From the NCBI GenBank assembly GCA_023244895.1, contig JAHFLL010000001.1, forward strand, positions 83,630 to 147,629: DNA of 64,000 bases, in the 5' to 3' direction. Below are positions 1 to 64,000 of this stretch, piece after piece (positions within the stretch are counted from its first letter, which is position 1; each line of letters opens with the position of its first letter). Made by a program: the position numbers and the translations under genes. This DNA is from Candidatus Liptonbacteria bacterium. GTDB taxonomy: Bacteria; Patescibacteriota; Minisyncoccia; UBA6257; 2-01-FULL-56-20. The notes under the pieces were generated by a model, which was not told the origin of the DNA, ran no database searches, and saw nothing but the letters and a program-made list of their open reading frames with translations.

Positions 1-115
1 AGGCTAATCGCAAACAGGAGCAGGTTGTCGTTAGTAGGATTGCTGAATTTCTGAAATAATTAGTCGGTGGAGTTGTACTACATTAATAGAGTTTTCGTCG
101 TATAAAATAAAAACA

Positions 116-541
116 ATGAAAAAAATTATTATCGGAGCGGTGGTGGTAGTGATTTTGGCAATTGGCGCGTACGCGTATTTTCAAAAGCAGAGCAACAACA
201 ATAATCCGGTCAGCGTCCCCGGGAATGGGCCGGGCGTGGAAGTAGGTAGCGCCCCAATTCCCGGAATAGCAGACGGTTCGGTGCCAGGTAAGCCGACTCA
301 GACGGATACATATACTTTGTCGGAAGTGGCAGCTCATGCCACTAAGTCTGATTGTTATACCGCGATACGCGGTTCAGTCTATAATCTGACCTCTTGGATA
401 AGCCAGCATCCGGGCGGAGCGAAGGCGATTGAGGGGTTGTGTGGGAAGGATGGAACGGATGCTTTTGTAAAACAGCACGGCGGGAAGAGTAAGCCGGAAG
501 AGACTTTGGCTGGGTTCAAGGTGGGGAAGATGGTGCAATAA
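116..541 (+). CDS. cytochrome b5-like heme-binding domain protein with N-terminal membrane anchor
   Basis: N-terminal hydrophobic helix, low-complexity linker, then cyt-b5 HPGG motif (ISQHPGGAKAIEGLCGKDGTDAF); A-rich start context with no SD. Confidence 0.6.
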   Translation: MKKIIIGAVVVVILAIGAYAYFQKQSNNNNPVSVPGNGPGVEVGSAPIPGIADGSVPGKPTQTDTYTLSEVAAHATKSDCYTAIRGSVYNLTSWISQHPGGAKAIEGLCGKDGTDAFVKQHGGKSKPEETLAGFKVGKMVQ

Positions 542-542
542 A

Positions 543-584
543 TAGAAGTTAGAAGGTAGAATCTAGAAGATGGTAGAGTGGAAA
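543..584 (+). repeat. heptad stop-codon array (TAGAAGT TAGAAGG TAGAATC TAGAAGA ...) directly after the stop codon
   Basis: TAG every 7 nt, four in phase, so stops rotate through all three frames; purine-rich units. Confidence 0.7.
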
Positions 585-596
585 AAGAAATTTAAG

Positions 597-627
597 AATG
601 GCCCCGCCCGGGGCCATTCTTATTATT
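597..627 (+). terminator. intrinsic terminator (AATGGCCCCG ccc GGGGCCATT then T-rich tail)
   Basis: perfect GC-rich inverted repeat followed by CTTATTATT. Confidence 0.6.
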
Positions 628-1086
628 GCGCACTATCTGATAGGGTACGGGACTTGCCCCGTATCAATATTCATATTGGTACGGGGTTTATCCACAGGGT
701 GGGATGTTGTATGTCAATAAAAGAGTTATAATTGGGTCAGACCTTCGTCATCAAGCCAGGATGATGGGTGAAAATGCCCCAGCTTCGCAGCTCCGCTCAC
801 TTAGGCTGCAAGGGCATAACGCCCACCGTATTGAGGGCATCTTCATTCGTCCTTCTGGCTCTACATAGGGTAGTCAGCGTCCAACCGACTGCCCCCATCT
901 TCGAGTCCGAAGGCCATGCACATGCATGGCCTTCACTCATTTTGATAATTATCCCCAGGGAGTTGTTGCGCGATAAACATTTTTAATTAAAATAATAAAT
1001 AGCCCTGCGGTAGTTTCGCCAGCTCCTATGCGAATGCTCGTCGCAGAGAGTTGGTAGAACCGTCAGGTACGTGGAGGATCAGGACC

Positions 1087-1170
1087 ATGCGTGCATTCAA
1101 GGTCGTCGCGAACACCGAATCCCCGCCGAACTTCCTGCTGAACCTCCTGAAGGACCAGAACGTCCGCTAG
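1087..1170 (+). CDS. possible 27-aa peptide (MRAFKVVANTESPPNFLLNLLKDQNVR) in a high-GC patch
   Basis: GGAGG SD 8 nt upstream of the ATG; high-GC island leaves several frames open, so the call is weak. Confidence 0.2.
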   Translation: MRAFKVVANTESPPNFLLNLLKDQNVR

Positions 1171-1370
1171 CGCCACCAGCATCGCGCGAAGGACAGGCCA
1201 CCGTGCTTGGGTGTCGATTGCCGACAGCCCAAAGATCAACTTGGAGGGGGAGGGCAGAGCTCTCCCCCGCATCACTTTGAGCCCTGGAAATGGGTCTTTT
1301 TTTATGCTAAAATTAGTGGCGTAAATAATGAGATAGGGCGAATTAACCCTAATTTTTTTCTTGTAAAAAT

Positions 1371-3407
1371 ATGGCCAAAAAAGAAGATAAGCCCAAAAAA
1401 GAAGCAGGATATACCGCTAAAGACATATACGTTCTGGAAGGCTTAGAGCCGGTCCGCAAGCGTCCGGGCATGTACATCGGTTCTACCGGTCCGGATGGAC
1501 TTCACCACCTGGTTTGGGAGGTGGTAGATAACTGTATTGACGAGGCGATGGGCGGGTATGCCAAAAACATTTCAGTGGAGTTAAACGCGGATGGTTCAGT
1601 AAGCGTGGTAGACGACGGACGCGGTATTCCGGTAGAGACCCATCATCAAACTAAGAAATCCGCGCTAGAAACAGTTCTTACTACGCTCCACGCGGGCGGT
1701 AAGTTTGGCGGAGATTCATATAAGGTATCGGGTGGATTGCACGGCGTAGGAGTTTCGGTTGTCAACGCATTATCGGAATGGTTGAGAGTGGAAGTCCGCC
1801 GCGACGGCGGTCTCTTTATGCAGGAATATAAACGAGGTGTACCGAAAGCCAAGGTTAAAAAAATAGCTTCGTCCAAATTAACTGGCACAACGGTAACCTT
1901 CTTGCCGGACAAGGAAATATTCGCCACCCTAGACTTGAGTCTGACTCGCATCTTGGAGCACTTGCGTCAGCAGGCGTATCTTACCAAGGGCGTGAGACTG
2001 AATATCGTGGACCGGCGAAATGAAACCCCGGACTATTACGGATTTTATTTTGAGGGGGGCGTGAAGTCCTTCGTGAAATATTTGGCGCGGGACGAAAAGC
2101 TTCTACAAGAAGAAATATTTTACGTTCAAAAAGAATACGAGAATATGGAGGTGGAGACGGCCTTCATATATGTAAACGATCTGGAAACACGCGAGTTAAG
2201 TTTTGCTAACAACATCTACACTCCGGACGGAGGCATGCACATTACCGGGTTCCGGTCGGCTCTGACACGTTCCGTTAACAACTATGCTCGGGCAGAGGGG
2301 TATCTAAAAGAAAAGGACGACAACCTGACCGCGGATGACGCGCGGGAGGGCATGGTAGCGGTTATCTCCATTAAACTTCCCGAGCCCCAGTTTGAGGGTC
2401 AGACCAAGGCGCGCCTAGGAACTCCGGGCGCGAGGACCGCGACCGAGAGCGTAGTTAACGAAGCTATCAAGGAGTTTATGGAGAAGCACCCTCAAGAGGC
2501 GCGACGGGTGGTAGAGAAGGTTATTTTAGCAGCCAAGGCACGTCTAGCAGCCAAGGCAGCCAAGGACACGGTTCTGCGCAAGGGAGCGTTAGAGGGTCTG
2601 ACTCTGCCGGGCAAATTGGCGGACTGCAGTTCCAAACAAGCGTCAGAATCCGAAATCTTCATCGTGGAGGGAGACTCTGCCGGTGGCTCGGCAAAAGCCG
2701 GACGCGATCGCAGAACGCAGGCCATCTTGCCGGTTAAGGGAAAAATTTTAAACGTGGAGAAGGCGCGTTTGGACAAAATGCTCGCGAATGTGGAAATACG
2801 TTCGCTAGTGGTGGCGCTCGGCACCGCTATTTCGGACAGCTTTGATATCACCAAGTTGCGTTATCATAAAATTATACTTATGAGCGATGCGGACGTAGAC
2901 GGCGCGCATATCCGCACCCTATTTTTGACGCTCTTCTATCGTTACTTCCCGCAGATAATTGAGGGGGGATATCTTTATATCGCGCAACCGCCTCTCTTCC
3001 GCTTGCAGAGGGGTAAGGACATTAGATACGCGTATGACGAAAAGGAAAAAGAAAAGGAATTGGCGGATATGAAAGTAGTTAAGTCTGGTGGGGGCAAGTC
3101 AGACAAAAAGGCATCCGCCTTACCAGAGGAGGAATTGGCCGAAGGAGAGTCGGCCGTAATAGCGAGCGAAGGAGGGGAGAAGGTTGGCGGAGTGAGCATC
3201 GCGCGCTACAAAGGTTTGGGAGAAATGAATCCGGACCAGCTCTGGGAGACCACCATGAACCCCGAAAAACGCATTTTAAAGCAGGTGCAAGTGGACGATG
3301 CGGTCAAGGCAGATAAGCTCTTTAATGTTCTAATGGGCGACGAGGTGGAGCCCAGGAAACAGTTCATTCAAGCCCATGCGGCGCACGTTCAAAATCTGGA
3401 TGTCTAA
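1371..3407 (+). CDS. gyrB: DNA gyrase subunit B
   Basis: GHKL ATPase and TOPRIM motifs (GLHHLVWEVVDNCIDEA, EGDSAGGSAK, PLRGKILNVEKAR-like); 678 aa. Confidence 0.9.
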   Translation: MAKKEDKPKKEAGYTAKDIYVLEGLEPVRKRPGMYIGSTGPDGLHHLVWEVVDNCIDEAMGGYAKNISVELNADGSVSVVDDGRGIPVETHHQTKKSALETVLTTLHAGGKFGGDSYKVSGGLHGVGVSVVNALSEWLRVEVRRDGGLFMQEYKRGVPKAKVKKIASSKLTGTTVTFLPDKEIFATLDLSLTRILEHLRQQAYLTKGVRLNIVDRRNETPDYYGFYFEGGVKSFVKYLARDEKLLQEEIFYVQKEYENMEVETAFIYVNDLETRELSFANNIYTPDGGMHITGFRSALTRSVNNYARAEGYLKEKDDNLTADDAREGMVAVISIKLPEPQFEGQTKARLGTPGARTATESVVNEAIKEFMEKHPQEARRVVEKVILAAKARLAAKAAKDTVLRKGALEGLTLPGKLADCSSKQASESEIFIVEGDSAGGSAKAGRDRRTQAILPVKGKILNVEKARLDKMLANVEIRSLVVALGTAISDSFDITKLRYHKIILMSDADVDGAHIRTLFLTLFYRYFPQIIEGGYLYIAQPPLFRLQRGKDIRYAYDEKEKEKELADMKVVKSGGGKSDKKASALPEEELAEGESAVIASEGGEKVGGVSIARYKGLGEMNPDQLWETTMNPEKRILKQVQVDDAVKADKLFNVLMGDEVEPRKQFIQAHAAHVQNLDV

Positions 3408-3410
3408 GAG

Positions 3411-3500
3411 GGGTTGACCCCCACACCAAACAAGCCATTTTCTTATATTTAAGAAGGGTGGATTTTATGGCTTATTTGGTGTGGGGGTTGATTTTATTTA
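3411..3500 (+). terminator. long imperfect inverted repeat (GTTGACCCCCACACCAAA ... TTTGGTGTGGGGGTTGAT) plus T-rich tail after gyrB
   Basis: about 18-bp arms separated by about 45 nt, with a nested AAGCCAT/ATGGCTT repeat; followed by TTTTATTT. Confidence 0.5.
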
Positions 3501-3589
3501 GAAATACTGGCAGAATAGGAGCACAGGTTGATTAGAGATAGGCGGATAGCCTATTATTTTGTTGGTATCAGTGCAATTTCTAAACATAA

Positions 3590-3781
3590 ATGAATAAAAT
3601 AACGGGGAGAATAAAGATGTTTCTACTGGAGGCGCGCCAGGAGTTTAAGCACGTAAACTGGCCAACCCGGCAGGAAGCCACTCATTTAACTCTTATAGTC
3701 ATCGGCATCTCTCTGGGAGTTGCAGTGTTTATGGCCTTTTTTGACTACCTCTTTTCCTACGGCTTAAAAGCCATTATTTAA
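3590..3781 (+). CDS. secE: preprotein translocase subunit SecE (true start likely at 3617, MFLLEARQ...)
   Basis: small single-TM protein directly upstream of nusG; conserved secE-nusG-rplK order. Confidence 0.7.
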   Translation: MNKITGRIKMFLLEARQEFKHVNWPTRQEATHLTLIVIGISLGVAVFMAFFDYLFSYGLKAII

Positions 3782-3791
3782 ATAAAATAAA

Positions 3792-4352
3792 ATGATTAAA
3801 GGAACGCAGCGCAAAGAACTAACCGGTGCTCGATGCTGGTATGCGATTCATACCTATTCCGGCTACGAAGAAGCGGTGGCCCGTTATCTGAAGCAACGCG
3901 TGGAGTCCTTGTCCATGGAGGACAAGATTTTTAATGTTATCGTTCCCAAGGAAAAGAAGATAAAAGTTAAAAGCGGACGGCGCACGACCATTGAGGAGAA
4001 AATTTATCCGGGATACGTTTTAGTGGATATGATTTTAGCGGAAGACTCCTGGTACGTAGTCAGGAACACTCCGCGCGTGACAGGCTTCGTAGGCGCCGAC
4101 AATACCACGCCCACGCCATTATCCAAAGAAGAAATAGATTCTCTTTTGAGCCGCATGGGCAGAGATGAAACCAAGTTTAATGTGGACTTGCGCGCGGGAG
4201 ATCTGGTTAAGATAGTGGACGGTCCGTTCAAGGACTATGACGGTAAAATCGCGGAAGTGGACGAGGAGAAGGGCAGAGTTAAGGTTATGGTACCCGTTTT
4301 CGGTCGAGACACGGCGGTGGATCTGGACTCCTTGCAGGTTAAGAAAATCTAG
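3792..4352 (+). CDS. nusG: transcription termination/antitermination factor NusG
   Basis: NGN domain plus C-terminal KOW motif (GDLVKIVDGPFKDYDGKIAEVD). Confidence 0.9.
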   Translation: MIKGTQRKELTGARCWYAIHTYSGYEEAVARYLKQRVESLSMEDKIFNVIVPKEKKIKVKSGRRTTIEEKIYPGYVLVDMILAEDSWYVVRNTPRVTGFVGADNTTPTPLSKEEIDSLLSRMGRDETKFNVDLRAGDLVKIVDGPFKDYDGKIAEVDEEKGRVKVMVPVFGRDTAVDLDSLQVKKI

Positions 4353-4451
4353 TAGCGACCCGAATACCACAAATTACACACGAATTATCCGAATCCTTGC
4401 ATTTTAGCCTTATAGAGATTAGTATTTGGGTCATTCGGGTAAATTCGTAGA

Positions 4452-4889
4452 TTGGGATTAAATAATATGGCAAAAGAAATCAAAACAGTATTAAAAATTC
4501 AGTTAAACGCGGGCAAAGCTAATCCGGCTCCTCCGGTTGGCACCGCACTCGGTCCGCATGGCGTGAATATCGCCGACTTTTGCAAGCAATTCAACGATGC
4601 TACCAAGGACATGATAGGGGATGTGGTCCCGGCGGAAATCACGATTTATGCCGACCGCAGTTTCACCTTCAAGCTCAAGACCCCGCCCGTTTCCGCGCTC
4701 CTAAAGCAGATGGCCAAAGTTGATAAGGGCGCGGCCAATCCCTTAAAGGCCAAGGTTGGTAAAGTTTCTAAGGCTCAGGTTAAGGAGATTGCGGAGAGAA
4801 AGATGATTGATCTCAATACGGAGGACATAGAAGCGGCCATGAGAATAGTGGAGGGGACCGCTAGAAGTATGGGAATTACCGTGGAGTAG
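4452..4889 (+). CDS. rplK: 50S ribosomal protein L11
   Basis: [35 protein letters not shown] is the L11 signature. Confidence 0.95.
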
Positions 4890-4913
4890 CACTCAGGAAT
4901 TGCAACTAAGATA

Positions 4914-4942
4914 ACCAAAAACCGCCCTGGGGCGGTTTTTGG
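4914..4942. terminator. bidirectional intrinsic terminator AAAAACCGCCC tgg GGCGGTTTTT
   Basis: perfect hairpin flanked by A-run and T-run; serves rplK (+) and the convergent small ORF (-). Confidence 0.75.
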
Positions 4943-4967
4943 ATTAATGGCGTTCTTGTCTGCTAGC

Positions 4968-5204
4968 TTAATCCGGCCAGCGATCTAGCATTTCTGATAA
5001 GTCGCCTAGCGCTATTCTGGCGTTCTTTTTCCCATCCGGAGAACCGTTCTCCAATGCTCCAAGAGCGAGGCTTAGTCGAGCTTGAATATGGGGTAGCTCT
5101 GCTTTCATGGCGTCTCGTAACTCTTCTGGGGTTGGGCCTGGCGCGGTTTGTTGCAGGACCTCAGGATTGTCGGGTCCGGATGGCGGCATTTCTTTTCCGG
5201 TCAT
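4968..5204 (-). CDS. hypothetical small acidic protein (78 aa)
   Basis: convergent with rplK and shares its bidirectional terminator; moderately GC-rich; no SD; no recognisable domain. Confidence 0.4.
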   Translation of the reverse strand: MTGKEMPPSGPDNPEVLQQTAPGPTPEELRDAMKAELPHIQARLSLALGALENGSPDGKKNARIALGDLSEMLDRWPD

Positions 5205-5327
5205 TATTCTTTCTTTTGCTTTTTTAGTAGGGAGACCTTTTATTTATTCCTAATATACCAAATACCGTAAAAAACAGCGAGCTTGCGTTTTTTATGAACT
5301 GGACCCTCCATGTTAGAATAACTCCCA

Positions 5328-6011
5328 ATGAAGAAGGGTAGATTTATCGTAATAGACGGTACGGACGGTTCCGGCAAGGCGACCCAGCTCAAAGAGCTGG
5401 CCAAGCATCTGCATCGGGCAGGGCAGAGAGTAAAAACTTTTGACTTCCCGCAATACGGCAAAGAGTCGTCCTATTTCGTGCGACAATATCTGAATGGTAA
5501 ATATGGAAATTCCGAAGAAGTTGGTCCGTATCGCGCATCTATTTTTTACGCTATGGACAGATTTGACGTGGGCGAGCAAATAAAGAATTGGCTCAGCAAG
5601 GGATACTGCGTAATTTCTAATCGTTATGTTTCCGCGAATATGGGCCATCAGGGCGGGAAGATAAAAAGTATTTCGGCGCAGAGAAAATATTTTCGCTGGC
5701 TGTATGATTTCGAATACGGTCTTTTGGAAATACCCAAGCCCGACCTAACGGTAATTTTGCATGTTACACCGGAGGTCTCCCAGATGTTAGTGGATAAGAA
5801 AGGCAATCGTGCTTATATAGGTGGAACCAAGCGCGATATTCACGAAGCGGACTTGGGTCATCTAAAAGGCGCGGAGCAAACCTATTTACGTATCGGAAAG
5901 ACATTCCCTAAGGATTTCAAGATAGTGGAGTGTATAAAGTCCGGTAAATTACTCAGTATTCCTGAGGTGGCGCTTAAAGTTTGGCAAACCGTCCAACCTG
6001 TGCTGAAATAG
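5328..6011 (+). CDS. tmk: thymidylate kinase
   Basis: P-loop FIVIDGTDGSGKATQ and dTMP-kinase lid region. Confidence 0.85.
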   Translation: MKKGRFIVIDGTDGSGKATQLKELAKHLHRAGQRVKTFDFPQYGKESSYFVRQYLNGKYGNSEEVGPYRASIFYAMDRFDVGEQIKNWLSKGYCVISNRYVSANMGHQGGKIKSISAQRKYFRWLYDFEYGLLEIPKPDLTVILHVTPEVSQMLVDKKGNRAYIGGTKRDIHEADLGHLKGAEQTYLRIGKTFPKDFKIVECIKSGKLLSIPEVALKVWQTVQPVLK

Positions 6012-6015
6012 GAAT

Positions 6016-6471
6016 ATGACAGGCATTCCCAAAAGAGTAGGAGCTGGTTGTGGAGTGGTATTGTTGCGAGACGGCAAAGTGCTTCTGGGCCACCGGCATG
6101 AGGATCCGGAAAAAGCTCAGAGCGCGCTCCACGGCGAAGGAACTTGGTCTATTCCCGGAGGAAAGTTCGATTTTGGAGATACTTTAGGAGGTGGGGCCGT
6201 GAGGGAAGTTGCAGAAGAAACCGGTATAGAGATTAGCACTAAAGATCTGAAGGTGGTCAGCATTTCCAGCGAGCGGGTGCCGGATGCGCACTTTATTACC
6301 CTAGGATTTGTATGCGAGAATTTTAAGGGTGAGCCGAAAATAATGGAACCGGAGGAAATAACGGAGTGGCGCTGGTTCGATATTCATGATTTGCCTGAGC
6401 CGATGTTTTTTCCGGCAAAAAAAGTAATCAATAATTATCTCTCTGGCAAGATGTATAATTTAGACGAATAA
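6016..6471 (+). CDS. NUDIX hydrolase
   Basis: Nudix box GGKFDFGDTLGGGAVREVAEETGIE. Confidence 0.8.
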   Translation: MTGIPKRVGAGCGVVLLRDGKVLLGHRHEDPEKAQSALHGEGTWSIPGGKFDFGDTLGGGAVREVAEETGIEISTKDLKVVSISSERVPDAHFITLGFVCENFKGEPKIMEPEEITEWRWFDIHDLPEPMFFPAKKVINNYLSGKMYNLDE

Positions 6472-6472
6472 T

Positions 6473-7915
6473 ATGAAATACCAACCCACAATCGGATTAG
6501 AAATCCACTGCATCTTGCGAACACAGACCAAGATGTTTTGCGACTGCCCCAACGAGCCGGAGGAAAAGGAGCCCAACCGCAACACCTGCCCAGTTTGTCT
6601 GGGCCATCCCGGTACCTTGCCTACTATAAATCGCAAAGCGGTAGAGTCCGTTATCCGGGTGGGTCTGGCGCTTCAGGGTAAGATAAATCCGATTTGTAAG
6701 TTTGACCGTAAGAATTATTTTTATCCCGATTTGCCGAAGGGTTATCAAATTTCCCAATACGATCAGCCGCTAGTTCTGGGCGGCGAGCTGAATGGTATCC
6801 GCTTGCGCAGAATACATTTAGAAGAAGATGCGGCCAGGCTGCTGCATGAGATCTCCGGCCAAACCAAAAAGGGCGAGGCGAGTTTTGTGGATTTTAACCG
6901 CGCGAGCGTGCCCTTGATGGAGCTTGTGACTGAACCGGATTTAAGGAGCGCGGAAGAGACGGTAGAATTCGCGCGTGAGCTCCAAAGGATTTTGCGATAT
7001 TTGAAAGTATCGGACGCGGACATGGAGAAGGGGCATTTGCGCATTGAGGCAAATGTTAGTTTGAATATGGGTCCTAAGGTTGAGCTTAAAAATATTAACT
7101 CCTTTAAGGCGGTCGGTTCCGCGATTGCGTATGAACTGAAGAGGCAGGAGGAAGTTCTGGAGGGTGGAGGAACGGTCGCGCATGAGACACGCGGTTGGGA
7201 CGAAGTGAACCAGAAGAGCGTAAGTCAGCGTAGCAAGGAAGAAGCACAAGACTACCGTTATTTCCCGGAGCCGGATTTACCGCCATTTGAGACGGAGATT
7301 TTCAGCCCGGAAGAACTTCGTGGAGCCTTGCCGGAGTTGCCAGCCATGAAGCGTACCCGTTTCGCAAAAGAGTTCGGTTTGAGTCCCGACCAGGTCGCGC
7401 TCTTGGTGGACGACTTGGAACTATCGGAATATTTTGAAGAATGTTTAAGCGAGCTTGCCACGCGGGATGAATCAGCCTCGTCTACGGTTGAAAAGAGCAG
7501 TACCGTTTTACTCTTTAATTATTTAACTAGCGACCTGGCTGGCCTCTTGGCGGAAGGGGGCATAACTATCCGCAAATCCAAAGTCAAACCGGAACACCTG
7601 GCTCACTTAGTGGATTTAATCGTGGATGGAAAAATAATGAGCCGCCAAGCTAAAGATATTTTGAAGAAAGTTTTTGAAACCGGCACTGACCCGGAAGACG
7701 TTATGAAAGACGAGGGACTGGAGACCGTTTCGGATAACTCCGAGCTGGAAAAAGCGATTAAAGAAGTTATATATGAAAACCCGAAAGCGGTGGAAGATTT
7801 GCGCGCGGGCAAGGAGGCAAGCATGCAGTTCTTGATAGGAAAGTGTATGGGTAAGCTTCGCGGGCGGGGCAATCCGGCGACCATAAAAGAAGTTATAAGC
7901 AAAATTATTAAATAA
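6473..7915 (+). CDS. gatB: Asp/Glu-tRNA amidotransferase subunit B
   Basis: N-terminal GLEIHCIL...KMFCDCPN and a GatB/YqeY C-terminal domain. Confidence 0.9.
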   Translation: MKYQPTIGLEIHCILRTQTKMFCDCPNEPEEKEPNRNTCPVCLGHPGTLPTINRKAVESVIRVGLALQGKINPICKFDRKNYFYPDLPKGYQISQYDQPLVLGGELNGIRLRRIHLEEDAARLLHEISGQTKKGEASFVDFNRASVPLMELVTEPDLRSAEETVEFARELQRILRYLKVSDADMEKGHLRIEANVSLNMGPKVELKNINSFKAVGSAIAYELKRQEEVLEGGGTVAHETRGWDEVNQKSVSQRSKEEAQDYRYFPEPDLPPFETEIFSPEELRGALPELPAMKRTRFAKEFGLSPDQVALLVDDLELSEYFEECLSELATRDESASSTVEKSSTVLLFNYLTSDLAGLLAEGGITIRKSKVKPEHLAHLVDLIVDGKIMSRQAKDILKKVFETGTDPEDVMKDEGLETVSDNSELEKAIKEVIYENPKAVEDLRAGKEASMQFLIGKCMGKLRGRGNPATIKEVISKIIK

Positions 7916-9159
7916 TGAGCCCAGAAACTCCACCCCTCCCAGACGATCCGCCCAAGGACGCCTCTATCCCCAGGCGAACCTCTAGGGAAAATCCGAAACA
8001 AGAAGAAATCGGGTTGGAACATCTAGCGGTGGGTCCAGGTCAAGAAGATTCTGCCAGGCAGTTGGAAGTTATTTCCGGTTTTCGTTTTCGGGATGAGCGA
8101 GACAGGCAACAATTCACGTCTTTTATGGAGTCGCTGGCTCAGGCCCTAGAGACGTATTTATCGCACAACAATGCGGAGCCGTTGGCCGGGATAGACGACA
8201 CTATTTTGCGCGCAGTTTTGCTGGCAGAACCAAACGAACCGGCTCAAAGGCAGAAAATTTCGATTGAAGAAGCATTCGTAAGAATCCAAAAAAATATTAC
8301 CGAATATCTAATAAGTCATCCCCGTCAGATTCAAATCAGTTCTGGAGTTATCTCAGACCAATTAATTCTGCGGATTAAGGGCATGGAATCTATGGTCAAT
8401 TTTTTACATTTGCGCTCCGCCGAGCCTCTACCCGAAGATTGTCGCCGTACTTTTTACACCCAAACCAGGCTGGATGCCAGATTCAGCGTTGACGTAATAG
8501 AAGTGATTGAGCAAAACCAAGGTGGTCAATTAGAGATTCCGGAACTGAATCTTATTCAGGTCAAATCATCCGAACCCACAGATAGGGGCGTGAGCGATAT
8601 CCAGAAGGACCATGACATAGTTTGGCGAGAACTTTGGGGAGATGTGGAAAACGCTAATCAGGCAGTCGCGGAGGCATTCAGGTTAAGTCCAGACCAACTG
8701 GGCAAAAGGGTGGAGGGGCTACTTTGGATCTGCGCCGAGCTTCAGGCCGGGGGCAGTCCCAAAAATTTCCTTGACTCATTGACCGCTGAAATAATAAATT
8801 CGGCCGAACAGTATGGTGTAAACCCAGACTATCTAAGGCAGGCTAGCCCAGCCTTGCGCGCCAAAAGAATCACTCCCATATTGAGGATGTTTTTGAAATC
8901 CTTGGGGGAGAGATTTGATAAAGCATTTGTAGTATTAGATCAGATGTCCAAGAAACCAGAGGGCGTTCCCCCGCAGCAACCGTTTTTTGTGCGCAATCCG
9001 GCAGTAGCAAGAATTAAGGATGTGAATTCTTTGGTTGTTGTTGGAGAGCGGAGCGGTTCGTATCACATAGCGGCGAAGGAAGTCATTACTTCTGGCCAGT
9101 CCGGTAAGGCGTTAGTTTTGCGGTCGCGTCGGATTGACCCGGGAAATAAAAAGAGGTAA
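7915..9159 (+). CDS. hypothetical soluble protein (414 aa), translationally coupled to gatB
   Basis: start overlaps the gatB stop (TAATG); backbone-like GC; no TM segment and no motif I can assign. Confidence 0.5.
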   Translation: MSPETPPLPDDPPKDASIPRRTSRENPKQEEIGLEHLAVGPGQEDSARQLEVISGFRFRDERDRQQFTSFMESLAQALETYLSHNNAEPLAGIDDTILRAVLLAEPNEPAQRQKISIEEAFVRIQKNITEYLISHPRQIQISSGVISDQLILRIKGMESMVNFLHLRSAEPLPEDCRRTFYTQTRLDARFSVDVIEVIEQNQGGQLEIPELNLIQVKSSEPTDRGVSDIQKDHDIVWRELWGDVENANQAVAEAFRLSPDQLGKRVEGLLWICAELQAGGSPKNFLDSLTAEIINSAEQYGVNPDYLRQASPALRAKRITPILRMFLKSLGERFDKAFVVLDQMSKKPEGVPPQQPFFVRNPAVARIKDVNSLVVVGERSGSYHIAAKEVITSGQSGKALVLRSRRIDPGNKKR

Positions 9160-9171
9160 AAAATAGAAAGC

Positions 9172-9453
9172 ATGAGCAAGGAGCATGCACCCATGGGGAA
9201 CAACCCGATCGACGTCTTGCTGCGTGAGCACGGCCTCGAACCGTTGCCTGGCGCTGGCAGAGAGGGGCTGTACGTGGCTCCGTTTGACGAGCACGCGTGG
9301 GAAGTCGCCACGGCGACATTCAAGAACGCCATCGGTAATGCGTCGGATCAGGCGGCCATCGCCGAGCTGATGGAACAGGCGATTCGGCTGTACGTGGAGC
9401 TCGTCGGACAGAACACGCGAGCGCCCGCCGAGGAGCCAAGACGATGCGCGTAG
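9172..9453 (+). CDS. hypothetical high-GC protein (93 aa)
   Basis: first ORF of a high-GC island; followed by a strong hairpin terminator; start codon uncertain. Confidence 0.35.
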   Translation: MSKEHAPMGNNPIDVLLREHGLEPLPGAGREGLYVAPFDEHAWEVATATFKNAIGNASDQAAIAELMEQAIRLYVELVGQNTRAPAEEPRRCA

Positions 9454-9461
9454 GCGCGTAA

Positions 9462-9503
9462 GTGGCCGCACCCTCCCGGGATGCGGCCACGATATTTAAT
9501 AAT
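9462..9503 (+). terminator. intrinsic terminator GTGGCCGCA(11-nt loop)TGCGGCCAC plus T-rich tail
   Basis: perfect 9-bp GC stem followed by GATATTTAATAAT. Confidence 0.55.
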
Positions 9504-9525
9504 CAATTAGGTTGGTATAGATTTT

Positions 9526-9566
9526 ATGCAAAAAGTTACCCCCGGCGCACAGCGTGGCGCCAGGGG
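9526..9566 (-). terminator. intrinsic terminator for the PhoH-like gene (minus-strand CCCCTGGCGCC...GGCGCCGGGGG then TTTTTG)
   Basis: GC hairpin followed on the minus strand by TAACTTTTTGCAT. Confidence 0.6.
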
Positions 9567-9601
9567 TAGGGGACTTATGGACTCTCTCGTAGCGAGGACG
9601 G

Positions 9602-11062
9602 CTAGAGCAGTTTCGCCGCCAGCTCCGCGATCTTGGAGCGAACGACATCGTGCATCGCTAGGTGAGCGAAACAGGGCTGGCCCTTGAATCGTTCCACGAC
9701 CTGCACTAGCCCGTTTGAGAGCGAGTTGATCTCGCTACGGTCAATCTGGTCGGGGTCGCCCGTGAGGATCACGCGCGAGCCCTCGCCCGCCCGCGTGAGC
9801 ACGAGCTTCATGTCCTCTTGAGTGAGGTTCTGCCCGTCGTCCACAATGATGACGGCTTCGTGGATGGAGCGACCGCGCAGATAGTTAATCGGCGCGATAT
9901 CAAGGGCGTGCGTTTGGAGCAGACTCTCGACAGTCGGATGTGTCGATACCGCTTCTCCTCTGGTCGGTTGATGTTCGCCGACCGAGTTGGTGAAGCGTGT
10001 CGGACCATGCAGTCGGCGCATGATGAAGTCGAGGTTGTCGATGATGGGCCTGGCCCAAGGGGCCATCTTGTCTCCCAGATCTCCCGGGAGAAAGCCCAGT
10101 TCACGGCCCGCCTCGGCGTTGAGGCGGTAGACTTCGATACGCGAAACCTTGTGGCTCCGGAGCATCTTGTAGGCCGACAGGAGCGCAATGAGCGTCTTCC
10201 CCGTGCCGGCGATGCCGCTCAGGCTGGTGATTAGGGTATGATCGTCCATGATCAGGTCGTGCGCACAGAACTGTTCTGCGTTACACGGTCCGAAGCGTTC
10301 TTCCAGCTTGGTGTTGACGCGACGCAAGTAGCCTGGGGTTTCGTGACTCTTGTAGATTCCCCACGCACTCTTGCCCGTGCCGGCGACACAGATCTCACAG
10401 CACTGGTTGGCCATGATCTTACTCACATCTGTGTAGTCGGCCAGGGCACTCACCGGGAGCCGTTGCTCGTGGTGCAGAGTGTTCAGCAACGCTGCCTCGC
10501 CCTCTGGCACCTCAATGCGCAGGCGTCCCGAATAGAATTTCTCGGGAGCCTCCACGGCCCGGTCGCTCCGATAGTCTTCGGCCACGACGCCACGCGCGCG
10601 AGCCTTCATCCGCATCGCGGCATCGCGGGTGACGAGGATGACCCGTTCGTCCGGATGCGCGACCTGGTAGTTGTCAGCCAACATGATAATCGCATCATCG
10701 GCGTAGTCTCGGTTGAATCCGGGCCACGCGCGAGACAGGTCCAGCCTGCCCGCGTCGAATCGCAGCAGTCCTCCGTTCAGAGGGATTCCGTGCTGTAGTT
10801 CGTCGAGAGAGGCCCGCGTCTGAATGTCGTCCAAGAACCTGACCACGTTGCGGGCAGTGTACCCGACACCGTTTGCGGCAGCACGCCGCCGATCAAGTTC
10901 TTGGAGTACGGGGAACGGTATGACAACGACGTTCCCGTTGACCAGGGATTGCACGATTTCGGGCACGGCCACCAGCACGCTGGTGTCCGTAACGTAGGTC
11001 TTCTTCCCTACGTTTCCCGCTTCGCCGCTTAGCATGGATTGCTCCTTCGGGTTTGCCAACAC
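9602..11062 (-). CDS. PIN domain / PhoH-like ATPase fusion (YlaK-like)
   Basis: N-terminal PIN-like region (YVTDTSVLV...VVIPFPVLQELD) and C-terminal PhoH P-loop (LSGIAGTGKTLIAL); strong SD GAAGGAGCAATCC-ATG; GC3-rich codons unlike the backbone. Confidence 0.8.
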   Translation of the reverse strand: MLANPKEQSMLSGEAGNVGKKTYVTDTSVLVAVPEIVQSLVNGNVVVIPFPVLQELDRRRAAANGVGYTARNVVRFLDDIQTRASLDELQHGIPLNGGLLRFDAGRLDLSRAWPGFNRDYADDAIIMLADNYQVAHPDERVILVTRDAAMRMKARARGVVAEDYRSDRAVEAPEKFYSGRLRIEVPEGEAALLNTLHHEQRLPVSALADYTDVSKIMANQCCEICVAGTGKSAWGIYKSHETPGYLRRVNTKLEERFGPCNAEQFCAHDLIMDDHTLITSLSGIAGTGKTLIALLSAYKMLRSHKVSRIEVYRLNAEAGRELGFLPGDLGDKMAPWARPIIDNLDFIMRRLHGPTRFTNSVGEHQPTRGEAVSTHPTVESLLQTHALDIAPINYLRGRSIHEAVIIVDDGQNLTQEDMKLVLTRAGEGSRVILTGDPDQIDRSEINSLSNGLVQVVERFKGQPCFAHLAMHDVVRSKIAELAAKLL

Positions 11063-11142
11063 TTAAGTTGGGAGGTCCGAGTGCTCGCCTAATACTCCTT
11101 TCCGAGGCTGTCATTTGGTTGGAATGTAAAGGCCTCTGCCCC

Positions 11143-11178
11143 GAATTATACCCTTATGTAAGTTCAGAAAACAGCTGC
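11143..11178 (-). promoter_or_regulatory. candidate sigma70 promoter for the PIN-PhoH gene (perfect TATAAT -10)
   Basis: minus-strand ...TTTTCTGAACTTACATAAGGGTATAATTCGGGG about 80 nt upstream of the SD. Confidence 0.4.
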
Positions 11179-11211
11179 CTGTGGATAAGATTTATTGAGG
11201 TTTTATGCGGT

Positions 11212-12189
11212 CTAAAACAATTTTTTCACCTCTTGTAAAGCCCTATTTTTATCCTCTATCCAAACAATATTTTTATCTTTTTTCCACCAAGTCATTTGGC
11301 GTTTGGCGTAGCGCCAAATTTCGGTTTCCAATTTTTGCAACATTTCTTCTTTGGTTATCAGTCCGCGCAGATAGCGAGAGAGGTAGCGATATTCCAAGCC
11401 AAGCTCTTCCATTCTCCGCCAGCTTAATCCATCTTGGTGTAATTTTTTTACCTCTACCAACATGCCTTGGCGCATCCTTTTAATAAGTCGCGCGCGAATT
11501 CTCTCGCGTAGCTTCTCGGGTTTAATCCCAATGCCGAGTTTTAAAATTTTGTTTTGCGAAATTTTATCCTGAGCTTGTCGAAGGATTATGTCTGGGACGG
11601 GCGCGCCGGTTTTGAGGACTATCTCTAAGGCGCGGATGAGGCGACGCGGATTTTTTTGGTCAATATTTTTGGCGCGCGCCGGGTCCAGCTTCTGAAGTTT
11701 TTCGAAAAGTTCCGTGACAGATAATTTTTCCAACTTGGCGCGTAGTTTGGGATCGGGCGGAACGTTTGGCAGGGAGGTGTTATTTATAAGTGCATCAATA
11801 TAGAGTCCGGTACCTCCGCAGATAATCGGCAATTTATTTTTCGCCCAGATTGTTTTGAGCGCTTTGCGTCCGAGCTTCTGGTAGTCGGCTACAGAAAATT
11901 GTTTTTTAGGAGAGGCTACATCAAGCAGATAGTGGGGAATGCCTTTATAGGAGTAGGTAGTAGGTAGAGAGTAGTAGGCAGAGCGATCACGGGGAACTTT
12001 GCCGGTGCCGATATCAAGACCTCGATAAACCTGACGGGAGTCGGCAGAAATAATCTCTGCACCAGATATGCCGTACTTTTTTTGGAATGGTTTACTCTGA
12101 GCGAGCTTGGCGAGTCGAAGGGCCAAATCCGACTTGCCGGAGGCGGTCGGGCCTAAAATAACCAGTATTTTCCTGCTTAAATCACTCAT
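11212..12189 (-). CDS. miaA: tRNA dimethylallyltransferase (true start MSDLSRK at 12189; the longer track ORF is readthrough)
   Basis: P-loop ILGPTASGKS and IISADSRQVYRGLDIGTGK; low-GC backbone codon usage. Confidence 0.85.
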   Translation of the reverse strand: MSDLSRKILVILGPTASGKSDLALRLAKLAQSKPFQKKYGISGAEIISADSRQVYRGLDIGTGKVPRDRSAYYSLPTTYSYKGIPHYLLDVASPKKQFSVADYQKLGRKALKTIWAKNKLPIICGGTGLYIDALINNTSLPNVPPDPKLRAKLEKLSVTELFEKLQKLDPARAKNIDQKNPRRLIRALEIVLKTGAPVPDIILRQAQDKISQNKILKLGIGIKPEKLRERIRARLIKRMRQGMLVEVKKLHQDGLSWRRMEELGLEYRYLSRYLRGLITKEEMLQKLETEIWRYAKRQMTWWKKDKNIVWIEDKNRALQEVKKLF

Positions 12190-12218
12190 TTGACTAATTA
12201 TACAAAATGTGATAAAAT
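12190..12218 (+). promoter_or_regulatory. near-consensus sigma70 promoter TTGACT-17-TGaTAAAAT (extended -10)
   Basis: seen directly; the -35 abuts the miaA start codon on the opposite strand. Confidence 0.5.
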
Positions 12219-12288
12219 ACGCAATAGCGTCGGTGAGCTGGGGCATAGGGCTCCGGCAATAGTCCGAGGCGGTATATCGGAGTGCGTC

Positions 12289-12684
12289 ATGACTGATGCT
12301 ATCGTGTTTGTGATCACGGCGTTCATGGTCGGCGGAGAGGTCTTCATGGCGGCATGGGGGATTTTCTCCTGGACATGCGTTGTGGCGTGGCTCGCTGTGA
12401 TGCTCTATCTCACCTGGGACATCTGGGGCGCCCGGGTCGTAGAGCTCCAGCGGGATCTCGTGGCCGAGTTGGAGGAAGGCACGCCGCCCGACTTCAGCTC
12501 GCAACGAGTACTCCCGCCAAGTAGGTGGGACATCGTCCATTTCGCTGGCGTGGACGAGCAGGGGCAGGCGAAGTTCGACTACCCCCTCCTTTCCGCGTTT
12601 GCCGCCTGGCTCCGCCACCACATTGTGATTGGCGGTGGTCGCTGGCGGTACGGCGACACGTTCCCGCCGGACGGCAGCCGGTAG
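12289..12684 (+). CDS. small membrane protein (about 131 aa, 2 predicted TM segments), high GC
   Basis: GGAG 8 nt upstream of the ATG; hydrophobic N-terminus (VFVITAFMVGG...WLAVMLYLTW); GC3-rich. Confidence 0.4.
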   Translation: MTDAIVFVITAFMVGGEVFMAAWGIFSWTCVVAWLAVMLYLTWDIWGARVVELQRDLVAELEEGTPPDFSSQRVLPPSRWDIVHFAGVDEQGQAKFDYPLLSAFAAWLRHHIVIGGGRWRYGDTFPPDGSR

Positions 12685-12746
12685 CCCCACTGAGACGGGG
12701 CAATAGTGACTGGGGTCCAACGTGGACCCCTTTCGCATTTTTATAT

Positions 12747-12775
12747 TTGACTAAAGTGGAAAGCGGGCATAGTTT
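12747..12775 (+). promoter_or_regulatory. candidate promoter TTGACTAAAGTGG...(-10 weak, TAGTTT)
   Basis: shares the TTGACTAA -35 box with the promoters at 12190 and 13853, and AAAGTGG with the one at 34703. Confidence 0.3.
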
Positions 12776-12798
12776 TTAAATCAGGAAAGGAGACGGCG

Positions 12799-12906
12799 AT
12801 GTTTCAAGCAGGCAACTCCTCGGACCCATGGGTCGTATTCGCGTTTGTGGTAATGGCGATTTTGGCCTGGGTTGTTCGCCGAATTGATCGGCGGAAAGGA
12901 GGATAG
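12799..12906 (+). CDS. 35-aa single-TM peptide (MFQAGNSSDPWVVFAFVVMAILAWVVRRIDRRKGG)
   Basis: AGGAAAGGAGAC SD 5 nt upstream; codons checked by hand. Confidence 0.4.
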   Translation: MFQAGNSSDPWVVFAFVVMAILAWVVRRIDRRKGG

Positions 12907-12907
12907 A

Positions 12908-13099
12908 ATGCAGCCGCCCACAGAGTTCAGGTTGGAAAACGTTCTGGCGGCTACGGGCCTCTTCGTTGCCTGGCTGGTCGGCAATCTCATAGCCGACTGT
13001 CGGGCGAGACGGAGAAGGACGAATGTGCCGAAACGTGGAAGCGGGCACGCTCCGCACGAACACTGCGAACACGAATGCGAGGAAAAGCGTGAAAGCTAG
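12908..13099 (+). CDS. 63-aa membrane peptide with His/Cys/Glu-rich tail (HAPHEHCEHECEE)
   Basis: AGGAGG SD; start lies 1 nt after the previous stop; a TM helix followed by a possible metal-binding tail. Confidence 0.4.
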   Translation: MQPPTEFRLENVLAATGLFVAWLVGNLIADCRARRRRTNVPKRGSGHAPHEHCEHECEEKRES

Positions 13100-13102
13100 G
13101 GG

Positions 13103-13145
13103 GCGAGTCGGAGAGCCGACTCGCCCTTACACATTTAATAATTTG
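13103..13145 (+). terminator. intrinsic terminator GGCGAGTCGG agag CCGACTCGCC plus T-rich tail
   Basis: perfect 10-bp stem 4 nt after the stop. Confidence 0.6.
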
Positions 13146-13170
13146 ACAAAGATTCGGAATAGTATTTGGA
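13144..13170 (+). promoter_or_regulatory. candidate promoter with TTGACA -35 inside the motif ATTTGACAAAGA (also present at 16636)
   Basis: -10 is ambiguous (TAGTAT or TATTTG with a short spacer). Confidence 0.3.
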
Positions 13171-13246
13171 TAGGGATAGCTTACTGCTCCGACGCTTTCG
13201 TGGGCCTTGGGGCAAATCTAGTGGGCGGAAGGGAGGGATCTCCGTG

Positions 13247-13378
13247 ATGTTGGCAGTCGCACTCTCGAGCGTCCCGATGTGGGCATGGCCAGTCATCGCC
13301 ATCGTGGCCGTCGTGGCTGCCGCTGTGGTTGCGCGGTTTTTCAGCGGCAGGAACTCGTCCACGAACCACGTCGCGTGA
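13247..13378 (+). CDS. 43-aa hydrophobic peptide (MLAVALSSVPMWAWPVIAIVAVVAAAVVARFF...)
   Basis: GGGAGGG SD; GTG-ATG start; one TM segment. Confidence 0.4.
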   Translation: MLAVALSSVPMWAWPVIAIVAVVAAAVVARFFSGRNSSTNHVA

Positions 13379-13387
13379 CACAGCAAG

Positions 13388-13440
13388 GGGGGCCGGAGGA
13401 AGCGTGCGTATGCACGCTCGCCAATGGCCCCCCGATCAAT
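13388..13440 (+). terminator. nested GC hairpins (GGGGGGCC...GGCCCCCC enclosing GCGTGC gtat GCACGC)
   Basis: lies downstream of the 43-aa ORF; followed by an AT-rich stretch. Confidence 0.4.
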
Positions 13441-13527
13441 TTCAATAATCGGATTGACGGATAGTCTTTTTTATACTTTCATATAGCGAGCGCACAATCA
13501 TCGCCACCTCGCCTCAAGGAGGTCGGA

Positions 13528-13815
13528 ATGGGTTTGATCTTGGTATATGCGATCGCACTGTATGCGATCATCGCCTTCGTGCACGGAGCACAAGGTGGAA
13601 ATCGGGAAGATGTGAACGAAGAATCCGCACGTCCGCCGCTCTGGTGGATAGCGATCCACACTCTCGGAAGCTGGCTGGCTCTCCAGCCAAAGCTCTTCCC
13701 GGAGCGTTGGTGCGAATTCGTGTGTCGGTTCAAGATGTTGCGCGGGTCTCTGTGTCGGCGAATGACGGAGGTCGTCCGTCGTGGCTGGCACCTGATTGGT
13801 GCGAACATAGAATGA
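13528..13815 (+). CDS. 95-aa membrane protein with Cys-rich C-terminus (WCEFVCRF...SLCRR)
   Basis: AAGGAGG SD 6 nt upstream; two hydrophobic segments. Confidence 0.45.
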   Translation: MGLILVYAIALYAIIAFVHGAQGGNREDVNEESARPPLWWIAIHTLGSWLALQPKLFPERWCEFVCRFKMLRGSLCRRMTEVVRRGWHLIGANIE

Positions 13816-13852
13816 AGGGGCTTCCGGCACGCGTCGGCGGTCCCTTTCTGTT

Positions 13853-13881
13853 TTGACTAATCAGCCATTTTGTTTTTATAT
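13853..13881 (+). promoter_or_regulatory. sigma70-like promoter TTGACT-17-TTATAT
   Basis: TTTTGACTAA -35 context shared with 12190 and 12747. Confidence 0.45.
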
Positions 13882-13896
13882 ATAGTCAGCACGTAT

Positions 13897-13917
13897 CTTC
13901 CGGTGTGCTACGCACCG
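13897..13917 (+). promoter_or_regulatory. 5'-UTR hairpin TCCGGTG tgctacg CACCGGA
   Basis: perfect 7-bp inverted repeat between the promoter and the SD of the 178-aa ORF. Confidence 0.35.
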
Positions 13918-13939
13918 GAGTTGCCGTTTTGGAGGACAC

Positions 13940-14476
13940 ATGACCGGCGAAGTTCTAGTAGCAGTTCTGCTGGGCGTAATCATGGGGGTCGCAATTCTGG
14001 GCTCAATGGACCGTGCCACCTGGCGGCGAGTCTGGGACGAGATCTTCGCCGACGCCTGGTGCGTCCAGGCCACGAAGAACACCTACGAGTCCGTTGTGGG
14101 TGCGATTCTGTGGCTCGGGGTCATGGTGGCGGGTCTCGCTATTCAAGCGGCGGGGTCGGTGCGGGCATGGTGGCGAGAGAAAGTATTTGTGCCACCGCGC
14201 GTTGCCATCAAAACGTTCGCGGACGCGACGGGTCGCGAAGGCGAGAACACTATGGTGTTCATCTCCGAGGTGGGCATCCTGGTCTGGCGGCTGTTGCTTT
14301 GGCTCGCGATAGCAGCTGTCGCGAGCGTTTTCCGCCAGCTCCTCGCTGAGCGGGCAGAGACAAAACGGGTTTTCGCCACATTTGCCGACTCCATAGAGGC
14401 GGACGACCACTTCTGTGCGACGACCCTAACCAATCGGCAGGATGCCGCTTGCGAAGCCGTGAGGTCAGTCAAGTAG
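13940..14476 (+). CDS. 178-aa polytopic membrane protein (about 4 predicted TM segments)
   Basis: GGAGG SD; alternating hydrophobic helices; high GC. Confidence 0.5.
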   Translation: MTGEVLVAVLLGVIMGVAILGSMDRATWRRVWDEIFADAWCVQATKNTYESVVGAILWLGVMVAGLAIQAAGSVRAWWREKVFVPPRVAIKTFADATGREGENTMVFISEVGILVWRLLLWLAIAAVASVFRQLLAERAETKRVFATFADSIEADDHFCATTLTNRQDAACEAVRSVK

Positions 14477-14484
14477 ACCAGTCT

Positions 14485-14520
14485 GGGGCTCCGCGTATGT
14501 CGGAGCCCCTTACGCTTTTC
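14485..14520 (+). terminator. intrinsic terminator GGGGCTCCG cgtatgt CGGAGCCCC plus T-rich tail
   Basis: perfect 9-bp stem ending the high-GC island. Confidence 0.6.
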
Positions 14521-14627
14521 ACTCATCTTTATAGAATCAATAGGGGTATCTCACGAGATGGGACTAAACAGTAACTCCTATTATTTTTAGAACTAAAACA
14601 TAGCGTCATGGTGGGTCCCGCCCGGCC

Positions 14628-16433
14628 TCACAAAGACTTCTCCTTGTATTCTTTCTCTATTTCCTCTGCCAATTTTTCTATTTTCATTTCTCCTACCTGT
14701 CCCTTCTTGTAATGCCTGATGCTTACCGTGTTCGTACCTTCTTCTTTTTCGCCAACAACTAAAACGTAGGGTATCTTTTCCATATCCGCGGTGCGGATTC
14801 TCTTGCCCAGAGTCTCGTTCGCGTCGCGCAATTCCACCCGGATATTTTTTTCGCGCATGGCCTCCGCCACTTTTTCGGCATACGCCGCGAACTTTTCTCC
14901 GACTGGCAGAATTGCGACTTGCACCGGCGCGAGCCAGAGAGGGAATGCGCCCGCGTAGCGCTCTATCAGGAATGCCATGGTGCGCTCAAAGCAGCCGATA
15001 GAGGAGCGGTGAATCACGATAGGCTGTTGTTCTTTGCCCTGCTCGTCGGTATAAACCAATTCAAAACGTTTTGGCATTACGAAGTCATACTGCACTGTAA
15101 AGGCGGTCTCTTCCTGGCCGCTGACCTTCTTCATCTGCACGTCAATCTTAGGACCATAGAACGCCGCCTCACCTTCCGCTTCAAAGAAGGGCGCTTTCAT
15201 TTCTTTGAGCACGCTACGCAAAACACCCTCCGCTTTTTCCCAGGCCTTGTCGTCCTTGTAGTATTTCTTGGAATCCTTGCGGTCGCCGAGCGATAGACGG
15301 TAGCGATAATCAACTCCCTTCTCCAAACCAAATACTTTATTAGCGTAATCTATCAGATCTAAAACCCGTTTTATTTCATCCTTAGCCTTTTCTGCGGGAA
15401 CGACAATATGCGCGTCCGCCAAGCAGAACATTCTTACCCTCATTAAGCCGGTCAGCTCACCGCTTTTTTCGTAGCGGAATTGGCTGGCTATCTCCGCGAT
15501 GCGCATAGGTAATTCGCGGTAACTACGCGGCTTGCTCTTATAAAGCATAAAGTGGTGTGGACAGGTCATGGGACGCAGTATTAATTGGTCGTTGTCCACC
15601 TGCATGACCGGATACATTGTATTTTTATAATAGGGGTAGTGTCCGGACTTCTGATAGAGTTCCACTTTCGCGAGCGGGGGAGTGATAACGTGCTGATAAC
15701 CCCACTTGGTTTCGGTTTCGTACACGAATTTTTCCAGCTCTTTTCTGATGACGGTGCCCTTGGGGGTGAGGAGCGGCAAGCCCTTGCCGACTATGTCGGA
15801 AAAAACAAACAGATCTAAATCCGCGCCCAGTTTGCGATGGTCTCGCTTCCTGGCTTCTTCCAGTCGCGCTACGCATTCCTCCAGCTCTTTCTTGCTGTTA
15901 AATGCCAAGCCGTAGATACGGGTCAGCATTTTTTTCTTTTCGTCGCCTCGCCAGTAAGCGCCGGCAATCTTCTCCAGCTTAAAACCGTGCGGGTCTATCT
16001 CGGCCGGGGGCAGGTCGTGTCCGCCTTTGCACAAATCTATAAATCCTCCGCAAGTGAAAAAAGTTAGAGTTTTTTTCTCGCGCGCGAATTCTTCCGCGAG
16101 CTCAATCTTATATTTATTCCAACCAAACTCTTTTTTGACCTCGCGCAGGGTTACGATTTTTTTAGTCCACTTGGTCCAACGGGGAAGCAGTTCCCGCATT
16201 TTAGCCTCAATCTTGGGTAGGTCCGCATCGGAAATAGTTTTTGACATCTCAAAGTCCTGGTAGAAGCCGTTTTCTACGGCTGGTCCGATCGCGTTCATAG
16301 AGCCGGGGTAGAGCTCGCGCACGGCGGCGGCCAAAAGGTGCGCCAAGGAATGGCGCACGCCTTCCAGTTGCAGTTCGCTGGAACTCTCCCTTGCCGGCTT
16401 GCTTGCTGATTTCTTTACGGATTGTTTTTTCAT
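14628..16433 (-). CDS. thrS: threonyl-tRNA synthetase
   Basis: class II core with an anticodon-binding domain; N-terminal editing/TGS region reduced; TGA stop. Confidence 0.9.
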   Translation of the reverse strand: MKKQSVKKSASKPARESSSELQLEGVRHSLAHLLAAAVRELYPGSMNAIGPAVENGFYQDFEMSKTISDADLPKIEAKMRELLPRWTKWTKKIVTLREVKKEFGWNKYKIELAEEFAREKKTLTFFTCGGFIDLCKGGHDLPPAEIDPHGFKLEKIAGAYWRGDEKKKMLTRIYGLAFNSKKELEECVARLEEARKRDHRKLGADLDLFVFSDIVGKGLPLLTPKGTVIRKELEKFVYETETKWGYQHVITPPLAKVELYQKSGHYPYYKNTMYPVMQVDNDQLILRPMTCPHHFMLYKSKPRSYRELPMRIAEIASQFRYEKSGELTGLMRVRMFCLADAHIVVPAEKAKDEIKRVLDLIDYANKVFGLEKGVDYRYRLSLGDRKDSKKYYKDDKAWEKAEGVLRSVLKEMKAPFFEAEGEAAFYGPKIDVQMKKVSGQEETAFTVQYDFVMPKRFELVYTDEQGKEQQPIVIHRSSIGCFERTMAFLIERYAGAFPLWLAPVQVAILPVGEKFAAYAEKVAEAMREKNIRVELRDANETLGKRIRTADMEKIPYVLVVGEKEEGTNTVSIRHYKKGQVGEMKIEKLAEEIEKEYKEKSL

Positions 16434-16635
16434 ATTTGTAGTTTAGATTGTTTTATTATGCCCTATAAGCGCCCAAACAAAAAGTCCTCCGCAGGAGGCT
16501 TCTCGTGGCATCGATTCACTTCTCCACAAAAAGCCCGCCTAGGGAGGCGTAGTAGTTGCGGTAGTAGTTTTGCGAATTTCGACCGTCATAACCCCAATTT
16601 ACCGCCTCGGGGCTACCTGTCAATCTATTTCTGGG

Positions 16636-16670
16636 GATTTGACAAAGAGCACTTTAATATGTTTATTATA
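16636..16670 (+). promoter_or_regulatory. candidate promoter containing ATTTGACAAAGA (identical 12-mer to 13142-13153)
   Basis: TTGACA -35 followed by an AT-rich -10 region (TATTATAGT). Confidence 0.35.
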
Positions 16671-16689
16671 GTGTCAGGAGGACGCGAGC

Positions 16690-16911
16690 ATGCAACACAA
16701 GTCGTCATGTGAGATTCTGGGCCACCACGCCGATCCCAAGCTCGGAGAGGCTTGGAGGAGGGCGTCAAGCTTGAGCCAAGAGGCGATACTTCTCGCCCAA
16801 GCACAGGACGAAGCTGGACTGGCGGAGAACCTTGAGGCTCAGGACGCAAACCGAGCCGAGGTAAACCGCCTCGAGGCCGAGGGTTGCACCTGTGGCGCAG
16901 CCAACCGCTAG
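16690..16911 (+). CDS. 73-aa hydrophilic high-GC protein
   Basis: AGGAGG SD; followed by a GC hairpin and T-run. Confidence 0.4.
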   Translation: MQHKSSCEILGHHADPKLGEAWRRASSLSQEAILLAQAQDEAGLAENLEAQDANRAEVNRLEAEGCTCGAANR

Positions 16912-16930
16912 GGCGGGAAGCAGGAAAAGG

Positions 16931-16963
16931 GGCGCACGCGTCGTGCGCCTCGAACTTTTATAA
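16931..16963 (+). terminator. intrinsic terminator GGCGCACG cgt CGTGCGCC then TCGAACTTTTATAA
   Basis: perfect 8-bp stem followed by a T-run. Confidence 0.55.
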
Positions 16964-17024
16964 GAGGACTCCGAATCCCCAAAAACGTCTTCACGTGGCG
17001 GGGATAGTGAGTTATGATAGTTCC

Positions 17025-18302
17025 ATGCTTGACGTAGAGCTTTTGCGCAACGAATCCGAACGGGTTAAAAGCCTGATAAAGACCAAAAACGCCGACCCCA
17101 AAATGGTGGACGAGTTTTTGAGGTTGGACACGGAATGGCGCAACCTAACCAAAGAAGCGGATGATCTGCGCGCCTTACAGAACCAGCTTTCTAAAGAACG
17201 TAAAATTGAAGAAGCTAAGGCTAATAAGGAAAAAATAAAAGCGACCGAAGAGAAGATTGCCGCGCTGGAGAACGAGCGCGCGGTAGTATGGAAAAAAATA
17301 CCCAACCTGCCCAGCGAAGACTCGCCCATTGGAAAGGATGACTCCTCAAACGGAGTGGTAAGGGTAACGGGCCAGCCCAGAGAGTTTGATTTTGAACCCA
17401 AGGACCACCTTACTCTAGGGGAGAGGTTGGGAGTAATAGATATAGACACCGCTGCCAAGGTAACGGGCACGCGTTTCGGATATATTAAGGGTGACTTGGC
17501 TATTTTGGAATTAGCTTTAGTGCAATATGCGACCGAGATACTGCATAATCCCGCCATAGTGCGCTCCATCGCGGAGAGCGCGAAAGCCGGTTATAACTCC
17601 AAGCCATTTCTATCTGTTATCCCACCGGTAATGATTCGGCCGGAAGTGATGGATAGAATGGCGCGCTTGGAGCCAAAGGAGGAACGTTACTATATCCCGA
17701 GCGACGACCTTTATTTGGTTGGTAGCGCCGAGCATACCTTGGGACCAATGCACATGGATCAGGTCATTCCCGAGAGCGAATTTCCCCTGCGCTACCTAGG
17801 ATTTTCTACCGCCTTTCGGCGGGAGGCCGGTAGCTATGGCAAAGATACTCGCGGCATTTTGCGCGTGCATCAATTTGATAAGTTAGAAATGGAGTCATTT
17901 ACTTTGCCGGAAGATGGAATGAATGAGCAGAATTTCTTTATAGCGATTCAGGAGTACTTGATGTGGTCGTTGGAGCTGCCACATCGCATAGTTATCTGCT
18001 CCACCGGCGACCAGGGCGATCCGGACACGCGTCATTTAGACCTAGAGACCTGGTTGCCTAGCGAGAAAAAATATCGCGAGACCCACTCTGCGGATTATAT
18101 GGGCGATTATCAGGCCCGGCGCCTGGGCACGAAGGTTAAGCGTGCGGATGGTCGGACGGAATTCGTGCACATGAACGACGCTACAGTTTTCGCAATTGGG
18201 CGGACGCTTATCGCTATCATGGAGAACTATCAGACCAAGGAGGGCAAAATAATGATTCCTAAAATTTTGCAGCGCTATGTCGGCAAGGAAATCATTGGTT
18301 AA
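17025..18302 (+). CDS. serS: seryl-tRNA synthetase (start MLDVELL at 17025; the 16884 extension is spurious)
   Basis: N-terminal coiled-coil arm and class II motifs (FRREAGSYGKDTRGI). Confidence 0.9.
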   Translation: MLDVELLRNESERVKSLIKTKNADPKMVDEFLRLDTEWRNLTKEADDLRALQNQLSKERKIEEAKANKEKIKATEEKIAALENERAVVWKKIPNLPSEDSPIGKDDSSNGVVRVTGQPREFDFEPKDHLTLGERLGVIDIDTAAKVTGTRFGYIKGDLAILELALVQYATEILHNPAIVRSIAESAKAGYNSKPFLSVIPPVMIRPEVMDRMARLEPKEERYYIPSDDLYLVGSAEHTLGPMHMDQVIPESEFPLRYLGFSTAFRREAGSYGKDTRGILRVHQFDKLEMESFTLPEDGMNEQNFFIAIQEYLMWSLELPHRIVICSTGDQGDPDTRHLDLETWLPSEKKYRETHSADYMGDYQARRLGTKVKRADGRTEFVHMNDATVFAIGRTLIAIMENYQTKEGKIMIPKILQRYVGKEIIG

Positions 18303-19446
18303 GAATTTTTTGGAGAGAGATGCTCTGCTTGGCAGGAGGACTTGGATAGAAATAAGCAGATCTGCGGCAAAAAATAATTATCGTTCCTTCCGTAAACTGG
18401 TTGGTCCCAAGGTGGAGCTTTGGCCGGTCGTGAAGTCTAATGCCTATGGGCATGGTCTTTTTGTTTTTTCTAAACTAATGCAGGAATTCGGCGCGGATGG
18501 TCTCTGCGTGGATTCCGTACTAGAGGCGTTCGCGTTGCGGCGGGAGGGCATAAAAATACCAATTTTGGTTCTGGGTCCGACCTTGCCGGTCCTTTTTAAG
18601 AAAGCATCCCAGAAAAGTATTACGATAACGATTTCTAATTTTAATAACTTATCAGAGCTAGCCAAGACCAAAAATGCGCCATATTTTCACATCAAGATAG
18701 ACACGGGCATGCATCGCCAAGGTTTTTTCTCGGCGCAAATTCCTAGGGTTATAAGGACAATCAGTTCCAGCCCCACTTTAAAGAGAAAGCTACGGGGGAT
18801 TTATACCCATTTTGCTATGGCTACTGATAAGAACAACGTGGCATACACGCAAAAACAATTCAGCGACTTTGAGCTGGCCCGAAGCAAGTTCAGAAAAGCC
18901 GGCTTTAATAATTTAAGCGCGCATTGTTCCGCCTCGGGAGGTGCCTTGCTTCACGCAAGGTATCATTTGGATATGGCACGGGTCGGTAAGGGCCTATATG
19001 GATTTTTCCCCTCTAAGGAGCTGGAGAGACAATCCGCGCGAGTAAAACTTCAGCCAATCTTGGCATGGCGGACCGTCATAACGGAGATTAAAAACCTTAA
19101 ACCCGGAGATATGGTCGGTTATGACCTAACCGAAAAAATAAAAAGACGCACCCAGGCCGCCATTTTACCGGTCGGATACTGGCACGGTTTTCCAAGAGCT
19201 CTGTCTGGCGTAGGCGAAGTTCTGATAAGGGGTAAGCGCGCGCGGGTCTTAGGCAGAGTTTCTATGGATCTGTTGGTGGTGGATGTTACCGGAATAAAAT
19301 GCGCGATCGGAGACTTTGCGACTCTGATAGGCAAGAGCGGCAAGGAAGAGATCGGCGCGAAAGAGGTTGCTCAGAAAGCGGGCACCATAAGCTACGAAAT
19401 CTTAACGCGCCTTAATCCTTTAATAGAAAGGGTTATAATTAGATAA
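18277..19446 (+). CDS. alr: alanine racemase
   Basis: PLP-site VVKSNAYGHG; overlaps the serS 3' end by 26 nt; start codon uncertain. Confidence 0.85.
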   Translation: MSARKSLVKNFLERDALLGRRTWIEISRSAAKNNYRSFRKLVGPKVELWPVVKSNAYGHGLFVFSKLMQEFGADGLCVDSVLEAFALRREGIKIPILVLGPTLPVLFKKASQKSITITISNFNNLSELAKTKNAPYFHIKIDTGMHRQGFFSAQIPRVIRTISSSPTLKRKLRGIYTHFAMATDKNNVAYTQKQFSDFELARSKFRKAGFNNLSAHCSASGGALLHARYHLDMARVGKGLYGFFPSKELERQSARVKLQPILAWRTVITEIKNLKPGDMVGYDLTEKIKRRTQAAILPVGYWHGFPRALSGVGEVLIRGKRARVLGRVSMDLLVVDVTGIKCAIGDFATLIGKSGKEEIGAKEVAQKAGTISYEILTRLNPLIERVIIR

Positions 19447-19455
19447 AATATATTT

Positions 19456-20316
19456 ATGAATTGGAGTATCAGAAAAACTCGCTCTCGGGGAGGGGGAGAA
19501 TCCTTGTCGGAGCGCAAGAATCAATCTTTGTCTGACCTGCAGAAAAAGAAATCTCGGCGCAAAAAAATTTTCTGGGCGGTGCTTTGGTTTCTATTTATCT
19601 TCACGGGGGCATGTCTGCTCGTGCACGGACTCATTTGGTCGTCTTGGTTTCAGATTAAGGAAGTAAACTACTTTGGGGTGGATCGCTCAAACGAGGAAGA
19701 AATTATGAATTACTTGGTCTCCGACATAGCCGGAGGGAGTTGGTTGCAAAGGGTATTAAGTTTTAAACATATCTTGGCCTGGCCCGCTCATGAGTCTTGG
19801 CAGAGACCCGTTTTTTTGCCAATCATTTCTAAAATAGAACTGGAACGCAACTTCTGGGATAGATCTTTAAACGTGACAGTTTCGGAATGGCAACCGCTTG
19901 GGATCTGGTGCTCCACGGGAGGGGACAAAGAAAAGTGCGGCTGGTTTAATAGCGACGGCTTGGTGATACAGAAGGCTCCGCTCGCGGAAGGCAGTTTAAT
20001 TCCGGTAGTGCGAGATGTCTCCGGGAAGGAGCTCAAGCTGGGTAAAAAAATCTTAGAGTCGGAAGAAAAAACAGCAAACCTACTTTCCGTTTTTAAGGTT
20101 CTGTTTGCGGAGCATATTCCAATCACGGAAGTACGTCTGGAGCGTAGCGCTACGGACGAGATAAAAGTTTTTCAGACGAACGGTCCGGAAATGTATTTTA
20201 GCTTGCGTTTTCCGGCCAACTTAACGCAGGGTCCAATTCACGCTTTGCGCGCGGAAGGCTGGGAAAATTTAACTTATTTGGATTTCAGGATAGAGAACAG
20301 AGTCTACTACAAATAG
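19456..20316 (+). CDS. FtsQ/DivIB-like cell division protein (POTRA-like)
   Basis: basic cytoplasmic N-terminus, one TM helix, then IKEVNYFGVDRSNEEEI POTRA-like start; located downstream of alr. Confidence 0.55.
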   Translation: MNWSIRKTRSRGGGESLSERKNQSLSDLQKKKSRRKKIFWAVLWFLFIFTGACLLVHGLIWSSWFQIKEVNYFGVDRSNEEEIMNYLVSDIAGGSWLQRVLSFKHILAWPAHESWQRPVFLPIISKIELERNFWDRSLNVTVSEWQPLGIWCSTGGDKEKCGWFNSDGLVIQKAPLAEGSLIPVVRDVSGKELKLGKKILESEEKTANLLSVFKVLFAEHIPITEVRLERSATDEIKVFQTNGPEMYFSLRFPANLTQGPIHALRAEGWENLTYLDFRIENRVYYK

Positions 20317-20355
20317 AAGTTAGTAGTTAGAAGTTAGAATCTAGAAAATAAGAGT
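20314..20355 (+). repeat. heptad stop-codon array TAGAAGT TAGTAGT TAGAAGT TAGAATC TAGAAAA TAAGAGT
   Basis: six consecutive 7-nt units each beginning with TAG/TAA, starting at the ftsQ-like stop codon. Confidence 0.8.
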
Positions 20356-20448
20356 CGCCGGCGAAGTGATAGAGAATGAAGTCGGTGGAGCGAAAACCAC
20401 GCCCCGCCTATTCTAATAACTTCTACTTTCTAAATTCCAGCTTCTGCT

Positions 20449-22434
20449 CTAGGGTAGGTGGTAAATAAACAAAGAAGTTCCCGCGCGTAGATCCCATTTG
20501 GGAATTGCGCCCATTCCAGAATCGGTGAGGGGGCGCTCGCTGGTTAGCCAGCGGTACTCATCTTCCGGTTTGCGCTCAAAATTATTTATGGTTGGCTGGA
20601 TAGAGCCTTGGATAGAGTTTGCCGCGAGCACCAGCCAATGTATGCCCTCCGCGCGCGGGTCACCCTTACTACTCCACCAACTTACCGCCTTATCTCCGAA
20701 GTAATATGGGATGTGGGATCCACCGAAATAATCAATCGCGAATTTATCAATTTGCTCGCCATGCTTTATGCCGGAACCGATAAATTGCTTACAGGAGCTA
20801 GGGCAACCCACACCCAAATTTGCATCACATTTAGTTTGCGCGCAGTGATTATATTCCACAATGACGTTCTTTAGCCGCAATAAATCTTGTCCCCAATCGT
20901 AGTTGGAATCGGTTACGTAGCGATAGCCGTTACTCGTCCCTCCCGCGACTGGGTTAAAATAGGAAAGGTAGCTGGGATAGGCGTAGGCAGTTTCAAGGCC
21001 GAACCAGACTATTAATATGGCAAGCACGTAGCGGGAGGTTTTGGCCGCGGGATGCGTTAGATGATGGCGTTGCCAACTGCTTGCAATCAGTAGGTATATG
21101 AAGGGTAGGGTTGGGAAAAGATGGCGGAAGCCTATATTGAGCGGGCTTCTTATGCTGTATAGCCAATATAGGACCACGAATAACAGAAGCGCGTTCTCCG
21201 TAAAGTTATTATCAATCCAAGCGAATATCTTGCGCCAGAAACCGGTATTTTGAGGCACTTCCTTACGAATATTTTTCATTCGCCAAATACCGAAAACCAC
21301 AGCGCCCAAAATCAGAAGTAAGACAGGCAAGGACTCTTTCATGAGATATACCAGCGGGAAGTAAGCATGCGAGCCAGAAGCGGAAACATGCCCCATAAAA
21401 TAATTATTATTCCCACCAGCGGAACGTTGCATGACCATTAACACTCCCAAAGAGTATTCCGCTAGCGGTCGGGTAATGCGATTACCGGACATCCAGATGG
21501 TCATATCCGCCAAGCAGCGCGTGGGTTGGCAAATTTTACCCGGGGGAGTAGGACCGTTCGCGAAGGAGCGCAAGGTGGAGGTCGTGTCCGTCACCTGTTC
21601 CTCAATTGGATAATTATAGGTAAATAGTCCATAGACAGGGTAGACCAGAAGAACAAATCCCGTGACGAACAAGATGACCGTCCGACCAAAATAAGAATAG
21701 GAAATGGAGAAAAATCTTTTCCAGGAGAATCCTTCCCCCTGCGCGATAGACAGATTTAGCACCTTCAAGATTATAAGTATGACGAAGTAGGGTAGGAGCA
21801 GTACCGCGGAGAACTTAGAGAGTTGCGCTAGGCCAAAGGCCAGTCCCGCGAAGAACACATTCTTGCCGGATGGATTGGCGAGAAAGTGCAAAAAAAAGTA
21901 GGTCGCGACCGCTATCCCAAGCGCCGCGGCGATGTCGGTTGTGACATAGTGCCCATGGCTCAGAAAATTCGGTGATAGGCCTATCAGAAATGTCGGCAGA
22001 AGGGCCCATTTACCGCCTACCATTTCTTTGCTCCAACGATAGATAAACCAGATGAGTAGTAGTGTCAGAAATATCGGACCCAAGCGTGCCAGAAAAATCA
22101 GGAGCGGGGAATTGTTGCCGGATTCAAAAATAAACATTCTGCCTAGATCCCACTGAGCATTTATCTCACTCGTCCACTTGGAGCTCTCGGTGGGAAACCG
22201 TGCGTCCATGAATAAGAGAGGTATTCCCGAAAGCGCTTTTAAGAGGGGCGGATGCTCCGGGTTCAGACGATAGTCCAAGTAGCGCACGTAACTATAGCCG
22301 GAAGGAATATGGGCCAGCTCGTCCATAGTAAGAGAGTCGGCACGGGCCAAGACGAGCATCACGCTCGCGGAGATTAATAAAATAGCTAAGAGCCCCCAGG
22401 CACTCCACTTTTCCAATATTTTATTCATATACAC
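20449..22434 (-). CDS. GT-C family glycosyltransferase (PMT_2 / ArnT-like), polytopic membrane protein
   Basis: DELAHIPSGYSY...NPEHPPLLK matches the PMT/ArnT family signature; about 12 TM segments; Cys-rich C-terminal periplasmic domain. Confidence 0.7.
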   Translation of the reverse strand: MYMNKILEKWSAWGLLAILLISASVMLVLARADSLTMDELAHIPSGYSYVRYLDYRLNPEHPPLLKALSGIPLLFMDARFPTESSKWTSEINAQWDLGRMFIFESGNNSPLLIFLARLGPIFLTLLLIWFIYRWSKEMVGGKWALLPTFLIGLSPNFLSHGHYVTTDIAAALGIAVATYFFLHFLANPSGKNVFFAGLAFGLAQLSKFSAVLLLPYFVILIILKVLNLSIAQGEGFSWKRFFSISYSYFGRTVILFVTGFVLLVYPVYGLFTYNYPIEEQVTDTTSTLRSFANGPTPPGKICQPTRCLADMTIWMSGNRITRPLAEYSLGVLMVMQRSAGGNNNYFMGHVSASGSHAYFPLVYLMKESLPVLLLILGAVVFGIWRMKNIRKEVPQNTGFWRKIFAWIDNNFTENALLLFVVLYWLYSIRSPLNIGFRHLFPTLPFIYLLIASSWQRHHLTHPAAKTSRYVLAILIVWFGLETAYAYPSYLSYFNPVAGGTSNGYRYVTDSNYDWGQDLLRLKNVIVEYNHCAQTKCDANLGVGCPSSCKQFIGSGIKHGEQIDKFAIDYFGGSHIPYYFGDKAVSWWSSKGDPRAEGIHWLVLAANSIQGSIQPTINNFERKPEDEYRWLTSERPLTDSGMGAIPKWDLRAGTSLFIYHLP

Positions 22435-22534
22435 ATTATACTACTTTGATATTTTTGATTCCCTTTAGATTTCGCCTCTAAAAAGAAGTCCTCCGAAGCG
22501 CGTTTTATTTTGAGATAGGTATTTTTGCTCGCTT

Positions 22535-24553
22535 TTGATTGCGAAGGAGGGTAAAATTGGTAGCGTAATGCCTAAAGTTCCACGCAAAAACATATCAAGG
22601 AGGATTTCCGATATTAGGATTGAAGGGGAAAATATTCCGGAACCGAGAATCCCCACCGTCCTTAAGAAGGAAAAACCAAGCGAGCCGGAAATTGTTGACA
22701 CCCAGCCTCCTAAATCAGAGGCTACGGAAAAGCACCTCTTGCCCGCGCCCCGCTTCAATCCCGTTTGGGCCTGGTTGGGAGCGGTTGTGATATTGTTGTC
22801 CGGTCTGTACGTTCTGTGGCCTAAAGAAAAAATTGTTCCCGCTACTATTCCGGAGGGCGACCCCTCCTATCTCGGCAATGAATCCAGCGATTGGCAGAAG
22901 TTCGCGTCTCTGACCAGCCAGCTGGGCGGCGCCTTTGGAAGCCTAACCGGCATGGCGGGCGGTACGATGGGTATATTAGAAGAGGTATCCTTGCTTCAGA
23001 AACAGGGCATATCCATGTTTCTATCCGGCAGAGGAGAGGAGCTGTTGTCTCGTTTGGATAAAATACGCGGTTATCTGGGCGGTATTTATGAAAAAGGCGA
23101 GTTTTGGGAAAAGGCGTCTAATCCTGTAGAGGGAGAAAATTTATCGGTTCGGCCCGGAGATATTCTCTCTTTGCATGTTGCCATAGGGCACGCGTATGAT
23201 TTTTTGAATAAATTAGTTCCCTGGTTGCGTGAGCCCAGCGAAAAGAGAGTCATAATTTTTTTGGAAAATCCGTCCGAACTGCGTCCGGGCGGGGGTTTCC
23301 TGGGCAGTTACGCGGAAATGACGGTGGTAAATGGCGCTCTTAAAAATCTTTCCGTGCACGACATAAATGAGCCGGATCGTAAGCTGGAACAAAAGACGGT
23401 TCCGCCCAAGCCCCTACAAATCATTATGACCAATTGGCGTGCCGCAGACACGAACTGGTTTTTTGACTTTTCAGATTCCGCGCGAAAAACACTTCAATTT
23501 TTAAGTTCGTCCGAAATGTATCGGGGTGTAAATTTAGATGGGGCAGTAGGCATTTCCGCCAAGGTAATAGAAGACTTATTAGAACTTACCGAACCGATAG
23601 GGCTGGCATCTAGCAGTATTGAGATAAGGCCGGATAATTTCCTTTATAAAATTCAGGGCGAGGTCCAAAAGGGCCAATCCGAGAGAGCGGAAGAGCCCAA
23701 AAAGATATTAGAAGATCTGACCCCGATCTTGCTCCAGAGGATATCCGACCTACCGGAAGAAGAAAAATCCCGATTAACCGGATTGGTCTTACGATGGATA
23801 GAAGATGGAGACATGCGCTTGTATTTCGCGAATCAGGACTTTGAGAGATTTGTAGAGGGGTTGGGCGCGGGTGGTCGGATGTATGAGGCGCCTCGGAATT
23901 GGAACGGGATTTATCTGGCTTTTGCTTCTGCTAACATAGGAGGGGGGAAGACGGATATTTTTATGGATCAGGAGGTCAAGATAGAAACCCAGATTAGTTC
24001 CGAAGGCTGGCTGAATGATCACATAGTCGTGACTCGCAAGCATACCGCGCAGGCGAGCGACCCTTGGTGGTACCGGGAGCCAAACCGCAGCTACTTCCAA
24101 ATATTTACTAATCCCACTACTAACTTGAGCTACGCGGACGGTGGGGCAGAACGAAAAATTACGCCCCGTATAAACTACCTGAAAGAGAAATACCAAACAG
24201 ACCCGGACGTGGACGCGCTCGACAAAACAGAAAAACAGTTGGACGACTATCCTTCCGTAAAAACATACTCTTATCGGGATAAAAAAATATTTTCCACCTG
24301 GCTTAGCGCGGAAGCAGGTAAGTCGGTTCAATTCACGGCGGATTTAAACCGGCGTGCGATAGCTTTACCGGAGGCGGGTATGGTCTATGAGTTTGTGCTG
24401 GAGAAACAATCCGGCAGTGAGGGCAGTTATTATTGGCAAATCTTAGCCCCGGTCGGATTCAAGTTCCGGGAAAATAACTTACCCATCTATGAATACAAAA
24501 CGGCGGATATGCCCGCGCGCTGGACAATTCGCCTGACTTTAGAGAAAATCTAA
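22535..24553 (+). CDS. membrane-anchored DUF4012-like surface protein
   Basis: single TM helix then ENPSELRPGGGFLGSYAEM (DUF4012-type motif); divergent from the GT-C gene. Confidence 0.5.
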   Translation: MIAKEGKIGSVMPKVPRKNISRRISDIRIEGENIPEPRIPTVLKKEKPSEPEIVDTQPPKSEATEKHLLPAPRFNPVWAWLGAVVILLSGLYVLWPKEKIVPATIPEGDPSYLGNESSDWQKFASLTSQLGGAFGSLTGMAGGTMGILEEVSLLQKQGISMFLSGRGEELLSRLDKIRGYLGGIYEKGEFWEKASNPVEGENLSVRPGDILSLHVAIGHAYDFLNKLVPWLREPSEKRVIIFLENPSELRPGGGFLGSYAEMTVVNGALKNLSVHDINEPDRKLEQKTVPPKPLQIIMTNWRAADTNWFFDFSDSARKTLQFLSSSEMYRGVNLDGAVGISAKVIEDLLELTEPIGLASSSIEIRPDNFLYKIQGEVQKGQSERAEEPKKILEDLTPILLQRISDLPEEEKSRLTGLVLRWIEDGDMRLYFANQDFERFVEGLGAGGRMYEAPRNWNGIYLAFASANIGGGKTDIFMDQEVKIETQISSEGWLNDHIVVTRKHTAQASDPWWYREPNRSYFQIFTNPTTNLSYADGGAERKITPRINYLKEKYQTDPDVDALDKTEKQLDDYPSVKTYSYRDKKIFSTWLSAEAGKSVQFTADLNRRAIALPEAGMVYEFVLEKQSGSEGSYYWQILAPVGFKFRENNLPIYEYKTADMPARWTIRLTLEKI

Positions 24554-24591
24554 ACCCAAGCCAGCCTTAGCCGGGGTTAGTATAAATAGAT

Positions 24592-26388
24592 ATGAGCCAA
24601 AACAATATTCGCAACTTTGTAATTATTGCCCACGTAGATCATGGGAAGTCTACGCTGGCGGACCGGATGCTGGAAATCACCGGCACGGTGGAGGCGCGCA
24701 AAATGCGACCCCAATATTTGGACCAGCTGGAACTGGAGCGAGAGCGCGGTATTACCATTAAAATGGCTCCGGTTCGCATGAAGCATATTCTAGATGGCGA
24801 ACCATACACCTTGAATCTGATTGATACTCCTGGACACTCCGATTTTCAATACGAAGTTTCCCGCGCGCTTGCGGCAGTGGAAGGCGCAGTTTTATTGGTG
24901 GACGTGACTAAGGGCATCCAGGCGCAGACTCTTTCTAATTTGCGCCAGGCCCGAAAAAATAATTTGAAGATTATCGGAGCGGTTAACAAGGTTGATTTAC
25001 AGCCGGAGCGCGCGCCAAGGGTCTGCGCGGAACTGGCGGAGCTTCTAGATATTCCCAAAGAGGAGATACATATGATTTCCGGCAAGACCGGGGTGGGCGT
25101 GGAAGGTCTTTTGCGGGACGTGGTGCTGAGGGTTCCCGCGCCTCAATCTCCGCAGCCGGGAACTCCTGGGCGTAGCTTAACCTTTGATTCCTTCTATGAC
25201 GACCACAAGGGAATCTTGGCTTATGTGCGTATTATGGACGGCGAGATTAGGGCTGGCACGGAAGTGGAACTTATGGCGGGTGAGGCAAGGTGCAAAATAA
25301 AAGAAGTGGGTTGCTTCGCGCCGGAACTCAAAACCGTGCCGTCTCTTAGAGCGGGGGAGATCGGTTATCTGGCAACCGGGCTTAAAGAGCCATCTCTGGT
25401 TAAAATCGGAGACACGATTCTGGCTGACCCCGCCAAGCTTTCCAATAAAGAGAGTTTGCGTCTGCCGGGTTATCGGGAAGCCTCGCCGGTGGTGTTTATT
25501 TCTTTCTACCCGGACGGCGCGACGGAATTTGATGATTTGAAGCGCGGATTTGAGCGCCTGCATTTAACCGATTCCGCCTTGAACTTTGAGCCGGATGCGA
25601 ACGAGGCTCTGGGCCGGGGGCTTAAAGCTGGTTTTTTGGGCCAGCTTCATTTTGAAATTACGGCCAGTCGTCTGGAACGGGAATTCGGGTTGAAGTTTCT
25701 AACCAGTTTCCCGTCTATCGCTTATCGTGTGAAAGAAAAAGGGGAGTGGCGGGTGGTAAAAGACGCGCACCAGTTTCCGGATAACCCCGAAGAAGTTATG
25801 CAGCCAATGATTAAGGTGGAGATCGTGTCTCCCGCCATATATCTAAACGTAGTGGTCAGTTTACAGCAGGCTTACCAATTGGAGGTCGCGGAGATACATA
25901 CCGTGGGAGAAAGCGTTTTAATACACGGGCGAATGCCGCTTGCGGAACTGATTCGTGATTTTGATGACAAATTAAAATCTGTTTCCGCTGGCTACGCCTC
26001 TTTCAGTTACGAATTGGATACGGATGAACGGGCGGATGTGGAAAAGTTGGAAATATTAATCGCGGGCGAAGTCGCTTCCGCTTTAACGCGGGTGGTTTTT
26101 CGCAAAGACCTGGAGCGAGAGGGTCGTGCCACGGTTGAAAAGCTAAAGGACCTTTTGCCCCGCCAGCAATTCTCCCAGCCATTGCAGGCCAGTTCCGGAG
26201 GCAGAATTATAGCGCGCGAGACAATCCCGGCATTAAAGAAAAAGCTGGGAGATTTTGGTAAAAATGGCGGGGACCGCACTCGCAAGATGAAGCTTTGGAA
26301 AAAGCAGGAACGGGGCAAGGAACGCCTGCAAGAATCCGCCCACGTGGAGCTTTCCGTGGAGGTGTTTAGGGAGATATTAAAAAAATAG
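24592..26388 (+). CDS. lepA: elongation factor 4 (LepA)
   Basis: IIAHVDHGKSTLADR G-domain and LepA C-terminal domain. Confidence 0.92.
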   Translation: MSQNNIRNFVIIAHVDHGKSTLADRMLEITGTVEARKMRPQYLDQLELERERGITIKMAPVRMKHILDGEPYTLNLIDTPGHSDFQYEVSRALAAVEGAVLLVDVTKGIQAQTLSNLRQARKNNLKIIGAVNKVDLQPERAPRVCAELAELLDIPKEEIHMISGKTGVGVEGLLRDVVLRVPAPQSPQPGTPGRSLTFDSFYDDHKGILAYVRIMDGEIRAGTEVELMAGEARCKIKEVGCFAPELKTVPSLRAGEIGYLATGLKEPSLVKIGDTILADPAKLSNKESLRLPGYREASPVVFISFYPDGATEFDDLKRGFERLHLTDSALNFEPDANEALGRGLKAGFLGQLHFEITASRLEREFGLKFLTSFPSIAYRVKEKGEWRVVKDAHQFPDNPEEVMQPMIKVEIVSPAIYLNVVVSLQQAYQLEVAEIHTVGESVLIHGRMPLAELIRDFDDKLKSVSAGYASFSYELDTDERADVEKLEILIAGEVASALTRVVFRKDLEREGRATVEKLKDLLPRQQFSQPLQASSGGRIIARETIPALKKKLGDFGKNGGDRTRKMKLWKKQERGKERLQESAHVELSVEVFREILKK

Positions 26389-26420
26389 TAAGTAGATGGT
26401 GGCGAGTAAGTGATAGGGGA
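26386..26420 (+). repeat. heptad-phased stop array (TAG TAA..TAG.......TAA....TAG) after lepA
   Basis: stops at 26386, 26393, 26407 and 26414 in 7-nt phase. Confidence 0.5.
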
Positions 26421-26549
26421 AGACAGAAAGGGGCTCTGTGCTAACCCTACTCTGGGCTTGTGTTTTCAATAATTCATTGTATTATTCGGCCAGACTAAAA
26501 GCCTCGCTAGGGGCTTATGGCGTGAGCCATTTCATTGGGGGAGGTCGCC

Positions 26550-26831
26550 GTGGACGCTTTGAGTTATGTCTTGGTCGTCGTACTCGCTGGAGTGGTCATC
26601 TGGCTTGCGAATCGTCTGAGGGTACTGAAGAAGGAAAACGCGCAACTGAGCGCGAGTCTCGCGACGGCGCAGGCTGCTCTGCCGCCCGAAGGAACGGAGC
26701 AGTCTCTGCAGGGCATCACGTTTGACCTGCTGTGGGTTTGCCGAACATGCGGCTGGTTCGGTAGAAACAACGTGCTTTACAAGCACGTTCGGCGCGCGCA
26801 CGGAGTAGCAGGTCCACCCGAAGCTGCGTGA
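26550..26831 (+). CDS. 93-aa high-GC protein: TM anchor, coiled coil, C2H2-like zinc-finger tail (CRTCGWFGRNNVLYKHVRRAH)
   Basis: GGGGGAGG SD 5 nt upstream of a GTG start; the track ORF begins at an upstream TTG. Confidence 0.4.
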   Translation: MDALSYVLVVVLAGVVIWLANRLRVLKKENAQLSASLATAQAALPPEGTEQSLQGITFDLLWVCRTCGWFGRNNVLYKHVRRAHGVAGPPEAA

Positions 26832-26839
26832 GTACAAGT

Positions 26840-26885
26840 AGGCCCCCATGGCGAATCGCCCATCGGGGGCCTTTCGCTTTATGTT
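26840..26885 (+). terminator. intrinsic terminator AGGCCCCC(17-nt loop)GGGGGCCT then TTCGCTTTATGTT
   Basis: perfect 8-bp GC stem followed by a T-rich tail. Confidence 0.55.
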
Positions 26886-26950
26886 CTATGTTGCGTATTC
26901 TATACTCCATGTTGCGTATTTCCTGTTCCATATTTCTATTGTATTATTAG

Positions 26951-27253
26951 GTGAATGCTATGCGTGTTTTTGTGATAATAATCCTCTCTCTTTTCTTGGT
27001 GTTTTTGGTCGGGCAGATATGGAATCACAACGCGCGCATAAAGTCTGTTCAAGCGGATTTAAACAAGCTAGAGAAAGATGTGTCGCAAGCCAAGAGCGAG
27101 TACAAAAAAATGGAAGATGACCTGGAGTATTACTCCGACCCGGTTAATTTAGAAAAAGAATTACGCGCGCGCTTCAACTATCGCGCCAAGGACGAGAAGA
27201 TGATAATCATAGTTCCAACTTCCAGCATAAAAATACAAAGCTCCACGCCTTAA
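26951..27253 (+). CDS. FtsB/DivIC-like septum formation initiator
   Basis: TM helix, coiled coil, then C-terminal LRARFNYRAKDEKMIIIV. Confidence 0.55.
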   Translation: MNAMRVFVIIILSLFLVFLVGQIWNHNARIKSVQADLNKLEKDVSQAKSEYKKMEDDLEYYSDPVNLEKELRARFNYRAKDEKMIIIVPTSSIKIQSSTP

Positions 27254-27254
27254 C

Positions 27255-27851
27255 ATGAAAGAAAAGATAAAACACATAGCCAAAGAGTATAAGCTCAAGT
27301 TAATCCTCGGCGCTTTGGTTCTGGCGGTGATTCTGGGGATAGGGCTAGTCTCCTTAAATCGCTATCCGATTGTAACCGTAAACGGCAGCCCCATCAGCGC
27401 CAACCGTTTCTGGAGAAACTACAAGGGCGCGGTCAAGTATTACGAAGGCGCCAAGAAATCCATGTCGCCGGACCAGCTGCCGACAAGCACGCCTAGCTCT
27501 ATGGAGATGCAGGCGGAAGTTATGACTCAGCTTATAGAGGCAGAGCTGATTTCCCAGGGGGCGGAAAAAGAGATAGGCAAGGATTTGGATTTTCTGGTTC
27601 AAAATAAAATTTCTCGCTATGAGAATAATCAGTCTCTGGCGCAGGCAGCGGGTTCCCTGTACGGAATGACCTACCAGGAGTTTCAAGATGAGGTAATGAT
27701 CCCCCAGGCGGAAAAAGAGATTTTGGTTGGCCGTTTTTATATGAGCGGAGATAATTTTGAGGAATGGTTTAGGGAACTCAAAAAATCAGCCTCCGTTAAT
27801 ATTTTTTCCAAAGGCTTTCGCTGGGACGGGGAGAGGGTCCGCCCCAATTAG
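27255..27851 (+). CDS. SurA N-terminal domain-like periplasmic chaperone
   Basis: signal anchor followed by YPIVTVNGSPISANRFW. Confidence 0.45.
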   Translation: MKEKIKHIAKEYKLKLILGALVLAVILGIGLVSLNRYPIVTVNGSPISANRFWRNYKGAVKYYEGAKKSMSPDQLPTSTPSSMEMQAEVMTQLIEAELISQGAEKEIGKDLDFLVQNKISRYENNQSLAQAAGSLYGMTYQEFQDEVMIPQAEKEILVGRFYMSGDNFEEWFRELKKSASVNIFSKGFRWDGERVRPN

Positions 27852-27883
27852 AAGTCAGAATATAGAAGTTGGAATTTAGAATG
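27849..27883 (+). repeat. heptad stop array TAGAAGT CAGAATA TAGAAGT TGGAATT TAGAATG
   Basis: TAG every 14 nt in 7-nt units; abuts the tRNA-Gly 3' end. Confidence 0.7.
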
Positions 27884-27957
27884 TGGAGCGGGTGATGGGA
27901 ATCGGACCCACGCTTTAACCTTGGGAAGGTCACGTACTGCCACTATACTACACCCGC
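27884..27957 (-). tRNA. tRNA-Gly (anticodon CCC)
   Basis: reverse complement GCGGGTGTAGTATAGTGGCAGTACGTGACCTTCCCAAGGTTAAAGCGTGGGTCCGATTCCCATCACCCGCTCCA folds as a cloverleaf with encoded CCA; T-loop reads TCCGATT (C at position 55, unusual); coordinates +/-2. Confidence 0.75.
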
Positions 27958-28028
27958 CTATTTGCTTACTTAAAATAACTTTTTGGCGGAAAATGGGCAA
28001 GTTCGGCGCGGCCTGAATTAAAAACAAA

Positions 28029-28670
28029 ATGCTGCTCCGACTGGGAAAATGCCCATATTTTTGGTACATTTTGAGCATGGAATTTCTACTGGGCAGGCAA
28101 CCGATAGAATTCAAGCCGGAGCATCTGCCGTTGCTCGTAAGCGGCCGAGATAAGTCTGGCGCATCATTCTTCTCGGTGAGTCTTGTCTCCACGCTGTTTC
28201 GGGCGGGGGAGAAGGCGCTTTTCTTCTCGCTCAAGCAGCCGGCCGTAGATGAGTTCCAAAAGCAATGCGCCGGGCCAGAGGAGCAGATATTCTGCGTTCA
28301 GGATATGGAAAAAATTTCTGAGCTATCGCAGTATCGGGCGGTTGTTGTAAAAAGCGGAGACAGCGAGATGTGCTCCGATTTGATTACAAGCTTGCCGGAC
28401 ATAAGCGAGCGGGTAATTTTTATAAAAAATTTCGAAGCAACCTTAAATCCGGTACTTTGGGATTTACTGGCAGATAATAACAAAGTGATTCTCTCCGGAG
28501 ACATAGACTTATCCCGATTAATGCCGGAGATTATCCGGAAAAAATACTCCACTAAAATATTGTTTTCCCAGCCGGATGCGGACTTGGGTATAAGTCTTCC
28601 AGAGCTGCCCAGATATAGTGGATACATGATCGGCAAGGCGGGGAAGGGAATTATTAGTATTGAGATGTAG
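28029..28670 (+). CDS. hypothetical protein (start probably MEFLLGRQ at 28077)
   Basis: backbone GC; no confident domain; degenerate P-loop-like SGRDKSGAS. Confidence 0.45.
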   Translation: MLLRLGKCPYFWYILSMEFLLGRQPIEFKPEHLPLLVSGRDKSGASFFSVSLVSTLFRAGEKALFFSLKQPAVDEFQKQCAGPEEQIFCVQDMEKISELSQYRAVVVKSGDSEMCSDLITSLPDISERVIFIKNFEATLNPVLWDLLADNNKVILSGDIDLSRLMPEIIRKKYSTKILFSQPDADLGISLPELPRYSGYMIGKAGKGIISIEM

Positions 28671-28698
28671 CGCTCTGCGGAATTTTGGAATAGAGGTT

Positions 28699-28746
28699 TA
28701 AAAACTAAAATGCAAACGGCTCACCGGGACTAATTCCGGCGAGCCG
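28699..28746 (-). terminator. intrinsic terminator for the 114-aa gene (CGGCTCGCCGG aattagt CCGGTGAGCCG then TTTGCATTTT on the minus strand)
   Basis: 11-bp GC stem followed by a T-run. Confidence 0.55.
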
Positions 28747-28780
28747 TGCAGTTCGGGTCCGAGGCTGGCTTGTCGCTAGC

Positions 28781-29125
28781 CTAGGACATGATGGCGTGAA
28801 GCAGGGCGAGGCAGGGCCCGCCCACGCTTCCGAGGAAGAAGCCGATCGCGATGACTATCGCGTAGACCTCCAGCGCGGAAGTGCGTGGCTTGCGCCGCTT
28901 GAGCTTCCCGGCCAGATTGGCGAGGAGGCAGAGCAATGGCATCACCAAGATCCAGGTCAATGCGCGCCCCGTGGCCTGGTCTTGCGGACTGGCGCTTGGC
29001 CAGCCTGAGGACATGAGCCACCAGCCGCCCCAGATCGCCGCCAGCAGGGCGAGGATCGTCGTGAGGACGACGGCCCACTCCCATTTGCCGCAATCGATTC
29101 CGTTCGCCGCCGTGACGCTTGTCAT
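28781..29125 (-). CDS. 114-aa high-GC membrane protein (Trp-rich, about 3 predicted TM segments)
   Basis: GGAGGAG SD 4 nt upstream of the ATG; upstream TTGCCA-16-TATTTT promoter. Confidence 0.5.
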   Translation of the reverse strand: MTSVTAANGIDCGKWEWAVVLTTILALLAAIWGGWWLMSSGWPSASPQDQATGRALTWILVMPLLCLLANLAGKLKRRKPRTSALEVYAIVIAIGFFLGSVGGPCLALLHAIMS

Positions 29126-29156
29126 GCGCTCCTCCAGTCTGTTGGGACCTAGCGCT

Positions 29157-29185
29157 AAAATATCACAACCAGAAAAGTTGGCAAA
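29157..29185 (-). promoter_or_regulatory. candidate promoter TTGCCA-16/17-TATTTT for the 114-aa gene
   Basis: minus-strand TTGCCAACTTTTCTGGTTGTGATATTTTAGCG. Confidence 0.4.
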
Positions 29186-29196
29186 TATGGAAACCC

Positions 29197-29640
29197 CTAT
29201 TCTCCCAAAACTAAAACTTGCACTTTGCGGGGCCGGGCTTGGTCCAGCTCTATGAATAAAATTCTCTGCCAGGTGCCGAGTTGAAGCTTCCCGTCAATTA
29301 AATTAAGAGTGACATTTCCGGAAAAGTGGACTGCTTTGCAATGGGCGTGGCCGTTGGCGCACTCCCCGTCGCAGACATTCACGGTGCGGATATCAAAATT
29401 ATCGTGACCGTACTCCTTCTCCCGGGAAGCAACTTCTTCAATATGCTTTTTTAAATCTTGCCAGAAGAGAGGCTCGTTTTCATTCAGAAAAAGACCGGTG
29501 GTGGTGTGAAGCGTTTGGACATTCACTAATCCGTTTTTTATTCCGCTCTTGCCGATAAATTCTAGAACCTGGTCGGTCAAGTCTATTATCTCTAAAGATT
29601 CTTTGGTCTGGTAGCTGAAAGTTGTATGCGCGGTTTTCAT
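29197..29640 (-). CDS. YjbQ/UPF0047 family protein
   Basis: ANGHAHCKA...LQLGTWQRILFIELD matches the YjbQ family. Confidence 0.75.
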   Translation of the reverse strand: MKTAHTTFSYQTKESLEIIDLTDQVLEFIGKSGIKNGLVNVQTLHTTTGLFLNENEPLFWQDLKKHIEEVASREKEYGHDNFDIRTVNVCDGECANGHAHCKAVHFSGNVTLNLIDGKLQLGTWQRILFIELDQARPRKVQVLVLGE

Positions 29641-29676
29641 TTTGTAGTGTAATTTATCCCTGTTAACTTCTAACTT
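29641..29676 (-). repeat. heptad stop array (minus strand: TAGATAG AAGTTAG AAGTTAA) after the permease stop
   Basis: same AAGTTAG unit as the arrays at 543 and 20314. Confidence 0.6.
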
Positions 29677-30450
29677 CTATCTATGAGGTTTAAGCAGGCT
29701 CAGAATAAATAAGCCGGTTGCTACTACCACTACTGTAGCGCCCAATTCCAAGGAGTATGTGCTTGCTATCAAATATCCCAGAACCATAGCTACTATTCCG
29801 AGCAGCGAAGACAGAACCAAGAATCTATTAAGAGAGTGGGTGAGTTGGCGAGCGGTAGCAGCCGGAATGATTATGAGCGATCCCACTAGGAGCGCGCCCA
29901 AGAACCTAAGACTTACTAATATGGCGAGCCCGAAGAGAAGCAGGAACCAAAGATTTACCCGGTCTACATTGACTTTAGCGGATGCGGCCAAGTCCGGAGA
30001 AAAAAGCGTGAGGATAAGCTTGTGCCGCAGCTGCCAGAGCGCGAAGATGATAAAGAGGCTGACCAAGCTGCCGAACCAGAATTCCGCCGACGATAATTTT
30101 CCGAATCCGCCGAAGAGAGCATCGATTAGTTCTTCGGTGGAGTTTATGAGGAGCGCGCCCAGGGCTACGGAGCTCGCGAATATCACGCCGATAACCGCTT
30201 CCGTGGTCAGGCTAGTTTTCTTCTGCAGCTGCCAGATTATCAGTATTCCCAAAAGAAGTGTCAGTCCCGCTCCAAACAGGGGATTTATTTTCCAAAGCAG
30301 GGCCAGTCCCAATCCGGGAATGGCGATATGAGACATAACGTCACCCGCTAGAATGGTTCGCTTCATAAGCGCGAACGCGCCGACTAGTCCCGCGGCCGCG
30401 GCAGCGATAAGCGCTAAGATAAGGGGTAAGGCTTGATCGTATAGCATCAT
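29677..30450 (-). CDS. metal (Zn/Mn) ABC transporter permease, ABC-3 family
   Basis: 8-TM ABC-3 (ZnuB/TroD-like) profile. Confidence 0.8.
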   Translation of the reverse strand: MMLYDQALPLILALIAAAAAGLVGAFALMKRTILAGDVMSHIAIPGLGLALLWKINPLFGAGLTLLLGILIIWQLQKKTSLTTEAVIGVIFASSVALGALLINSTEELIDALFGGFGKLSSAEFWFGSLVSLFIIFALWQLRHKLILTLFSPDLAASAKVNVDRVNLWFLLLFGLAILVSLRFLGALLVGSLIIIPAATARQLTHSLNRFLVLSSLLGIVAMVLGYLIASTYSLELGATVVVVATGLFILSLLKPHR

Positions 30451-30458
30451 TTTATTTT

Positions 30459-31298
30459 TTATTCGTGTTGACCGTGATGATGCAGAGCGTGGTCCGGGCT
30501 GTATAGTTTACTGATCATCTCGGACGTGAGAGCCTGTTCCGGCGGGCCGAAGCAGATGCCTTCTCTATTCAGGCACAGCACTTGGTCGGCGTAGCGGTAA
30601 ACGATGCTCAGTTCATGGGATACCAATATTATGGATATGCCGTCTTTGGTCTTAAGCTCGTGCATCAAATCGTAAACGTGCTCTTCCGCGAGCTGGTCCA
30701 GACTGGCAGTCGGTTCGTCGAACAGTATCACGTTCGGTTTGCCTACCATCGCAAAGGCAATCAAAGCTTTCTGAAATTGCCCTCCGGAGAGATGTCCGAT
30801 GGGAGTGTTTAGTACTGCCGAAGATATTTTAAGTCGGGAAATAATATCGTTTACGTCGGAGTCTTTGATATTCTGAACATCTGCCTTGGCGCTGATGAGA
30901 TTCTTTGCCGTCATCGGCAGGTGGATGTCGGCGTCTATCTTTTGTGGCACGTAGCTTACTCTTGCATCCGGAGCCCACGCCGTTTTTCCGGAGTGTGGCA
31001 AAATTCCTAAAAGGGACTTAAGTAAAACTGTTTTTCCGGAACCATTCGGTCCGATAATAGCCAGAGTGCTGCCACGTTCCAGGTCAAAAGACAGGTTTTT
31101 TAGAACCTGTTTACCGTCCAGAGTGACGCCGAGATTGGATACGTTAAGAATTTTGTCCACGGTCTTATAGCTTCGTGATTCTATAATAAAAGAAGGGTTT
31201 ACTCCAGACCTAATGTGGAAGCTCTCTGGGGGTCGTTTTGTGGGTTCGGTATTAGATGTATAATCTTCGTATGCCTGAAAAAATAGATTTTCCGCCAA
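30459..31298 (-). CDS. metal ABC transporter ATP-binding protein (ZnuC-like; true start probably GTG near 31158)
   Basis: Walker A GPNGSGKT and signature LSGGQFQK; the long N-terminal extension overlaps an opposite-strand ORF. Confidence 0.8.
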   Translation of the reverse strand: MAENLFFQAYEDYTSNTEPTKRPPESFHIRSGVNPSFIIESRSYKTVDKILNVSNLGVTLDGKQVLKNLSFDLERGSTLAIIGPNGSGKTVLLKSLLGILPHSGKTAWAPDARVSYVPQKIDADIHLPMTAKNLISAKADVQNIKDSDVNDIISRLKISSAVLNTPIGHLSGGQFQKALIAFAMVGKPNVILFDEPTASLDQLAEEHVYDLMHELKTKDGISIILVSHELSIVYRYADQVLCLNREGICFGPPEQALTSEMISKLYSPDHALHHHGQHE

Positions 31299-31573
31299 CC
31301 CCAGTAGAGCAAGTATTTAATTCCAGCGAGCTAAGGGAAGCGCTTGGCTTTGTGTCCGCGGAATCAGTTGAGATAAAAAAATTTAACGAGTTTGATGGGA
31401 GGGAATACGTGACGAGCCTGGCGAATGGTGAGAATAATTTTGAAATAAAATCAGGCATGCCACTTCCGTTTATGCTTGATTTCTCAAAAGGACAGGGAGC
31501 GGGCCTCCAGTCTTTTCGGGATGGTTTGGGCAAGTTACTAAAGGAGGTAGAGGCGCACAATAACGGTAGCTAG
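31256..31573 (+). CDS. hypothetical small protein (about 100 aa, start likely MPEKIDF)
   Basis: ORF between znuC-like and dnaG; no recognisable domain. Confidence 0.35.
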   Translation: MYNLRMPEKIDFPPTPVEQVFNSSELREALGFVSAESVEIKKFNEFDGREYVTSLANGENNFEIKSGMPLPFMLDFSKGQGAGLQSFRDGLGKLLKEVEAHNNGS

Positions 31574-31639
31574 CTGTTTTTCTCGCATATTTTGCGGGGT
31601 CTTGTCGGCTTAGTCTTTGTGGCATAAAATCCAAGCGAC

Positions 31640-33352
31640 ATGACGACCCTCTCTCCAGTTGAAGAAATAAAGCAAAAGCTGGACATTGTAGAATTTTTGC
31701 GCGGTTACCTGACGGTCCAGCCGGCTGGTAAGAATTTCAAGGCTAATTGTCCATTTCATAAAGAGAAGACTCCCTCCTTTATGATTTCTCCGGAACGCCA
31801 GTCCTGGCATTGTTTCGGCTGTGGCATCGGCGGGGATGTTTTCAGTTTCACGATGCGCTATGAGAACGTGGAGTTCGGAGAAGCGTTGCGCATTCTGGCG
31901 GACAAAGCCGGAATTGAACTGCGCAGGCTTAACCCCGCGGAATATAAATATACCGGACTCTTATATGAGCTAAATCAATTAGCCAAAGAATTTTTCCGCA
32001 AAGAGTTGGAGAATTCCCAAGAGGCGAAAAAATATCTCGCGGAGCGGGGCTTAAAACAAGAGACTATAAATGAGTTTGAAATAGGCTGGGCACCCAACAA
32101 GCCGGAAGCGTTGACCTTCCACCTCTTGAATATGAATTATCGGCCGGAAGATATGGTTCAGGCCGGTCTCTCTTTCAAGACCGACCGGGGAGCGCAGATT
32201 GATCGCTTTCGGGGCAGGATAATGTTTCCAATACATAATCATCTGGGCAAGGTGGTGGGATTTACGGGTAGGATATTGCCCCAGTTAGATAATGGCCAGA
32301 CCGGGAAGTATGTGAACAGTCCCGAAACTCCAATTTTCAATAAGTCCAAATTACTATACGGGTTCTGGAAGAGTAAGGACGCGATTCGAGACGCGGGCGA
32401 GGCGTTTCTAGTAGAAGGACAGATGGACTTTCTGATGAGCTATCAAACCGGCGTCAGAAATGTTTTCGCCAGTTCTGGCACGGCGCTCACTCCGGACCAT
32501 CTACGGGTTCTAAAAAGGATGTGTGAAAAGTTGGTGGTAAGTTTTGATAGCGACGCGGCCGGGCTCGCGGCAGGAGAACGGGCGATTGAGCTCGCGGAGG
32601 CAAACGATTTCCAGGTTAAAGTTCTTTCGCTGGGGAAATATAAGGATCCGGCGGAGGCCGCCCAGGCAGAACCAGAGTTTTTGAAGGAAACGGTCAAGAA
32701 TGCCCGCCCCGCCCCGGAGTTTTATTTTTTGCGCTACGGTTTAACCGGTCCGGTAAATCTGGGAGACAGAGAGGTCTTGGGAAGAGTGCGGGGCGCGCTT
32801 CAAAAATTAGCTCACATTGCGAGCCCGGTAGAGCGCTCTTACTGGCTAAAGGAGTTGTCCAAGAAAATCGGAGCAGACGAGGAGGCGTTGCGCGCGGAGA
32901 TGCAAGGAATCTCTGGTAAGCCCAGTCAAGAAGGTGTCGGCAAGGAGGCAATCAAAGAGAACCCGCCTGCCGAGCCGATTTTGCCGATTACGCGCTGGGA
33001 GCTATTGAGCCAAAGACTGCTATCTGCTATGCTGGCATTAAACAAGTTTGAATTCTTGGGCGAATCCGCCAAGTGCCTCGCGTCCGGCTACGAGCCGGTT
33101 TTAGACTTATTGCGGGCAGGGCAAAGACGCTCGGAAGATTTAAGGCTGGATGGAGTTTTGAATTTGATAGTATTGCGTTCAGAGGAGCTCTCGGAAAGCG
33201 AAATTTCCGAATTAAAAGAGCACCTGGTTCGCGAATATTCTAAGGAACGTCGCAAGGAACTGACTCAGGTTATCCGCCAGGCGGAAGCGAGAGGCGACGA
33301 AGCGGCGATGCAAAAAGCGATGGAGGAGGTAAGGGGGTTGCCGACATATTAA
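31640..33352 (+). CDS. dnaG: DNA primase
   Basis: zinc ribbon CPFHKEKTPSF...CFGCG and a TOPRIM domain. Confidence 0.9.
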   Translation: MTTLSPVEEIKQKLDIVEFLRGYLTVQPAGKNFKANCPFHKEKTPSFMISPERQSWHCFGCGIGGDVFSFTMRYENVEFGEALRILADKAGIELRRLNPAEYKYTGLLYELNQLAKEFFRKELENSQEAKKYLAERGLKQETINEFEIGWAPNKPEALTFHLLNMNYRPEDMVQAGLSFKTDRGAQIDRFRGRIMFPIHNHLGKVVGFTGRILPQLDNGQTGKYVNSPETPIFNKSKLLYGFWKSKDAIRDAGEAFLVEGQMDFLMSYQTGVRNVFASSGTALTPDHLRVLKRMCEKLVVSFDSDAAGLAAGERAIELAEANDFQVKVLSLGKYKDPAEAAQAEPEFLKETVKNARPAPEFYFLRYGLTGPVNLGDREVLGRVRGALQKLAHIASPVERSYWLKELSKKIGADEEALRAEMQGISGKPSQEGVGKEAIKENPPAEPILPITRWELLSQRLLSAMLALNKFEFLGESAKCLASGYEPVLDLLRAGQRRSEDLRLDGVLNLIVLRSEELSESEISELKEHLVREYSKERRKELTQVIRQAEARGDEAAMQKAMEEVRGLPTY

Positions 33353-33390
33353 TAATTAGTAAGTAGATAGTGGTGGGCAGTAGGAGACGG
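33350..33390 (+). repeat. heptad stop array TAATAAT TAGTAAG TAGATAG ...
   Basis: stops at 33350, 33357 and 33364 in 7-nt phase, plus extra out-of-phase stops. Confidence 0.55.
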
Positions 33391-33412
33391 GAAACAAAAA
33401 GACACAAACAAA

Positions 33413-34711
33413 ATGAAGAAGAAAAATAAAAAGAAGACCAAGCCGGTTAGAAAGATAAGAAAGGTATTAAAAAAGAAGAAATCTGCGAAAAAAGTTATTA
33501 AGAAAACGAAGAAGGCGGTTAAGAAAGTTGCCAAAAAAATAAAGAAGGCGAAGAAGGTCAAGAAGGTTGCTCACAAGAAGAAGCCGCTAAAAAAGTCCGG
33601 CAAGAAGGGGGAGAAAAAGGGTAAGGGTAAAATAGACACGGCGGCTCTAGAAGAGCTGATTGAGCGCGGCCGTCCGCGCGGATTTGTGACCGACAACGAA
33701 ATCCTTTATTTCTTTCCCGATATAGAAAAGGACGTTTCATTTTTGGACGAGGTCTATGATCGCCTAGAGAAAGCAAATATAAAAGTAATTGAGACAGAGG
33801 GTTTAATAAAAGTGGAGGAGAAGGATGAGCCGACCGAATCCGAATTGGCGGATTTGGCGAGTCTGGAGCGTGGCACTCCGGACGCGGTGCAGGTGTATTT
33901 GAAGGAAATCGGCAAGACGCCTCTCTTAACCAAACAAGAAGAGAGAGACTTGGCCAAGCGCTCGGATGCCGGCGACGAGGAGGCGAGACAAAAGTTAATG
34001 AAAGCCAACCTGCGCCTAGTGGTTTCTATCGCCAAGCGCTACGCCAACCGCACCCCCAACCTTTCTATTTTAGACCTAATCCAGGAGGGTAATATTGGTT
34101 TATCCCGCGCGGTGGAAAAATTTGACTATCGCAAGGGATTTAAGTTCTCAACCTACGCAACCTGGTGGATTCGCCAGGCGATTACGCGCGCCCTAGCGGA
34201 CCAGTCTCGCACTATTCGTATTCCGGTCCACATGGTAGAGACTATCTCTAAGTACGCGCAGGCCAGGCGTCAGATGATACAGGAGCTGGGCAGAGAGCCA
34301 CTGCCGGAAGAAATTGCCGCGGAAATGGGTCTGGACGTAGACAAGGTTTTGCATATCCAAAAAATTTCCCAAGAAGTTTTATCAATTGAGGCGCCGGTAG
34401 GAGATGAGGAGGATTCCACTCTATCCGACTTCATTCCGGACGAGAAGACAACCACTCCTTCTCAGCTCGCGGCACACGCTCTTTTGCGCGACTTACTCAA
34501 AGAAATAATGATAGATCTGACCGAGCGCGAGCAGAACATTTTGAAAATGCGTTTCGGCTTAGAGGATGGCGTGAGCCACACCCTAGAAGAGGTGGGTAAG
34601 GTTTCCGGTGTTACTCGCGAGCGTATCAGACAGATAGAAGCTAAGGCACTAGAGAAGATCCGCGACCATCACAAAGCTAAGGCGTTGGAAGGTTTTGATA
34701 GCTTGACTTAA
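33413..34711 (+). CDS. rpoD: RNA polymerase sigma factor RpoD (Lys-rich N-terminal tail)
   Basis: sigma70 regions 2-4 ([14 protein letters not shown], helix-turn-helix in region 4.2). Confidence 0.9.
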
Positions 34712-34731
34712 TTATAATTTGATTATATAAA
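34703..34731 (+). promoter_or_regulatory. sigma70-like promoter TTGACT-17-TATAAA whose -35 overlaps the rpoD stop codon
   Basis: TTGACTTAATTATA... parallels TTGACTAATTATA at 12190, and AAAGTGG parallels 12755. Confidence 0.45.
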
Positions 34732-34798
34732 GTGGTCAGAAATCGGGGCCGTGTGGTCTCGAGTCTTTGAATCTGCCACCCCAATCTTAGGAGGAGCC

Positions 34799-35431
34799 GT
34801 GGAGCCGAAATTCCGCTACGCCGAAGTTGGTCTGTACGGCGGGAAAAACTGGCAAAGAGTCATATCTCTGTGCCGCCTCTTCGTGCAGCCGCTCTTCAGC
34901 TGCGCGATCGTTATCATCTTATGGCACATCATGATTTGGACGAAGCAGTACTACCCGCCCGCAATCGTGTCCATGGTGGAAAACACTCACCTGCAGTGGG
35001 TTGGCGCGATACACGGTGCGCTTGCAGTCTTCTTGTTGGTTTTCCAGAGTTCGGAAAATTGGAGCAAGATGATCGATGCCTTCGAGCTGGGCGAGGACGA
35101 CGAGTTCGTGAGGCTCATCCACAAGCAGGCCAATCCTCCGCCGGTGAAGTACGTCCTGCGAGTTACCGGGGCAGCGACCAACCTGCTCTCAATCAGCTTT
35201 CCAGTCTCCAATTACAACTGGAACCTGATACTGGTCTTCATCGTGGCCTTCATCGTGGCCATCCTGTGGGAGATGCTGATGGAGATGGAAAACCCCACAG
35301 ACGGAATCTGGGCCATCCTCAACATTCCTTTGAGGCTGGCGGAGAGAGTCAGGGATCTCAATCTCCCGAAGCGGCGGATGGATCGCTTCTGGGAGTGGCT
35401 GGCCAACCGCGTCGCGCCAGCCAAGAGCTAG
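34799..35431 (+). CDS. high-GC polytopic membrane protein (about 210 aa from a GTG start)
   Basis: AGGAGGAG SD then GTG; several hydrophobic helices; GC-rich. Confidence 0.45.
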   Translation: MEPKFRYAEVGLYGGKNWQRVISLCRLFVQPLFSCAIVIILWHIMIWTKQYYPPAIVSMVENTHLQWVGAIHGALAVFLLVFQSSENWSKMIDAFELGEDDEFVRLIHKQANPPPVKYVLRVTGAATNLLSISFPVSNYNWNLILVFIVAFIVAILWEMLMEMENPTDGIWAILNIPLRLAERVRDLNLPKRRMDRFWEWLANRVAPAKS

Positions 35432-35455
35432 AGCGTGGAGAGCAATGCAAGCATC

Positions 35456-35494
35456 GCGCCCGGGTGAAGTTCCCCGGGCGCAGCTGTTTATTTG
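35456..35494 (+). terminator. intrinsic terminator GCGCCCGGG tgaagttcc CCGGGCGC then AGCTGTTTATTTG
   Basis: perfect 8/9-bp stem followed by a T-rich tail. Confidence 0.55.
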
Positions 35495-37399
35495 AATATC
35501 TGGCGGTTTTTCCATAAGATAGAGAGCATGATGACGGTAAACGAGATTAGGCAGAAATATCTGGAATTTTTTAAGAGTAAGGGACACAGGGTAATCCCTT
35601 CCGCGTCCTTGGTGCCGGAGAATGACCCCACCACTCTTTTTACGAGCTCCGGAATGCAACCGCTAATCCCTTATCTTTTGGGCCAAGAGTATCCTTTAGG
35701 CAAACGTCTTGCGAACTCCCAAAAGAGTTTTAGGGCGGAAGACATAGAGGAAGTTGGAGATAATCGCCACACCACCTTCTTTGAAATGCTGGGCAACTGG
35801 TCCCTGGGTGATTATTGGAAGGAAGAGCAGCTGCCCTGGTTTTTTGAATTTGTAACAGATGTCCTAAAAATTGACCCGCAAAGATTATATGTATCAGTTT
35901 GGAGTGGTGCGGAGGGAGTTCCTAAAGATGAGGACTCTATCGCCATTTGGCAGAAGCTTTTTGGCGAGAAGGGAATAAAAGATGCCAAGTATGCCGAGAT
36001 GGTAACCGAAGAAGCTGCCTCCGAGCGGGGCATGCAACCGGGCGAACGGATTTTTGGATATCAGAAAAAAAACTGGTGGAGCCGTTCTGGCGCCCCGGAC
36101 AAGATGCCCGTGGGTGAACCGGGCGGACCGGATTCGGAGATGTTCTACGATTTTGATCCGAGTGGAGCGATGCATAAGCCGGAGTTCGGTAAGTATTGCC
36201 ATCCCAACTGTGATTGCGGGCGGTTTATTGAGATTGGTAACTCCGTATTTATGGAGTATCGCAAAAAAGAAGATGGTAGTTTTGAAAAATTGCCCCAGCG
36301 CAACGTGGATTTCGGGGGAGGCTTAGAAAGAATGGCGATGGTTCTAACCGGAACGCCAGATATTTTTGGAATAGATGTGTTTGCTAATATTAGCCGCTCC
36401 CTAGTAAAGTCTGGCGTTATATCAGGGAGTGTAGATATCCGTAGGCTGAGGGTGGTGCTAGATCATGCGCGCGCGGCTATATTTTTAGCCAACGACGGAG
36501 TGGTGCAGTCTAATAAGGGTCAAGGGTACGTGTTGCGAAGACTCGTGCGTCGAGCCGTAATGTTCGCGAAGCTACTTGATCTTAATGCTCCCTGGTTCGG
36601 CGTTGTTTTGGATTCTCTAACTGAAAGTTATCCCGAGCTTAAACAAAATAAAGTCTTTATAGAAACCACTCTAAGAGAAGAAATAGATAAATTTAGCGAT
36701 CTCATTGGAAGCGGAGCAGAAGAAATCCAAAAGACTTTTTCTAAGGGAATAACCGCAATAGATGCATTCAATCTTCATCAGACATATGGTTTCCCTTGGG
36801 AGCTTACCAAGGAGCTAGCCAAGGAGAGAGGGGTGTATATAGACGAGGATGAGGTTCAAGAGGAGTTCAAAAAGCATCAGGAGCTTTCCCGAACCGCTTC
36901 CGCTGGGGTTTTTAAAGGAGGACTCGCGGATAGTTCCGAAAAAGTGGTCAGACTACACACGGCAACGCACTTAATGAACGCAGCTTTGCGCAAGGTGCTG
37001 GGTGAGAGCGTCTGGCAGAAGGGTTCCAATATTACAGAAGAGCGTACCCGTTTTGATTTTACTCATGGCGAGAAAATGACTGAGGAGCAAAAGAAAGAAG
37101 TGGAAAAGATTGTAAATGACGTCATTGCGCGTGACTACGAAGTCAAAAAAGAAATTATGCCATTAGAAGAGGCGCGTAAGTTAAACGCCATCGGAGTGTT
37201 CGGCGAGAAGTATCCGGATACGGTGAGCGTTTATACGGTTTGGGACCCGAAAACCCAAGAGGTTTTTAGCCGGGAATTTTGCGGCGGTCCGCATGTGACC
37301 CATACGGGAGAAATTGGTAAGTTTAGAATTATTAAAGAAGAGGCGGTGGCGGCTGGAATTCGCAGAATTAAGGCGGGGGTGGGGGATGTAAATAACTAA
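35492..37399 (+). CDS. alaS: alanyl-tRNA synthetase, short form (start probably MMTVNEI at 35528)
   Basis: class II catalytic core (FTSSGMQP) and editing-domain HxxxH (HTATHLMNAALR); lacks the C-terminal C-Ala domain. Confidence 0.85.
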   Translation: MNIWRFFHKIESMMTVNEIRQKYLEFFKSKGHRVIPSASLVPENDPTTLFTSSGMQPLIPYLLGQEYPLGKRLANSQKSFRAEDIEEVGDNRHTTFFEMLGNWSLGDYWKEEQLPWFFEFVTDVLKIDPQRLYVSVWSGAEGVPKDEDSIAIWQKLFGEKGIKDAKYAEMVTEEAASERGMQPGERIFGYQKKNWWSRSGAPDKMPVGEPGGPDSEMFYDFDPSGAMHKPEFGKYCHPNCDCGRFIEIGNSVFMEYRKKEDGSFEKLPQRNVDFGGGLERMAMVLTGTPDIFGIDVFANISRSLVKSGVISGSVDIRRLRVVLDHARAAIFLANDGVVQSNKGQGYVLRRLVRRAVMFAKLLDLNAPWFGVVLDSLTESYPELKQNKVFIETTLREEIDKFSDLIGSGAEEIQKTFSKGITAIDAFNLHQTYGFPWELTKELAKERGVYIDEDEVQEEFKKHQELSRTASAGVFKGGLADSSEKVVRLHTATHLMNAALRKVLGESVWQKGSNITEERTRFDFTHGEKMTEEQKKEVEKIVNDVIARDYEVKKEIMPLEEARKLNAIGVFGEKYPDTVSVYTVWDPKTQEVFSREFCGGPHVTHTGEIGKFRIIKEEAVAAGIRRIKAGVGDVNN

Positions 37400-37432
37400 T
37401 AATATATAACCAATAATAAATAACGGGGAGAT
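37397..37432 (+). repeat. heptad TAA array (TAA TAATATA TAACCAA TAATAAA TAACGGG)
   Basis: TAA at 37400, 37407, 37414 and 37421, exactly 7 nt apart. Confidence 0.7.
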
Positions 37433-37438
37433 TGAAAG

Positions 37439-38029
37439 ATGAAAAATATAATACTCATATCTCTCGTAATCCTAATCTTCTTAGGCGGAGCTTGGGTTAG
37501 TTATCTGATATTCGGACCGTCGCAAGATAAGGTCCAGATAAATTCTCAGACTATTTTGCAGAGCCTGCAGAGCAGGGGATTTCTAGTTACCGAAACTTAT
37601 ACTGCCGACCAGAAGGTGACTATAGACAATCGCACCGGCTCATTTTGGAAAGATTTGGCCTGGGGTCAGCTTATTACCGCGAGCGCCCTTATGAAGGTTG
37701 GCTTGGGCATAGACTTAATGAAGCTAAAACCTGAGGACGTTATTGTGTCGGGTAGGAAAGCTAAAATTAACTTGCCGGAGATAGAGGTTCAGAGCGTGGA
37801 GCTGGCTGGAGCAATAAGCCTTAAAAACGACCAGGGTATATTGAAGATGGTTTTGGACAGTGACGATGGCTACAATCAAGCTTTGGGGCAATTAAAAGAA
37901 GGGGTAAAGACTGCGGCCACGTCTCAAGAAGTAAAAAGTCTGGCGCGAAAGAGCGCGGAAGGGGAGATCGGCAGGCTGGTTGGATTTTTGTCTCCCGATT
38001 TAGAGATAGAATTTATCTGGCCACTCTAA
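37439..38029 (+). CDS. membrane-anchored DUF4230-like protein
   Basis: N-terminal TM helix plus a roughly 170-aa extracytoplasmic domain; family assignment tentative. Confidence 0.4.
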   Translation: MKNIILISLVILIFLGGAWVSYLIFGPSQDKVQINSQTILQSLQSRGFLVTETYTADQKVTIDNRTGSFWKDLAWGQLITASALMKVGLGIDLMKLKPEDVIVSGRKAKINLPEIEVQSVELAGAISLKNDQGILKMVLDSDDGYNQALGQLKEGVKTAATSQEVKSLARKSAEGEIGRLVGFLSPDLEIEFIWPL

Positions 38030-38032
38030 AAC

Positions 38033-39055
38033 CTAGGGGGTAGTAATGCTAATAGACAAGGGGAATTGTTTATACATCGCACGATATGCCAGTCGCGAGG
38101 TTTCTGATATGAAACGGGTTTGTCGGGTCATATCATTGCCCCTAGTCATGACACACAAGAGATACGGATTTTCGGGATAATATACTATTCCACAGTCGTG
38201 TATCTGAACCGGGTTTGTAAGACTATTGTCTACTCTCTCCCCAAACTTGTGAGCTACTTTTATCTTAGGGTTGGCGACACCAGAAACCAGTCCATCATTA
38301 AATTTAGTTTCGCTAAGCATTTTGAGTGCAGATTCCGAAGTGGTTCGGTTTAAATAGGAAGAATTAAAGAGTACACGATATAGAGCGGCATAATTTTTCA
38401 CGGAGATCGTTACGTTGTTGCCATTTCTTTCAAAATACGCCCCGACTTTATCCAGAGTGTCCAGAACATCTTGCACGGAAGAGTTTCTGGTTAGGGCGTT
38501 CGTGGATACGTTGTCGGACTTCAAAATCATATTCTCCAACAGCTCCTCAATAGAATAAGTTTTCCCTTCTTGGGCGCCTCCCGCCTCCGTTATGTTTTCG
38601 GCAAGGGAAGTTCTAACATCCTCGGGCGTGATTTTTATCTCCTTTTTCAACAAGGAGGCATCAAGCTCCGACTCTTTTAAATAGGACATTAATAATGGAA
38701 CCTTGAACATGCTGGCCGGCATGAAGCGGACGCCTTCATTTATTCCTAGCCACGGTCCATTATTAAGGTCTCTGAAATAAACCGAAAACTCTGCGATATT
38801 CATATCGCGGGCCAAGTTGCTTATAGATTTAACAGAGAAGTCTTCTAAAAAAGGCTCGCGGGCCAAGTTCTCGCCCGTATCGCAATCTAAAATAGGATTC
38901 GTGAATTTATATTCCGAACTGTTTTGTCTGATGAGCCTATCTATTCCGCCCTTGTTTTTGCTCCCGATATTAATTCCGGCAAGGGCTCCCAAAGACAACC
39001 CCAGAACGAAAAACAGGGCCATCCATGGAACTTTGTGCATCTTGGGTCGGTCCAT
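38033..39055 (-). CDS. class A beta-lactamase-like serine hydrolase (lipoprotein/signal anchored)
   Basis: SxxK (ASMFK), SDN (LKSDN) and KTG-like (HKFG) motifs in the canonical order. Confidence 0.6.
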   Translation of the reverse strand: MDRPKMHKVPWMALFFVLGLSLGALAGINIGSKNKGGIDRLIRQNSSEYKFTNPILDCDTGENLAREPFLEDFSVKSISNLARDMNIAEFSVYFRDLNNGPWLGINEGVRFMPASMFKVPLLMSYLKESELDASLLKKEIKITPEDVRTSLAENITEAGGAQEGKTYSIEELLENMILKSDNVSTNALTRNSSVQDVLDTLDKVGAYFERNGNNVTISVKNYAALYRVLFNSSYLNRTTSESALKMLSETKFNDGLVSGVANPKIKVAHKFGERVDNSLTNPVQIHDCGIVYYPENPYLLCVMTRGNDMTRQTRFISETSRLAYRAMYKQFPLSISITTP

Positions 39056-39146
39056 CTAACGTATATCAAGTTTCGCATTTTCAACTGTAAATAGCAAAAA
39101 ATTTATCCGGGTACTTTATTGAGTATGGTCGTGATAGAATATATGC

Positions 39147-40286
39147 GTGAAGCCTCTGCGTTTCTGGAAACCAAAAGAAAGTTTTTTGATCTTGCAAGTC
39201 TCGCCGGAACGAATAAACGGCTTACTTTTGGGTTTAAGCGCGGATAAAAAAATATATGCGCGGAGATATTTTGAAGATACCAGCTGGACCAATCTTGCCG
39301 CTCGCACCGACTTAAAACACTTAGTGAAGAATGTGATTGTCGCCGCCGATTCCAGCCTGTCTTATACGGCGACCATACCAGTCGCGCTCAATAGGGAAAA
39401 CCCAGAAGAACCTCTGGCCGCTCCGGAGCTGGAAAATCTTTTATCTCAAGCGGTGGGCAGGGTTTTTAATCAATGCCGCCAAGAGGCTGGTAGATATTTA
39501 GAGATGGACGACTTGGACGTAGTGTTGGTTGGCAGTAGGGTGATCAATTTCAAAATTGACGGTCACCACGTGCTAAACCCGCTGGAATTTTCCGCTCGCA
39601 AAGTGGAGGCCGTGCTAGAGCTGACGCTTACGGTTCGCTCCGTGTTGGATGGAGTCAAAAGCATACTTAAGAACAAGCCCAATTTCTATTTCACCGAAAC
39701 CGCCCGGGCAGAACTAGCAGTTTTAGCGCGAGATCATAAATCTCCCCTTAGTCTCCTATACTTGGGTGAGCAGAGGTCTATTTGTCTCATTATGGAACCT
39801 TCTCCGGTCGGACAAATATTCACAAGGCATCCCTTAAAATGGAGCTCTCTTTCTATCGCGCAAGCCTTAACTAAGGAGTGGGGAGTAGACAGCGGAGTTG
39901 CGCATCGCATATACCATCTCTTCTTGAAATCAAAGATGTCCGAGCGCGGCTCAAAGACTGTGCGTAAGTCCATGGAGCCAGTCAGAATATCCTTAATGAA
40001 GGCGATAGACAGCGTCCACCCTCGCGGCCAAGTTTACGTAGATTCGCCCCTGCCTCTTTTTATGGAGATGCCCTTGCGTCGGGGCAAGCTTAGCATTGAG
40101 GAGGTGTCGGTGGGAGAGTTGGCCAAACACTTCGGTTTTTCAATAGACGAAGAAGGTTGGCCGATCTCTGTTTCGCAGACCATGAGATATCTCGCGCCAT
40201 TTTGGGAATATTACTACGACCGCAGTGATTCTACCGTGAATCGTTGGCTAAAAAGACACCTGAACTGGCTAGGCGCGCAAATATAA
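39147..40286 (+). CDS. hypothetical protein, possibly a degenerate actin-like (PilM/FtsA-like) fold
   Basis: no ATP-binding motifs seen; assignment very tentative. Confidence 0.4.
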   Translation: MKPLRFWKPKESFLILQVSPERINGLLLGLSADKKIYARRYFEDTSWTNLAARTDLKHLVKNVIVAADSSLSYTATIPVALNRENPEEPLAAPELENLLSQAVGRVFNQCRQEAGRYLEMDDLDVVLVGSRVINFKIDGHHVLNPLEFSARKVEAVLELTLTVRSVLDGVKSILKNKPNFYFTETARAELAVLARDHKSPLSLLYLGEQRSICLIMEPSPVGQIFTRHPLKWSSLSIAQALTKEWGVDSGVAHRIYHLFLKSKMSERGSKTVRKSMEPVRISLMKAIDSVHPRGQVYVDSPLPLFMEMPLRRGKLSIEEVSVGELAKHFGFSIDEEGWPISVSQTMRYLAPFWEYYYDRSDSTVNRWLKRHLNWLGAQI

Positions 40287-40335
40287 GAGTGGTTAGAAAC
40301 TAAAATCTAGAAGATAGAAGTTGGAATATGGAAAG
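40284..40335 (+). repeat. heptad stop array TAGAAAC TAAAATC TAGAAGA TAGAAGT TGGAATA TGGAAAG
   Basis: stops at 40284, 40294, 40301, 40308 and 40315 cover all three frames. Confidence 0.75.
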
Positions 40336-40501
40336 CAGGGGAAAAAATTTGAAAATTGGTGTAAAATGTATTTATAACTGCGCAAAACAATGAATCCCGT
40401 CTGTTGCCTAAGGCTCGAGCGGTACGCGGATCAATTATGATCATGATATTAAAGTCGATTTCAAATAAATTAAGCGAGGTTTATTCCTAGCAACCTACGG
40501 G

Positions 40502-42190
40502 ATGAAAAAGATCTCTATAAATAAAAACGATGATGTCGCGGCAGTGGTGGACAAGATGCTCTACGAGCCAGACCCAGAGATAGTTTTAGTTGTACCCAAA
40601 CATTCCAAGCTTAAAGAAACTCCCCGCAATTTTAATTTATTAAAGAGAGAGGCGGAGGCGGCCGGACGGAAGGTATCGGTTGAGTCCGTGGACGATGAAG
40701 TTCTGGCCTTAGCGGAAGCAAGTGGTCTTTTTAATGAGCACCCGCTTTTTAACGGTCCTGCCCGCTCCATCTCGGACATTGTCCCCGGCGGGGCGCGGGA
40801 CAGGAGCAACAGGTCTAGTGTTATTCCCAGACAAAGCGGACCCAAAGTCACTCTAAACGTCAGACGAGAAATAGGAGAAGAAGAAAAGATACAAGAAGCG
40901 GAAGACAGGTTCTTTACCGCAAAGTCACGAAGCAACACGACAGAAGAGACTTGGGAATACAAAGAAGAGCAAGCGGAAGAAACCTCCTCGGAAGACGATT
41001 GGGAGTTGCAAGAGAAAAAAGAACGCAAGACCAAGTCCAGAATAAAATGGCTGGTTATTCTCTCCATAGTTATAGTCTTGGTGGGGGGAGGGGTCTGGGC
41101 GACCGGGGCGTACTTCTCTAAGGCGAATATAGCGATTAGCTTTAAGCAAATTGAGTGGCAATATGCGAGCGCTATTACCGCAAGCAAAAACGTTCCCAGG
41201 GTGGATTTGATATCCAAGAGCATTCCCGCGGAAGTTTTTCATGATAAACGCAACCTAACTCAACTATTTCCGGCGACTGGACGGTCGGTGGTAAACCAGA
41301 AAGCCAGCGGTAAGATAAAAATAGTAAACGCCTACAGTTCCGAGAAGCAAACTCTGGTCGCGACCACAAGATTCTCCACGCCAGACGGTAAGATTTTCCG
41401 CTTGGACAGCCAGGTTCTGGTGCCTGGGGCCCAGATTAAAGATGGCAAGATAATCCCAGCGAGCACGGAGGCTGTCGTTACCGCGGACCGCGCGGGGGCA
41501 GAATATAATGTTGGTCCTACCTCCAAGTTGACCATTCCGGGATTTAAGGGCACGCCCAAATATGAGGGTTTTTACGGTCAAATTGAAACCGCTTTAAGTG
41601 GAGGTTTCGTGGGGGAAAAAGCCGTGCCGACCGAAGCGGATATAAAGAGCGCGGAAGAAAGAATGACGGAGATATTAAGGACCGGCCTGGAAAGCAATAT
41701 TTTATCGGAGCAAATTAAAGATTATAAGGTTCTGGATGGATCTTCTTCTTTTAAGGTTAATAAGATGACGGTGAAGAAGGAAACCAATGACAGTGGAGCG
41801 TTCAGCGTCTTTGGGGAGGCGGAGGTGGAGCTCGTAGGATTTAAAGAAAGCGCCTTGGATGAGCTGCTCAAAGGATTGGCGGGAGCGGATTTATTGGCAT
41901 CCGGTACGGAATACGAGTCGTCTTTCCGTAGCTTGGAGAAGAGCTATTCGGAGATAAAGCCGAACTACGAAAAAGGGGAGTTAAAATTCAATTTATCCGC
42001 GAAGGGAACGCTCGCTGCGGCTTTTGATAAAGATGCGTTTAAGAGCCAATTGGTAGGCAAGACCATTAAGGAAGCAGAGAGCTCCATTCAGGGCTTGCCT
42101 GGACTCGCGTCTGGGAGAGTGGGTGTTTGGCCAGTATGGCTCAGTAATCTGCCGAGTAATTTGGGTAGAATCAATATCTTAAGCGACTAG
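40502..42190 (+). CDS. hypothetical bitopic membrane protein (acidic cytoplasmic N-domain, 1 TM helix, about 370-aa external domain)
   Basis: TM helix at about residue 185 (WLVILSIVIVLVGGGVWATGAYF). Confidence 0.45.
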   Translation: MKKISINKNDDVAAVVDKMLYEPDPEIVLVVPKHSKLKETPRNFNLLKREAEAAGRKVSVESVDDEVLALAEASGLFNEHPLFNGPARSISDIVPGGARDRSNRSSVIPRQSGPKVTLNVRREIGEEEKIQEAEDRFFTAKSRSNTTEETWEYKEEQAEETSSEDDWELQEKKERKTKSRIKWLVILSIVIVLVGGGVWATGAYFSKANIAISFKQIEWQYASAITASKNVPRVDLISKSIPAEVFHDKRNLTQLFPATGRSVVNQKASGKIKIVNAYSSEKQTLVATTRFSTPDGKIFRLDSQVLVPGAQIKDGKIIPASTEAVVTADRAGAEYNVGPTSKLTIPGFKGTPKYEGFYGQIETALSGGFVGEKAVPTEADIKSAEERMTEILRTGLESNILSEQIKDYKVLDGSSSFKVNKMTVKKETNDSGAFSVFGEAEVELVGFKESALDELLKGLAGADLLASGTEYESSFRSLEKSYSEIKPNYEKGELKFNLSAKGTLAAAFDKDAFKSQLVGKTIKEAESSIQGLPGLASGRVGVWPVWLSNLPSNLGRINILSD

Positions 42191-42340
42191 GGCCAAGGAG
42201 CGGAAGCCCAGAGATTGACAAATGGGCCATGTTTTGCTTATAATTTTCCCGCTAGTTGATATGAGAGGTTTACCTCCTGGCTTTTTATTTTATGTTAAAT
42301 CTACGGTCATATCGATGGGCGGAAAGCTTTGTCTTAAGAT

Positions 42341-42562
42341 ATGAACGGTAATAACAAAGCTAGTTTAGCGCGCGCAGAGGGGATTGTAGAGGAAGCGTTG
42401 CCCGGGCTCATGTTTCGGGTCAAGCTTCAAGACGGACAGACCCTTTTGGCGCATCTTTCCGGTAAAATGCGATTGCATCGCATTCGGGTTTTGCCCGGAG
42501 ATAGGGTGTCCTTAGAAATGAGTCCGGACGGTGGGCGAGGTAGGATTAACAGAAGGCTATAG
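42341..42562 (+). CDS. infA: translation initiation factor IF-1
   Basis: S1-like fold ([25 protein letters not shown]...[14 protein letters not shown]). Confidence 0.85.
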
Positions 42563-42650
42563 TCGTTAGTAGTTAGAACTTAGCTGTTAAATACGTAGAA
42601 GCAAAGAATCTCCTAAGTCCTAAAGACTAATCACTAAATACTAATCAACA
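42560..42650 (+). repeat. entire infA-rpmJ spacer built of 7-nt units carrying TAG (x4) then TAA (x6)
   Basis: TAG at 42560, 42567, 42574 and 42581; TAA at 42588, 42614, 42621, 42628, 42635 and 42642. Confidence 0.8.
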
Positions 42651-42764
42651 ATGAAGGTAAGAAGCTCAATCAAAACAAGATGTCAGGCCTGTAAGGTGGT
42701 TAAGCGTCGCGGCCGCCTGTATGTTATTTGCAAGACCCCCAAGCACAAGCAGAGACAGGGATAG
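42651..42764 (+). CDS. rpmJ: 50S ribosomal protein L36
   Basis: [37 protein letters not shown], 37 aa; missing from the ORF track. Confidence 0.85.
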
Positions 42765-42798
42765 TTCAATTACCAATTTTAAATTAATCTAAACTGGC

Positions 42799-43182
42799 AT
42801 GAGATTTTTAGGCGTTAACATCCCGGACAATAAAAGAGCAGAAATAGCTCTGACTTATTTTTACGGCATAGGATTGACCCTGAGCCGCAAGGCGCTCAAG
42901 GAGACCGGAGTTAGTCCGGATGTCCGCGCCAAAGATCTTTCCGCGGAGGACCTAAACAAACTTAAGGGTTGGATGGAAAAGAACTGTCAGATTGAAGGCG
43001 AGCTAAGACAGATTATCAAGCGCAATATTCAGCGCCTGAAGGAACTGCAGGCCTACCGTGGTACGCGCCACAGTCGCCGCCTGCCCGCCCGCGGACAGCG
43101 CACCCGCACCAATTCCAGAACTATCCGAGGCAATGTTAGAAAAACGGCCGGTAGCGGAAAGAGAAAGGTTGATTTGAAGTAA
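42799..43182 (+). CDS. rpsM: 30S ribosomal protein S13
   Basis: GVNIPDNKRAEIALTYFYGIG. Confidence 0.92.
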   Translation: MRFLGVNIPDNKRAEIALTYFYGIGLTLSRKALKETGVSPDVRAKDLSAEDLNKLKGWMEKNCQIEGELRQIIKRNIQRLKELQAYRGTRHSRRLPARGQRTRTNSRTIRGNVRKTAGSGKRKVDLK

Positions 43183-43189
43183 TATTTCT

Positions 43190-43630
43190 ATGGGAAAAAA
43201 GAAAGTAGCTACAATTTCAGGAGAGAAGGCGAGCGCCGCAGATCAAGCGGCGGCGAAGCCGGTTTCTTCCAAGAAGTCCAAACATATTGAAACCGGGCGG
43301 GTTTATGTTAACGCGACCTACAACAATACGGTCATAACGGTCACGGATACCAAGGGCAATGTTTTGACCTGGGCGTCCGCCGGGTCCTTGGGGTTCTCCG
43401 GACCCAAAAAGGCAACTCCGTTTGCCGCTTCCAAAATAATTTCGGTGGTGGGGGAAAAGATGAAAAGTTATGGAATTAGCAATGTAGAGGTTTGGGTAAA
43501 GGGCATCGGCGGAGGCAGAGATTCTTCCGTGCGCTCGCTTATTAACCAAGGTTTTAATGTCGCGGTCATAAGAGATGTTACTCCGATAGCACATAACGGT
43601 CCCAGGCCCAAAAAAGTTCGCAGAGTATAA
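43190..43630 (+). CDS. rpsK: 30S ribosomal protein S11
   Basis: GRVYVNATYNNTVITVTDTKGN. Confidence 0.92.
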   Translation: MGKKKVATISGEKASAADQAAAKPVSSKKSKHIETGRVYVNATYNNTVITVTDTKGNVLTWASAGSLGFSGPKKATPFAASKIISVVGEKMKSYGISNVEVWVKGIGGGRDSSVRSLINQGFNVAVIRDVTPIAHNGPRPKKVRRV

Positions 43631-43645
43631 AATTATTTAACTAAT

Positions 43646-44266
43646 ATGGTAAGAGGTCCTAAAGAAAGAAAAGAAAGAGCATTGGGCGTACGTCTCCAGC
43701 TAAAAGGGGAGCGTTGTTCTTCGCCTAAGTGCGCTATGGTTCGTAAGCCATACAAACCGGGAGTGCATGGTCAGAGCCGTCGCCGCAAGGCCCTTTCTGA
43801 CTTCGGCCTTCAGCTGATGGAGAAGCAGAAGTGCAAGGTGAGTTACGGTATAACCGAGAAAACCTTGCGCCAGATTTTCAGAAAGGCGGAGCAACAGACC
43901 GGCTCTACTTCAGAACTGATTGTGCGCGCCTTGGAGTCTCGTCTGGACAACACCGTCTTTCGTTTAGGATTTGCGCCTTCTCGTTCTATGGCCCGCCAGC
44001 TGGTTCGCCATGGGCACATTCTAGTGAATGGTAAAAAGGTTTTTTCGCCTGGATTTGAGGTTAAAAATGGTCAGACCATCGGGGTTCGCAAGGAGTCTTT
44101 GGAGCACGTGCATTTCAAAAATATTAAAGAGTCGCTCAAGAAATATGAACCAGTTGGTTGGCTACAAGTCGATCCAGGCAAAATAGAGGGCAAGGTCATC
44201 GCGATCCCGTCCGATATGGAGCCCCCGTTCGAGATTGGCTTAGTGGTAGAATCTTTCAGCAAATAA
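43646..44266 (+). CDS. rpsD: 30S ribosomal protein S4
   Basis: Zn-ribbon-like N-terminus and an S4 domain. Confidence 0.92.
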   Translation: MVRGPKERKERALGVRLQLKGERCSSPKCAMVRKPYKPGVHGQSRRRKALSDFGLQLMEKQKCKVSYGITEKTLRQIFRKAEQQTGSTSELIVRALESRLDNTVFRLGFAPSRSMARQLVRHGHILVNGKKVFSPGFEVKNGQTIGVRKESLEHVHFKNIKESLKKYEPVGWLQVDPGKIEGKVIAIPSDMEPPFEIGLVVESFSK

Positions 44267-44272
44267 AAAACA

Positions 44273-45037
44273 ATGGAATACGCACTACTTAGTTCTAGTT
44301 TGAATATTAAGAAGGTCTCAGAAGAGGCGCAGAAAGGTGTTTTTGAAATAGAAGGTCTATATGCTGGCTACGGTCTTACCGTCGGCAACGCTTTGCGACG
44401 CGCGCTTTTATCGTCCCTTCCGGGCGCGGCCGTAACTTACGTAAAAATAAAGAATGCCGCCCACGAGTTTACTACTCTGCCGGGTGTTAAAGAGGATGTG
44501 GTGGAATTAACTTTAAATATGAAGAAGCTGCGTTTTCGCTGCTTCTCGGATGAGCCGCAAGTTCTTTTAGTAAAGGTTAAGGGCGCGCGCGAGGTTAAGG
44601 GTTCCGATATCGGACTTAACTCCAACGTGGAGCTGATAAATCCAGAGCAGGTTATCGCGACCCTAACCGAAAAGAACGCTGATTTTGAAGCGGAATTCAC
44701 AGTGGAAAGAGGATTGGGTTATTCCGCGGTAGAGTCCCGTAAAGCGGAAAAGCTCGCGATTGGCATGATCGGCGTAGACGCATTTTTCTCACCGGTTACA
44801 AGAGTTAATTTTACGGTAGACAATATGCGCGTGGGAGATCGCACTGATTACAACCGTTTGCGGTTGGAAATAGAAACAGATGGCACAGTGAGCCCGTCGA
44901 GCGCACTTCACAAGACCGCGAGCATACTAAAGGATCACTTTGAGAAGATCTTCGGAGTGGAAGTGCAGGATTTTGAAGCAGCCCACAAGTCGGAGGAAGA
45001 GAAGCCCAAAAAGAAGGCAAAGAAGTCCAGTAAGTAG
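44273..45037 (+). CDS. rpoA: RNA polymerase alpha subunit, N-terminal domain only (no alpha-CTD)
   Basis: GNALRRALLSSLPGAAVTYVKI; 254 aa against about 330 for a full-length alpha. Confidence 0.85.
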   Translation: MEYALLSSSLNIKKVSEEAQKGVFEIEGLYAGYGLTVGNALRRALLSSLPGAAVTYVKIKNAAHEFTTLPGVKEDVVELTLNMKKLRFRCFSDEPQVLLVKVKGAREVKGSDIGLNSNVELINPEQVIATLTEKNADFEAEFTVERGLGYSAVESRKAEKLAIGMIGVDAFFSPVTRVNFTVDNMRVGDRTDYNRLRLEIETDGTVSPSSALHKTASILKDHFEKIFGVEVQDFEAAHKSEEEKPKKKAKKSSK

Positions 45038-45069
45038 TGAGTAGATAGCAGCAAGTATTAATCAACAAC
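45035..45069 (+). repeat. weak heptad stop array (TAGTGAG TAGATAG ...)
   Basis: TAG at 45035 and 45042, plus extra stops; ends in the TAATCAACAACATG start context. Confidence 0.35.
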
Positions 45070-45426
45070 ATGAGACACGGCAAAGAAACCAGTAAGAAAT
45101 TTCATAGGAAGACCGGACCGCGCAGAGCTTTTATGCGCGGACTTGTCGTGGCACTCTTAAGGGTGGGTAGAATGGAGACTACTGAGATTAGAGCCAAGGC
45201 TATTCGACCCCAGGCGGAAAGAATGATAACCATCGCCAAGAAACAGACCCTCTCGGCGCGTCGGCAGCTTCTGGCGGACCTACAGAACAAAAAGCTGGTG
45301 GGTAAGCTGATTGAAGAAATTGCTCCCAAATACGCGGAGCGCAAGGGCGGTTATCTGCGCATTGTTAAATCCGGTAAGGTTAGAAAAAGGGACGGCACCC
45401 GCTTAGCGATTATAGAACTTGTATAA
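45070..45426 (+). CDS. rplQ: 50S ribosomal protein L17
   Basis: MRHGKETSKKFHRKTGPRRA. Confidence 0.9.
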   Translation: MRHGKETSKKFHRKTGPRRAFMRGLVVALLRVGRMETTEIRAKAIRPQAERMITIAKKQTLSARRQLLADLQNKKLVGKLIEEIAPKYAERKGGYLRIVKSGKVRKRDGTRLAIIELV

Positions 45427-45775
45427 AAACATGAGAGAACATCACATTAACGCGAAGGGAAAAGTTCTGGGCCGTTTGGCTACCGAGATAGCGCTTATTT
45501 TACAAGGCAAGAACAGTCCGGACTACAAGCCGAACGCGGTTTCGGACGATAAGGTTTATCTTAAAAATTACGCGGACGTTATTGTGACCGGACGCAAGGC
45601 GGATCAGAAGATTTATTATCGGCATACCGGCTACGTGGGTGGAATCAAGGAGGCAACCTACCGCGAGATGAAAGAAAAGGACCCCAGAAAGACAATCCAA
45701 CGAGCGGTGCGCAAAATGTTGCCTCGCAACTTCCTAACCAGCCGTCGCATGAATAACCTGATTTTCGTTGATTAA
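45419..45775 (+). CDS. rplM: 50S ribosomal protein L13
   Basis: L13 family; 8-nt overlap with rplQ. Confidence 0.9.
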   Translation: MYKNMREHHINAKGKVLGRLATEIALILQGKNSPDYKPNAVSDDKVYLKNYADVIVTGRKADQKIYYRHTGYVGGIKEATYREMKEKDPRKTIQRAVRKMLPRNFLTSRRMNNLIFVD

Positions 45776-46196
45776 AAATATGGAGAAAACAGCAGCTAAA
45801 ACTCATTCCGGAAAATACTTTGAAGGCGTAGGCCGTCGCAAGACCGCGATCGCGCGAGTCAAGGTTCAAAAGGGCAAGGGCGGACTTACGGTAAACGGCA
45901 AGCCGGTTGCGGAATTTTTCACCGTCCCGCGTTTGCTTAAAACGGCTCTCGCCCCAATTGAATCTTTGAAGTTGGATGAAAGTATCAGCGCCAGCGCCAA
46001 AGTGAGCGGTGGGGGCATAATGGCTCAAGCAGAGGCTGTGCGCCACGGATTGGCTTTAGGGTTGTCTATGATGGACGAAGAGCTGAGGCCGCGTCTCAGA
46101 GCCTTTGGATACATGACTCGTGATTCTAGGATGGTAGAGCGCAAGAAGTACGGCTTGAAGAAAGCCCGCCGCGCTCCACAGTGGGCAAAACGTTAA
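45768..46196 (+). CDS. rpsI: 30S ribosomal protein S9
   Basis: C-terminal KKYGLKKARRAPQWAKR. Confidence 0.9.
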   Translation: MIKNMEKTAAKTHSGKYFEGVGRRKTAIARVKVQKGKGGLTVNGKPVAEFFTVPRLLKTALAPIESLKLDESISASAKVSGGGIMAQAEAVRHGLALGLSMMDEELRPRLRAFGYMTRDSRMVERKKYGLKKARRAPQWAKR

Positions 46197-46200
46197 AACT

Positions 46201-46227
46201 AAAAACCCCGCTTCTGGCGGGGTTTTT
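46201..46227 (+). terminator. intrinsic terminator AAAAACCCCGC ttct GGCGGGGTTTTT
   Basis: classic hairpin plus T-run after rpsI. Confidence 0.8.
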
Positions 46228-46234
46228 AGTTAGT

Positions 46235-46400
46235 TTAGACATTGAGGAGGGGAAAGGGGTCGGGGAGGGGCGGGAAATGAGCCTCTCCCTGGGGCGGAAG
46301 CACTGGAACCGAGGGGTTCCAGGGAGCGAGCTGGCGAGCGACTCCTCAATGGGCAAAGCGTTAGAAAACAAAAAGACCCCCGAGCGGGGGTCTTTTTGTT
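46235..46400 (+). other. GC-rich structured element, possibly an sRNA or leader, or a 44-aa ORF with SD
   Basis: 10-bp long-range inverted repeat CATTGAGGAG / CTCCTCAATG about 90 nt apart, inner 8-bp repeat CTGGAACC gagg GGTTCCAG, ends in GACCCCCGAGCGGGGGTC plus TTTTTGTTG. Confidence 0.35.
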
Positions 46401-46436
46401 GTGCTGCCTAGAGTCTTCCGGGAAACTGAGTAGGAG

Positions 46437-47750
46437 TTATTTTTCTCCTAAATCCAGGCGATACACTTTACCGTCTTCGTTGTAGTAGAGGAATCCCGTC
46501 TCGCTCTCAAATGAGGCTCTGCCTGTGGTGGTAAGCGTCTCTAGATTTTGGAGGGCCTTATCTTCCAAATCCAAAAGGACAGTCTTATCCGGATAGGCGA
46601 GGATAAGATGCCAAAGGTCTCCGTGCCACCAGGCTTCTTTGATACCGGTGGGGTTCGGCAGATTAAACCTCCAATACTCATCTTTCTCGCGGAAAGTGAA
46701 TATTTCTAAGCTTTTATTCTCAAATACTGCCACCCGGGTTCCATTCGGAGAGAAGCGAAAATAGCGTCCATCGCTTGCTATATGAGTTAGCTTGTCTTCG
46801 CCTGGGGAGTAGGTAAAAAACTCGCCCCGTCCATCCAAAACGCCCAGTAAGCCATCCGTGCCCCAATTTATTTGCTTTATTTTCCCTTCAATCTTTTCTC
46901 CCAGCACCCGCTTATTGTTAAGAAGCTTGTCGTAGATAATAAGCTGGGAATAATCTTTGGTTTTATCGTAAATGCTCCAGGCCAGCCAGTAGCGCGAAGA
47001 AACGACATTGTTAATTTCTATATTTTTGGTGGTGGTTGCTATATTTTGGATGCTTTGAGAGGGCACATCAAGGAGAGCCAGGGAATTTTCTTTCGTCACC
47101 ACCACCTGCCCGCTTTCGCTGTCCAGGGAGACGGTTTTAGGTTTGGTCAGATTAGCCTTAAGTAAGAGCGGCTGGAGGGCGGTGCTGGTTCCGGTTCTGG
47201 TATCAAACCAGAAGTAGTTTGTATCTTTGGCGAAAATGATTATTCTACCATCTTCGCTCCAGCCCAAAATACTTTTTCCGGGCAGAGTGGTGCTCGCGAA
47301 CTGAAGCCCGAGCTTAGCGTCTCGCACCGCCAAATCTTTACCTATCGGCCAAAATTCCGCTGCGTTTTCGGAATAAACCTCTTGGGCTGTTTCTGGAATT
47401 AGCAGGGCATATTTGATCTCGGTTACGAGTGATGGCTTAACCACAATATCCCTTCGCCAAGCACGATATAGTGGCGCGGAAAGGGAAAGGTGATAGGGTT
47501 GCGGATAAAGACCACTCACGAAAGTTCCCTCGCTAAATAGTCCGGACTTGTTTTTTATCTTTTTACCATTTAGTTCAATATTCACGTCTGTGGGATAGCT
47601 GCGCACATAAAGACCGCCCACCTTAGCGGGGGACGGCACGCCCTCCCAGCTCAGGCGGTAGCCCATGGCATACAGCGTGGCTAAACTGCCTATTAGGAGG
47701 AAGGCCAAGGCGAGGGCGTAAAATATAGCTCTGCGGGCGAAAGTGGACAT
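46437..47750 (-). CDS. hypothetical N-terminally anchored protein with a PEGA-like segment and beta-propeller-like (TolB/WD40-like) C-terminal region
   Basis: TM helix; Gly/Asp-rich repeats typical of propeller blades; tentative. Confidence 0.45.
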   Translation of the reverse strand: MSTFARRAIFYALALAFLLIGSLATLYAMGYRLSWEGVPSPAKVGGLYVRSYPTDVNIELNGKKIKNKSGLFSEGTFVSGLYPQPYHLSLSAPLYRAWRRDIVVKPSLVTEIKYALLIPETAQEVYSENAAEFWPIGKDLAVRDAKLGLQFASTTLPGKSILGWSEDGRIIIFAKDTNYFWFDTRTGTSTALQPLLLKANLTKPKTVSLDSESGQVVVTKENSLALLDVPSQSIQNIATTTKNIEINNVVSSRYWLAWSIYDKTKDYSQLIIYDKLLNNKRVLGEKIEGKIKQINWGTDGLLGVLDGRGEFFTYSPGEDKLTHIASDGRYFRFSPNGTRVAVFENKSLEIFTFREKDEYWRFNLPNPTGIKEAWWHGDLWHLILAYPDKTVLLDLEDKALQNLETLTTTGRASFESETGFLYYNEDGKVYRLDLGEK

Positions 47751-48145
47751 ATTTGACTCGTTTAATATTATGCTATACTAAATACGGTTCCGCCACAATT
47801 TCCAGATCAAATAATATTTTTCAGGGAGAGCTATTATTGTCCCTGCCCTTGGGCTACGGGATTGCGCTCACCCACTTGGCTTTTGGCTGAGGAAATATTG
47901 GTGGAACTAACAAAGGCCGTTTTCGCAAGAAGGCGGTTTTTGATTTGGGTAATCTATGGCAATAGAATATATCTACTTAATTAAATGGGGTGGAATTTTA
48001 CACTTTGGCCTGCACCATTATCCCATCTTAAACCTGTGGAAATCTTCATGCCGAGAGGGTATGTCGCAGAAGCGAAGGCGACGAGACCTAGGTGATTTTA
48101 TAGCAATAAAACACACCGACCCTTTCGGTATGAAGATTGGAACTA

Positions 48146-48216
48146 GTCGGGCTGCCGGGAATCGAACCCGGGCCTTACGCACCCCATGCGCAAATACTAC
48201 CATTATACGACAGCCC
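48146..48216 (-). tRNA. tRNA-Pro (anticodon GGG)
   Basis: reverse complement CGGGCTGTCGTATAATGGTAGTATTTGCGCATGGGGTGCGTAAGGCCCGGGTTCGATTCCCGGCAGCCCG(A); C1-G72 and A73 are typical of bacterial tRNA-Pro; G37; CCA not encoded; coordinates +/-2. Confidence 0.7.
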
Positions 48217-48301
48217 GTCTTCGCTAAAGCTACGACGGGCCCGGGCCCGCTTTCGCTTAAGACGCATATTAGAATAAGGCTAAAAGGGTGTTTTGTAAAC
48301 C

Positions 48302-48327
48302 AAAACCCCCGCCTAGGCGGGGGTTTT
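48302..48327. terminator. bidirectional terminator AAAACCCCCGCC tag GCGGGGGTTTT
   Basis: perfect hairpin between rpmB (-) and the tRNA-Pro region. Confidence 0.7.
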
Positions 48328-48338
48328 GGTGAAGTTGC

Positions 48339-48575
48339 TTATTTGCTTTTCTTAACTGGTTTTCCGGCTTTCGGCTTAGAAACTCTAGGCTTGCGGGCGG
48401 GCTTGCTAATGGTTTTTATGCATTGCACGCAGACCAGCTTACGGGAGCCGTTTATATCGGTATATTGCAGATTAGGATACTTGCGGGAGGTGCCGGTAGG
48501 ATTATAGTGACCCCTAAGGAGCCTGCGGGAACCACGTATTACCGATCCTTTGCCACACTTGAAGCACTGGCGCAT
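48339..48575 (-). CDS. rpmB: 50S ribosomal protein L28
   Basis: MRQCFKCGKGSV...PNLQ...CVQC zinc-ribbon L28 pattern. Confidence 0.8.
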   Translation of the reverse strand: MRQCFKCGKGSVIRGSRRLLRGHYNPTGTSRKYPNLQYTDINGSRKLVCVQCIKTISKPARKPRVSKPKAGKPVKKSK

Positions 48576-48673
48576 AATTTTATTTATAATAGTTAGTCTT
48601 TCGGAACGGGTGATACTTTATCATAAAATTCTAAACCCCGCAATGGCGGGGCTTAGGATGAGGGCAGGTCAAT

Positions 48674-49189
48674 TTACTCAAATTTTATCTTCAGTTTCCG
48701 GGACTTTTGGCGGACAAGCTTGGGTAAACGTATGGTTAGCACCCCATTCTTAAAGGAAACAGAAGCGCTTTCCGGATCTATCTCTTGGGGCAAAATAATT
48801 GAGCGGGAAAAGCGCCCCCAGTAGCACTCCTGGTAGAAATAGTCTTCGTCTCTGATACGATGCTCTTTGTGTCGGGAGCCTCGGATGGTAACCGAGTCGG
48901 AAGTGACATCTATGTCTATGTCTTCCGGTTTCACGCCGGCTATGGCGGATTCCACCACCAGATCTTCTGGAGTCTGGTACACGTCTATGGTGAGCTGCCC
49001 TTCCGGCTCACTGGCCACAGGTTCTTCAACTTCCGTCTTCTTTGCGGCTCTCTCGCGAGTTATAGTTGGAGAGCTGGCCTTGGCGAGCTCTACTTCCGGA
49101 GCGTTGTCTTCCGGTGCTTCTTCTATCTCCACTTCCACCTTGCGTCCGCGCGCCAGATTTTCAAAAAATTTTTCTTCGTTTGGGTCCAT
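48674..49189 (-). CDS. Hsp20 / alpha-crystallin family small heat shock protein
   Basis: alpha-crystallin domain (KEHRIRDEDYFYQECYWGRFSRSIILP...GVLTIRLPK). Confidence 0.85.
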   Translation of the reverse strand: MDPNEEKFFENLARGRKVEVEIEEAPEDNAPEVELAKASSPTITRERAAKKTEVEEPVASEPEGQLTIDVYQTPEDLVVESAIAGVKPEDIDIDVTSDSVTIRGSRHKEHRIRDEDYFYQECYWGRFSRSIILPQEIDPESASVSFKNGVLTIRLPKLVRQKSRKLKIKFE

Positions 49190-49209
49190 GTTTTTCTATT
49201 TAAATTTAT

Positions 49210-49914
49210 TTAGATGGCCTTTTGCTTAAGTCTTTCAAAATCATTCAAAGTTAAAAATCCAGCCAGAATTACGAAAGCTAAAGAGTAAAATACGTTCTCG
49301 TGCCTGATTATAAGATAGTTGAACCCGGCATGCAATAAGGTGGCGGCGAGTATCCCGAAGAGTAGGGGGGTAAGCATCTTAAAGCGGCGGATACTCATGG
49401 CCCAATAATAGCCCAAAAGACCGGAGCTCAAGGTGTGGAGCAGGGTGGCTCCAATAAAGCGCAAGGCCAGGGTTTCTATCAGTATCTGAAGCGCAGGCGA
49501 ACTGCCTTGGCCCGGGAAGGCTACCCCGAAGTTTTCCACGGTGGCGAAACCCAGAGCGGCTATAACCAGGTAGACCATGGCGTCAATCGGTTGGTTGAAT
49601 TCTTTACTCCGACGCAGAACCAAATATGCCGCTCCAAATTTACATAATTCTTCTATAGCCGAGAAAAGCGTAAGCGACAAAATGAAACTAAAAGACAAGC
49701 TATCGCTCCCGCCTAGCCGGATAGGGCTACCGGTTATGCCGGACTGATTAAGATAGTATTGCGCGAAGAGAGCTACGAAAGCAGAGGCGGCTCCGGCGAT
49801 GAAAGTTAGCGCCACCAAGGTTTTTGGTTCCTGGTGAGAGTCCTCGGAGAGGTAAAAAATAAGCCAGATAAATCCGGGTAAGAGCGCTAAAACCAGGGGA
49901 ATAACCAGGGTCAT
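49210..49914 (-). CDS. PrsW-family / CPBP-like intramembrane protease
   Basis: EELCKF and FATVENF motifs plus a conserved His in polytopic TM helices. Confidence 0.5.
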   Translation of the reverse strand: MTLVIPLVLALLPGFIWLIFYLSEDSHQEPKTLVALTFIAGAASAFVALFAQYYLNQSGITGSPIRLGGSDSLSFSFILSLTLFSAIEELCKFGAAYLVLRRSKEFNQPIDAMVYLVIAALGFATVENFGVAFPGQGSSPALQILIETLALRFIGATLLHTLSSGLLGYYWAMSIRRFKMLTPLLFGILAATLLHAGFNYLIIRHENVFYSLAFVILAGFLTLNDFERLKQKAI

Positions 49915-49961
49915 TTACTATATTTTAGCACAAAATAGCGGGTATAACCTGAGGACGGGGA

Positions 49962-52547
49962 CTACCACTTTTTTATCATCAGCATTTCCGAATATTTAGC
50001 TGATCCCGGTAACTGTTGGTAGATGTGTTCGGTAACGAAAGGCATAAAGGGATGGAGCATCATTAAACTTTCCTCCAAAATTCCCAAGAGCATCAGATAG
50101 GCTGACTCCTGCTCTGTCCGCTTCTCGCTCATGAGTTTCGGTTTGGCGGATTCAATAATCTTGTCCGCGAAAGTGTGCCAGATGTAGTGATAGGCCTCTT
50201 CCGCTCCCAAGTGGAACTGGAAATTATCTATTTTTTTGCCGATACTCAACCGAACTTTGTGCGCCTGCTCAACTGCTTTCTTGTCGTGCGCGTTCATTTT
50301 GGGCGCAGTTACTCCGGCACCCTCAATTTTCTCTTTCTGCATCATCACGAAGCGGGCGATATTCCAAAGCTTAGTCGCAAAATTGCGATAGCCCCGGATT
50401 TTGTCTTCCGAGATGACAATGTCGTTGCCGGCGGTGTTGCCGACCGTAATTGCCATGCGCACTGCATCCGTGCCGTATTCTTCCGCCACGCCCAGCGGGT
50501 CCACCACGTTGCCTTTGGATTTAGACATCTTCTGCCTGTCCTTGTCGCGCACCATGCCGTGCAGATAAACGTTTTTAAAGGGAACCTTGCCGGTCCGGTA
50601 GAGTCCCAGCATTATCATGCGCGTAACCCAGAAGAAGAGAATATCGTAGCCCGTCTCCATTACGTCCGTGGGGTAGAAATTCTCAAAATCCTTACTGGTC
50701 CCCAGTTCTTGTTTGTTGTTTCGGGTTCCATGTTTTATGTTCTTGCCTTGCGCCAGCAAGGTGAGGTATGGCCACTGGCCGGAAGAAAACCAGGTATCAA
50801 ATACGTCTGGATCCTGAACCAGATTATTACCGTTGCAGTTAGGGCATTTGGCCACAGCCTTATTCCCGACATAAATATAGTTGCAGCCTCCAGAAGGATT
50901 CTCTTTAGAGAAGGGGATAAACTGAAAATCATATATCAATGTTTCCGTGTCTCCGGTTATGACTCGGTCGGGCGGGTAGTGGCGTCGGAAGGCTGTGAGC
51001 AGCTCGTCTAGTGTCTTATATCCTCCGCCGTGAATCGGGTCGGGTAAGACTATATCTTTTATCTTTTTCTTCGCTACCGCCGTTATTTTTGCGTGGCCAA
51101 AAAAAGTCTTGGCCTGGCTATCCTCGCAAGCGATAACATCTCCGACTTTAAGGTGGTGGTCGTTTAAGCGGTAGGTCCGGGCCTTGCCCTTCAGAACCTG
51201 GGGAACGATTTTGTAGTAGAAACCCATCCGTTTAACCTCGTTCTTGGGATTGCAGAACCAGGCCGGGATGCGGATGCCCCAGATTATCTGGCGGGAGATG
51301 TTCCAATCGTGGATATTGCGCAGCCAGTGTAAACAGACCTTCTTAGAATTGTCGGGGTAGAACTTTATCTTTTTGGCTTCTACTGCTTTGATGGCCTCCT
51401 TCGCCAATGGCTCCATCTTTACGAACCATTGCGGCTTAGGCATCGGCTCCAGGGTGGAATTACATCTATAGCAGGTCGCGACTTGGTGCTTATATTCCGC
51501 ATCCACCTTCTCTAGAATTCCGATTTCCTGCATCTTTTCCGCCACCTTGATGCGCGCCTCCGCCACCTTCAGTCCTTTGAACTCGCCGACCTCGCCAGTG
51601 AGCCGGCCGCTCTCATCGATGATTATTTTAGGTCCGGGAATTTCTTTTTCGTGCCGCTTCCAGATCTCAAAGTCGGTCGTGTCGTGCGCAGGCGTAACTT
51701 TAACCACGCCCGTGCCGAACTTGGGATCGATTGCGGCGTCGCCCACAACTCTGAATTTAAGTTTGCCCAAAATGCCCTCCGCTTCTATTTCCTGTCCGAT
51801 ATATTTTTTATAGCGCTTGTCTTTGGGGTTGACCGCGAGTGCGGTGTCGCCGAATTTAGTCTCCGGGCGCACAGTCGCGAGCGTTAAAGGTCCGTACTTG
51901 ATGTAATAAAGCGGGTCAACGCGCTCAATATATTTTACTTCCAGGTCGGATAGCGCGGTGCGATGTTTCGGGCACCAATTTACCACCCGGTAGTCGCGAT
52001 AGACGAGACCGTCCTTATACATTTTCTCAAATGTGCTATAGACGCCCTCTATTATCCTCGGGTCAAGTGTGAAAATCTCCCGTGACCAATCGCAAGAAGC
52101 GCCCAGCTTACGGAGCTGCCCCTCCATTACTTTTTTGTTCGTTTGAGTAAAGTCCCAGATTTCTTGCCAAAGAGCTTCGCGTTCCATCGCAAAGCGATTG
52201 CGCCCCTCCTTGTCCAATTTTTTATCAAACACAGTCTGAGTTTCAAATCCGGCGTGATCCGCTCCCGGCAGCCAGAGCGCCTGCTTGCCCTTCATCCGCC
52301 AATACCTGGTCATAATGTCTTGCAGCGTCGCGAAAACGGCGTGGCCCATATGGAGCGAGCCGTTCGCATTCGGGGGCGGCATTACAATCGAAAAAGGCTT
52401 AGCCTTTGCCTTGGAGCGGGGGAGTTTATCCGGGTTAAAATAGCCGGATTCTTCCCATTTCCGGTAAATATCCTCCTCTATTTCCTTGTGCTCATAACGA
52501 GGTCCCAGTTCAGGCATATTCGTGTTTATGGGCTTGATTATAGGCAA
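49962..52547 (-). CDS. valS: valyl-tRNA synthetase
   Basis: HMGHA (HIGH) and KMSKSKGN (KMSKS) motifs. Confidence 0.92.
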   Translation of the reverse strand: MPIIKPINTNMPELGPRYEHKEIEEDIYRKWEESGYFNPDKLPRSKAKAKPFSIVMPPPNANGSLHMGHAVFATLQDIMTRYWRMKGKQALWLPGADHAGFETQTVFDKKLDKEGRNRFAMEREALWQEIWDFTQTNKKVMEGQLRKLGASCDWSREIFTLDPRIIEGVYSTFEKMYKDGLVYRDYRVVNWCPKHRTALSDLEVKYIERVDPLYYIKYGPLTLATVRPETKFGDTALAVNPKDKRYKKYIGQEIEAEGILGKLKFRVVGDAAIDPKFGTGVVKVTPAHDTTDFEIWKRHEKEIPGPKIIIDESGRLTGEVGEFKGLKVAEARIKVAEKMQEIGILEKVDAEYKHQVATCYRCNSTLEPMPKPQWFVKMEPLAKEAIKAVEAKKIKFYPDNSKKVCLHWLRNIHDWNISRQIIWGIRIPAWFCNPKNEVKRMGFYYKIVPQVLKGKARTYRLNDHHLKVGDVIACEDSQAKTFFGHAKITAVAKKKIKDIVLPDPIHGGGYKTLDELLTAFRRHYPPDRVITGDTETLIYDFQFIPFSKENPSGGCNYIYVGNKAVAKCPNCNGNNLVQDPDVFDTWFSSGQWPYLTLLAQGKNIKHGTRNNKQELGTSKDFENFYPTDVMETGYDILFFWVTRMIMLGLYRTGKVPFKNVYLHGMVRDKDRQKMSKSKGNVVDPLGVAEEYGTDAVRMAITVGNTAGNDIVISEDKIRGYRNFATKLWNIARFVMMQKEKIEGAGVTAPKMNAHDKKAVEQAHKVRLSIGKKIDNFQFHLGAEEAYHYIWHTFADKIIESAKPKLMSEKRTEQESAYLMLLGILEESLMMLHPFMPFVTEHIYQQLPGSAKYSEMLMIKKW

Positions 52548-52564
52548 TTCCGGGCATTTTTGCT

Positions 52565-52600
52565 AGGAAAACAGTGGATTCTTAAAGCGTTCCGCCCGAG
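52565..52600 (-). terminator. hairpin CCGCCCG(15-nt loop)CGGGCGG downstream of the 143-aa gene (minus strand)
   Basis: perfect 7-bp GC stem; T-tail weak. Confidence 0.35.
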
Positions 52601-52622
52601 CTTACATTAAGCGCGGGCGGGG

Positions 52623-53052
52623 CTACTTGAATACGATGGTCTGCGCCGAAGGCGGCTCGGGGAACGATTCTCGAACAATCCGGCATTGGTCTGCGCAGTA
52701 GTCACAGGCCGTGACGTGCGCGTGAATCAGGCCTCTTTGGATCCTGCCGTTTTGTTTTGTTTCCAACTGACCCAGGGCGTAAGCCGCCAGAACCTCTACG
52801 GGCGGGCAATCTCGGCTCATGCGCTCTATGGTTTTCTTGTCTTCGTCGGTCATGTCGAACAAATAGGCGCCCCCATATTTGCTGAGATAGCGTCCCTTGC
52901 TGACGAAAACAAGGAAACTCGAGGGAGCGTGGAATAGGTAGTAGAGCAGGACGATCCATCCGCTCCCGGAGTATCCGGAGCGGTGCAGGTCGGCCAAGCT
53001 TTGCGCCAAAGTAAGTGCTACCCAGAATATCGCTCTCCTGACTTTCGGCATG
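52623..53052 (-). CDS. high-GC 143-aa protein: two hydrophobic helices plus zf-HC2-like (anti-sigma-type) HxxxCxxC tail
   Basis: AGGAGG SD 6 nt upstream of ATG 53052; motif HAHVTACDYCADQC. Confidence 0.45.
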
Positions 53053-53127
53053 GCCAACCTCCTTTCGGTGTAGATAAGGGGCCAGTGTTTCTGCTTAGAT
53101 TATGGGTAATTTATAGAATCAGTCAAA

Positions 53128-54201
53128 CTAGATATTAAGCATCCCGTCCGCCTTCATTTTATATTTTTTCTTGCGCAGAATATTCAGATAACCCGCGGCC
53201 GCAATCATGACCGCGTTGTCGGTATTGTATTTGTGCTCCGCCACGAAAAATTCCAGACCATTTTCGTTTGCCCTTTGGGATAATCTCTCCCGCAACATCT
53301 TATTGGCCGCCACTCCGCCGGAAAGAAGAATGGACTGGGCGTTAAAATCGCTGGCGGCGCGCATCGTCTTTTTAGTAAGCACGTCTATTGCGGCACCGGA
53401 GAACGAACCGGCCACCTCTTGTTTAGAATACTTCTTATGATCCCGAACGTAATAAAGCACGGAAGTTTTAAGCCCGGAGAAGCTGAAATCATAATCCTTT
53501 GTGCCTATCATCGGGCGCGGGAAGTTTATTTTATCCTTCCAGCTCTTAGGGAGTTTTTCCACCAGCTTTTGTATCTCCGGTCCGCCGGGATAGGGGAGTT
53601 TTAATACGCGTGCCACCTTGTCAAATGCCTCGCCCACCGCATCATCCCTGGTTTCGCCTAAGCGTTTCCAGGATTTAAGATTTTTTAGGAGGAGCAGGAC
53701 GGTATGTCCGCCGCTCACGATCAGCGCAACCGCGGGGAATATTTTTGATATCTGATTTTTGACATTTGAATTTACAGTTTTATTCGGGAGAAGAAAACTG
53801 TAGAGATGTCCCTCCAGATGATTTGCACCGATGACGGGCTTTTTATATTTCTTACCTAATTCTTCCGCGAAGGTGATGCCCGCCCAGAGTGCCGGTTCTA
53901 GGCCCGGGCCGACTGTCACGGCTATAGCATCTATAGAATCTAGAAGCTGGAAGTTAGAAGATAGTAGTTTCTTAAGTAGGATGGGAAGGTTTTTGATATG
54001 TTCTCTTTTGGCTAAATTTGGGACCACGCCTCCAAAAGGACGGTGAATAGCTATCTGAGACGAGACCACTTCGCGTAATACCTCAAACTTAGGCCCGGTT
54101 TTAAGGTTGCCAGAAGCTTGTACTAGCGCCAGAGCCGTTTCGTCGCAGGATGTTTCTATTCCTAAGATAAGCATAACGCTATGAAATTTAACCGAATCCA
54201 A
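53128..54201 (-). CDS. tsaD: tRNA N6-adenosine threonylcarbamoyltransferase TsaD
   Basis: ILGIETSCDETALAL and a Kae1/TsaD HxxxH metal site. Confidence 0.9.
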   Translation of the reverse strand: MDSVKFHSVMLILGIETSCDETALALVQASGNLKTGPKFEVLREVVSSQIAIHRPFGGVVPNLAKREHIKNLPILLKKLLSSNFQLLDSIDAIAVTVGPGLEPALWAGITFAEELGKKYKKPVIGANHLEGHLYSFLLPNKTVNSNVKNQISKIFPAVALIVSGGHTVLLLLKNLKSWKRLGETRDDAVGEAFDKVARVLKLPYPGGPEIQKLVEKLPKSWKDKINFPRPMIGTKDYDFSFSGLKTSVLYYVRDHKKYSKQEVAGSFSGAAIDVLTKKTMRAASDFNAQSILLSGGVAANKMLRERLSQRANENGLEFFVAEHKYNTDNAVMIAAAGYLNILRKKKYKMKADGMLNI

Positions 54202-54216
54202 CTATTAAATCAATAA

Positions 54217-54245
54217 TTGCAAAGTTAAAAATCTTTTGATATTAT
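54217..54245 (+). promoter_or_regulatory. sigma70 promoter TTGCAA-17-TATTAT
   Basis: canonical spacing; AT-rich context upstream of the high-GC 271-aa ORF. Confidence 0.5.
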
Positions 54246-54285
54246 ATAGCCCGCACAACATAAACCAATCACCACTCACAATAAT

Positions 54286-55101
54286 ATGCATCCAGGAGAA
54301 CACGGCGTGGAGAACAAAGACAGCAAACGCAGGATGACCCAGGAAGAGGCAGAACTTTTCGCGCGGGACGCGCGATACACGACTCCGGAATCGTTCCGTT
54401 ACAGCTGTTGCGTGGATGGACGGGAAGAAGGCGCAGATGCTTCGCGGGCAGTGCCTGGCGCAGACGCGGGCTACTTCATGTCTGCTCTTGCCGCTCTCCG
54501 GGAATCCGGAGTAGAGGTCACCCCTGAGGTGCGTCGCGCGGTTTTCGGTGCAGTGATTGACTCGGTCGGCGGCCCAAAGAACATCCGTTTCCACACCGAC
54601 CTTCACGCCTTGGAAAAGGCGAAGGAAAAGGGAGTTGTTGCGGGAGTGGCTGCTGGCTGTGGTCATCTCAATTTGGCTCGGCAGAACCCCGGAGTTTACG
54701 GCGTCACCGCGGAAGATATGTCCGCGATCGACGAGGAGCTCCTAAGGCTGCTCGGCGAGGACGCTGATCAGAAGACCCTCCCCGGCAATCACGGCGAGGA
54801 AGCAGTGATGGTGGTGGACGATGTTTCTGTCGGGTTACGCCACCAGGCCGCCGGCAGTCAGGCCTTCGTGTACCACAAGGGTTCGAGCGATGCCTTTTTA
54901 GACCAGCTGGCGGGAGCGGTCTTGGCGAAGCTACCGAACCATCAGCCCGGTCTCACCGAAGAAGCTCTGCGCGTTAAACTGGGAGCATCTTTCGATAGGC
55001 AGCTTACCGCCACGGTGAATAGCCTGGCGCCCGGCCTGCCTCAGTACCGGGTGAGCGGGGAAGAGGTTTCCTACTTGGGCGACGTTCCCAAGAAAGAGTA
55101 G
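54286..55101 (+). CDS. high-GC hypothetical soluble protein (271 aa; start may be the GTG at about 54304 after an AGGAGA SD)
   Basis: about 60% GC; Cys motifs CCVDGRE and AAGCGH; no confident family. Confidence 0.45.
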   Translation: MHPGEHGVENKDSKRRMTQEEAELFARDARYTTPESFRYSCCVDGREEGADASRAVPGADAGYFMSALAALRESGVEVTPEVRRAVFGAVIDSVGGPKNIRFHTDLHALEKAKEKGVVAGVAAGCGHLNLARQNPGVYGVTAEDMSAIDEELLRLLGEDADQKTLPGNHGEEAVMVVDDVSVGLRHQAAGSQAFVYHKGSSDAFLDQLAGAVLAKLPNHQPGLTEEALRVKLGASFDRQLTATVNSLAPGLPQYRVSGEEVSYLGDVPKKE

Positions 55102-55196
55102 TAGGCGGTACCTACTAAGAGTTATGAAAACAAGAACGCCCTGCGGTCAACGCGACCCCGGGGCATTCAAGTTTTTATAGGCTAAATATTATTTTT

Positions 55197-55439
55197 TTAC
55201 TCCTCCACTATCATACGCACCTGGCTGTCTTTATTCACTTCTAAAAACCCGGACTTAACGGGCAGGAAGTGTTCCTGCTTTTTCCCGTCTAAAATTCTAA
55301 GCACGCCCTCCTTCAACATAGATAGGAGTGGGCGATGATGTTCTAAAATAGTAATCTCACCCGAGACGGTCTGGCAGTTTATAGAGCTTGCCTCGCCTTG
55401 GTAGAGAATCTTTTTAAGGGAATAAACAGACAATTTCAT
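55197..55439 (-). CDS. atpC: ATP synthase F1 epsilon subunit (beta-sandwich domain only)
   Basis: position after atpD; 80 aa. Confidence 0.75.
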   Translation of the reverse strand: MKLSVYSLKKILYQGEASSINCQTVSGEITILEHHRPLLSMLKEGVLRILDGKKQEHFLPVKSGFLEVNKDSQVRMIVEE

Positions 55440-55510
55440 TGTAATTTCAAATGTTAAATTTCAAATGTCAAAAAACTTTTAATTGTCGTTTGTCATTTGG
55501 ATTTTGAACA

Positions 55511-56923
<1,413 letters not shown>

Positions 56924-56953
56924 TTAATTTTGATTTTTGAATTTTGCGTTATT

Positions 56954-57901
56954 TTAGTTCATCACTTCCGCCCCCGCCACAATTTCTATAATTTCTTTAG
57001 TGATGGAAGCCTGTCTGGACTTGTTGTATATCAAGGTCAGATCGGCGGCCAAACCCTCCGCGTTGTCGGAGGCGTTCTTCATGGCTACTCGGCGGGCGGC
57101 ATGTTCGGAAGCGTTTGCTTCTAATATCATATGATAAATTTCCATCAGAACCAGATGCGCGCCCAGTTCGTTTAGGATAACTTCCGGAGACGGTTCAATT
57201 ATGTATTCTTTGGCCTCTTTCTTGTCCGTATGAATAAGGGTTCCGCCTTCCCGCGCGATTTCCGCGAACTTGCCTGTTTCGGGGACTATGTCCTGCGCGC
57301 TCTTCTTAAGGTTTTCAAAACTGACCGGCAATATTTTTCTTGTTAAAACATCTTGCTTCAAGGCGCTCCTGAACTGGGTAGAGAAGACCATAACCTCATC
57401 CCATTCTTTATTCAAAAATCCCGCCACAACTTTATCCGCGACCGGCTTAATCTGCTCTAGTGTGGTGTAGTCGCCTACGCGCGTAAACTTACCCGCGAGG
57501 TTCTTGGTTCTACGCTCCAGATATTGCCCCGCCTTCTGTCCGATAGCTAAGAAGGCGTAAGCCGGATCCTTGAAAGAGATGCTATTTTTTTTGAGGAAAC
57601 GTTCAAATTCCCTGATAATGGCGCTGTTAAAAGAACCGCACAAACCCTTGTCGGAAGTAACCAGAACCACCAGCTTTTTTTCAATCGGACGTTGTTCCAA
57701 GATGGCGGGCAACACAACTCCGTCCAACTGGGAAAGGGTTGCGAGAAAATCAAGCGCGGCGAAGGCATAGGGACGGGAGGTGAGCGCGAGCTCTTGGCTA
57801 CGCCTCATCTTGGTAGCGGCCACCAGCTCCATCGCTTTGGTTATCTGGTTGATGTTGCCGATACCCTTTATGCGCCGTTTTATGTTTTGTAAGGAATCCA
57901 T
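56954..57901 (-). CDS. atpG: ATP synthase F1 gamma subunit
   Basis: conserved N- and C-terminal gamma helices. Confidence 0.9.
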   Translation of the reverse strand: MDSLQNIKRRIKGIGNINQITKAMELVAATKMRRSQELALTSRPYAFAALDFLATLSQLDGVVLPAILEQRPIEKKLVVLVTSDKGLCGSFNSAIIREFERFLKKNSISFKDPAYAFLAIGQKAGQYLERRTKNLAGKFTRVGDYTTLEQIKPVADKVVAGFLNKEWDEVMVFSTQFRSALKQDVLTRKILPVSFENLKKSAQDIVPETGKFAEIAREGGTLIHTDKKEAKEYIIEPSPEVILNELGAHLVLMEIYHMILEANASEHAARRVAMKNASDNAEGLAADLTLIYNKSRQASITKEIIEIVAGAEVMN

Positions 57902-58019
57902 CTTAGTTATTATCGCGACCCGAATCTACGAACGCATCCGAATGATGCGAATGGGTTGTTGGTTTTTATAGATTATTTATTCGGGTTATTTGAATGTGAT
58001 TTGTAGTATTAGTGTCGCC

Positions 58020-59555
58020 TTACTGTTTTATCGTTTCCAGAAACCTTGTGATAGCTGCCTTTAGCGCTGTTTCCGCCTCTTCGCTTACCTGACCACTTTC
58101 GCGGATGGGGGAGAGTATATCTTTCTCGTGGAATTTATTGAGATATTCCACGTAAAGCTTCTCGGTTTTCTTAACGTCCTCCAGCGGGATTTGGTCAAAG
58201 TGACCGTTTAAAGCCGCATAGAAGGTGGCCACCTGATACTCAAAAGAAATCGGAGCCAAGTCGTCCTGCTTCAAGATTTCGGTCATAAGCTGTCCCTGGT
58301 GAATGCGCTTCTTGGTTGCCTCGTCCACGTCGGAAGCGAACTGCACGAAAGCTTGTAACTCTCGGAATTGAGCAAGCGTAAGGCGCAACTTGCCAGCCAC
58401 TTTTTTCATGGCTTTGGTTTGCGCGGCGGAGCCTACGCGCGAAACAGAAAGACCTACGTTTACCGCCGGGCGAATACCTTGGTAGAACAAGTCGCTCTCC
58501 AAGAATATCTGACCGTCCGTGATAGAGATGACGTTAGTCGGAATGTAGGCGGAAATATCTCCCAATTGGGTTTCAATAATGGGCAGTGCCGTAAGCGACC
58601 CGCCACCTTTCTCCTTAGACATCTTGGCGGCGCGTTCCAGTAGGCGAGAGTGCAAATAAAATACGTCACCCGGGTATGCTTCCCGACCAGGCGGACGGCG
58701 AAGCAGGAGGGAAATTTGACGGTAGGCCCAAGCGTGCTTGGACAAGTCGTCATAAACTACCAGCGAATCTTCGCCCTTGTCGCGGAAATATTCGCCGATG
58801 GCGCAACCCGCGAAAGGGGCCAGATACCACATGGACGCGGGCGAGGAAGCAGGCGCGGAAACGACGATGGTGTATTTTAAAGCACCGCTCGCGCGCAACG
58901 TCTCCACAATCTTCGCAATTTTAGACTCTTTTTGACCAACCGCTACATATATACATATTGGGGTGCGCCGACCCGTGTCTTGTCCCTGATTGATAATCGT
59001 GTCCAGTGCCAACGCGGTTTTACCCGTTTGACGATCTCCAATGATAAGTTCGCGCTGTCCGCGCCCGATCGGAATCATGGAATCAATACTCTTCGTACCA
59101 GTGTGGAGGGGAGTGTTAACCCCCTCGCGCTCCAAAACGGAAGGCGCTTTATTCTCCAAATTATAACGTCCGGCAGACTTGCCTTTAGAAAAGATAGGGC
59201 CCTTGCCATCCAACGGTTGACCCAGCGGATCCACTACCCGACCCACCAGTTCATCGCCTACTTCAATAGAAAGAACCGTTCCGGTTCCGCGTACGAGATC
59301 GCCGCTTTTGATCGCGAGATAATCGTCCAAAATCAGCGCGCCGATAGTTTCCTCTTCCAGGTTTAGAGCCAGTGCTCGCCTTGGTCCCTCGTGAGTTTCA
59401 ATAGAGAGAAGCTCTTGGCTCATGGTTTGGCGGAGGCCGACAATCTTTACGATGCCGTCTCCAACCTCAATAACCTTACCGACCGTTTCCCATTCCGGTT
59501 TGTCTTCAAAGCTATCTATCTCGCGCTTTATTTTTTCTATGATTTCGTACGACAT
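58020..59555 (-). CDS. atpA: ATP synthase F1 alpha subunit
   Basis: P-loop GDRQTGKT. Confidence 0.95.
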
Positions 59556-59557
59556 GT

Positions 59558-59941
59558 TTAGTAGTGGAATAATCTGTCTAATTTACGACGCAGTGAGAAA
59601 TCCAGTTGGGACTCCTCATCTAAGGTGATTTTAACTCCCGCAATCAATTCCGGATTTATCTTTTCTTCTACCGTATCTTTGGCGTGTACAAAGTGCAACA
59701 AAGACTTTTTTTGCGCTGGCGTAAGCGCGCGAGCGCTTTCAATCTCCACCTTGCGCTCGCCGGTCTTCACCCGGATTAGTTTTTCCGCCTGAGATATTAT
59801 TTTTCTGAGAGAGTTGCCGTCACCGTTCTTCGCGACCAGCTCCAAGAACTTCTTGGCCACAGCCTTGTGATGTTCCGCGCTCGTTTTGTTAGCGAGCGTC
59901 TCTACTAGCGCCGTAGCGTAATATTTGGGCTGGTATTTCAT
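59558..59941 (-). CDS. atpH: ATP synthase delta (OSCP) subunit, short
   Basis: operon position; OSCP-like helices. Confidence 0.7.
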
Positions 59942-59945
59942 TGCT

Positions 59946-60443
59946 CTAGCTCAGTTTCTTTTTGGCCGCCTCGGCAATTAATTTTTCATCAATCGCCTTG
60001 GGGTCCATTTCGACCGTCTTAACCAAAACCGACTTCACGAAGCTGACTGCGTTCTTGTGTATCTCCTCCCGGGCCTCCTCCGCCTTGCCCGCGATTATCA
60101 TCTCCGCGTTTTTGAGGAGCTCGGCTTCCTTTTGCTTGGCTTGCAAGAGAAGTTCCGCCTCAAACTCCTTGGCTTTAATTTCCGTCTGGCGGAGCATGTC
60201 CAGTGCTTTCTGGTCAGCCTCTTTCATTTTGTGGACAGCAATAACATTCACCTCCGCTAGTTTTTGGTCCGCCTCTTCCGCCTTAGCCAGGCCCTCCTGT
60301 ATTTTTTTTCTCCTTTCTTCCAGGATACGCAAAATCGGCTTGTACGCGAATATGCGCAAAACCACGAGAAGAAGTAGAAAATTAGCGGCCTGGCTTAGAA
60401 ACAACCGCCAGTCTATGCCTAATTGATGAATTAAATCTGACAT
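59946..60443 (-). CDS. atpF: ATP synthase Fo subunit b
   Basis: single TM helix plus a long charged coiled coil. Confidence 0.8.
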   Translation of the reverse strand: MSDLIHQLGIDWRLFLSQAANFLLLLVVLRIFAYKPILRILEERRKKIQEGLAKAEEADQKLAEVNVIAVHKMKEADQKALDMLRQTEIKAKEFEAELLLQAKQKEAELLKNAEMIIAGKAEEAREEIHKNAVSFVKSVLVKTVEMDPKAIDEKLIAEAAKKKLS

Positions 60444-60556
60444 GAGTTAGCTGTTAGCTACCCGAATCTACGAATTCATACGAACGACCCAAGGTGATTC
60501 GGGTAATTCGCCTGCCTGCCGGTAGGCAGGGATGTTTTTCGGGCTATTGATTGCTT

Positions 60557-60784
60557 TTAGACGAACTTAATAATGAGGGCGGTGACTAAGGCGTAAATAG
60601 CGATAGCTTCCGCGAAAGCCGCGGAAAGAATCATGGCCGTTTGAACCTTGGAAGCCGCTTCCGGGTTGCGTCCAATTGCATCCGCGGCATGAGAACCAAT
60701 CCAACCGATCGAGACCGCTGGGGCAATAGTACCAATAATAATGGTGCCCATAGTTGCCAGAAGTCGCACTGTTTCTGTTTCCAT
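60557..60784 (-). CDS. atpE: ATP synthase Fo subunit c
   Basis: helical hairpin with the conserved carboxylate (AFAEAIAIYALV). Confidence 0.9.
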   Translation of the reverse strand: METETVRLLATMGTIIIGTIAPAVSIGWIGSHAADAIGRNPEAASKVQTAMILSAAFAEAIAIYALVTALIIKFV

Positions 60785-60982
60785 ATTGTTTTTAGTTTAT
60801 TTGATTAGTTTTCTCGACCTTTTTTGGCAATGTTTCAAAAGCGGGCATATTATATCAGGTTTAAACGCGTTTTTCAAATAATGATTTAATGAGCCTTCTC
60901 TGCATGTTCTTCGTGGCCCGTAAGTGCCGACATTCCATATTTATCAGGAGAAATAATCATGTGCGTGGAGTGGGGTTATTTG

Positions 60983-61837
60983 CTAGTGAGCAGGCTCATG
61001 CTTGGCATCTTCCGGGCCGTGGTGGTCGGTGATAGCTATGGCGACAAAAACCAGGGCGAGCATTGAGAAGATAAGGGCCTGGATGGCGCCCACAAATACT
61101 TCCAGGAATAAGAAGGGGAGTGGCACAAGATAGGGCGCCAAGAAACCTACGATAGCGAGCAGAACCTCTCCGGCAAAGATGTTGCCGAAAAGACGGAAGG
61201 AGAAAGAGATCATGCGTGCGCCCTCCGAAACTAATTCTATTATTCCCACAAAGAAATTGATGGGGTTGCTGAAGTTTAAGAACTTGCCCGCGTAGCGGAA
61301 TGCGCCGATTGCGAATGCCCCCAGGAGATTCACGGTCAGAACCGTTACTACTGCGAGCGCTAGGGTAAAGTTCAGATCCGCGGAGGGCGCGCGCAAGAGG
61401 GGCGCGGTTTCTTCGCCGTAGAACATTATGGAGCCCACGCCCGGCAAGAGACCGAACCAGTTAGAGAACATAACAAAGATAAAAATAGTGGCGATAAGCG
61501 GCAGATATTTTTCGGATTTACGCCGGTCGCCCAGGACGCTATCCATCATATCCAAGATAAATTCCAGGAAGAACTCAAAAACATTCTGCAGTTTTCCGGG
61601 AATTATCTTTATCTTTTTGCGCGCGAAAATGGCTATACTGGAGAACAAAACCAGGATTAGGGTGGCTAATATAAGAGAATTGGTCACGGCAAAAGAGCCG
61701 ATATGGAAAATGGGCTCCGCCTTAAGGGAGATGTGAGGTCCTCCGCCCTCATGCTCCACCTGAGTTGTTTGAGTTTCGGCTGAAAGTCCGGTTTCGGTAG
61801 GCATTTCTTTGATAGGTGTTTCTTGTCCCGCGGACAT
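60983..61837 (-). CDS. atpB: ATP synthase Fo subunit a
   Basis: RLFGNIFAGE motif. Confidence 0.9.
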   Translation of the reverse strand: MSAGQETPIKEMPTETGLSAETQTTQVEHEGGGPHISLKAEPIFHIGSFAVTNSLILATLILVLFSSIAIFARKKIKIIPGKLQNVFEFFLEFILDMMDSVLGDRRKSEKYLPLIATIFIFVMFSNWFGLLPGVGSIMFYGEETAPLLRAPSADLNFTLALAVVTVLTVNLLGAFAIGAFRYAGKFLNFSNPINFFVGIIELVSEGARMISFSFRLFGNIFAGEVLLAIVGFLAPYLVPLPFLFLEVFVGAIQALIFSMLALVFVAIAITDHHGPEDAKHEPAH

Positions 61838-61885
61838 GTTAAAACTGGCATATTATATAGGAAAATCGGCCGATAATCAAATTTC

Positions 61886-61915
61886 TTGACACCTTGTTTT
61901 TAGAATGCAATATAA
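61886..61915 (+). promoter_or_regulatory. candidate promoter TTGACA-17/18-(A)ATATAA
   Basis: upstream of the 32-aa peptide ORF. Confidence 0.35.
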
Positions 61916-61938
61916 GAGGTAGTAACGGAGGCAGATAT

Positions 61939-62037
61939 ATGACCGTTTTTCAGGGAATCCTGGCAAACCTGTTTTGCCTCGTCGCGCTGGCGGGATTCAT
62001 GTCCTGGCTCTTGTTCGGTCCGCCAAGCAGAAGCTAA
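61939..62037 (+). CDS. 32-aa hydrophobic peptide (MTVFQGILANLFCLVALAGFMSWLLFGPPSRS)
   Basis: GGAGG SD 7 nt upstream; followed by a terminator; not in the ORF track. Confidence 0.4.
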   Translation: MTVFQGILANLFCLVALAGFMSWLLFGPPSRS

Positions 62038-62063
62038 GCCCAAGCCAGTTGGTCCAAAGCCCC

Positions 62064-62100
62064 CGGTCCGCCCCAAAAGCGGACCGGACCTACTTTAATA
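62064..62100 (+). terminator. hairpin CGGTCCGC cccaaaa GCGGACCG plus T-rich tail
   Basis: perfect 8-bp stem. Confidence 0.45.
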
Positions 62101-62118
62101 ATATCTCACGGCGCGAGA

Positions 62119-63948
62119 CTAGTTTTGCTTTTCAAACTGCAGGTGGTAAAGGCGCTGATAGGTCGGACTTTTCTCCAGCAATTCCGAGTGAGTTCCCATT
62201 GCCTCTATCTCGCCATCTTCAAAAACCAAAATGCGATCCGCGTTCAAAATAGTTGAGAGACGATGAGCGATTATGATGGTGGTACGGTCTTTAATGAGGG
62301 CTTTGGTGGCTTGTTGAATCAGCCGTTCGCTTTCGGTATCAAGATTGCTGGTGGCTTCATCCAATATCAAGATGGACGGGTCGCGCAAAACCGCGCGGGC
62401 AATACCAACTCTTTGACGTTCTCCGCCGGATAATTTTAATCCGCGCTCGCCCACGATGGTTTCGTAGCCGTGTTCCGCGCGCATGATAAAATCATGCGCT
62501 AGTGCTATGCGGGCGGCGCGTGCAATTTCTTCTTTAGGAGTGTTTGGTTTGCCGTAAGCGATATTTTCCGCGATGGTGCGCGAGAATAAATCCACCTCCT
62601 GAGGCACTACCGCGATTTGGGCGCGCAAGCTGTCTTGGGTAACATCTCTTAAATCAAATCCGTCTATGCGGATGGAGCCCCGGGTGGGGTCGAAAGAGCG
62701 CAGGAGTAAGTTTATGAAGGTGGTCTTCCCGCTACCGCTCCGACCCACCAGCGCTACGGTGGACTTGGCCGGTATAACCAGGTTGAGATTTTTTATGGCC
62801 CAGCTACGCTTTTCCGCGTAGCGGAACCAAATGTCCCGAAACTCTATCTTCTCGTGCATAGTGGGCATGGTTATCGCGCCCAACTTGTCGTTTATGTGAA
62901 TAGGTTCGTCCAGCACCCCGTAGAGCCTTTCTACTCTGGTGATGTTGCGACGCAAGCGCGGGAAAACAATGGAAAGCTGCCAAAGCGGCGCATAGACCAT
63001 GTTTTGCAAGGAGATGAAGAGTACGAAGTCTCCGACCGTGGCTTGAGATTTTATGACTAAGAATCCTGCCAGGAAGATGACCGCGATTCTGCCCAAGGTA
63101 GATATACCAGCTTGAATATTATCCATTACCGCCCAGAGCCGCTCGGCCTCGTATTGAGTCTCGCGTGCCTTCGCGAGCAATCTCTTCTGATTGGAAGCTT
63201 CTTGCGCTTCTTGTGAGAACTTTTTGACCGTGAGCACGTTGGAAGCGATGTCATATGCTTCCTTGGAGACTTCCTCCATGTCCTCGTTCACTCTTTTTTC
63301 TATCTCATATATCCGCTGGGACAACCCCCGAATGGATAAAAGATAAACAGGGAAGGGCAGCGCGACCGTGAGCGCGATCCAGGGATTTTGCAGGAAAAGA
63401 ACTATAAAAGAAATGGTAAATAAAATAAGCGGAGGTACGAGATACTGTCCGAAAATATCGTTTATTATTATAAATACCGCCATCGCCCCGCGCTCAATAC
63501 GTCCCACAATCTGTCCGCTGGAGGAGTTATGATGAAATAGGGCATGTAGTCTCAAATGTTTTTCGGTAGCCTCCACCCGCACTTTGTCTTCGGTAAAGAT
63601 GGAAAGCTTGAAGAGATGATAGTCATAGGCAGACTTTGCCATTCGCCCAGCAACGGTCGCGAAGAAGATTCCGATTGAGGCATAGATCATTATCTCTATG
63701 GGGGTGCCGCCTCCGTTAAAGAATTTAATCATGCCATCCACAATATACTTGGACATAAAGGGCACGAAGATATCTAAGCCCGTGGCCCCAATGGCAAGCG
63801 CAATCAAAAACCAGACCCGGCGGGGATTTTCTAACGCCAGGCGCAAAGTCCTCTGGACCGCGCCTTCTTTTTTATTAATTTTATTAGTCATAAATTTTAT
63901 GTTTAGCCCATCGACCCATGGGATTTTTGCCAAAACAAGTATTAACAC
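62119..63948 (-). CDS. ABC transporter permease/ATPase fusion (MsbA-like exporter)
   Basis: 6-TM domain plus NBD (GRSGSGKTT, LSGGERQRVGIARA). Confidence 0.85.
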   Translation of the reverse strand: MLILVLAKIPWVDGLNIKFMTNKINKKEGAVQRTLRLALENPRRVWFLIALAIGATGLDIFVPFMSKYIVDGMIKFFNGGGTPIEIMIYASIGIFFATVAGRMAKSAYDYHLFKLSIFTEDKVRVEATEKHLRLHALFHHNSSSGQIVGRIERGAMAVFIIINDIFGQYLVPPLILFTISFIVLFLQNPWIALTVALPFPVYLLSIRGLSQRIYEIEKRVNEDMEEVSKEAYDIASNVLTVKKFSQEAQEASNQKRLLAKARETQYEAERLWAVMDNIQAGISTLGRIAVIFLAGFLVIKSQATVGDFVLFISLQNMVYAPLWQLSIVFPRLRRNITRVERLYGVLDEPIHINDKLGAITMPTMHEKIEFRDIWFRYAEKRSWAIKNLNLVIPAKSTVALVGRSGSGKTTFINLLLRSFDPTRGSIRIDGFDLRDVTQDSLRAQIAVVPQEVDLFSRTIAENIAYGKPNTPKEEIARAARIALAHDFIMRAEHGYETIVGERGLKLSGGERQRVGIARAVLRDPSILILDEATSNLDTESERLIQQATKALIKDRTTIIIAHRLSTILNADRILVFEDGEIEAMGTHSELLEKSPTYQRLYHLQFEKQN

Positions 63949-64000
63949 CCCTCGCCTAGAAGGGGGTCAATATGCCGTTTGGCATGCCTTATGTAACGAA

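Follow-up and report, generated by a model that had tools for sequence, protein, structure and literature searches.

In Escherichia coli, thrL (for thrABC) and pheM (for the pheST synthetase operon) are ribosome-mediated attenuators. The thrS gene of E. coli is autoregulated translationally, and in Bacillus thrS is regulated by T-boxes. Leader-peptide attenuators, thrL and pheM among them, have been reviewed (PMC2965389), and leader peptides for synthetase genes have been reported in Proteobacteria, Firmicutes and Actinobacteria (PMC2965389; PMC8079986). In Streptomyces lividans TK24 a small leaderless ORF upstream of thrS, termed thrL, has been proposed to act as a threonine-dependent attenuator; its peptide contains only two threonines and there is no clear intrinsic terminator (PMC8079986). 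No report of a leader-peptide attenuator in CPR bacteria was found in the searchable literature.

The locus described here lies within a 64,000-nucleotide stretch of DNA (the window) from an uncultured, Liptonbacteria-like member of the Patescibacteria (CPR). Judged by thrS, the nearest GTDB genome is a Candidatus Liptonbacteria MAG, with 79% amino-acid identity. Positions 16434-17024 form a 591-bp spacer separating the divergent genes thrS and serS (Table 1). The genes around the spacer are housekeeping genes (miaA, alr, lepA) and include no prophage; beyond thrS lies miaA, and then a 2.3-kb 'island' of small ORFs. The relatives compared were those carrying the divergent thrS/serS pair (n = 4), namely L162, L163, L164 and L002, with serS identities of 97%, 82%, 75% and 72%, respectively. 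Neither Rfam families nor tRNAs were found in the spacer. The spacer is likely to comprise three independent features, these being an attenuator of thrS on the minus strand, a 334-bp insertion on the plus strand, and the serS promoter; this is a joint estimate, which also takes in the generic nature of a 12-mer shared with the island (see below).

Table 1. Features of the thrS-serS spacer and its flanking genes, numbered from the first nucleotide of the window
Feature	Position	Strand	Evidence and remarks
thrS (threonyl-tRNA synthetase)	14628..16433	-	601-aa ORF; Pfam tRNA-synt_2b + HGTP_anticodon; downstream of leader
Attenuator terminator, CCUCC-UGC-GGAGG (16498-16486), then ACUUUUUGUUU	16476..16498	-	terminator scan
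Alternative long hairpin	16486..16547	-	5' arm 16547-16524, 3' arm 16508-16486; inner helix GGGCUUUUUGUGG/CCACGAGAAGCCU is the predicted antiterminator
Leader ORF, MTVEIRKTTTATTTPP then stop	16539..16589	-	6 Thr among 7 consecutive codons; complement is GTAGTAGTT, twice
Leader promoter, TTGACA, 16 nt, TAAATT	16596..16623	-	promoter scan, 10/12 match
Left palindrome arm, TTTCTGGGGATT	16628..16639		inverted repeat, 92% complementary with 16974-16985; in L164/L002 empty sites
Small-gene promoter, -35 TTGACA 16639-16644; -10 TTTATT 16662-16667 (17-nt spacer) or TATTAT 16664-16669 (19-nt)	16639..16669	+	read from sequence
Inserted transcription unit (promoter, SD, ORF, terminator)	16640..16973	+	five-way alignment
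Shine-Dalgarno (SD) AGGAGG	16676..16681	+	8 nt ahead of ATG
73-aa ORF (ORF73)	16690..16911	+	acidic; one long predicted helix; N-terminal HxSxC, C-terminal CxC
Intrinsic terminator, GGGGCGCACG-CGT-CGTGCGCCTC, then GAACTTTTAT	16929..16961	+	terminator scan, 10 pairs, 8 GC
Right palindrome arm, AATCCCCAAAAA	16974..16985		inverted repeat; five-way alignment
serS promoter, TTCACG, 17 nt, TATGAT	16990..17018	+	promoter scan; kept in L002, L162, L163, L164
serS (seryl-tRNA synthetase)	17025..18302	+	gene call

On the same strand as thrS, and 106 nt upstream of it, is a short ATG…TAG ORF that contains the codons ACT ACT ACC GCA ACT ACT ACG. The complement of this run had been recorded in the earlier note as a tandem repeat (16549-16557 and 16561-16569) upstream of the small gene; the repeat is indeed there, but it forms part of the thrS leader on the opposite strand. 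The leader ATG lies only 6 nt past the -10 box of its predicted promoter, and so the leader transcript is probably leaderless. The CTGTCAAT segment of this promoter is invariant in the five-way alignment of the window with its relatives. Leaders with a run of threonines are present in all four relatives, where three of them read MKTIFCATTTTTTTNPP, MVEVRNTTTTTTTNPP and MARVRTATTTTTTTNPP, and the leader of L163 begins MRAIRETTATTTT.

A terminator scan identified two terminator-like hairpins 3' of the leader. The long hairpin is the MFE fold (-46.5 kcal/mol, z = -2.2); its 5' arm takes in the final codons of the leader together with the stop, it ends at the U-run, and the L002 sequence folds alike. 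The alignment shows a GUGG/GUAG segment further downstream with which the Thr-codon run pairs, and the terminator carries compensatory changes. The ribosome was then modelled as a mask over the mRNA in folds of 11 such elements. With the ribosome placed at the stop codon the terminator was complete in silico in 11 of 11 elements, and with the ribosome placed on the Thr codons 10 of the 11 elements lost it at the majority of positions or at every one; in one element, L070, it was lost only at the first of five Thr stall positions. For the window itself, a ribosome modelled at the leader stop codon was the only placement in which the terminator hairpin formed. The U-run of the window attenuator follows a stem of only 5 bp, and the automated terminator call was negative for L162 and L002, in which the tails read CUUUC.

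If a threonine-run leader is defined as an ORF of 6-40 aa that starts with ATG, has four or more Thr in five residues and lies no more than 500 nt upstream of thrS, then such leaders occur at 9 of 80 Patescibacteria loci, as against 0 of 80 on the antisense strand and 13 of 4144 other windows (0.3%). Runs of no other amino acid upstream of thrS exceeded 2 of 80. Moreover, a hairpin of the CCUCC-N3-4-GGAGG type with a U-run is located 21-40 nt past the leader stop codon in 9 of 11 further loci, as it is in the window. These data suggest that the thrS attenuator recurs across the Patescibacteria.

Together, the comparative and folding data point to a ribosome-mediated threonine attenuator for thrS, with a predicted response to Thr-tRNA. 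In the proposed mechanism a sigma-70-type promoter would give rise to a probably leaderless transcript, the first 16 codons of which specify the leader peptide. When charged Thr-tRNA is scarce the ribosome would stall on the Thr codons; the GGGCUUUUUGUGG/CCACGAGAAGCCU helix could then form, taking up part of the terminator stem and leading to read-through into thrS. A ribosome that had advanced to the stop codon would mask the antiterminator helix, and the CCUCC-UGC-GGAGG hairpin with its U-run would then form and transcription would terminate.

The putative element resembles thrL and pheM in having a short ORF with a run of cognate codons able to pair downstream, and in that its antiterminator and terminator hairpins, with a U-run after them, exclude one another; in common with pheM, it would control an aminoacyl-tRNA synthetase gene. 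Unlike either, the gene controlled would be thrS, the host is a member of the Patescibacteria and the transcript is apparently leaderless. A small leaderless ORF upstream of thrS is also the arrangement proposed for Streptomyces thrL, from which the window leader differs in its 6-7 Thr codons and its canonical terminator, and to which it has no sequence relationship. The window leader is likewise unlike the Rfam leaders, having neither sequence nor covariance-model similarity to them: no Rfam hit was obtained at gathering thresholds across the whole window, or with E up to 10 in positions 16380-17080, and Thr_leader and T-box were unmatched. The thrS attenuator would thus represent a known class in a new phylum.

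On the plus strand, five-way and pairwise alignments revealed that the 334-bp unit is present in the window, L162 and L163, and that the site is empty in L164 and L002. The inserted segment holds exactly the TTGACA promoter, the SD, the ORF and the terminator, and this clean presence/absence difference against the four relatives bears out the proposal of the earlier note that a self-contained, single-gene, high-GC unit is located here. The empty site is uninterrupted in L164 and L002, where CTGGGGAAT runs directly into ACCCCAAAA, and consists of a small palindrome (GGGGAAT/ACCCC) between two divergent -35 boxes. In the window the flanks of the insertion form a 12-nt inverted repeat. By alignment, then, the unit has been inserted cleanly into a palindrome, at its loop. 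A possible AAT duplication is seen at the insertion.

The genomes with filled sites are those closest to the window by serS, and those with empty sites are more distant. Since the filled sites are in the three closest genomes, the most economical reading is that the unit was gained once, in the common ancestor of the three sampled lineages, and then kept; the direction of change (gain versus loss) is read here with serS identity as a proxy for phylogeny and from two empty-site genomes, and the left junction in L162 carries an assembly gap (N10).

Two types of mobile element were considered for the unit and rejected. In the case of a MITE, the inverted-repeat arms occur in the empty sites, and therefore belong to the target, and neither the window nor 160 related loci yielded a second copy or paralog of the unit. 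In the case of an integron cassette, the unit has its own TTGACA promoter, and the hairpin at its 3' end, with a perfect GC stem of 8-10 bp and a T-run, is a terminator. No integrase was found among the gene calls within 10 kb on either side.

The sequence features that the earlier note had picked out are all present, to within 1 nt of where it had placed them, including the 73-aa ORF with its AGGAGG SD, GGATTTGACAAAGAGC (16635-16650) and the hairpin GGCGCACG-cgt-CGTGCGCC (16931-16949), which is followed by CTTTTAT. The TTGACA of the small-gene promoter is kept in L162 and L163. Assignment of its -10 box is weak or ambiguous on the sequence, and L163 displays no obvious -10 box. At the SD position the relatives have GGGGGG (L162) and GAGGAGG (L163). 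The stretch that contains the terminator and the serS promoter (16912-17024, 113 nt) is 97% identical in L162. The serS ATG is only 6 nt past the -10 box, and so the serS mRNA is also probably leaderless. A role for ORF73 as a Ser-codon attenuator of serS was rejected, as there is no Ser run in the three homologs and a separate, conserved serS promoter lies past the terminator.

ORF73 has a GC content of 62%, compared with 49% for the window. Its codon-position GC values (GC1/2/3 = 0.70/0.48/0.67) follow the pattern GC1>GC2<GC3, which fits coding in the ORF frame. Together with ORF79 (L162) and ORF80 (L163) it makes up a family of proteins of 73, 79 and 80 aa, in which the start, SD, frame and a similar length have survived indels of 6-7 codons across three genomes. 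Exactly three Cys residues stand at matching places in the three proteins, the ends of which read H-x-S-x-C and C-x-C. Overall, the identity of ORF73 to its homologs is only 40% and 25%, and phmmer did not link the three family members to one another. In the comparison with L162, for which dS is ∼ 1.0-1.4, ORF73 has a dN of 0.74 and a dN/dS of ∼ 0.53, whereas dN is 0.018 for serS and 0.042 for thrS, with dN/dS of 0.02-0.04. The middle 49 codons have no greater DNA similarity to L162 than has shuffled sequence, whereas identity is 86% over the last nine codons and 85-86% in the flanking coding sequences. This suggests that only the ends are constrained and that the middle drifts almost neutrally; with only three family members, and these not linked by phmmer, homology of the middle part is unproven.

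The divergence of the middle codons also raises the question of whether ORF73 specifies a functional protein at all, or whether the unit acts at the RNA level, as an sRNA or as an insulator of transcription separating the divergent thrS and serS promoters, or is a decaying remnant with a frame that is open by chance. Indeed, it is the -35 box, the 5' and 3' ends and, above all, the terminator region that are conserved, and the transcript of the unit folds somewhat better than shuffled sequences (z = -2.6). Furthermore, by our own estimate ∼ 12% of random 73-codon frames would stay open at 62% GC, and for this reason the persistence of the open frame is supportive of a gene rather than conclusive. 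However, the position of the stop codon has been kept in three genomes along with the start, SD, frame and Cys residues, the codon-position GC is typical of coding sequence, dN/dS is below 1 and no Rfam family is matched, and a non-protein nature for the unit is considered quite improbable. It is probable that ORF73 is a genuine gene under weak constraint.

Database searches returned no relatives of ORF73 beyond its family, either in a word-indexed search of 5.8 billion proteins or by phmmer against 1.84 billion representatives, and a search with a three-member profile found only ORF73, ORF79 and ORF80. The exact 73-aa product is encoded on five assembled contigs, including ENA ERZ27279977 k141_80858 and one NCBI contig, and its exact-sequence cluster has a size of 1. 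Pfam, PHROGs, PADLOC and NCBIfam gave nothing significant for ORF73, its two homologs or the island ORFs. When PDB sequences were searched with a profile, the only matches were to designed helical bundles, and these were weak and compositional; no ORF73 relatives were found in phage genomes (blastn), plasmids (tblastn) or IMG/VR viral contigs.

Phage morons are autonomous promoter-gene-terminator units situated between phage genes, as in HK97 and lambda. The 334-bp unit is like a moron in possessing its own promoter and intrinsic terminator, in lying between unrelated genes and in its deviant base composition; it is unlike one in being placed between chromosomal housekeeping genes and in its long vertical inheritance. 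Identification as a phage moron was rejected, as the flanking genes are thrS and serS and there was no PHROG, phage or viral-contig match. The unit could instead be a moron-like foreign cassette, captured recently from a phage or from a high-GC donor or host, such that its GC content is the signature of the donor. Such an origin would account for the GC difference from the window and for a clean insertion equipped with promoter and terminator, and the vicinity has further high-GC segments, among them a PIN-PhoH gene of 60% GC. The acquisition is not recent, however, since the unit is common to lineages with dS >1 and with serS identity down to 82%. In addition, GC3 is 0.85 in the L162 ORF, and so the GC excess has been held or raised rather than eroded. 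The protein, phage, plasmid and viral-contig searches produced no donor homolog, and the neighbours are housekeeping genes with no prophage. Recent foreign capture is thus an unlikely origin, and ORF73 is best classified as an orphan gene for a small protein, restricted to its lineage. It was also observed that the small units of this window hold GC well above that of the genome across lineages with dS >1.

The ORF73 product is predicted to be a small, acidic, cytoplasmic and mostly single-helix protein. It has 12 D/E and 7 K/R residues, and AlphaFold2, run without an alignment, returned one helix spanning residues 16-64 (pLDDT 74). The His and Cys residues at the two ends may form a single metal (Zn) site that clamps the ends together, and the best guess for the role of the protein is that of a small adaptor or regulator that binds other proteins. 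No functional tie connects ORF73 with thrS, serS or the island. A related locus, L086, carries in its own thrS-serS spacer a 64-aa SEC-C (PF02810) ORF (23.6 bits against a cutoff of 20.4), which, like ORF73, is small, Cys-bearing and high in GC, has its own terminator and occupies the same type of spacer. The C-T-C-G at the end of ORF73 and ORF79 matches the opening four residues of CxCGSGK, the SEC-C core, but the ORF73 family is without the second Cys/His pair of the CxC-x8-C-(C/H) arrangement at its C-terminus. Membership of SEC-C was rejected, as ORF73, ORF79 and ORF80 have no Pfam match and there is no DNA similarity to the L086 ORF.

In the earlier note the 12-mer ATTTGACAAAGA was taken to link the ORF73 unit to the island at 12190-14520 through common regulation or origin. 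The 12-mer is present exactly twice in the window, at 13141 and 16637, but the proposed link does not survive closer analysis, the match being at chance level and the motif a generic -35 box. When one mismatch was allowed, two or more matches to the 12-mer were obtained in 9 of 100 shuffles. Exact matches of 12-13 nt between the 366-nt cassette and the rest of the window number four (BLAST E 8-32 each), the promoter 12-mer being one of them, and no similarity extends past the 12 bases at the two sites. The 12-mer consists of TTGACA in an AT-rich context, and TTGAC[AT] is present in 31 copies in the window, 12 of them in non-coding sequence, which makes up 14% of the window; this hexamer is the general -35 box of the host genome. 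The motif is not scattered inside backbone genes, a pattern that the earlier note would have counted against its proposal, yet this does not rescue the link to the island.

The possibility that the unit and the island nevertheless share a specific promoter core (ATTTGACAAAGA or TTTGACTAA), and so are co-regulated or come from a common source, was examined further. The exact 12-mer is found at two promoters only, and TTTGACTAA is found three times, always at island promoters, a count of three being reached in only 2 of 100 shuffles. The longer motif TTGACWAA is present six times in the window, always intergenic and on the plus strand, and five of the six are at small-ORF units of the ORF73 or island type. 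These units also share an architecture of promoter, strong SD, high-GC small ORF and GC-rich hairpin. The sixth TTGACWAA, however, belongs to the promoter of infA-rpsM-rpsK-rpsD (TTGACA-18-TATAAT, with TTGACAAA at 42215), and at promoter-like sites across the 160 loci and the window TTGACW is most often followed by the dinucleotide AA (24%, compared with 11.6% of all TTGACW). A cassette-specific extended -35 box TTGACWAA, to which its presence in 5 of 6 units versus 1 of 7 other intergenic TTGAC[AT] sites had pointed, was rejected in view of the infA-rpsM promoter and of this phylum-wide preference.

Comparison with the relatives likewise separates the unit from the island. The promoter of the orthologous ORF reads AGTTGACAAGCT in L162 and CAGTTGACATAT in L163, and because the 12-mer is changed in both its identity at the ORF promoter is neither ancestral nor selected; at the L162 island promoter P3, in contrast, the 12-mer is intact and forms part of a stretch of 33 identical nt. 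L002 has the island, with the same unit order, and does not have the ORF73 unit, and the two must therefore have separate histories. The island and ORF73 proteins are also without similarity (tblastn, Pfam, PHROGs). A specific shared core is accordingly held to be very improbable, and it is concluded that the 12-mer marks ordinary sigma-70-type promoters and offers no evidence for a common origin or for co-regulation of any special kind.

It is conceivable, though doubtful, that the ORF73 unit belongs, with the five units of the island and three or more further units of this window (26551-26830, 28760-29125 and 54286-55101), to one class of chromosomal module in the Patescibacteria. Each would comprise a promoter, a strong SD, a small ORF and a terminator, set in palindromes or spacers between housekeeping genes and maintaining, on a long evolutionary timescale, a GC content 10-15 points above that of the genome; the flanks would be kept, and the coding bodies would turn over almost neutrally or be replaced. 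If this were true, the modules would be a chromosomal counterpart of phage morons, encoding fast-evolving small (often membrane) proteins, perhaps for host/phage interaction.

Overall, the locus is an ordinary one, made up of an accessory gene and an attenuator of known class. The cassette itself is of little weight, being one more lineage-restricted small CPR gene, and its combination of conserved flanks, unalignable coding bodies and a persistent GC excess is a testable oddity of accessory-gene evolution. The leader on the opposite strand has a wider bearing. Threonine leader-peptide attenuators appear to precede thrS in around one in ten of the sampled Patescibacteria, and small Thr-run ORFs upstream of thrS provide an annotation signature by which they may be recognized as regulators and not as hypothetical proteins. 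As far as sequence comparison and modelling can indicate, the reduced genomes of the CPR would therefore use classical, ribosome-coupled sensing of tRNA charging.

The divergently transcribed thrS and serS genes are separated by a spacer in which thrS is preceded by an attenuator of the threonine leader-peptide type. The same type of attenuator lies at thrS in the relatives L002, L162 and L164, and it is recurrent among distant Patescibacteria, being present at 9 of 80 loci under a strict criterion (an ATG-started ORF of 6-40 residues at most 500 nt upstream, with at least four threonines in five residues). None of the Rfam models matched this element, and no account of a threonine leader-peptide attenuator at thrS in Patescibacteria was found in the searchable literature.

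Both serS and the thrS leader lack a Shine-Dalgarno (SD) sequence, and in each case only 6 nt separate the -10 hexamer from the ATG. The same spacing was observed in L002, L164, L021 and L062. The short gap and the missing SD suggest that the serS and thrS-leader mRNAs are leaderless. In contrast, the small accessory ORFs carry strong SDs.

Coordinates of the features described here
Feature	Sequence	Position	Strand	Remark
thrS attenuator	window	16476-16623	-	upstream of thrS
thrS attenuator	L002	7712-7830		
thrS attenuator	L162	6390-6512	-	
thrS attenuator	L164	505-607	-	
thrS attenuator	L006, L019, L021, L029, L030, L044, L062, L070, L076			further loci
serS -10/start region	window	17013-17027		
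thrS-leader -10/start region	window	16596-16589	-	
Extra stretch before thrS	L002	7865-7955	-	
Extra stretch before thrS	L162	6268-6350		
Extra stretch before thrS	L164	361-450		
Palindrome	L164	~640-655		
Palindrome	L002	~7655-7675	-	
Terminator/serS-promoter segment	window	16912-17024		
Terminator/serS-promoter segment	L162	6906-7018		
Island	window	12190-14520	+	between miaA and thrS
PIN-PhoH gene	window	9602-11062	-	PhoH2-type; 60% GC
Isolated high-GC ORF	window	26551-26830	+	transmembrane segment
Isolated high-GC ORF	window	28760-29125	-	transmembrane segment
Isolated high-GC ORF	window	54286-55101	+	
Small high-GC ORF	L086	4638-4832	+	thrS/serS spacer

In L164 and L002, which lack the 334-bp unit encoding the 73-residue ORF, the near-perfect palindrome TGGGGAATACCCCA is centred between the divergent -35 boxes of the thrS leader and serS, and may act as an operator. 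The two halves of this palindrome lie 334 bp apart in the window. The left junction of the insertion in L162 (6530-6600) is interrupted by an N10 assembly gap, and a 'TGTCAA…CTGGGGAT' segment, from the thrS-leader -35 region, is apparently duplicated with one copy on each side.

The terminator and serS-promoter segment shares 97% identity between the window and L162, against 85-86% for the coding DNA of thrS and serS, a difference that points to either strong constraint on the segment or recent local recombination. In L002, L162 and L164 the interval from the attenuator terminator to the start codon of thrS is longer by about 90 nt, in which ACGAAT/CGAATG motifs are repeated; the window and L163 lack this addition.

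The island comprises five consecutive units, each with a TTGAC promoter, a strong SD, a small high-GC ORF (mostly transmembrane) and a GC-rich hairpin. Unit order is kept in L002 and L162. Island promoters and terminators align with those of L162 at 79-91%, and the bodies of the first and third units and the C-terminal part of the fifth do not align with L162 at all.

Beyond miaA, the PIN-PhoH gene adjoins ORFs of 414 and 93 residues, neither matching any family; this segment (7915-11062), flanked by gatB and miaA, is compositionally foreign. Three isolated ORFs of 58-61% GC sit among backbone genes, each with a terminator-like hairpin and its own AT-rich upstream region.

In a more distant relative, L086, the thrS/serS spacer holds a different small ORF, whose product carries a pair of SEC-C motifs (Pfam PF02810, 23.6 bits); it has its own terminator and shows no DNA similarity to the 334-bp unit. 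It appears that small cysteine-bearing genes have landed in this spacer repeatedly.

Follow-up and report, generated by a model that had tools for sequence, protein, structure and literature searches.

The heptad array at 20314-20355 lies in the spacer between two convergent genes, within a window of 64,000 nucleotides of Candidatus Liptonbacteria DNA. The features of the locus, and the other copies of the array in the window, are listed in Table 1. The upstream ORF has orthologues at 57–59% identity in Candidatus Liptonbacteria. The initial annotation labeled it ftsQ-like, a label for which no support was found, as the translation had no Pfam match at E≤0.1 and no PDB relative. POTRA_1/FtsQ domains, which would mark an FtsQ/DivIB protein, were likewise not found at this threshold. 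The same annotation took the gene's own stop codon as the first unit of the array, and the TAG at 20314-20316 does terminate ORF 19456..20316. It also counted six heptads. Six 7-nt units are indeed present when the sequence is read in register, but the sixth (TAAGAGT) is degenerate and the element is a five-unit module. At 20314-20339 TRF reported 3.7 copies of a period-7 repeat, matching at 89%. A dimer typical of the family, TAGAATC-TAGAAAA, occupies 20335-20348.

Table 1. Features of the locus under study and further copies of the array in the window.
Feature	Position	Strand	Description	Sequence or source
Upstream ORF	19456..20316	+	286 aa, N-terminal TM-like segment, TAG stop at 20314-20316	ORF list, translation
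Arm A (array under study)	20314..20355	+	Five units plus a degenerate sixth	TAGAAGT TAGTAGT TAGAAGT TAGAATC TAGAAAA + TAAGAGT
GC-rich hairpin	20384..20408	.	Between the arms; fold predictions	GGTGGAGCG-AAAACCA-CGCCCCGCC
Arm B	20412..20446	-	Diverged inverted partner	CAGAAGC TGGAATT TAGAAAG TAGAAGT TATTAGA
PMT_2-family glycosyltransferase gene	20449..22434	-	Convergent, TAG stop at 20449-20451	
Copy	543..577	+	1 nt past TAA stop of Cyt-b5 ORF 116..541; GC hairpin 593-622 downstream	
Copy	27849..27883	+	Five units, ending TAGAATG; first TAG is stop of SurA_N-like gene; adjoins minus-strand tRNA-Gly	
Short copy	29652..29679	-	First TAG is stop of ABC-3 permease gene; occupies 36-nt spacer ahead of next gene	
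Copy	40294..40335	+	8 nt past stop of ORF 39147..40286	
Diverged copy	42560..42594	+	At infA TAG stop	TAGTCGT TAGTAGT TAGAACT TAGCTGT TAAATAC
Copy	53934..53968	+	Antisense inside tsaD coding sequence; encodes variable loop	KKLLSSNFQLLDS

The array (arm A) has a diverged inverted partner (arm B), which starts 5 nt past the stop codon of the convergent gene. The loop between the arms is 56 nt long and holds only the GC hairpin, which predicted folds place at the tip of a long imperfect hairpin that can form from either strand. The two arms together folded at -41.6 kcal/mol on the plus strand (z = -1.8), a marginal gain over shuffles, and at -44.7 kcal/mol on the minus strand (z = -3.1). An intrinsic terminator was not recognized at 20384-20408, where the hairpin is followed by TATTCTAA, a weak T-run, and the consensus terminator scan makes no call. 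The same convergent-gene architecture was found in loci L012, L055 and L100. At the orthologous site of the closest syntenic relative found (L002) the spacer is 23 nt, with zero arrays in 17 kb. The sole other assembly shown (L001) is identical. Judging from these sequences, the array at 20314 is probably a lineage-specific gain.

Heptad arrays elsewhere in the window

Heptad arrays are the largest direct-repeat families of the window. Eight intergenic copies were found in 74 kb of this genome, along with one copy antisense within coding sequence. TAGAAGT-like arrays number 9 in the window vs 0.53 expected, and TAG/TAA-phased runs of at least 5 heptads never appeared in 50 shuffles, in which the maximum was 4. 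At ≤2 mismatches GTTAGAATCTAGAA had 8 matches vs 0.45 expected, and at ≤1 mismatch TAGAAGTTAGAA had 12 vs 0.37 expected; both counts were reached by 0/100 shuffles. Chance or low complexity as the origin of the array is ruled out by these shuffles. The initial annotation had proposed a dispersed family at gene 3' ends rather than chance, and copies at 543, 20446 (minus strand), 27849, 29679 (minus strand), 40294 and 42560 agree with that proposal. The four units that it quoted for 543-584, TAGAAGT TAGAAGG TAGAATC TAGAAGA, are also correct and occupy 543-570. The tie to gene 3' ends is supported, with four window copies that begin on the stop codon itself and three others ≤10 nt from one. Copies of the family are also found at start codons in the opposite orientation, and one lies antisense in tsaD.

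The sites at 543 and 20314 resemble each other only within the array, which rules out a longer mobile element common to both. The hairpin at 593-622, near the first of these sites, is called by the terminator scan on the minus strand only. A second heptad run, TAA-phased, was observed at 42614-42648 and extends to the start of rpmJ. At the variable positions the window copies carry GT vs TC/AA in the metagenome consensus, and are thus diverged. Neither the window nor any of 15 related loci contained a known RNA family.

Stop codons in the window also have a 7-nt signature. A TAG lies exactly 7 nt past the stop codon in 8/63 genes and 14 nt past it in 5/63, vs about 1 at other offsets. TAG itself is unusually common as a stop codon (27/63 vs 5 for TGA).

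A five-heptad module in Parcubacteria

The array belongs to a family of discrete modules, each of about 35 bases and about five heptads, and is not an open-ended array of stop codons. The module has an invariant AGAA core, and the last two bases of each unit are variable. Units of the form TGGAAnn and CAGAAnn occur in other copies, and the conserved core is AGAA rather than the stop triplet. The module is found in many groundwater Parcubacteria (CPR bacteria), often with the dimer TAGAATC-TAGAAAA. Three TAGAANN units followed by TAG (TAGAANNTAGAANNTAGAANNTAG) matched at least 120 loci, with ~16 Patescibacteria among the matches listed. A 19-mer (TAGAATCTAGAAAATAGAA) gave at least 120 metagenome matches, and among those listed the loci range from 30 to 64% GC and have unrelated flanks. 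We infer that thousands of relatives of the module exist, because each of two collection scans gave at least 120 matches. For a 14-mer (TAGAATCTAGAAAA), 111 kb of CPR loci contained 5 occurrences and 744 kb of other phyla none.

Statistics on unit number and pairing were obtained from the arrays in loci among the metagenome matches listed. Among 222 arrays, 152 have five units; the others have 3 (20 arrays), 4 (23), 6 (21), 7 (5) or 11 (1), and shuffled loci yielded zero arrays. The units have positional identity, the last unit being TAGAAT in 80% of copies in the metagenome loci listed. An inverted partner lies ≤90 nt away in 108/192 modules (56%), with the TAGAAT ends towards the loop. Solitary modules (44%) cannot form a hairpin, and predicted folds leave a single module unstructured and without self-complementarity. 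In paired modules the match between arms at variable positions was 0.31 vs 0.40±0.02 for shuffled partners, which speaks against hairpin covariation. Since the arms are less alike than shuffled partners, selection for a perfect stem is disfavored.

Position relative to genes was examined for 107 arrays from genomes other than this one. In 43/107 the array start coincides with the end of a sense ORF of ≥100 codons, compared with 6% at random positions, and in 16/107 the opposite end of the array coincides with the end of an antisense ORF. Modules are found equally in the pyrimidine orientation beside start codons. Unpartnered modules show no enrichment for canonical terminators (6/84 vs 5% at random positions). 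A promoter reading, with the last unit TAGAAT as a -10 box, was dropped because start codons lie 0–3 nt downstream in many loci and because modules occur in both orientations.

One could view the array as an all-frame translational stop, in which TAGs spaced 7 nt apart cover frames 0, +1 and +2 and would halt read-through or frameshifted ribosomes before a terminator or the next gene. The excess of TAG at +7 and +14, the frequent use of TAG as a stop codon and the presence of stops as units one to three in most copies of the window all suit this reading. We nevertheless consider it very unlikely. The stop triplet is not what is conserved, with TGG or CAG replacing TAG in many units, and the pyrimidine orientation by start codons is just as common. 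Stop-free families such as GGGAATC behave alike, and selection on off-frame stops past a gene would be very weak.

Slippage during replication might instead have produced a functionless heptanucleotide microsatellite that is tolerated only outside genes because of its stop codons. Heptamers are cited as the commonest long simple-sequence repeats in prokaryotes, and a slippage origin has been suggested for them (Mrazek 2007, as cited in PMC4679880). Many matches outside CPR, among those listed, are perfect repeats such as TAGAAGC x16. The intergenic DNA of the window has a general period-7/14 signal, the 20314 array has a period-14 substructure that suggests block duplication, and the syntenic relative is without arrays. 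Against this stand the sharp five-unit mode in place of a broad spectrum, the position-specific unit identity, and one 19-mer shared by genomes of such different GC content with unrelated flanks. At orthologous sites such as L161/L227 and L182/L183 the flanks have diverged but the module cores remain intact. Systematic inverted pairing and the coupling to PF05635 genes described below also argue against it, and we regard a microsatellite as unlikely.

Arrays beside PF05635 genes

Sequence comparisons physically link PF05635 genes with heptad arrays in four or more phyla. PF05635 is the family of the 23S-rRNA-IVS protein, an Avd-like pentamer of the four-helix-bundle type. Loci collected with the array that contain a PF05635 gene are L036, L078, L080, L152, L162, L167, L196 and L226, and the PF05635 ORF lies between the module arms in L152, L167, L196, L226, L244, L246 and L250. 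When loci were collected with the protein instead, heptad arrays flanked the PF05635 gene in 4/4 CPR and 4/4 Bacteroidota loci. The Bacteroidota loci count as about one event because all four are orthologous, between czcA and czcC. Of 16 PF05635 flanks, 9 had a period-7 score of at least 0.68, a level reached by 9% of the 112 flanks of other genes (p = 3e-8).

The gap between the module and the PF05635 start codon is 0–25 nt, and the Bacteroidota arrays that flank PF05635 have 15–17 units. The heptad itself varies with the PF05635 subfamily, the types being TAGAAnn, TAGGGnn, GGGGATT, CTAATGA, TGGAAGC and GGGAATC. In Xanthomonas the start codon of XCC0516 is covered by a GGGAATC repeat according to a published repeat table (Rehm et al. 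2015, PMC4692102). XCC0516 is a PF05635 protein whose structure, PDB 2GSC, has 5 chains. The link to PF05635 was not noted in that study (Rehm et al. 2015, PMC4692102). No PF05635 gene was found in the ~74 kb examined (the window, L001 and L260) of the 840,672-bp contig. For this reason the link to a cassette is, in this genome, one of family resemblance only.

A rival reading, which we consider less likely than not, treats the modules as putative binding sites at which each subunit of a pentameric PF05635 (Avd-like) protein would contact one AGAA core. RNA or DNA would encircle the ring much as the trp leader RNA encircles TRAP. Bound next to a stop or start codon, the protein would regulate its own gene and the flanking ones at the level of translation, termination or processing. 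The strong mode of five units agrees with the five chains of 2GSC and with Avd, a positively charged barrel that is pentameric and "similar to S23 ribosomal proteins" and for which an Avd-binding RNA exists (10.1101/2023.10.23.563531). Modules that reach the protein's own start codon, and a heptad that shifts with the subfamily, are also consistent with a binding site. So is the preservation of cores while variable positions drift and arm complementarity is not maintained. The absence of a PF05635 gene from the 74 kb of this genome weighs against it, as do the other unit numbers found elsewhere (the 15–17 in Bacteroidota and a preferred 4 in Xanthomonas). Modules occur in both orientations to transcription, which is easier to reconcile with DNA binding, or with none, than with binding to RNA. 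A PF05635 binding site overlaps with the explanation preferred below and does not exclude it.

A broader proposal is speculative, and we would sooner bet against it than for it. Bacterial heptanucleotide repeat families may be the cis-elements of PF05635 proteins, such that each subfamily travels with its own inverted heptad arrays and binds them as a pentameric ring. If so, the TAGAAnn type, the GGGAATC type of Xanthomonas and the GGGGATT and CTAATGA types of cyanobacteria and Bacteroidota would all be cis-elements, and perhaps STRR and TAACTGA repeats as well. Dispersed "empty" modules would be a regulon or a selfish repeat population. A function would be gained for the very large PF05635 family, which is without a known role outside DGRs, and for repeats unexplained since 1990.

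Proposed origin and known systems

In our preferred explanation, to which we assign a probability of roughly 60%, the array at 20314-20355 is a copy of a dispersed Parcubacteria module whose members are the arms of an IVS-like cassette family that seeds "empty" copies in spacers. Three forms of the module occur: solitary modules, inverted pairs round a short loop, and inverted pairs with a PF05635 gene inside. The last has the architecture of an rRNA intervening sequence, and the modules are therefore read as arms of an IVS-like cassette. The family would have seeded "empty" copies into short intergenic spacers, and the pair at 20314-20355 and 20412-20446, between two convergent genes, would be one such empty pair. 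A module gives a stop codon to any ORF that enters it because the 7-nt period sets TAG in all three frames, and here it is the 286-aa ORF that receives its stop codon in this way. The arms and the central GC hairpin are predicted to form a long imperfect hairpin of ~130 nt. Its most plausible role would be to punctuate the two transcripts, by acting as a barrier or terminating structure or by offering a processing site of the RNase III type, as rRNA IVS do. Most likely, then, the array belongs to an IVS-like cassette family in which it serves as a stem arm or as a protein site, and here it also supplies a stop codon. The data directly establish the sequence, its place in the family, the size of the module, its habit of pairing, its placement relative to genes and, in other genomes, its coupling to PF05635 genes; cassette origin, any function at the RNA level and any protein binding are what we infer.

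Short heptamer repeats near gene ends are already on record from cyanobacteria, Xanthomonas and Beggiatoaceae, with no mechanism attached, and the abundant PF05635 proteins have no assigned function outside DGRs. What the window adds is a sharply defined five-heptad module in a CPR lineage; tracing it into other genomes ties heptad arrays physically to PF05635 genes across four or more phyla. Two descriptive puzzles may thereby become one hypothesis, in which a pentamer binds flanking heptads and paired modules are cut or used as transcript ends. For the annotation of Parcubacteria, the module accounts for many genes that end in TAG followed by TAGAA repeats, for spacers without ordinary terminators or ribosome-binding sites, and for assembly fragmentation around such genes. 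Searches of the literature for the array sequence itself and for CPR intergenic repeats gave no match, and the module was compared with known systems. Its nearest counterparts are the heptameric repeat families found by stop codons in Xanthomonas, Nostoc and Beggiatoaceae, together with the rRNA intervening sequences.

The REP/BIME elements of enterobacteria and pseudomonads are extragenic, ~35 nt long, present in hundreds of copies, single or in inverted pairs, and lineage-specific. They sit at 3' ends and inside operons. Each REP unit forms an imperfect palindrome headed by a conserved GTAG and is tied to a RAYT transposase. The TAGAA module, in contrast, is a direct heptad repeat without a hairpin of its own, and the gene associated with it is PF05635. 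Membership in REP/BIME was rejected because the single module lacks self-complementarity and is unstructured in folds.

The RNA sites of HutP and TRAP resemble the module in having NAG triplets at a fixed short period, which is 7 nt for HutP. These sites are bound by a ring-shaped oligomer beside a terminator (PMC2425495). HutP binds three XAG motifs with a 7-nt period (U498, U505 and U512) beside a GC-rich terminator stem just past the hutP stop codon (PMC2425495). By analogy the array could be an antitermination site, at which a ring protein on UAG triplets with 4-nt spacing, upstream of a GC-rich terminator stem, decides whether transcription stops. Besides the HutP precedent, the sites at 543 and 20314 favor this, both being UAG-N4 repeats followed by a GC hairpin. 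However, HutP requires a second XAG site on the same strand 12–17 nt downstream. At 20314 the first XAG set is present but the second arm is its pyrimidine complement. Most modules have no nearby GC terminator, and no HutP-like protein was found among the 19 window ORFs (of ~63) scanned with Pfam. HutP and TRAP sites also belong to a single operon leader, whereas the TAGAA elements are multi-locus and without a second same-strand site. We regard an antitermination site of the HutP/TRAP type as highly improbable.

The GGGAATC repeats of Xanthomonas and the GGGGAYT repeats of Nostoc (Rehm et al. 2015, PMC4692102) are, like the TAGAA module, dispersed intergenic arrays of 7-nt units. They too strongly prefer a fixed unit number, 4 there vs 5 here, and they too form frequent convergent inverted pairs, 70–75 per genome. 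The repeat type of these G-rich heptameric families is kept between related species (Rehm et al. 2015, PMC4692102). The TAGAA unit differs in being A-rich with a TAG, in having a CPR bacterium as host and in having no G-tracts, and it is thus without G-quadruplex potential. Its units are also heterogeneous with positional identity, unlike those of the Rehm families.

The TAACTGA repeats of Beggiatoaceae, Cyanobacteria and Bacteroidetes (MacGregor 2015, PMC4679880) and the cyanobacterial STRR heptamers contain forward stop codons, which limits their overlap with gene ends to a few units. TAACTGA repeats share with the module their tiny spacers, their position a few nt from start codons without a Shine-Dalgarno sequence and their patchy phyletic spread. 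A protein-binding role has been suspected for them (MacGregor 2015, PMC4679880). Unlike the module they have 2–6 copies without a fixed number and are mostly forward and upstream of start codons. Inverted pairs are rare among them (169 direct sets and one indirect repeat in BOGUAY; PMC4679880) whereas they dominate for the TAGAA module.

The 23S rRNA IVS with a 23S_rRNA_IVP or "S23p" ORF resembles the module in that an inverted-repeat stem encloses either a PF05635 ORF (~115–130 aa) or nothing. IVS are cleaved by RNase III and have a patchy, horizontal spread, and 23S_rRNA_IVP ORFs occur in CPR rRNA insertions (bioRxiv 10.1101/2024.02.27.582315). TAGAA elements lie between protein-coding genes rather than in rRNA helices, their heptad stems have mismatched variable positions, and the 20314/20446 pair, unlike an ORF-bearing IVS, encloses no ORF. 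As with IVS, the distribution of TAGAA elements is sporadic and seemingly horizontal.

Copies of the array in the window and the convergent locus

The initial annotation had described six consecutive heptads starting on a stop codon, and the sequence confirms this: TAG 20314 is the stop of ORF 19456..20316, and is supplied by the array itself. It had also proposed that this array and that at 543 belong to a dispersed family and are not due to chance. A consensus scan of the window identified 9 such arrays against 0.53 expected, while the two search strings of the initial annotation returned 8 matches (0.45 expected) and 12 matches (0.37 expected). Phased TAG/TAA runs of at least five units occurred 0 times in 50 shuffles. 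The 20314 and 543 sites are both beyond chance. The proposed tie to gene 3' ends also held, with window copies at 20314, 27849, 29679 (minus strand) and 42560 starting on TAG stops. A TAG was found exactly 7 nt past the stop codon in 8/63 genes and 14 nt past it in 5/63, other offsets giving about 1.

Repeat features of the window. Coordinates are window positions.
Feature	Position	Strand	Description
Arm A	20314-20355	+	TAGAAGT TAGTAGT TAGAAGT TAGAATC TAGAAAA TAAGAGT
GC hairpin	20384-20408		GGTGGAGCG/CGCCCCGCC
Arm B	20412-20446	-	Starts 5 nt past stop of convergent PMT_2 gene
Copy at Cyt-b5-domain ORF	543-577	+	1 nt past TAA stop; 543-570 reads TAGAAGT TAGAAGG TAGAATC TAGAAGA
Copy	27849-27883		First TAG is stop of SurA_N-like gene; adjoins tRNA-Gly
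Copy	29652-29679	-	First TAG is stop of ABC-3 permease gene
Copy	40294-40335		8 nt downstream of a stop
Copy	42560-42594		Starts at infA TAG stop, in infA-rpmJ spacer
Five-unit TAGAA-type array	53932-53994		Antisense in tsaD CDS 53128..54201 (-); encodes LLKKLLSSNFQLLDS, TsaD variable linker/loop
Second dispersed intergenic repeat	4426-4456 (-), 57915-57945, 60457-60492		GCGACCCGAATCTACGAAC/TGCATCCGAATGA
Other period-7/14 arrays	55443-55472, 56919-56946, 37389-37424, 42614-42648		Units TGACATT/TGAAATT (-), TTTTGAA, TAAATAACCAATAA, TAAGTCC TAAAGAC TAATCAC
21-nt tandem repeat	26881-26931		ATGTTCCATGTTGCGTATTCC, 2.4 copies, just upstream of DivIC-like gene 26951..27253

Copies in the source genome have 4, 5, 4, 5, 6 and 5 units and are alike only within the arrays, similarity stopping at the array edges. 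A further 10 kb of the same genome added one copy, in the infB/rbfA spacer, oriented opposite to transcription. Because TGGAATT and CAGAAGC units exist, the constant part of the units is (T/C)(A/G)GAA, not the stop triplet; that the heptads act as an all-frame stop signal is very improbable. The array inside tsaD may be a module captured by the coding sequence. Over 53 nt it shows 72% complementarity to 20393-20445. The period-7/14 autocorrelation of intergenic DNA persists after removal of the TAGAAGT arrays.

The 63 ORFs of the window end in TAA (31), TAG (27) or TGA (5), making TAG unusually common and TGA rare for ~49% GC. TGA is probably a stop codon in the source genome, since it ends a tRNA-synthetase-like ORF, 14628..16433 (PF00587 tRNA-synt_2b, PF03129 HGTP_anticodon). 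Cumulative GC skew peaks at ~48-50 kb, where genes change from mostly plus to mostly minus; together these features at ~46000-50000 form the pattern expected at a replication terminus.

At the 20314 locus the array is paired with an inverted copy (arm B) around the GC hairpin, between two convergent genes. Folding of this region gave a long imperfect hairpin for each strand (plus, -41.6 kcal/mol, z = -1.8; minus, -44.7 kcal/mol, z = -3.1). The GC hairpin is without a good T-run and was not called by the consensus terminator scan. The local pair would putatively act on the transcripts of both convergent genes as a barrier or a processing stem. The label 'ftsQ-like' for the upstream ORF is unsupported, because searches found no Pfam or PDB relative; its protein has a 57%-identical orthologue annotated Candidatus Liptonbacteria. 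In a syntenic relative (L002) gene order is kept, the spacer at the 20314 site is only 23 nt, and 17 kb of sequence contains no such array. This makes the arrays a gain specific to the lineage and not a conserved feature of the spacer.

A five-heptad module and its distribution

A metagenome scan with the 19-mer TAGAATCTAGAAAATAGAA gave at least 120 matches, with fewer than ~10 expected by chance. Many of the listed matches come from 0.1-um groundwater fractions; GC of the loci ranges from 30 to 64%, and almost all flanks are unrelated. These loci contained 222 arrays, of which 20, 23, 152, 21, 5 and 1 had 3, 4, 5, 6, 7 and 11 units, respectively; shuffled loci contained 0. Positional identity was evident in arrays other than the seeds: unit 1 has T, G or A as its first base, units 2-4 are TAGAA(A)n, and unit 5 is TAGAAT in 80%. 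An inverted partner lies at most 90 nt away in 108/192 modules, and the TAGAAT ends face a loop of 0-34 nt. The outer end of the module adjoins a gene boundary: a stop codon in sense, in many cases the first TAG itself, or, 5-10 nt off, the start codon of an opposite-strand gene. Tiny spacers between co-directional genes are filled by most of the elements, which occur in both orientations to transcription. The array at 20314 is a member of this dispersed five-heptad family. The preferred unit number, positional identity, pairing and placement at gene boundaries show that the module does not behave as an open-ended slippage repeat, and a neutral origin by slippage is an improbable account of it.

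At the two variable positions, paired arms resemble each other less (0.31) than shuffled partners do (0.40 +/- 0.02), a typical pair having one arm of the TAGAATC/TAGAAAA type and the other of the TAGAAAG/TAGAAAA type. It thus seems to be the AGAA cores, and not a perfect stem, that are under selection. Canonical terminators were not enriched at unpartnered modules (6/84 vs 5% at random positions). Loops of module pairs often begin with ACGAA beside TAGAAT, and TACGAA runs occur in loci L135 and L150. In another locus, L238, a ~95-nt sequence (the module plus ATAAGAAGTGGAAAATAATATTTGTATCATTTGTATATTAGTATCGATACA) occurs twice, inverted, at 6516-6610 and 11050-11150. The 4.5-kb segment between the copies contains three large ORFs, and each copy lies between the stop of an inner gene and the start of an outer gene.

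Scanning one genome per species with TAGAANNTAGAANNTAGAANNTAG identified at least 120 loci; among those listed were ~35 from Bacteroidota, 17 from Cyanobacteria, 16 from Patescibacteria and 10 from Acidobacteriota. Many of the listed matches outside the CPR (Parcubacteria/Patescibacteria) are perfect microsatellites, while the Parcubacteria matches are heterogeneous, as in the window, and have the dimer TAGAATC-TAGAAAA in common. This dimer, found in arm A at 20335-20348, was counted 5 times in CPR loci (111 kb) and 0 times in loci of other phyla (744 kb). With gene models of related loci taken from simple ORF calls, the array start coincides with the end of a sense ORF (100 codons or longer) in 43/107 arrays of other genomes (6% at random positions), and the far array end with that of an antisense ORF in 16/107. 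Jorgensenbacteria, Staskawiczbacteria and Azambacteria loci are built like the 20314 locus, with convergent genes and two opposed arrays, and with stop codons inside the arrays. The TAGAATC-TAGAAAA module was also seen in a MAG labelled Nanoarchaeota (L022; 2450-2514, 3152-3178, 3412-3517), on a contig binned as a DPANN archaeon that has a second inverted pair made of AGTTGAA heptads. Either the element is shared or the contig is a mis-binned CPR contig.

Module pairs around PF05635 genes

Several array-seeded loci have a small ORF inside the loop of the module pair, in the order upstream stop, (TAGAAnn)5, ATG...stop of the small ORF, (nnTTCTA)5, downstream ATG. The small ORF is PF05635, 23S_rRNA_IVP (E = 5.6e-31), with a weak bAvd match. 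The same arrangement with other units was found in a Sulfurovum locus (TAGAAAT), an unclassified bacterium (TAGAACA/TGTTCTT) and a Flavobacteriales locus. Module pairs thus enclose PF05635 genes in related genomes. No PF05635 gene is present within the ~74 kb of the source genome examined.

The CPR subfamily of PF05635 has 893 members at E<=1e-10; the 120 listed among them have Yanofskybacteria, Parcubacteria or Patescibacteria names, many being on ~1 kb contigs. In protein-seeded CPR loci, a sense module runs from the upstream stop to the PF05635 start codon in 4/4 independent contexts, and an antisense module follows the gene in at least 3 of these. In Ekhidna, Nonlabens, Winogradskyella and Cyclobacteriaceae (L256-L259), a Bacteroidota subfamily has a conserved place in a heavy-metal efflux operon, with czcA (ACR_tran) on one side and czcC (OEP) on the other. 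Inverted heptad arrays (TAGAGGT/TAGAAGT or TGGAAGC type; 17 units at most) flank the gene in 4/4 genera, the four loci being orthologous and hence not independent. More distant PF05635 genes have other heptads: CTAATGA (a Nostocales locus), nnTAGGG/nnCGCTA, AATCCCC (the reverse complement of GGGGATT) and ACGAATT. Among protein-seeded loci, 9/16 PF05635 flanks had a period-7 score of at least 0.68 vs 9% of 112 other gene flanks (Mann-Whitney p = 3e-8).

ACGAA-containing heptads (ACGAATT/AAGAATT) flank the PF05635 gene of L215. On different CPR contigs (L140, L162, L189, L193, L231, L243, L244) the order dockerin-like gene (ending ...Y(Y/W)WTG*), module, PF05635 gene recurs, the PF05635 copies of L189 and L243 looking truncated or frameshifted.

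A single relative by sequence came from the PDB: 2GSC, a five-chain entry for XCC0516 of Xanthomonas campestris. Repeat #15 (GGGAATCGGGAGTGGAGAATCGGGAATC) of Rehm et al. 2015 (supplementary table, PMC4692102) is 6 nt away from XCC0517 and overlaps the XCC0516 start codon. It is an independent published case of heptads at a PF05635 gene, unremarked by those authors.

Interpretation and comparison with known systems

We suggest that the modules are repeats forming the arms of an intervening-sequence (IVS)-like cassette family, which would leave empty copies in spacers. To this reading, combined with a role at the 20314 site that is passive or structural, we assign a probability of about 0.6. rRNA IVS are stems cut by RNase III that sometimes enclose a PF05635 ORF and show a patchy spread, and CPR rRNA insertions contain 23S_rRNA_IVP ORFs (bioRxiv 10.1101/2024.02.27.582315). 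Avd, a homologue, is a barrel-shaped pentamer of positive charge, described as 'similar to S23 ribosomal proteins', that makes contact with a specific RNA element (10.1101/2023.10.23.563531). The AGAA cores may be candidate sites read by a pentameric PF05635 protein. Such putative binding, compatible with the cassette-arm reading, is a tentative and rather unlikely proposal.

HutP binds XAG triplets with a 7-nt period beside a terminator stem starting after the hutP stop codon (PMC2425495). HutP needs a second same-strand site, and there is none at the 20314 locus; a HutP-like site is very improbable. No Rfam family matches the module, and its sequence had no match in the literature searched. 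G-rich heptamer families in Xanthomonas and Nostoc either overlap stop codons or lie on the coding strand no more than 50 bp from them; they prefer a fixed number of units (4), and convergent pairs are frequent (PMC4692102). TAACTGA repeats provide stops in forward orientation, have a patchy distribution, and occupy tiny spacers, adjoining start codons without Shine-Dalgarno sites (MacGregor, PMC4679880). Given its likeness to the Rehm and MacGregor repeats, the TAGAA module is one more such heptamer family, in a new host group and with a sharper module definition.

Follow-up and report, generated by a model that had tools for sequence, protein, structure and literature searches.

Cys2-His2 zinc sites are known in bacteria from the Ros/MucR proteins, in which the CxxC motif lies on a hairpin and the histidines on a helix (PMC9779718). 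The Ros ligands follow the pattern C-x2-C-x3-F-x2-L-x2-H-x3-H-H with a 9-residue spacer, and the finger is embedded in a 58-residue βββαα globular domain of a soluble alpha-proteobacterial DNA-binding regulator (PMC9779718). In the literature we found no description of a membrane-anchored bacterial C2H2 family. Zinc modules at the membrane are represented by the ZAS anti-sigma factors. Their Zn domain (H-x3-C-x2-C) is N-terminal, the TM helix comes after it, and their genes adjoin a sigma-factor gene.

Here we describe gene X from the lepA-divIC junction of a Patescibacterium (Paceibacteria/Parcubacteria, near Candidatus Liptonbacteria); "the window" denotes the whole 64-kb stretch of DNA that was analysed. 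Like Ros/MucR, the X protein offers a bacterial Cys2-His2 site, but it differs in having an 11-residue spacer, an H-x4-H pair, no third His, a module of ~30 residues and a membrane anchor. Only ~38 residues extend from its linker to the C-terminus, and X has no match to Pfam ROS_MUCR. Reading the tail as a Ros/MucR finger was rejected, as it lacks the C-x2-C-x9-H-x3-H-H arrangement in a ~58-aa domain. With the ZAS factors X shares tethering to the membrane and the presentation of a small cytoplasmic Zn-binding regulatory module, which for X is a prediction. It differs from them in its reverse domain order, in its motif and in that no sigma gene is nearby, and Pfam zf-HC2 does not match it.

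Three further systems resemble parts of X. Classical C2H2 fingers (PF00096 / PF13894), the best matches to X in the PDB and in profile searches of 1.84 billion proteins, share with it a pair of Cys and a pair of His, the hydrophobic pattern F-x5-L-x2-H and an aromatic residue at the second position ahead of the first Cys; genuine fingers, among them the repeats of P0005, can likewise have H-x4-H. Unlike them, X has an 11- instead of a 12-residue Cys-His spacer, is present as a single copy, stays below the Pfam thresholds, has a TM helix and a leucine zipper in the same chain, belongs to a bacterial (CPR) host and is not modelled as ββα by AF2. The sequence WVCRTCGW fits the rubredoxin-type knuckle WVCxxCG(Y), and the most distant orthologue (P0004) adds a true, zinc-ribbon-like C4 ribbon; in contrast to rubredoxins and zinc ribbons, the second ligand pair of X is H-x4-H on a predicted helix, and a second CxxC knuckle is missing. 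Finally, DivIC/FtsB proteins (PF04977) are bitopic proteins of ~95 aa in which an N-terminal TM helix runs straight into a coiled coil, an order also found in X. However, X lacks a Pfam match to this family, its CCHH-bearing C-terminal half is unrelated, its predicted orientation is opposite, and it is limited to one genus while DivIC is found throughout the class.

Gene X in the lepA-divIC junction

The gene order DUF4012-lepA-divIC-surA_N is widely kept across 80 species-level relatives, and in 75 of these 80 species lepA and divIC are close together and X-less, the gap usually measuring 10-100 nt. In the window, lepA is located at 24592-26388 (plus strand; GTP_EFTU, EFG_C and LepA_C are on record in Pfam for the identical lepA of L004), and 161 nt separate its end from the start of gene X. 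Downstream of divIC follow a SurA_N gene and then a tRNA-Gly. The features between lepA and divIC are:

26402..26468, plus strand: long imperfect hairpin with U-run, putative lepA terminator; -16 to -31 kcal/mol in four lineages
26476..26489, plus strand: left repeat copy ATTGTATTATTCGG, invariant in four lineages, containing TATTAT at 26480-26485
26499-26516 and 26517-26530, plus strand: two adjacent leader stem-loops predicted by RNAalifold from four sequences
26537-26544, plus strand: SD GGGGGAGG, with a 5-nt spacer to GTG 26550
26550..26831, plus strand: gene X, 93 aa, GTG 26550 to TGA 26829-26831 (stop included); constrained frame with in-frame indels
26840..26885, plus strand: intrinsic terminator of X, hairpin 26840-26872 plus U-rich tail UUUCGCUUUAUGUU; dG -23.4 kcal/mol
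26881..26931, plus strand: T/G/C-rich periodic spacer array, 21 nt x 2.4 in the window
26938..26951, plus strand: right repeat copy ATTGTATTATTAGG, directly 5' of the divIC SD and ATG (26960)
26951-27253, plus strand: ORF of divIC (DivIC/FtsB family), ATG 26960; PF04977 30 bits, cut-off 28.9

A preliminary description of this DNA had reported an ORF after lepA which starts with a GTG 5 nt past an SD and gives a 93-aa product, and our coordinates agree with it. X is a real gene, because it occupies the same slot with the same start in four lineages and is constrained in frame +0 only. These lineages are closely related groundwater CPR (Patescibacteria), in which X always lies between lepA and divIC; the orthologues are 83% (L001), 80% (L002/L003) and 55-57% (L086/L087, P0004) identical to X. 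The start codons (GTG/GTG/ATG/ATG) are at one shared position, the purine-rich SD core is kept (GAGGAG in L001 and L002, GGGGAGG in L086), and all indels within the ORF are multiples of three. A frame-by-frame test yielded pN/pS of 0.30-0.43 for the X frame (Fisher p 7e-7 to 8e-5). Purifying selection was detected in this one of the six frames, so that the doubt raised earlier, that another frame might be better conserved in relatives, does not apply. Two other ORFs were considered and rejected. A longer X starting at TTG 26535, or as a 117-aa form in relatives, is not maintained (the TTG is lost in relatives and there is a 2-nt upstream indel), and an antisense ORF of 105 aa (26532-26849, minus strand) shows pN/pS of 0.8-1.6 and is broken in L001 and L086.

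The view of the region as a discrete cassette with a genuine gene was also confirmed, as the slot is kept in the four lineages and X is encoded in none of the 80 other species-level Paceibacteria relatives. A k-mer homologue search, run twice, returned the four orthologue clusters and nothing further, and an HMM search run exhaustively over 1.84 billion representatives revealed no additional prokaryotic relatives beyond two orthologue clusters. X was absent from the JGI metagenomes when these were queried with the protein and with its 31-nt terminator sequence. For the full protein, no curated family was found at or near threshold in Pfam (E<=1), PHROGs, NCBIfam and PADLOC. Weak matches to Rz-spanin, GspM and PsbT were dismissed, since they are confined to the TM and coiled-coil parts. 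X is a genus-restricted orphan outside every described family.

X has changed at about 10 times the rate of the neighbouring genes. Its dN reaches 0.35, in contrast to 0.00-0.04 for lepA, divIC and surA_N in the same comparisons, and its omega is 0.2-0.43 compared with 0.00-0.05. In addition, the pattern of divergence of X conflicts with that of the flanks. With four known X lineages, the covariation and conservation statistics given here are thin.

The insert and its regulatory elements

The X cassette is an insertion. The lineage-specific insert of ~460 nt is bracketed by the 14-nt direct repeat ATTGTATTATTnGG. Its two copies, at 26476 and 26938, are separated by 462 nt, and neither differs among the four lineages that have X. 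The exact 11-mer ATTGTATTATT occurs at these two positions in the 64 kb, while 0.05 occurrences were expected. The nearest X-less relative, L006 (LepA 77%), has a lepA-divIC gap of 108 nt which ends in TTGTATTATTAGG, directly 5' of the divIC start, and harbours a single copy of the motif. Since the motif is present twice around X and once in L006, we suggest either an insertion with target duplication or the duplication of a segment starting with the divIC upstream motif. In this Paceibacteria (CPR) lineage, the inserted segment with X on it interrupts the otherwise conserved junction of lepA and divIC. The idea that TTGTATTAT is a general promoter word of this genome was discarded, as it is not enriched (14 matches, 12 expected).

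Direct repeats on both sides and an unoccupied site in a relative, as seen here with L006, are hallmarks of mobile-element insertion, and the possibility was considered that X is a moron-like passenger left behind by a virus or a mobile element. Such a passenger, perhaps a small protein of the toxin or membrane-exclusion kind, would have arrived with target-site duplication and would have no core host role. A lineage-restricted insert that lies between direct repeats and brings along a terminator and a probable promoter would suit this reading, and so would its fast evolution (dN about 10 times that of the neighbours) and the discordance with the divergence of the flanks. Moreover, unrelated genes occupy the lepA-divIC slot in other Paceibacteria, which makes this junction a recurrent variable site. 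On the other hand, the cassette had no match in IMG/VR, nor at the DNA or protein level among the INPHARED phages, the JGI metagenomes contain no homologue, and PHROG or PADLOC families do not match. No mobility gene is present; within the 64 kb, neither the cassette nor its leader or terminator is found a second time. Stable inheritance in one slot with purifying selection in four lineages also argues against a mere passenger, and duplication of a regulatory motif accounts for the repeat as well as a target-site duplication does, because L006, too, has the repeat as a conserved element ahead of divIC. All in all, we consider a passenger improbable.

The base composition bears on the same question. 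X has a GC content of 0.59 versus 0.49, with GC1 of 0.67 and GC2 of 0.47, and its GC3 is mildly raised (0.64-0.73 versus 0.56 +/- 0.05 in long ORFs), which would fit a passenger. However, the excess of GC is found mostly at codon positions 1 and 2 and is amino-acid driven, and thus a high-GC donor is not indicated. In line with this, the homologues in high-GC bacteria and phages that had been envisaged for X did not emerge: no such homologue could be linked to it, and there were no phage or viral matches. The earlier proposal that the upstream sequence TTTCAATAAT connects this locus to position 13446 was not upheld either. In the window the motif has 3 matches where 0.33 are expected, a number reached by 1 of 100 shuffles; the three related loci have not kept it, and we treat it as a chance occurrence.

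The sequences around the ORF appear to form its own transcription unit. The hairpin at 26402..26468, which is followed by a U-run in each of the four lineages, is probably the terminator of lepA. Over the 161 nt preceding X the lineages share 78-83% identity, although they differ at ~50% of the synonymous positions in the flanking genes; the regulatory parts of X are conserved above the neutral level. No complete sigma-70 site was detected in a scan with the promoter consensus, and we regard TATTAT in the left repeat copy as a candidate -10 element. The leader stem-loops (AAGCCUC-GCUA-GGGGCUU and AUGGC-GUGA-GCCAU) have stems which are invariant but for one compensatory change from C-G to U-A in L001. 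The fold of the leader as a whole is not exceptional (z-score -1.2), and Rfam detected two tRNAs in the window and no match in the X leader.

A GC-rich hairpin with a U-tract, the signature of a rho-independent terminator, is present 3' of X and is 88-92% identical across the lineages, with an invariant core GGCGAATCGCCCATCGGGGGCCTTTCGCTTT. A terminator had been described here before as an 8-bp GC-stem; the terminator exists, but its stem is larger, and the 8 bp are only the base. Between it and divIC lies a spacer of 75 nt. The periodic array in this region varies in length between lineages, amounting to 7 nt x 12.4 in L086. Taken in order, a lepA terminator-like hairpin, the -10-like TATTAT, a leader of ~58 nt with its two stem-loops, a strong SD, the ORF and a strong terminator would make up a self-contained unit.

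Anchor, zipper and Cys2-His2 tail

The protein can be divided into the following parts:

26559..26612, plus strand: signal-anchor TM helix LSYVLVVVLAGVVIWLAN, residues ~4-21, predicted from Kyte-Doolittle values and AF2
26613..26681, plus strand: three-heptad leucine zipper, residues 22-44, as read from the sequence
26682..26714, plus strand: linker PPEGTEQSLQG, residues 45-55, its SLQG end invariant in four lineages
26715..26804, plus strand: CCHH module, residues 56-85, a predicted metal site with invariant ligands
26739-26741 (C64), 26748-26750 (C67), 26784-26786 (H79) and 26799-26801 (H84), plus strand: ligand codons, taken from the sequence

The membrane anchor and the coiled-coil-like segment, both noticed in the preliminary description, were supported by our analysis. 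Residues 1-19 have a mean Kyte-Doolittle value of 2.29, which is TM-grade (2.52 over 19 residues in P0004), and AF2 places a helix over residues 1-20 with pLDDT 81-91. The charge is 0 or -1 before the TM helix and +3, or +4 in P0004, over the 15 residues after it. According to the positive-inside rule, a basic flank marks the cytoplasmic side. The uncharged or acidic N-flank and the basic flank past the helix therefore predict an N-out / C-in topology; the positive-inside rule is the single basis of this call, and the charge balance of the adjacent DivIC is ambiguous. The heptads have L23, N30, L37 and L44 at a positions and L26, L33 and A40 at d positions, and AF2 gives a continuous helix across residues 2-42. 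Asn at an a position of a coiled coil is the GCN4-type signature of parallel dimers, and on this account X is predicted to be a parallel homodimer. In the linker the AF2 pLDDT drops below 50.

The same two segments are the starting point of the main rival to our interpretation, which regards X as a tandem paralogue (FtsB/FtsL-like) that was copied from divIC together with the upstream motif and has diverged since. X would then have kept the N-in/C-out orientation which we assume for the neighbouring DivIC from its family, its extracytoplasmic head would have turned into a metal-binding knob, and it would pair with DivIC in the divisome. Indeed, X lies directly upstream of divIC and is of similar size (93 versus 97 aa), and the 14-nt motif preceding divIC, also in the X-less L006, is duplicated before X. 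Residues 7-42 of X align in register with DivIC positions 7-42 (hhalign 84%, E 7e-6, against a profile of 71 DivIC proteins of related loci; column shuffles stay below 5%), and tblastn weakly matches divIC of both L017 and L037 (E 0.6-2.6). However, TM and coiled-coil segments easily align spuriously. The Pfam model that detects the true neighbour with 30 bits does not match X, and the C-terminal half of X lacks the DivIC C-terminal region (..sDp.n.Ek..R..), scoring a probability of 0.2% against the DivIC profile. The composition is unlike too (GC 0.59 versus 0.42, GC2 0.47 versus 0.27), the charges around the helix argue for the opposite topology, and Cys-based Zn sites, like the C4 ribbon of P0004, are typical of the cytoplasm. 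Thus, we judge a paralogue of divIC to be unlikely.

The CCHH ligands are conserved. C64, C67, H79 and H84 are invariant in the four lineages at 55-83% overall identity, as two Cys and two His of a classical finger would be in its homologues, and so is the stretch SLQGIxFDLxWVCRxCGWFG, which runs from the end of the linker through the next 20 residues. The ligands have stayed unchanged while dN of the protein rises to 0.35, compared with 0.02-0.04 in the neighbours. X carries the tail CRTCGWFGRNNVLYKHVRRAH, for which the spacing C-x2-C-x12-H-x4-H had been claimed; the sequence gives C-x2-C-x11-H-x4-H, one residue short, so that X falls outside the classical range of C-x2-4-C-x12-H-x3-5-H, and every alignment of X to a finger needs a 1-residue gap after CG(W). 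In P0004, the tail is extended at its C-terminal end by a second module, a C4 ribbon (CNHC...CSKC).

Nevertheless, several comparisons point to C2H2 fingers. Past the orthologues, the HMM search of 1.84 billion representatives arrived at P0005-P0013, of which P0005-P0008 were inspected and are mostly poly-C2H2. P0005 (E 1e-20) has 11 repeats, and Pfam zf-C2H2 was confirmed for it and for P0006; P0008 is poly-C2H2 by sequence reading only, and P0007 is a CxxC repeat protein without a C2H2 family. A tail-only profile produced 36 sub-threshold matches among PDB sequences, 28 of them classical C2H2 fingers, with the consensus finger 1mey as the best (E 0.004); the other 8 were rubredoxins, in which only the WVCxxCG knuckle is matched. 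With hhalign, the tail reached 96.7% against fingers taken out of these matches, which is a circular test, and 76.5% (score 22.2) against 16 canonical fingers picked independently of the matched stretches. For 100 ligand-fixed shuffles compared to the same 16 fingers the mean score was 9.3 (sd 2.5, max 16.3), and thus the resemblance to C2H2 reaches beyond ligand spacing and includes the hydrophobic core. By contrast, none of the Pfam C2H2 models (PF00096 / PF13894) reaches the gathering threshold for X or the tails of its orthologues; the best score, 15 bits for zf-C2H2_4 with a cut-off of 27, was obtained with the P0003 tail only.

The preliminary description had proposed AlphaFold as a check of the ββα unit, and this check did not produce one: both AF2 runs gave helices, with pLDDT of 50-75. 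The full protein, modelled from 3 sequences, had a pLDDT of 60.7 (tail ~50), and the tail alone had 70; both models are helical without a hairpin. The helices comprise residues ~50-66, the CxxC region, and 75-84, and the models are metal-free and of low confidence. Foldseek found no matches to this low-confidence model of X. Accordingly, the tail could be read as a helical hairpin with a CxxC redox or other motif, or with a merely incidental CCHH pattern, and not as a zinc finger. Both AF2 models, the spacing that is off by one and the sub-threshold Pfam scores would be in line with such a tail. However, the invariance of the four ligands and the CxxCG knuckle despite 45% sequence divergence, the rubredoxin-like appearance of the knuckle, the similarity of the whole tail to C2H2 beyond the ligand pattern, and the quality of the models argue against it, and we think that a tail of this kind is rather improbable.

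We therefore return to a metal site. Judging from the conserved ligands, the tail probably binds metal, and the metal may well be zinc; for a true ββα fold the chances are even at best. The label of a C2H2-like finger from the preliminary description retains its profile, PDB and hhalign similarity and loses the classical spacing and family membership, as the spacer is x11 and Pfam scores are sub-threshold. To call X a putative membrane-tethered C2H2-like finger protein still seems reasonable.

Proposed role of X

Based on these observations, we propose with a probability of roughly one half that X is a cytoplasm-facing, membrane-tethered, dimeric Zn adaptor or regulator. In this model, X would be a single-pass protein with a very short uncharged or acidic N-terminus, a signal-anchor helix and a C-in tail. 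Paired by the zipper, it would show two Cys2-His2 modules of ~30 residues on the cytoplasmic face of the membrane. Each module would consist of a knuckle of the rubredoxin type (WVCxxCGW) and a helix bearing two His, and would be nearest in sequence to classical C2H2. Thus equipped, X may act as a Zn-dependent adaptor or regulator at the membrane.

As to its partner, the would-be C2H2 helix positions -1, +2, +3 and +6 were inspected. In the window they are R72, N74, V75 and K78; R72, N74 and K78 are common to three lineages, while position 75 is V, A or T. The corresponding residues of P0004 are E, D, F and D. Since the knuckle and the linker are invariant and not the helix face, and since one lineage is acidic at the DNA-contact positions, a protein partner seems somewhat more likely than sequence-specific DNA binding. 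Possibly this partner is tied to the adjacent divIC; because X adjoins this gene, the division/envelope machinery is the first candidate.

In a bolder version, X would be a true ββα finger of the C2H2 type, one residue short, which a CPR bacterium evolved or acquired and which, encoded next to divIC, as a membrane-bound, GCN4-like dimer faces the cytoplasm and binds nucleic acid or the divisome. We hold this version to be distinctly improbable. If it were true, X would be a bacterial membrane-anchored C2H2 regulator without a described counterpart, and its origin may exemplify gene birth out of a divIC duplication.

Returning to the Zn adaptor or regulator, a working Cys2-His2 tail would be important for several reasons. 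Such a C2H2-like module would be a rarity among bacteria beyond the Ros/MucR proteins, and the combination of one finger with a TM anchor and a dimerising zipper would be an unusual format. Further, the host has a reduced CPR genome, in which each retained gene is informative. X is a clean case of an orphan that is young and fast-evolving and has conserved regulatory RNA elements of its own, inserted beside a division gene in an otherwise rigid operon, and it could be useful for studies on gene birth and on accessory division/envelope factors in Patescibacteria. As an orphan of four lineages, its impact is modest.

Apart from this, the C4 ribbon added in P0004 is a module typical of the cytoplasm, and in our analysis it was counted for a cytoplasmic location of the metal site.

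Divergence of X and of its flanking genes

The 93-aa gene X, located between lepA and divIC, and the genes flanking it show conflicting patterns of divergence over the four X-bearing lineages compared (the window and the loci L001, L002 and L086). In the flanks the window represents the most distant lineage, with dS values of 0.72-1.03, while L086 is nearer to L001 and L002 (dS 0.58-0.73). For X itself, on the other hand, the dS between the window and L001 is only 0.44, and it is L086 which is distant from all others (dS 0.85-1.13, dN 0.35). This conflict suggests that alleles of X may have been exchanged between lineages or, alternatively, that its rate of evolution may have shifted in connection with the extra zinc ribbon in L086.

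The L086 locus also has peculiarities at lepA. A perfect 16-nt palindrome, TCCGCCAGCTGGCGGA, is inserted directly 3' of the lepA stop codon (L086 7820-7850), and the lepA gene (L086 5917-7819) encodes a LepA with an insertion of approximately 44 residues following ...APVRM. A scaffold gap (Ns) is present at this locus along with the palindrome and the LepA insertion.

The lepA-divIC junction and its non-coding DNA

The gap between lepA and divIC is a slot that varies recurrently: in other Paceibacteria (L013, L016, L018, L031, L053, L054, L058, L068 and L075) it harbours unrelated inserts, including an M50-like membrane protein, a P-loop protein encoded on the minus strand and small TM proteins.

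The non-coding region 5' of X (window 26389-26549) is 78-83% identical between lineages, as compared to a difference of about 50% at the synonymous sites of the neighbours of X. It contains two adjacent, conserved stem-loops (window 26499-26530) with one compensatory change, and has no match in Rfam. The spacer from the X terminator to divIC is a T/G/C-rich periodic array, the length of which differs from lineage to lineage:

window 26881-26931: periodic spacer array, 21 nt x 2.4
L086 8489-8577: periodic spacer array, 7-nt unit x 12.4

Genes downstream of divIC

An ORF of 197-213 aa (window 28029-28670, plus strand) is located 3' of tRNA-Gly. It is found in L004, the locus with a lepA identical to that of the window, and is missing from L001; none of the libraries searched assigned it to a family. 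Further downstream, a multi-TM ORF of 114 aa (window 28781-29125, minus strand) has a GC content of 0.65 and a GC3 of 0.86, the reference being 0.56 +/- 0.05 in the long ORFs of the genome. Its foreign-DNA signal is much stronger than that of X. This ORF matched no family in Pfam, NCBIfam, PHROG or PADLOC, and is missing from the L001 context.

X, the putative zinc protein, is followed at a distance of 3 kb by an ABC-3 permease and an ABC ATPase, encoded at 29677-~31150 of the window (minus strand). The permease belongs to Pfam PF00950, the Znu/Mnt-type metal importer family, and the nearness of the pair to X is probably a coincidence.
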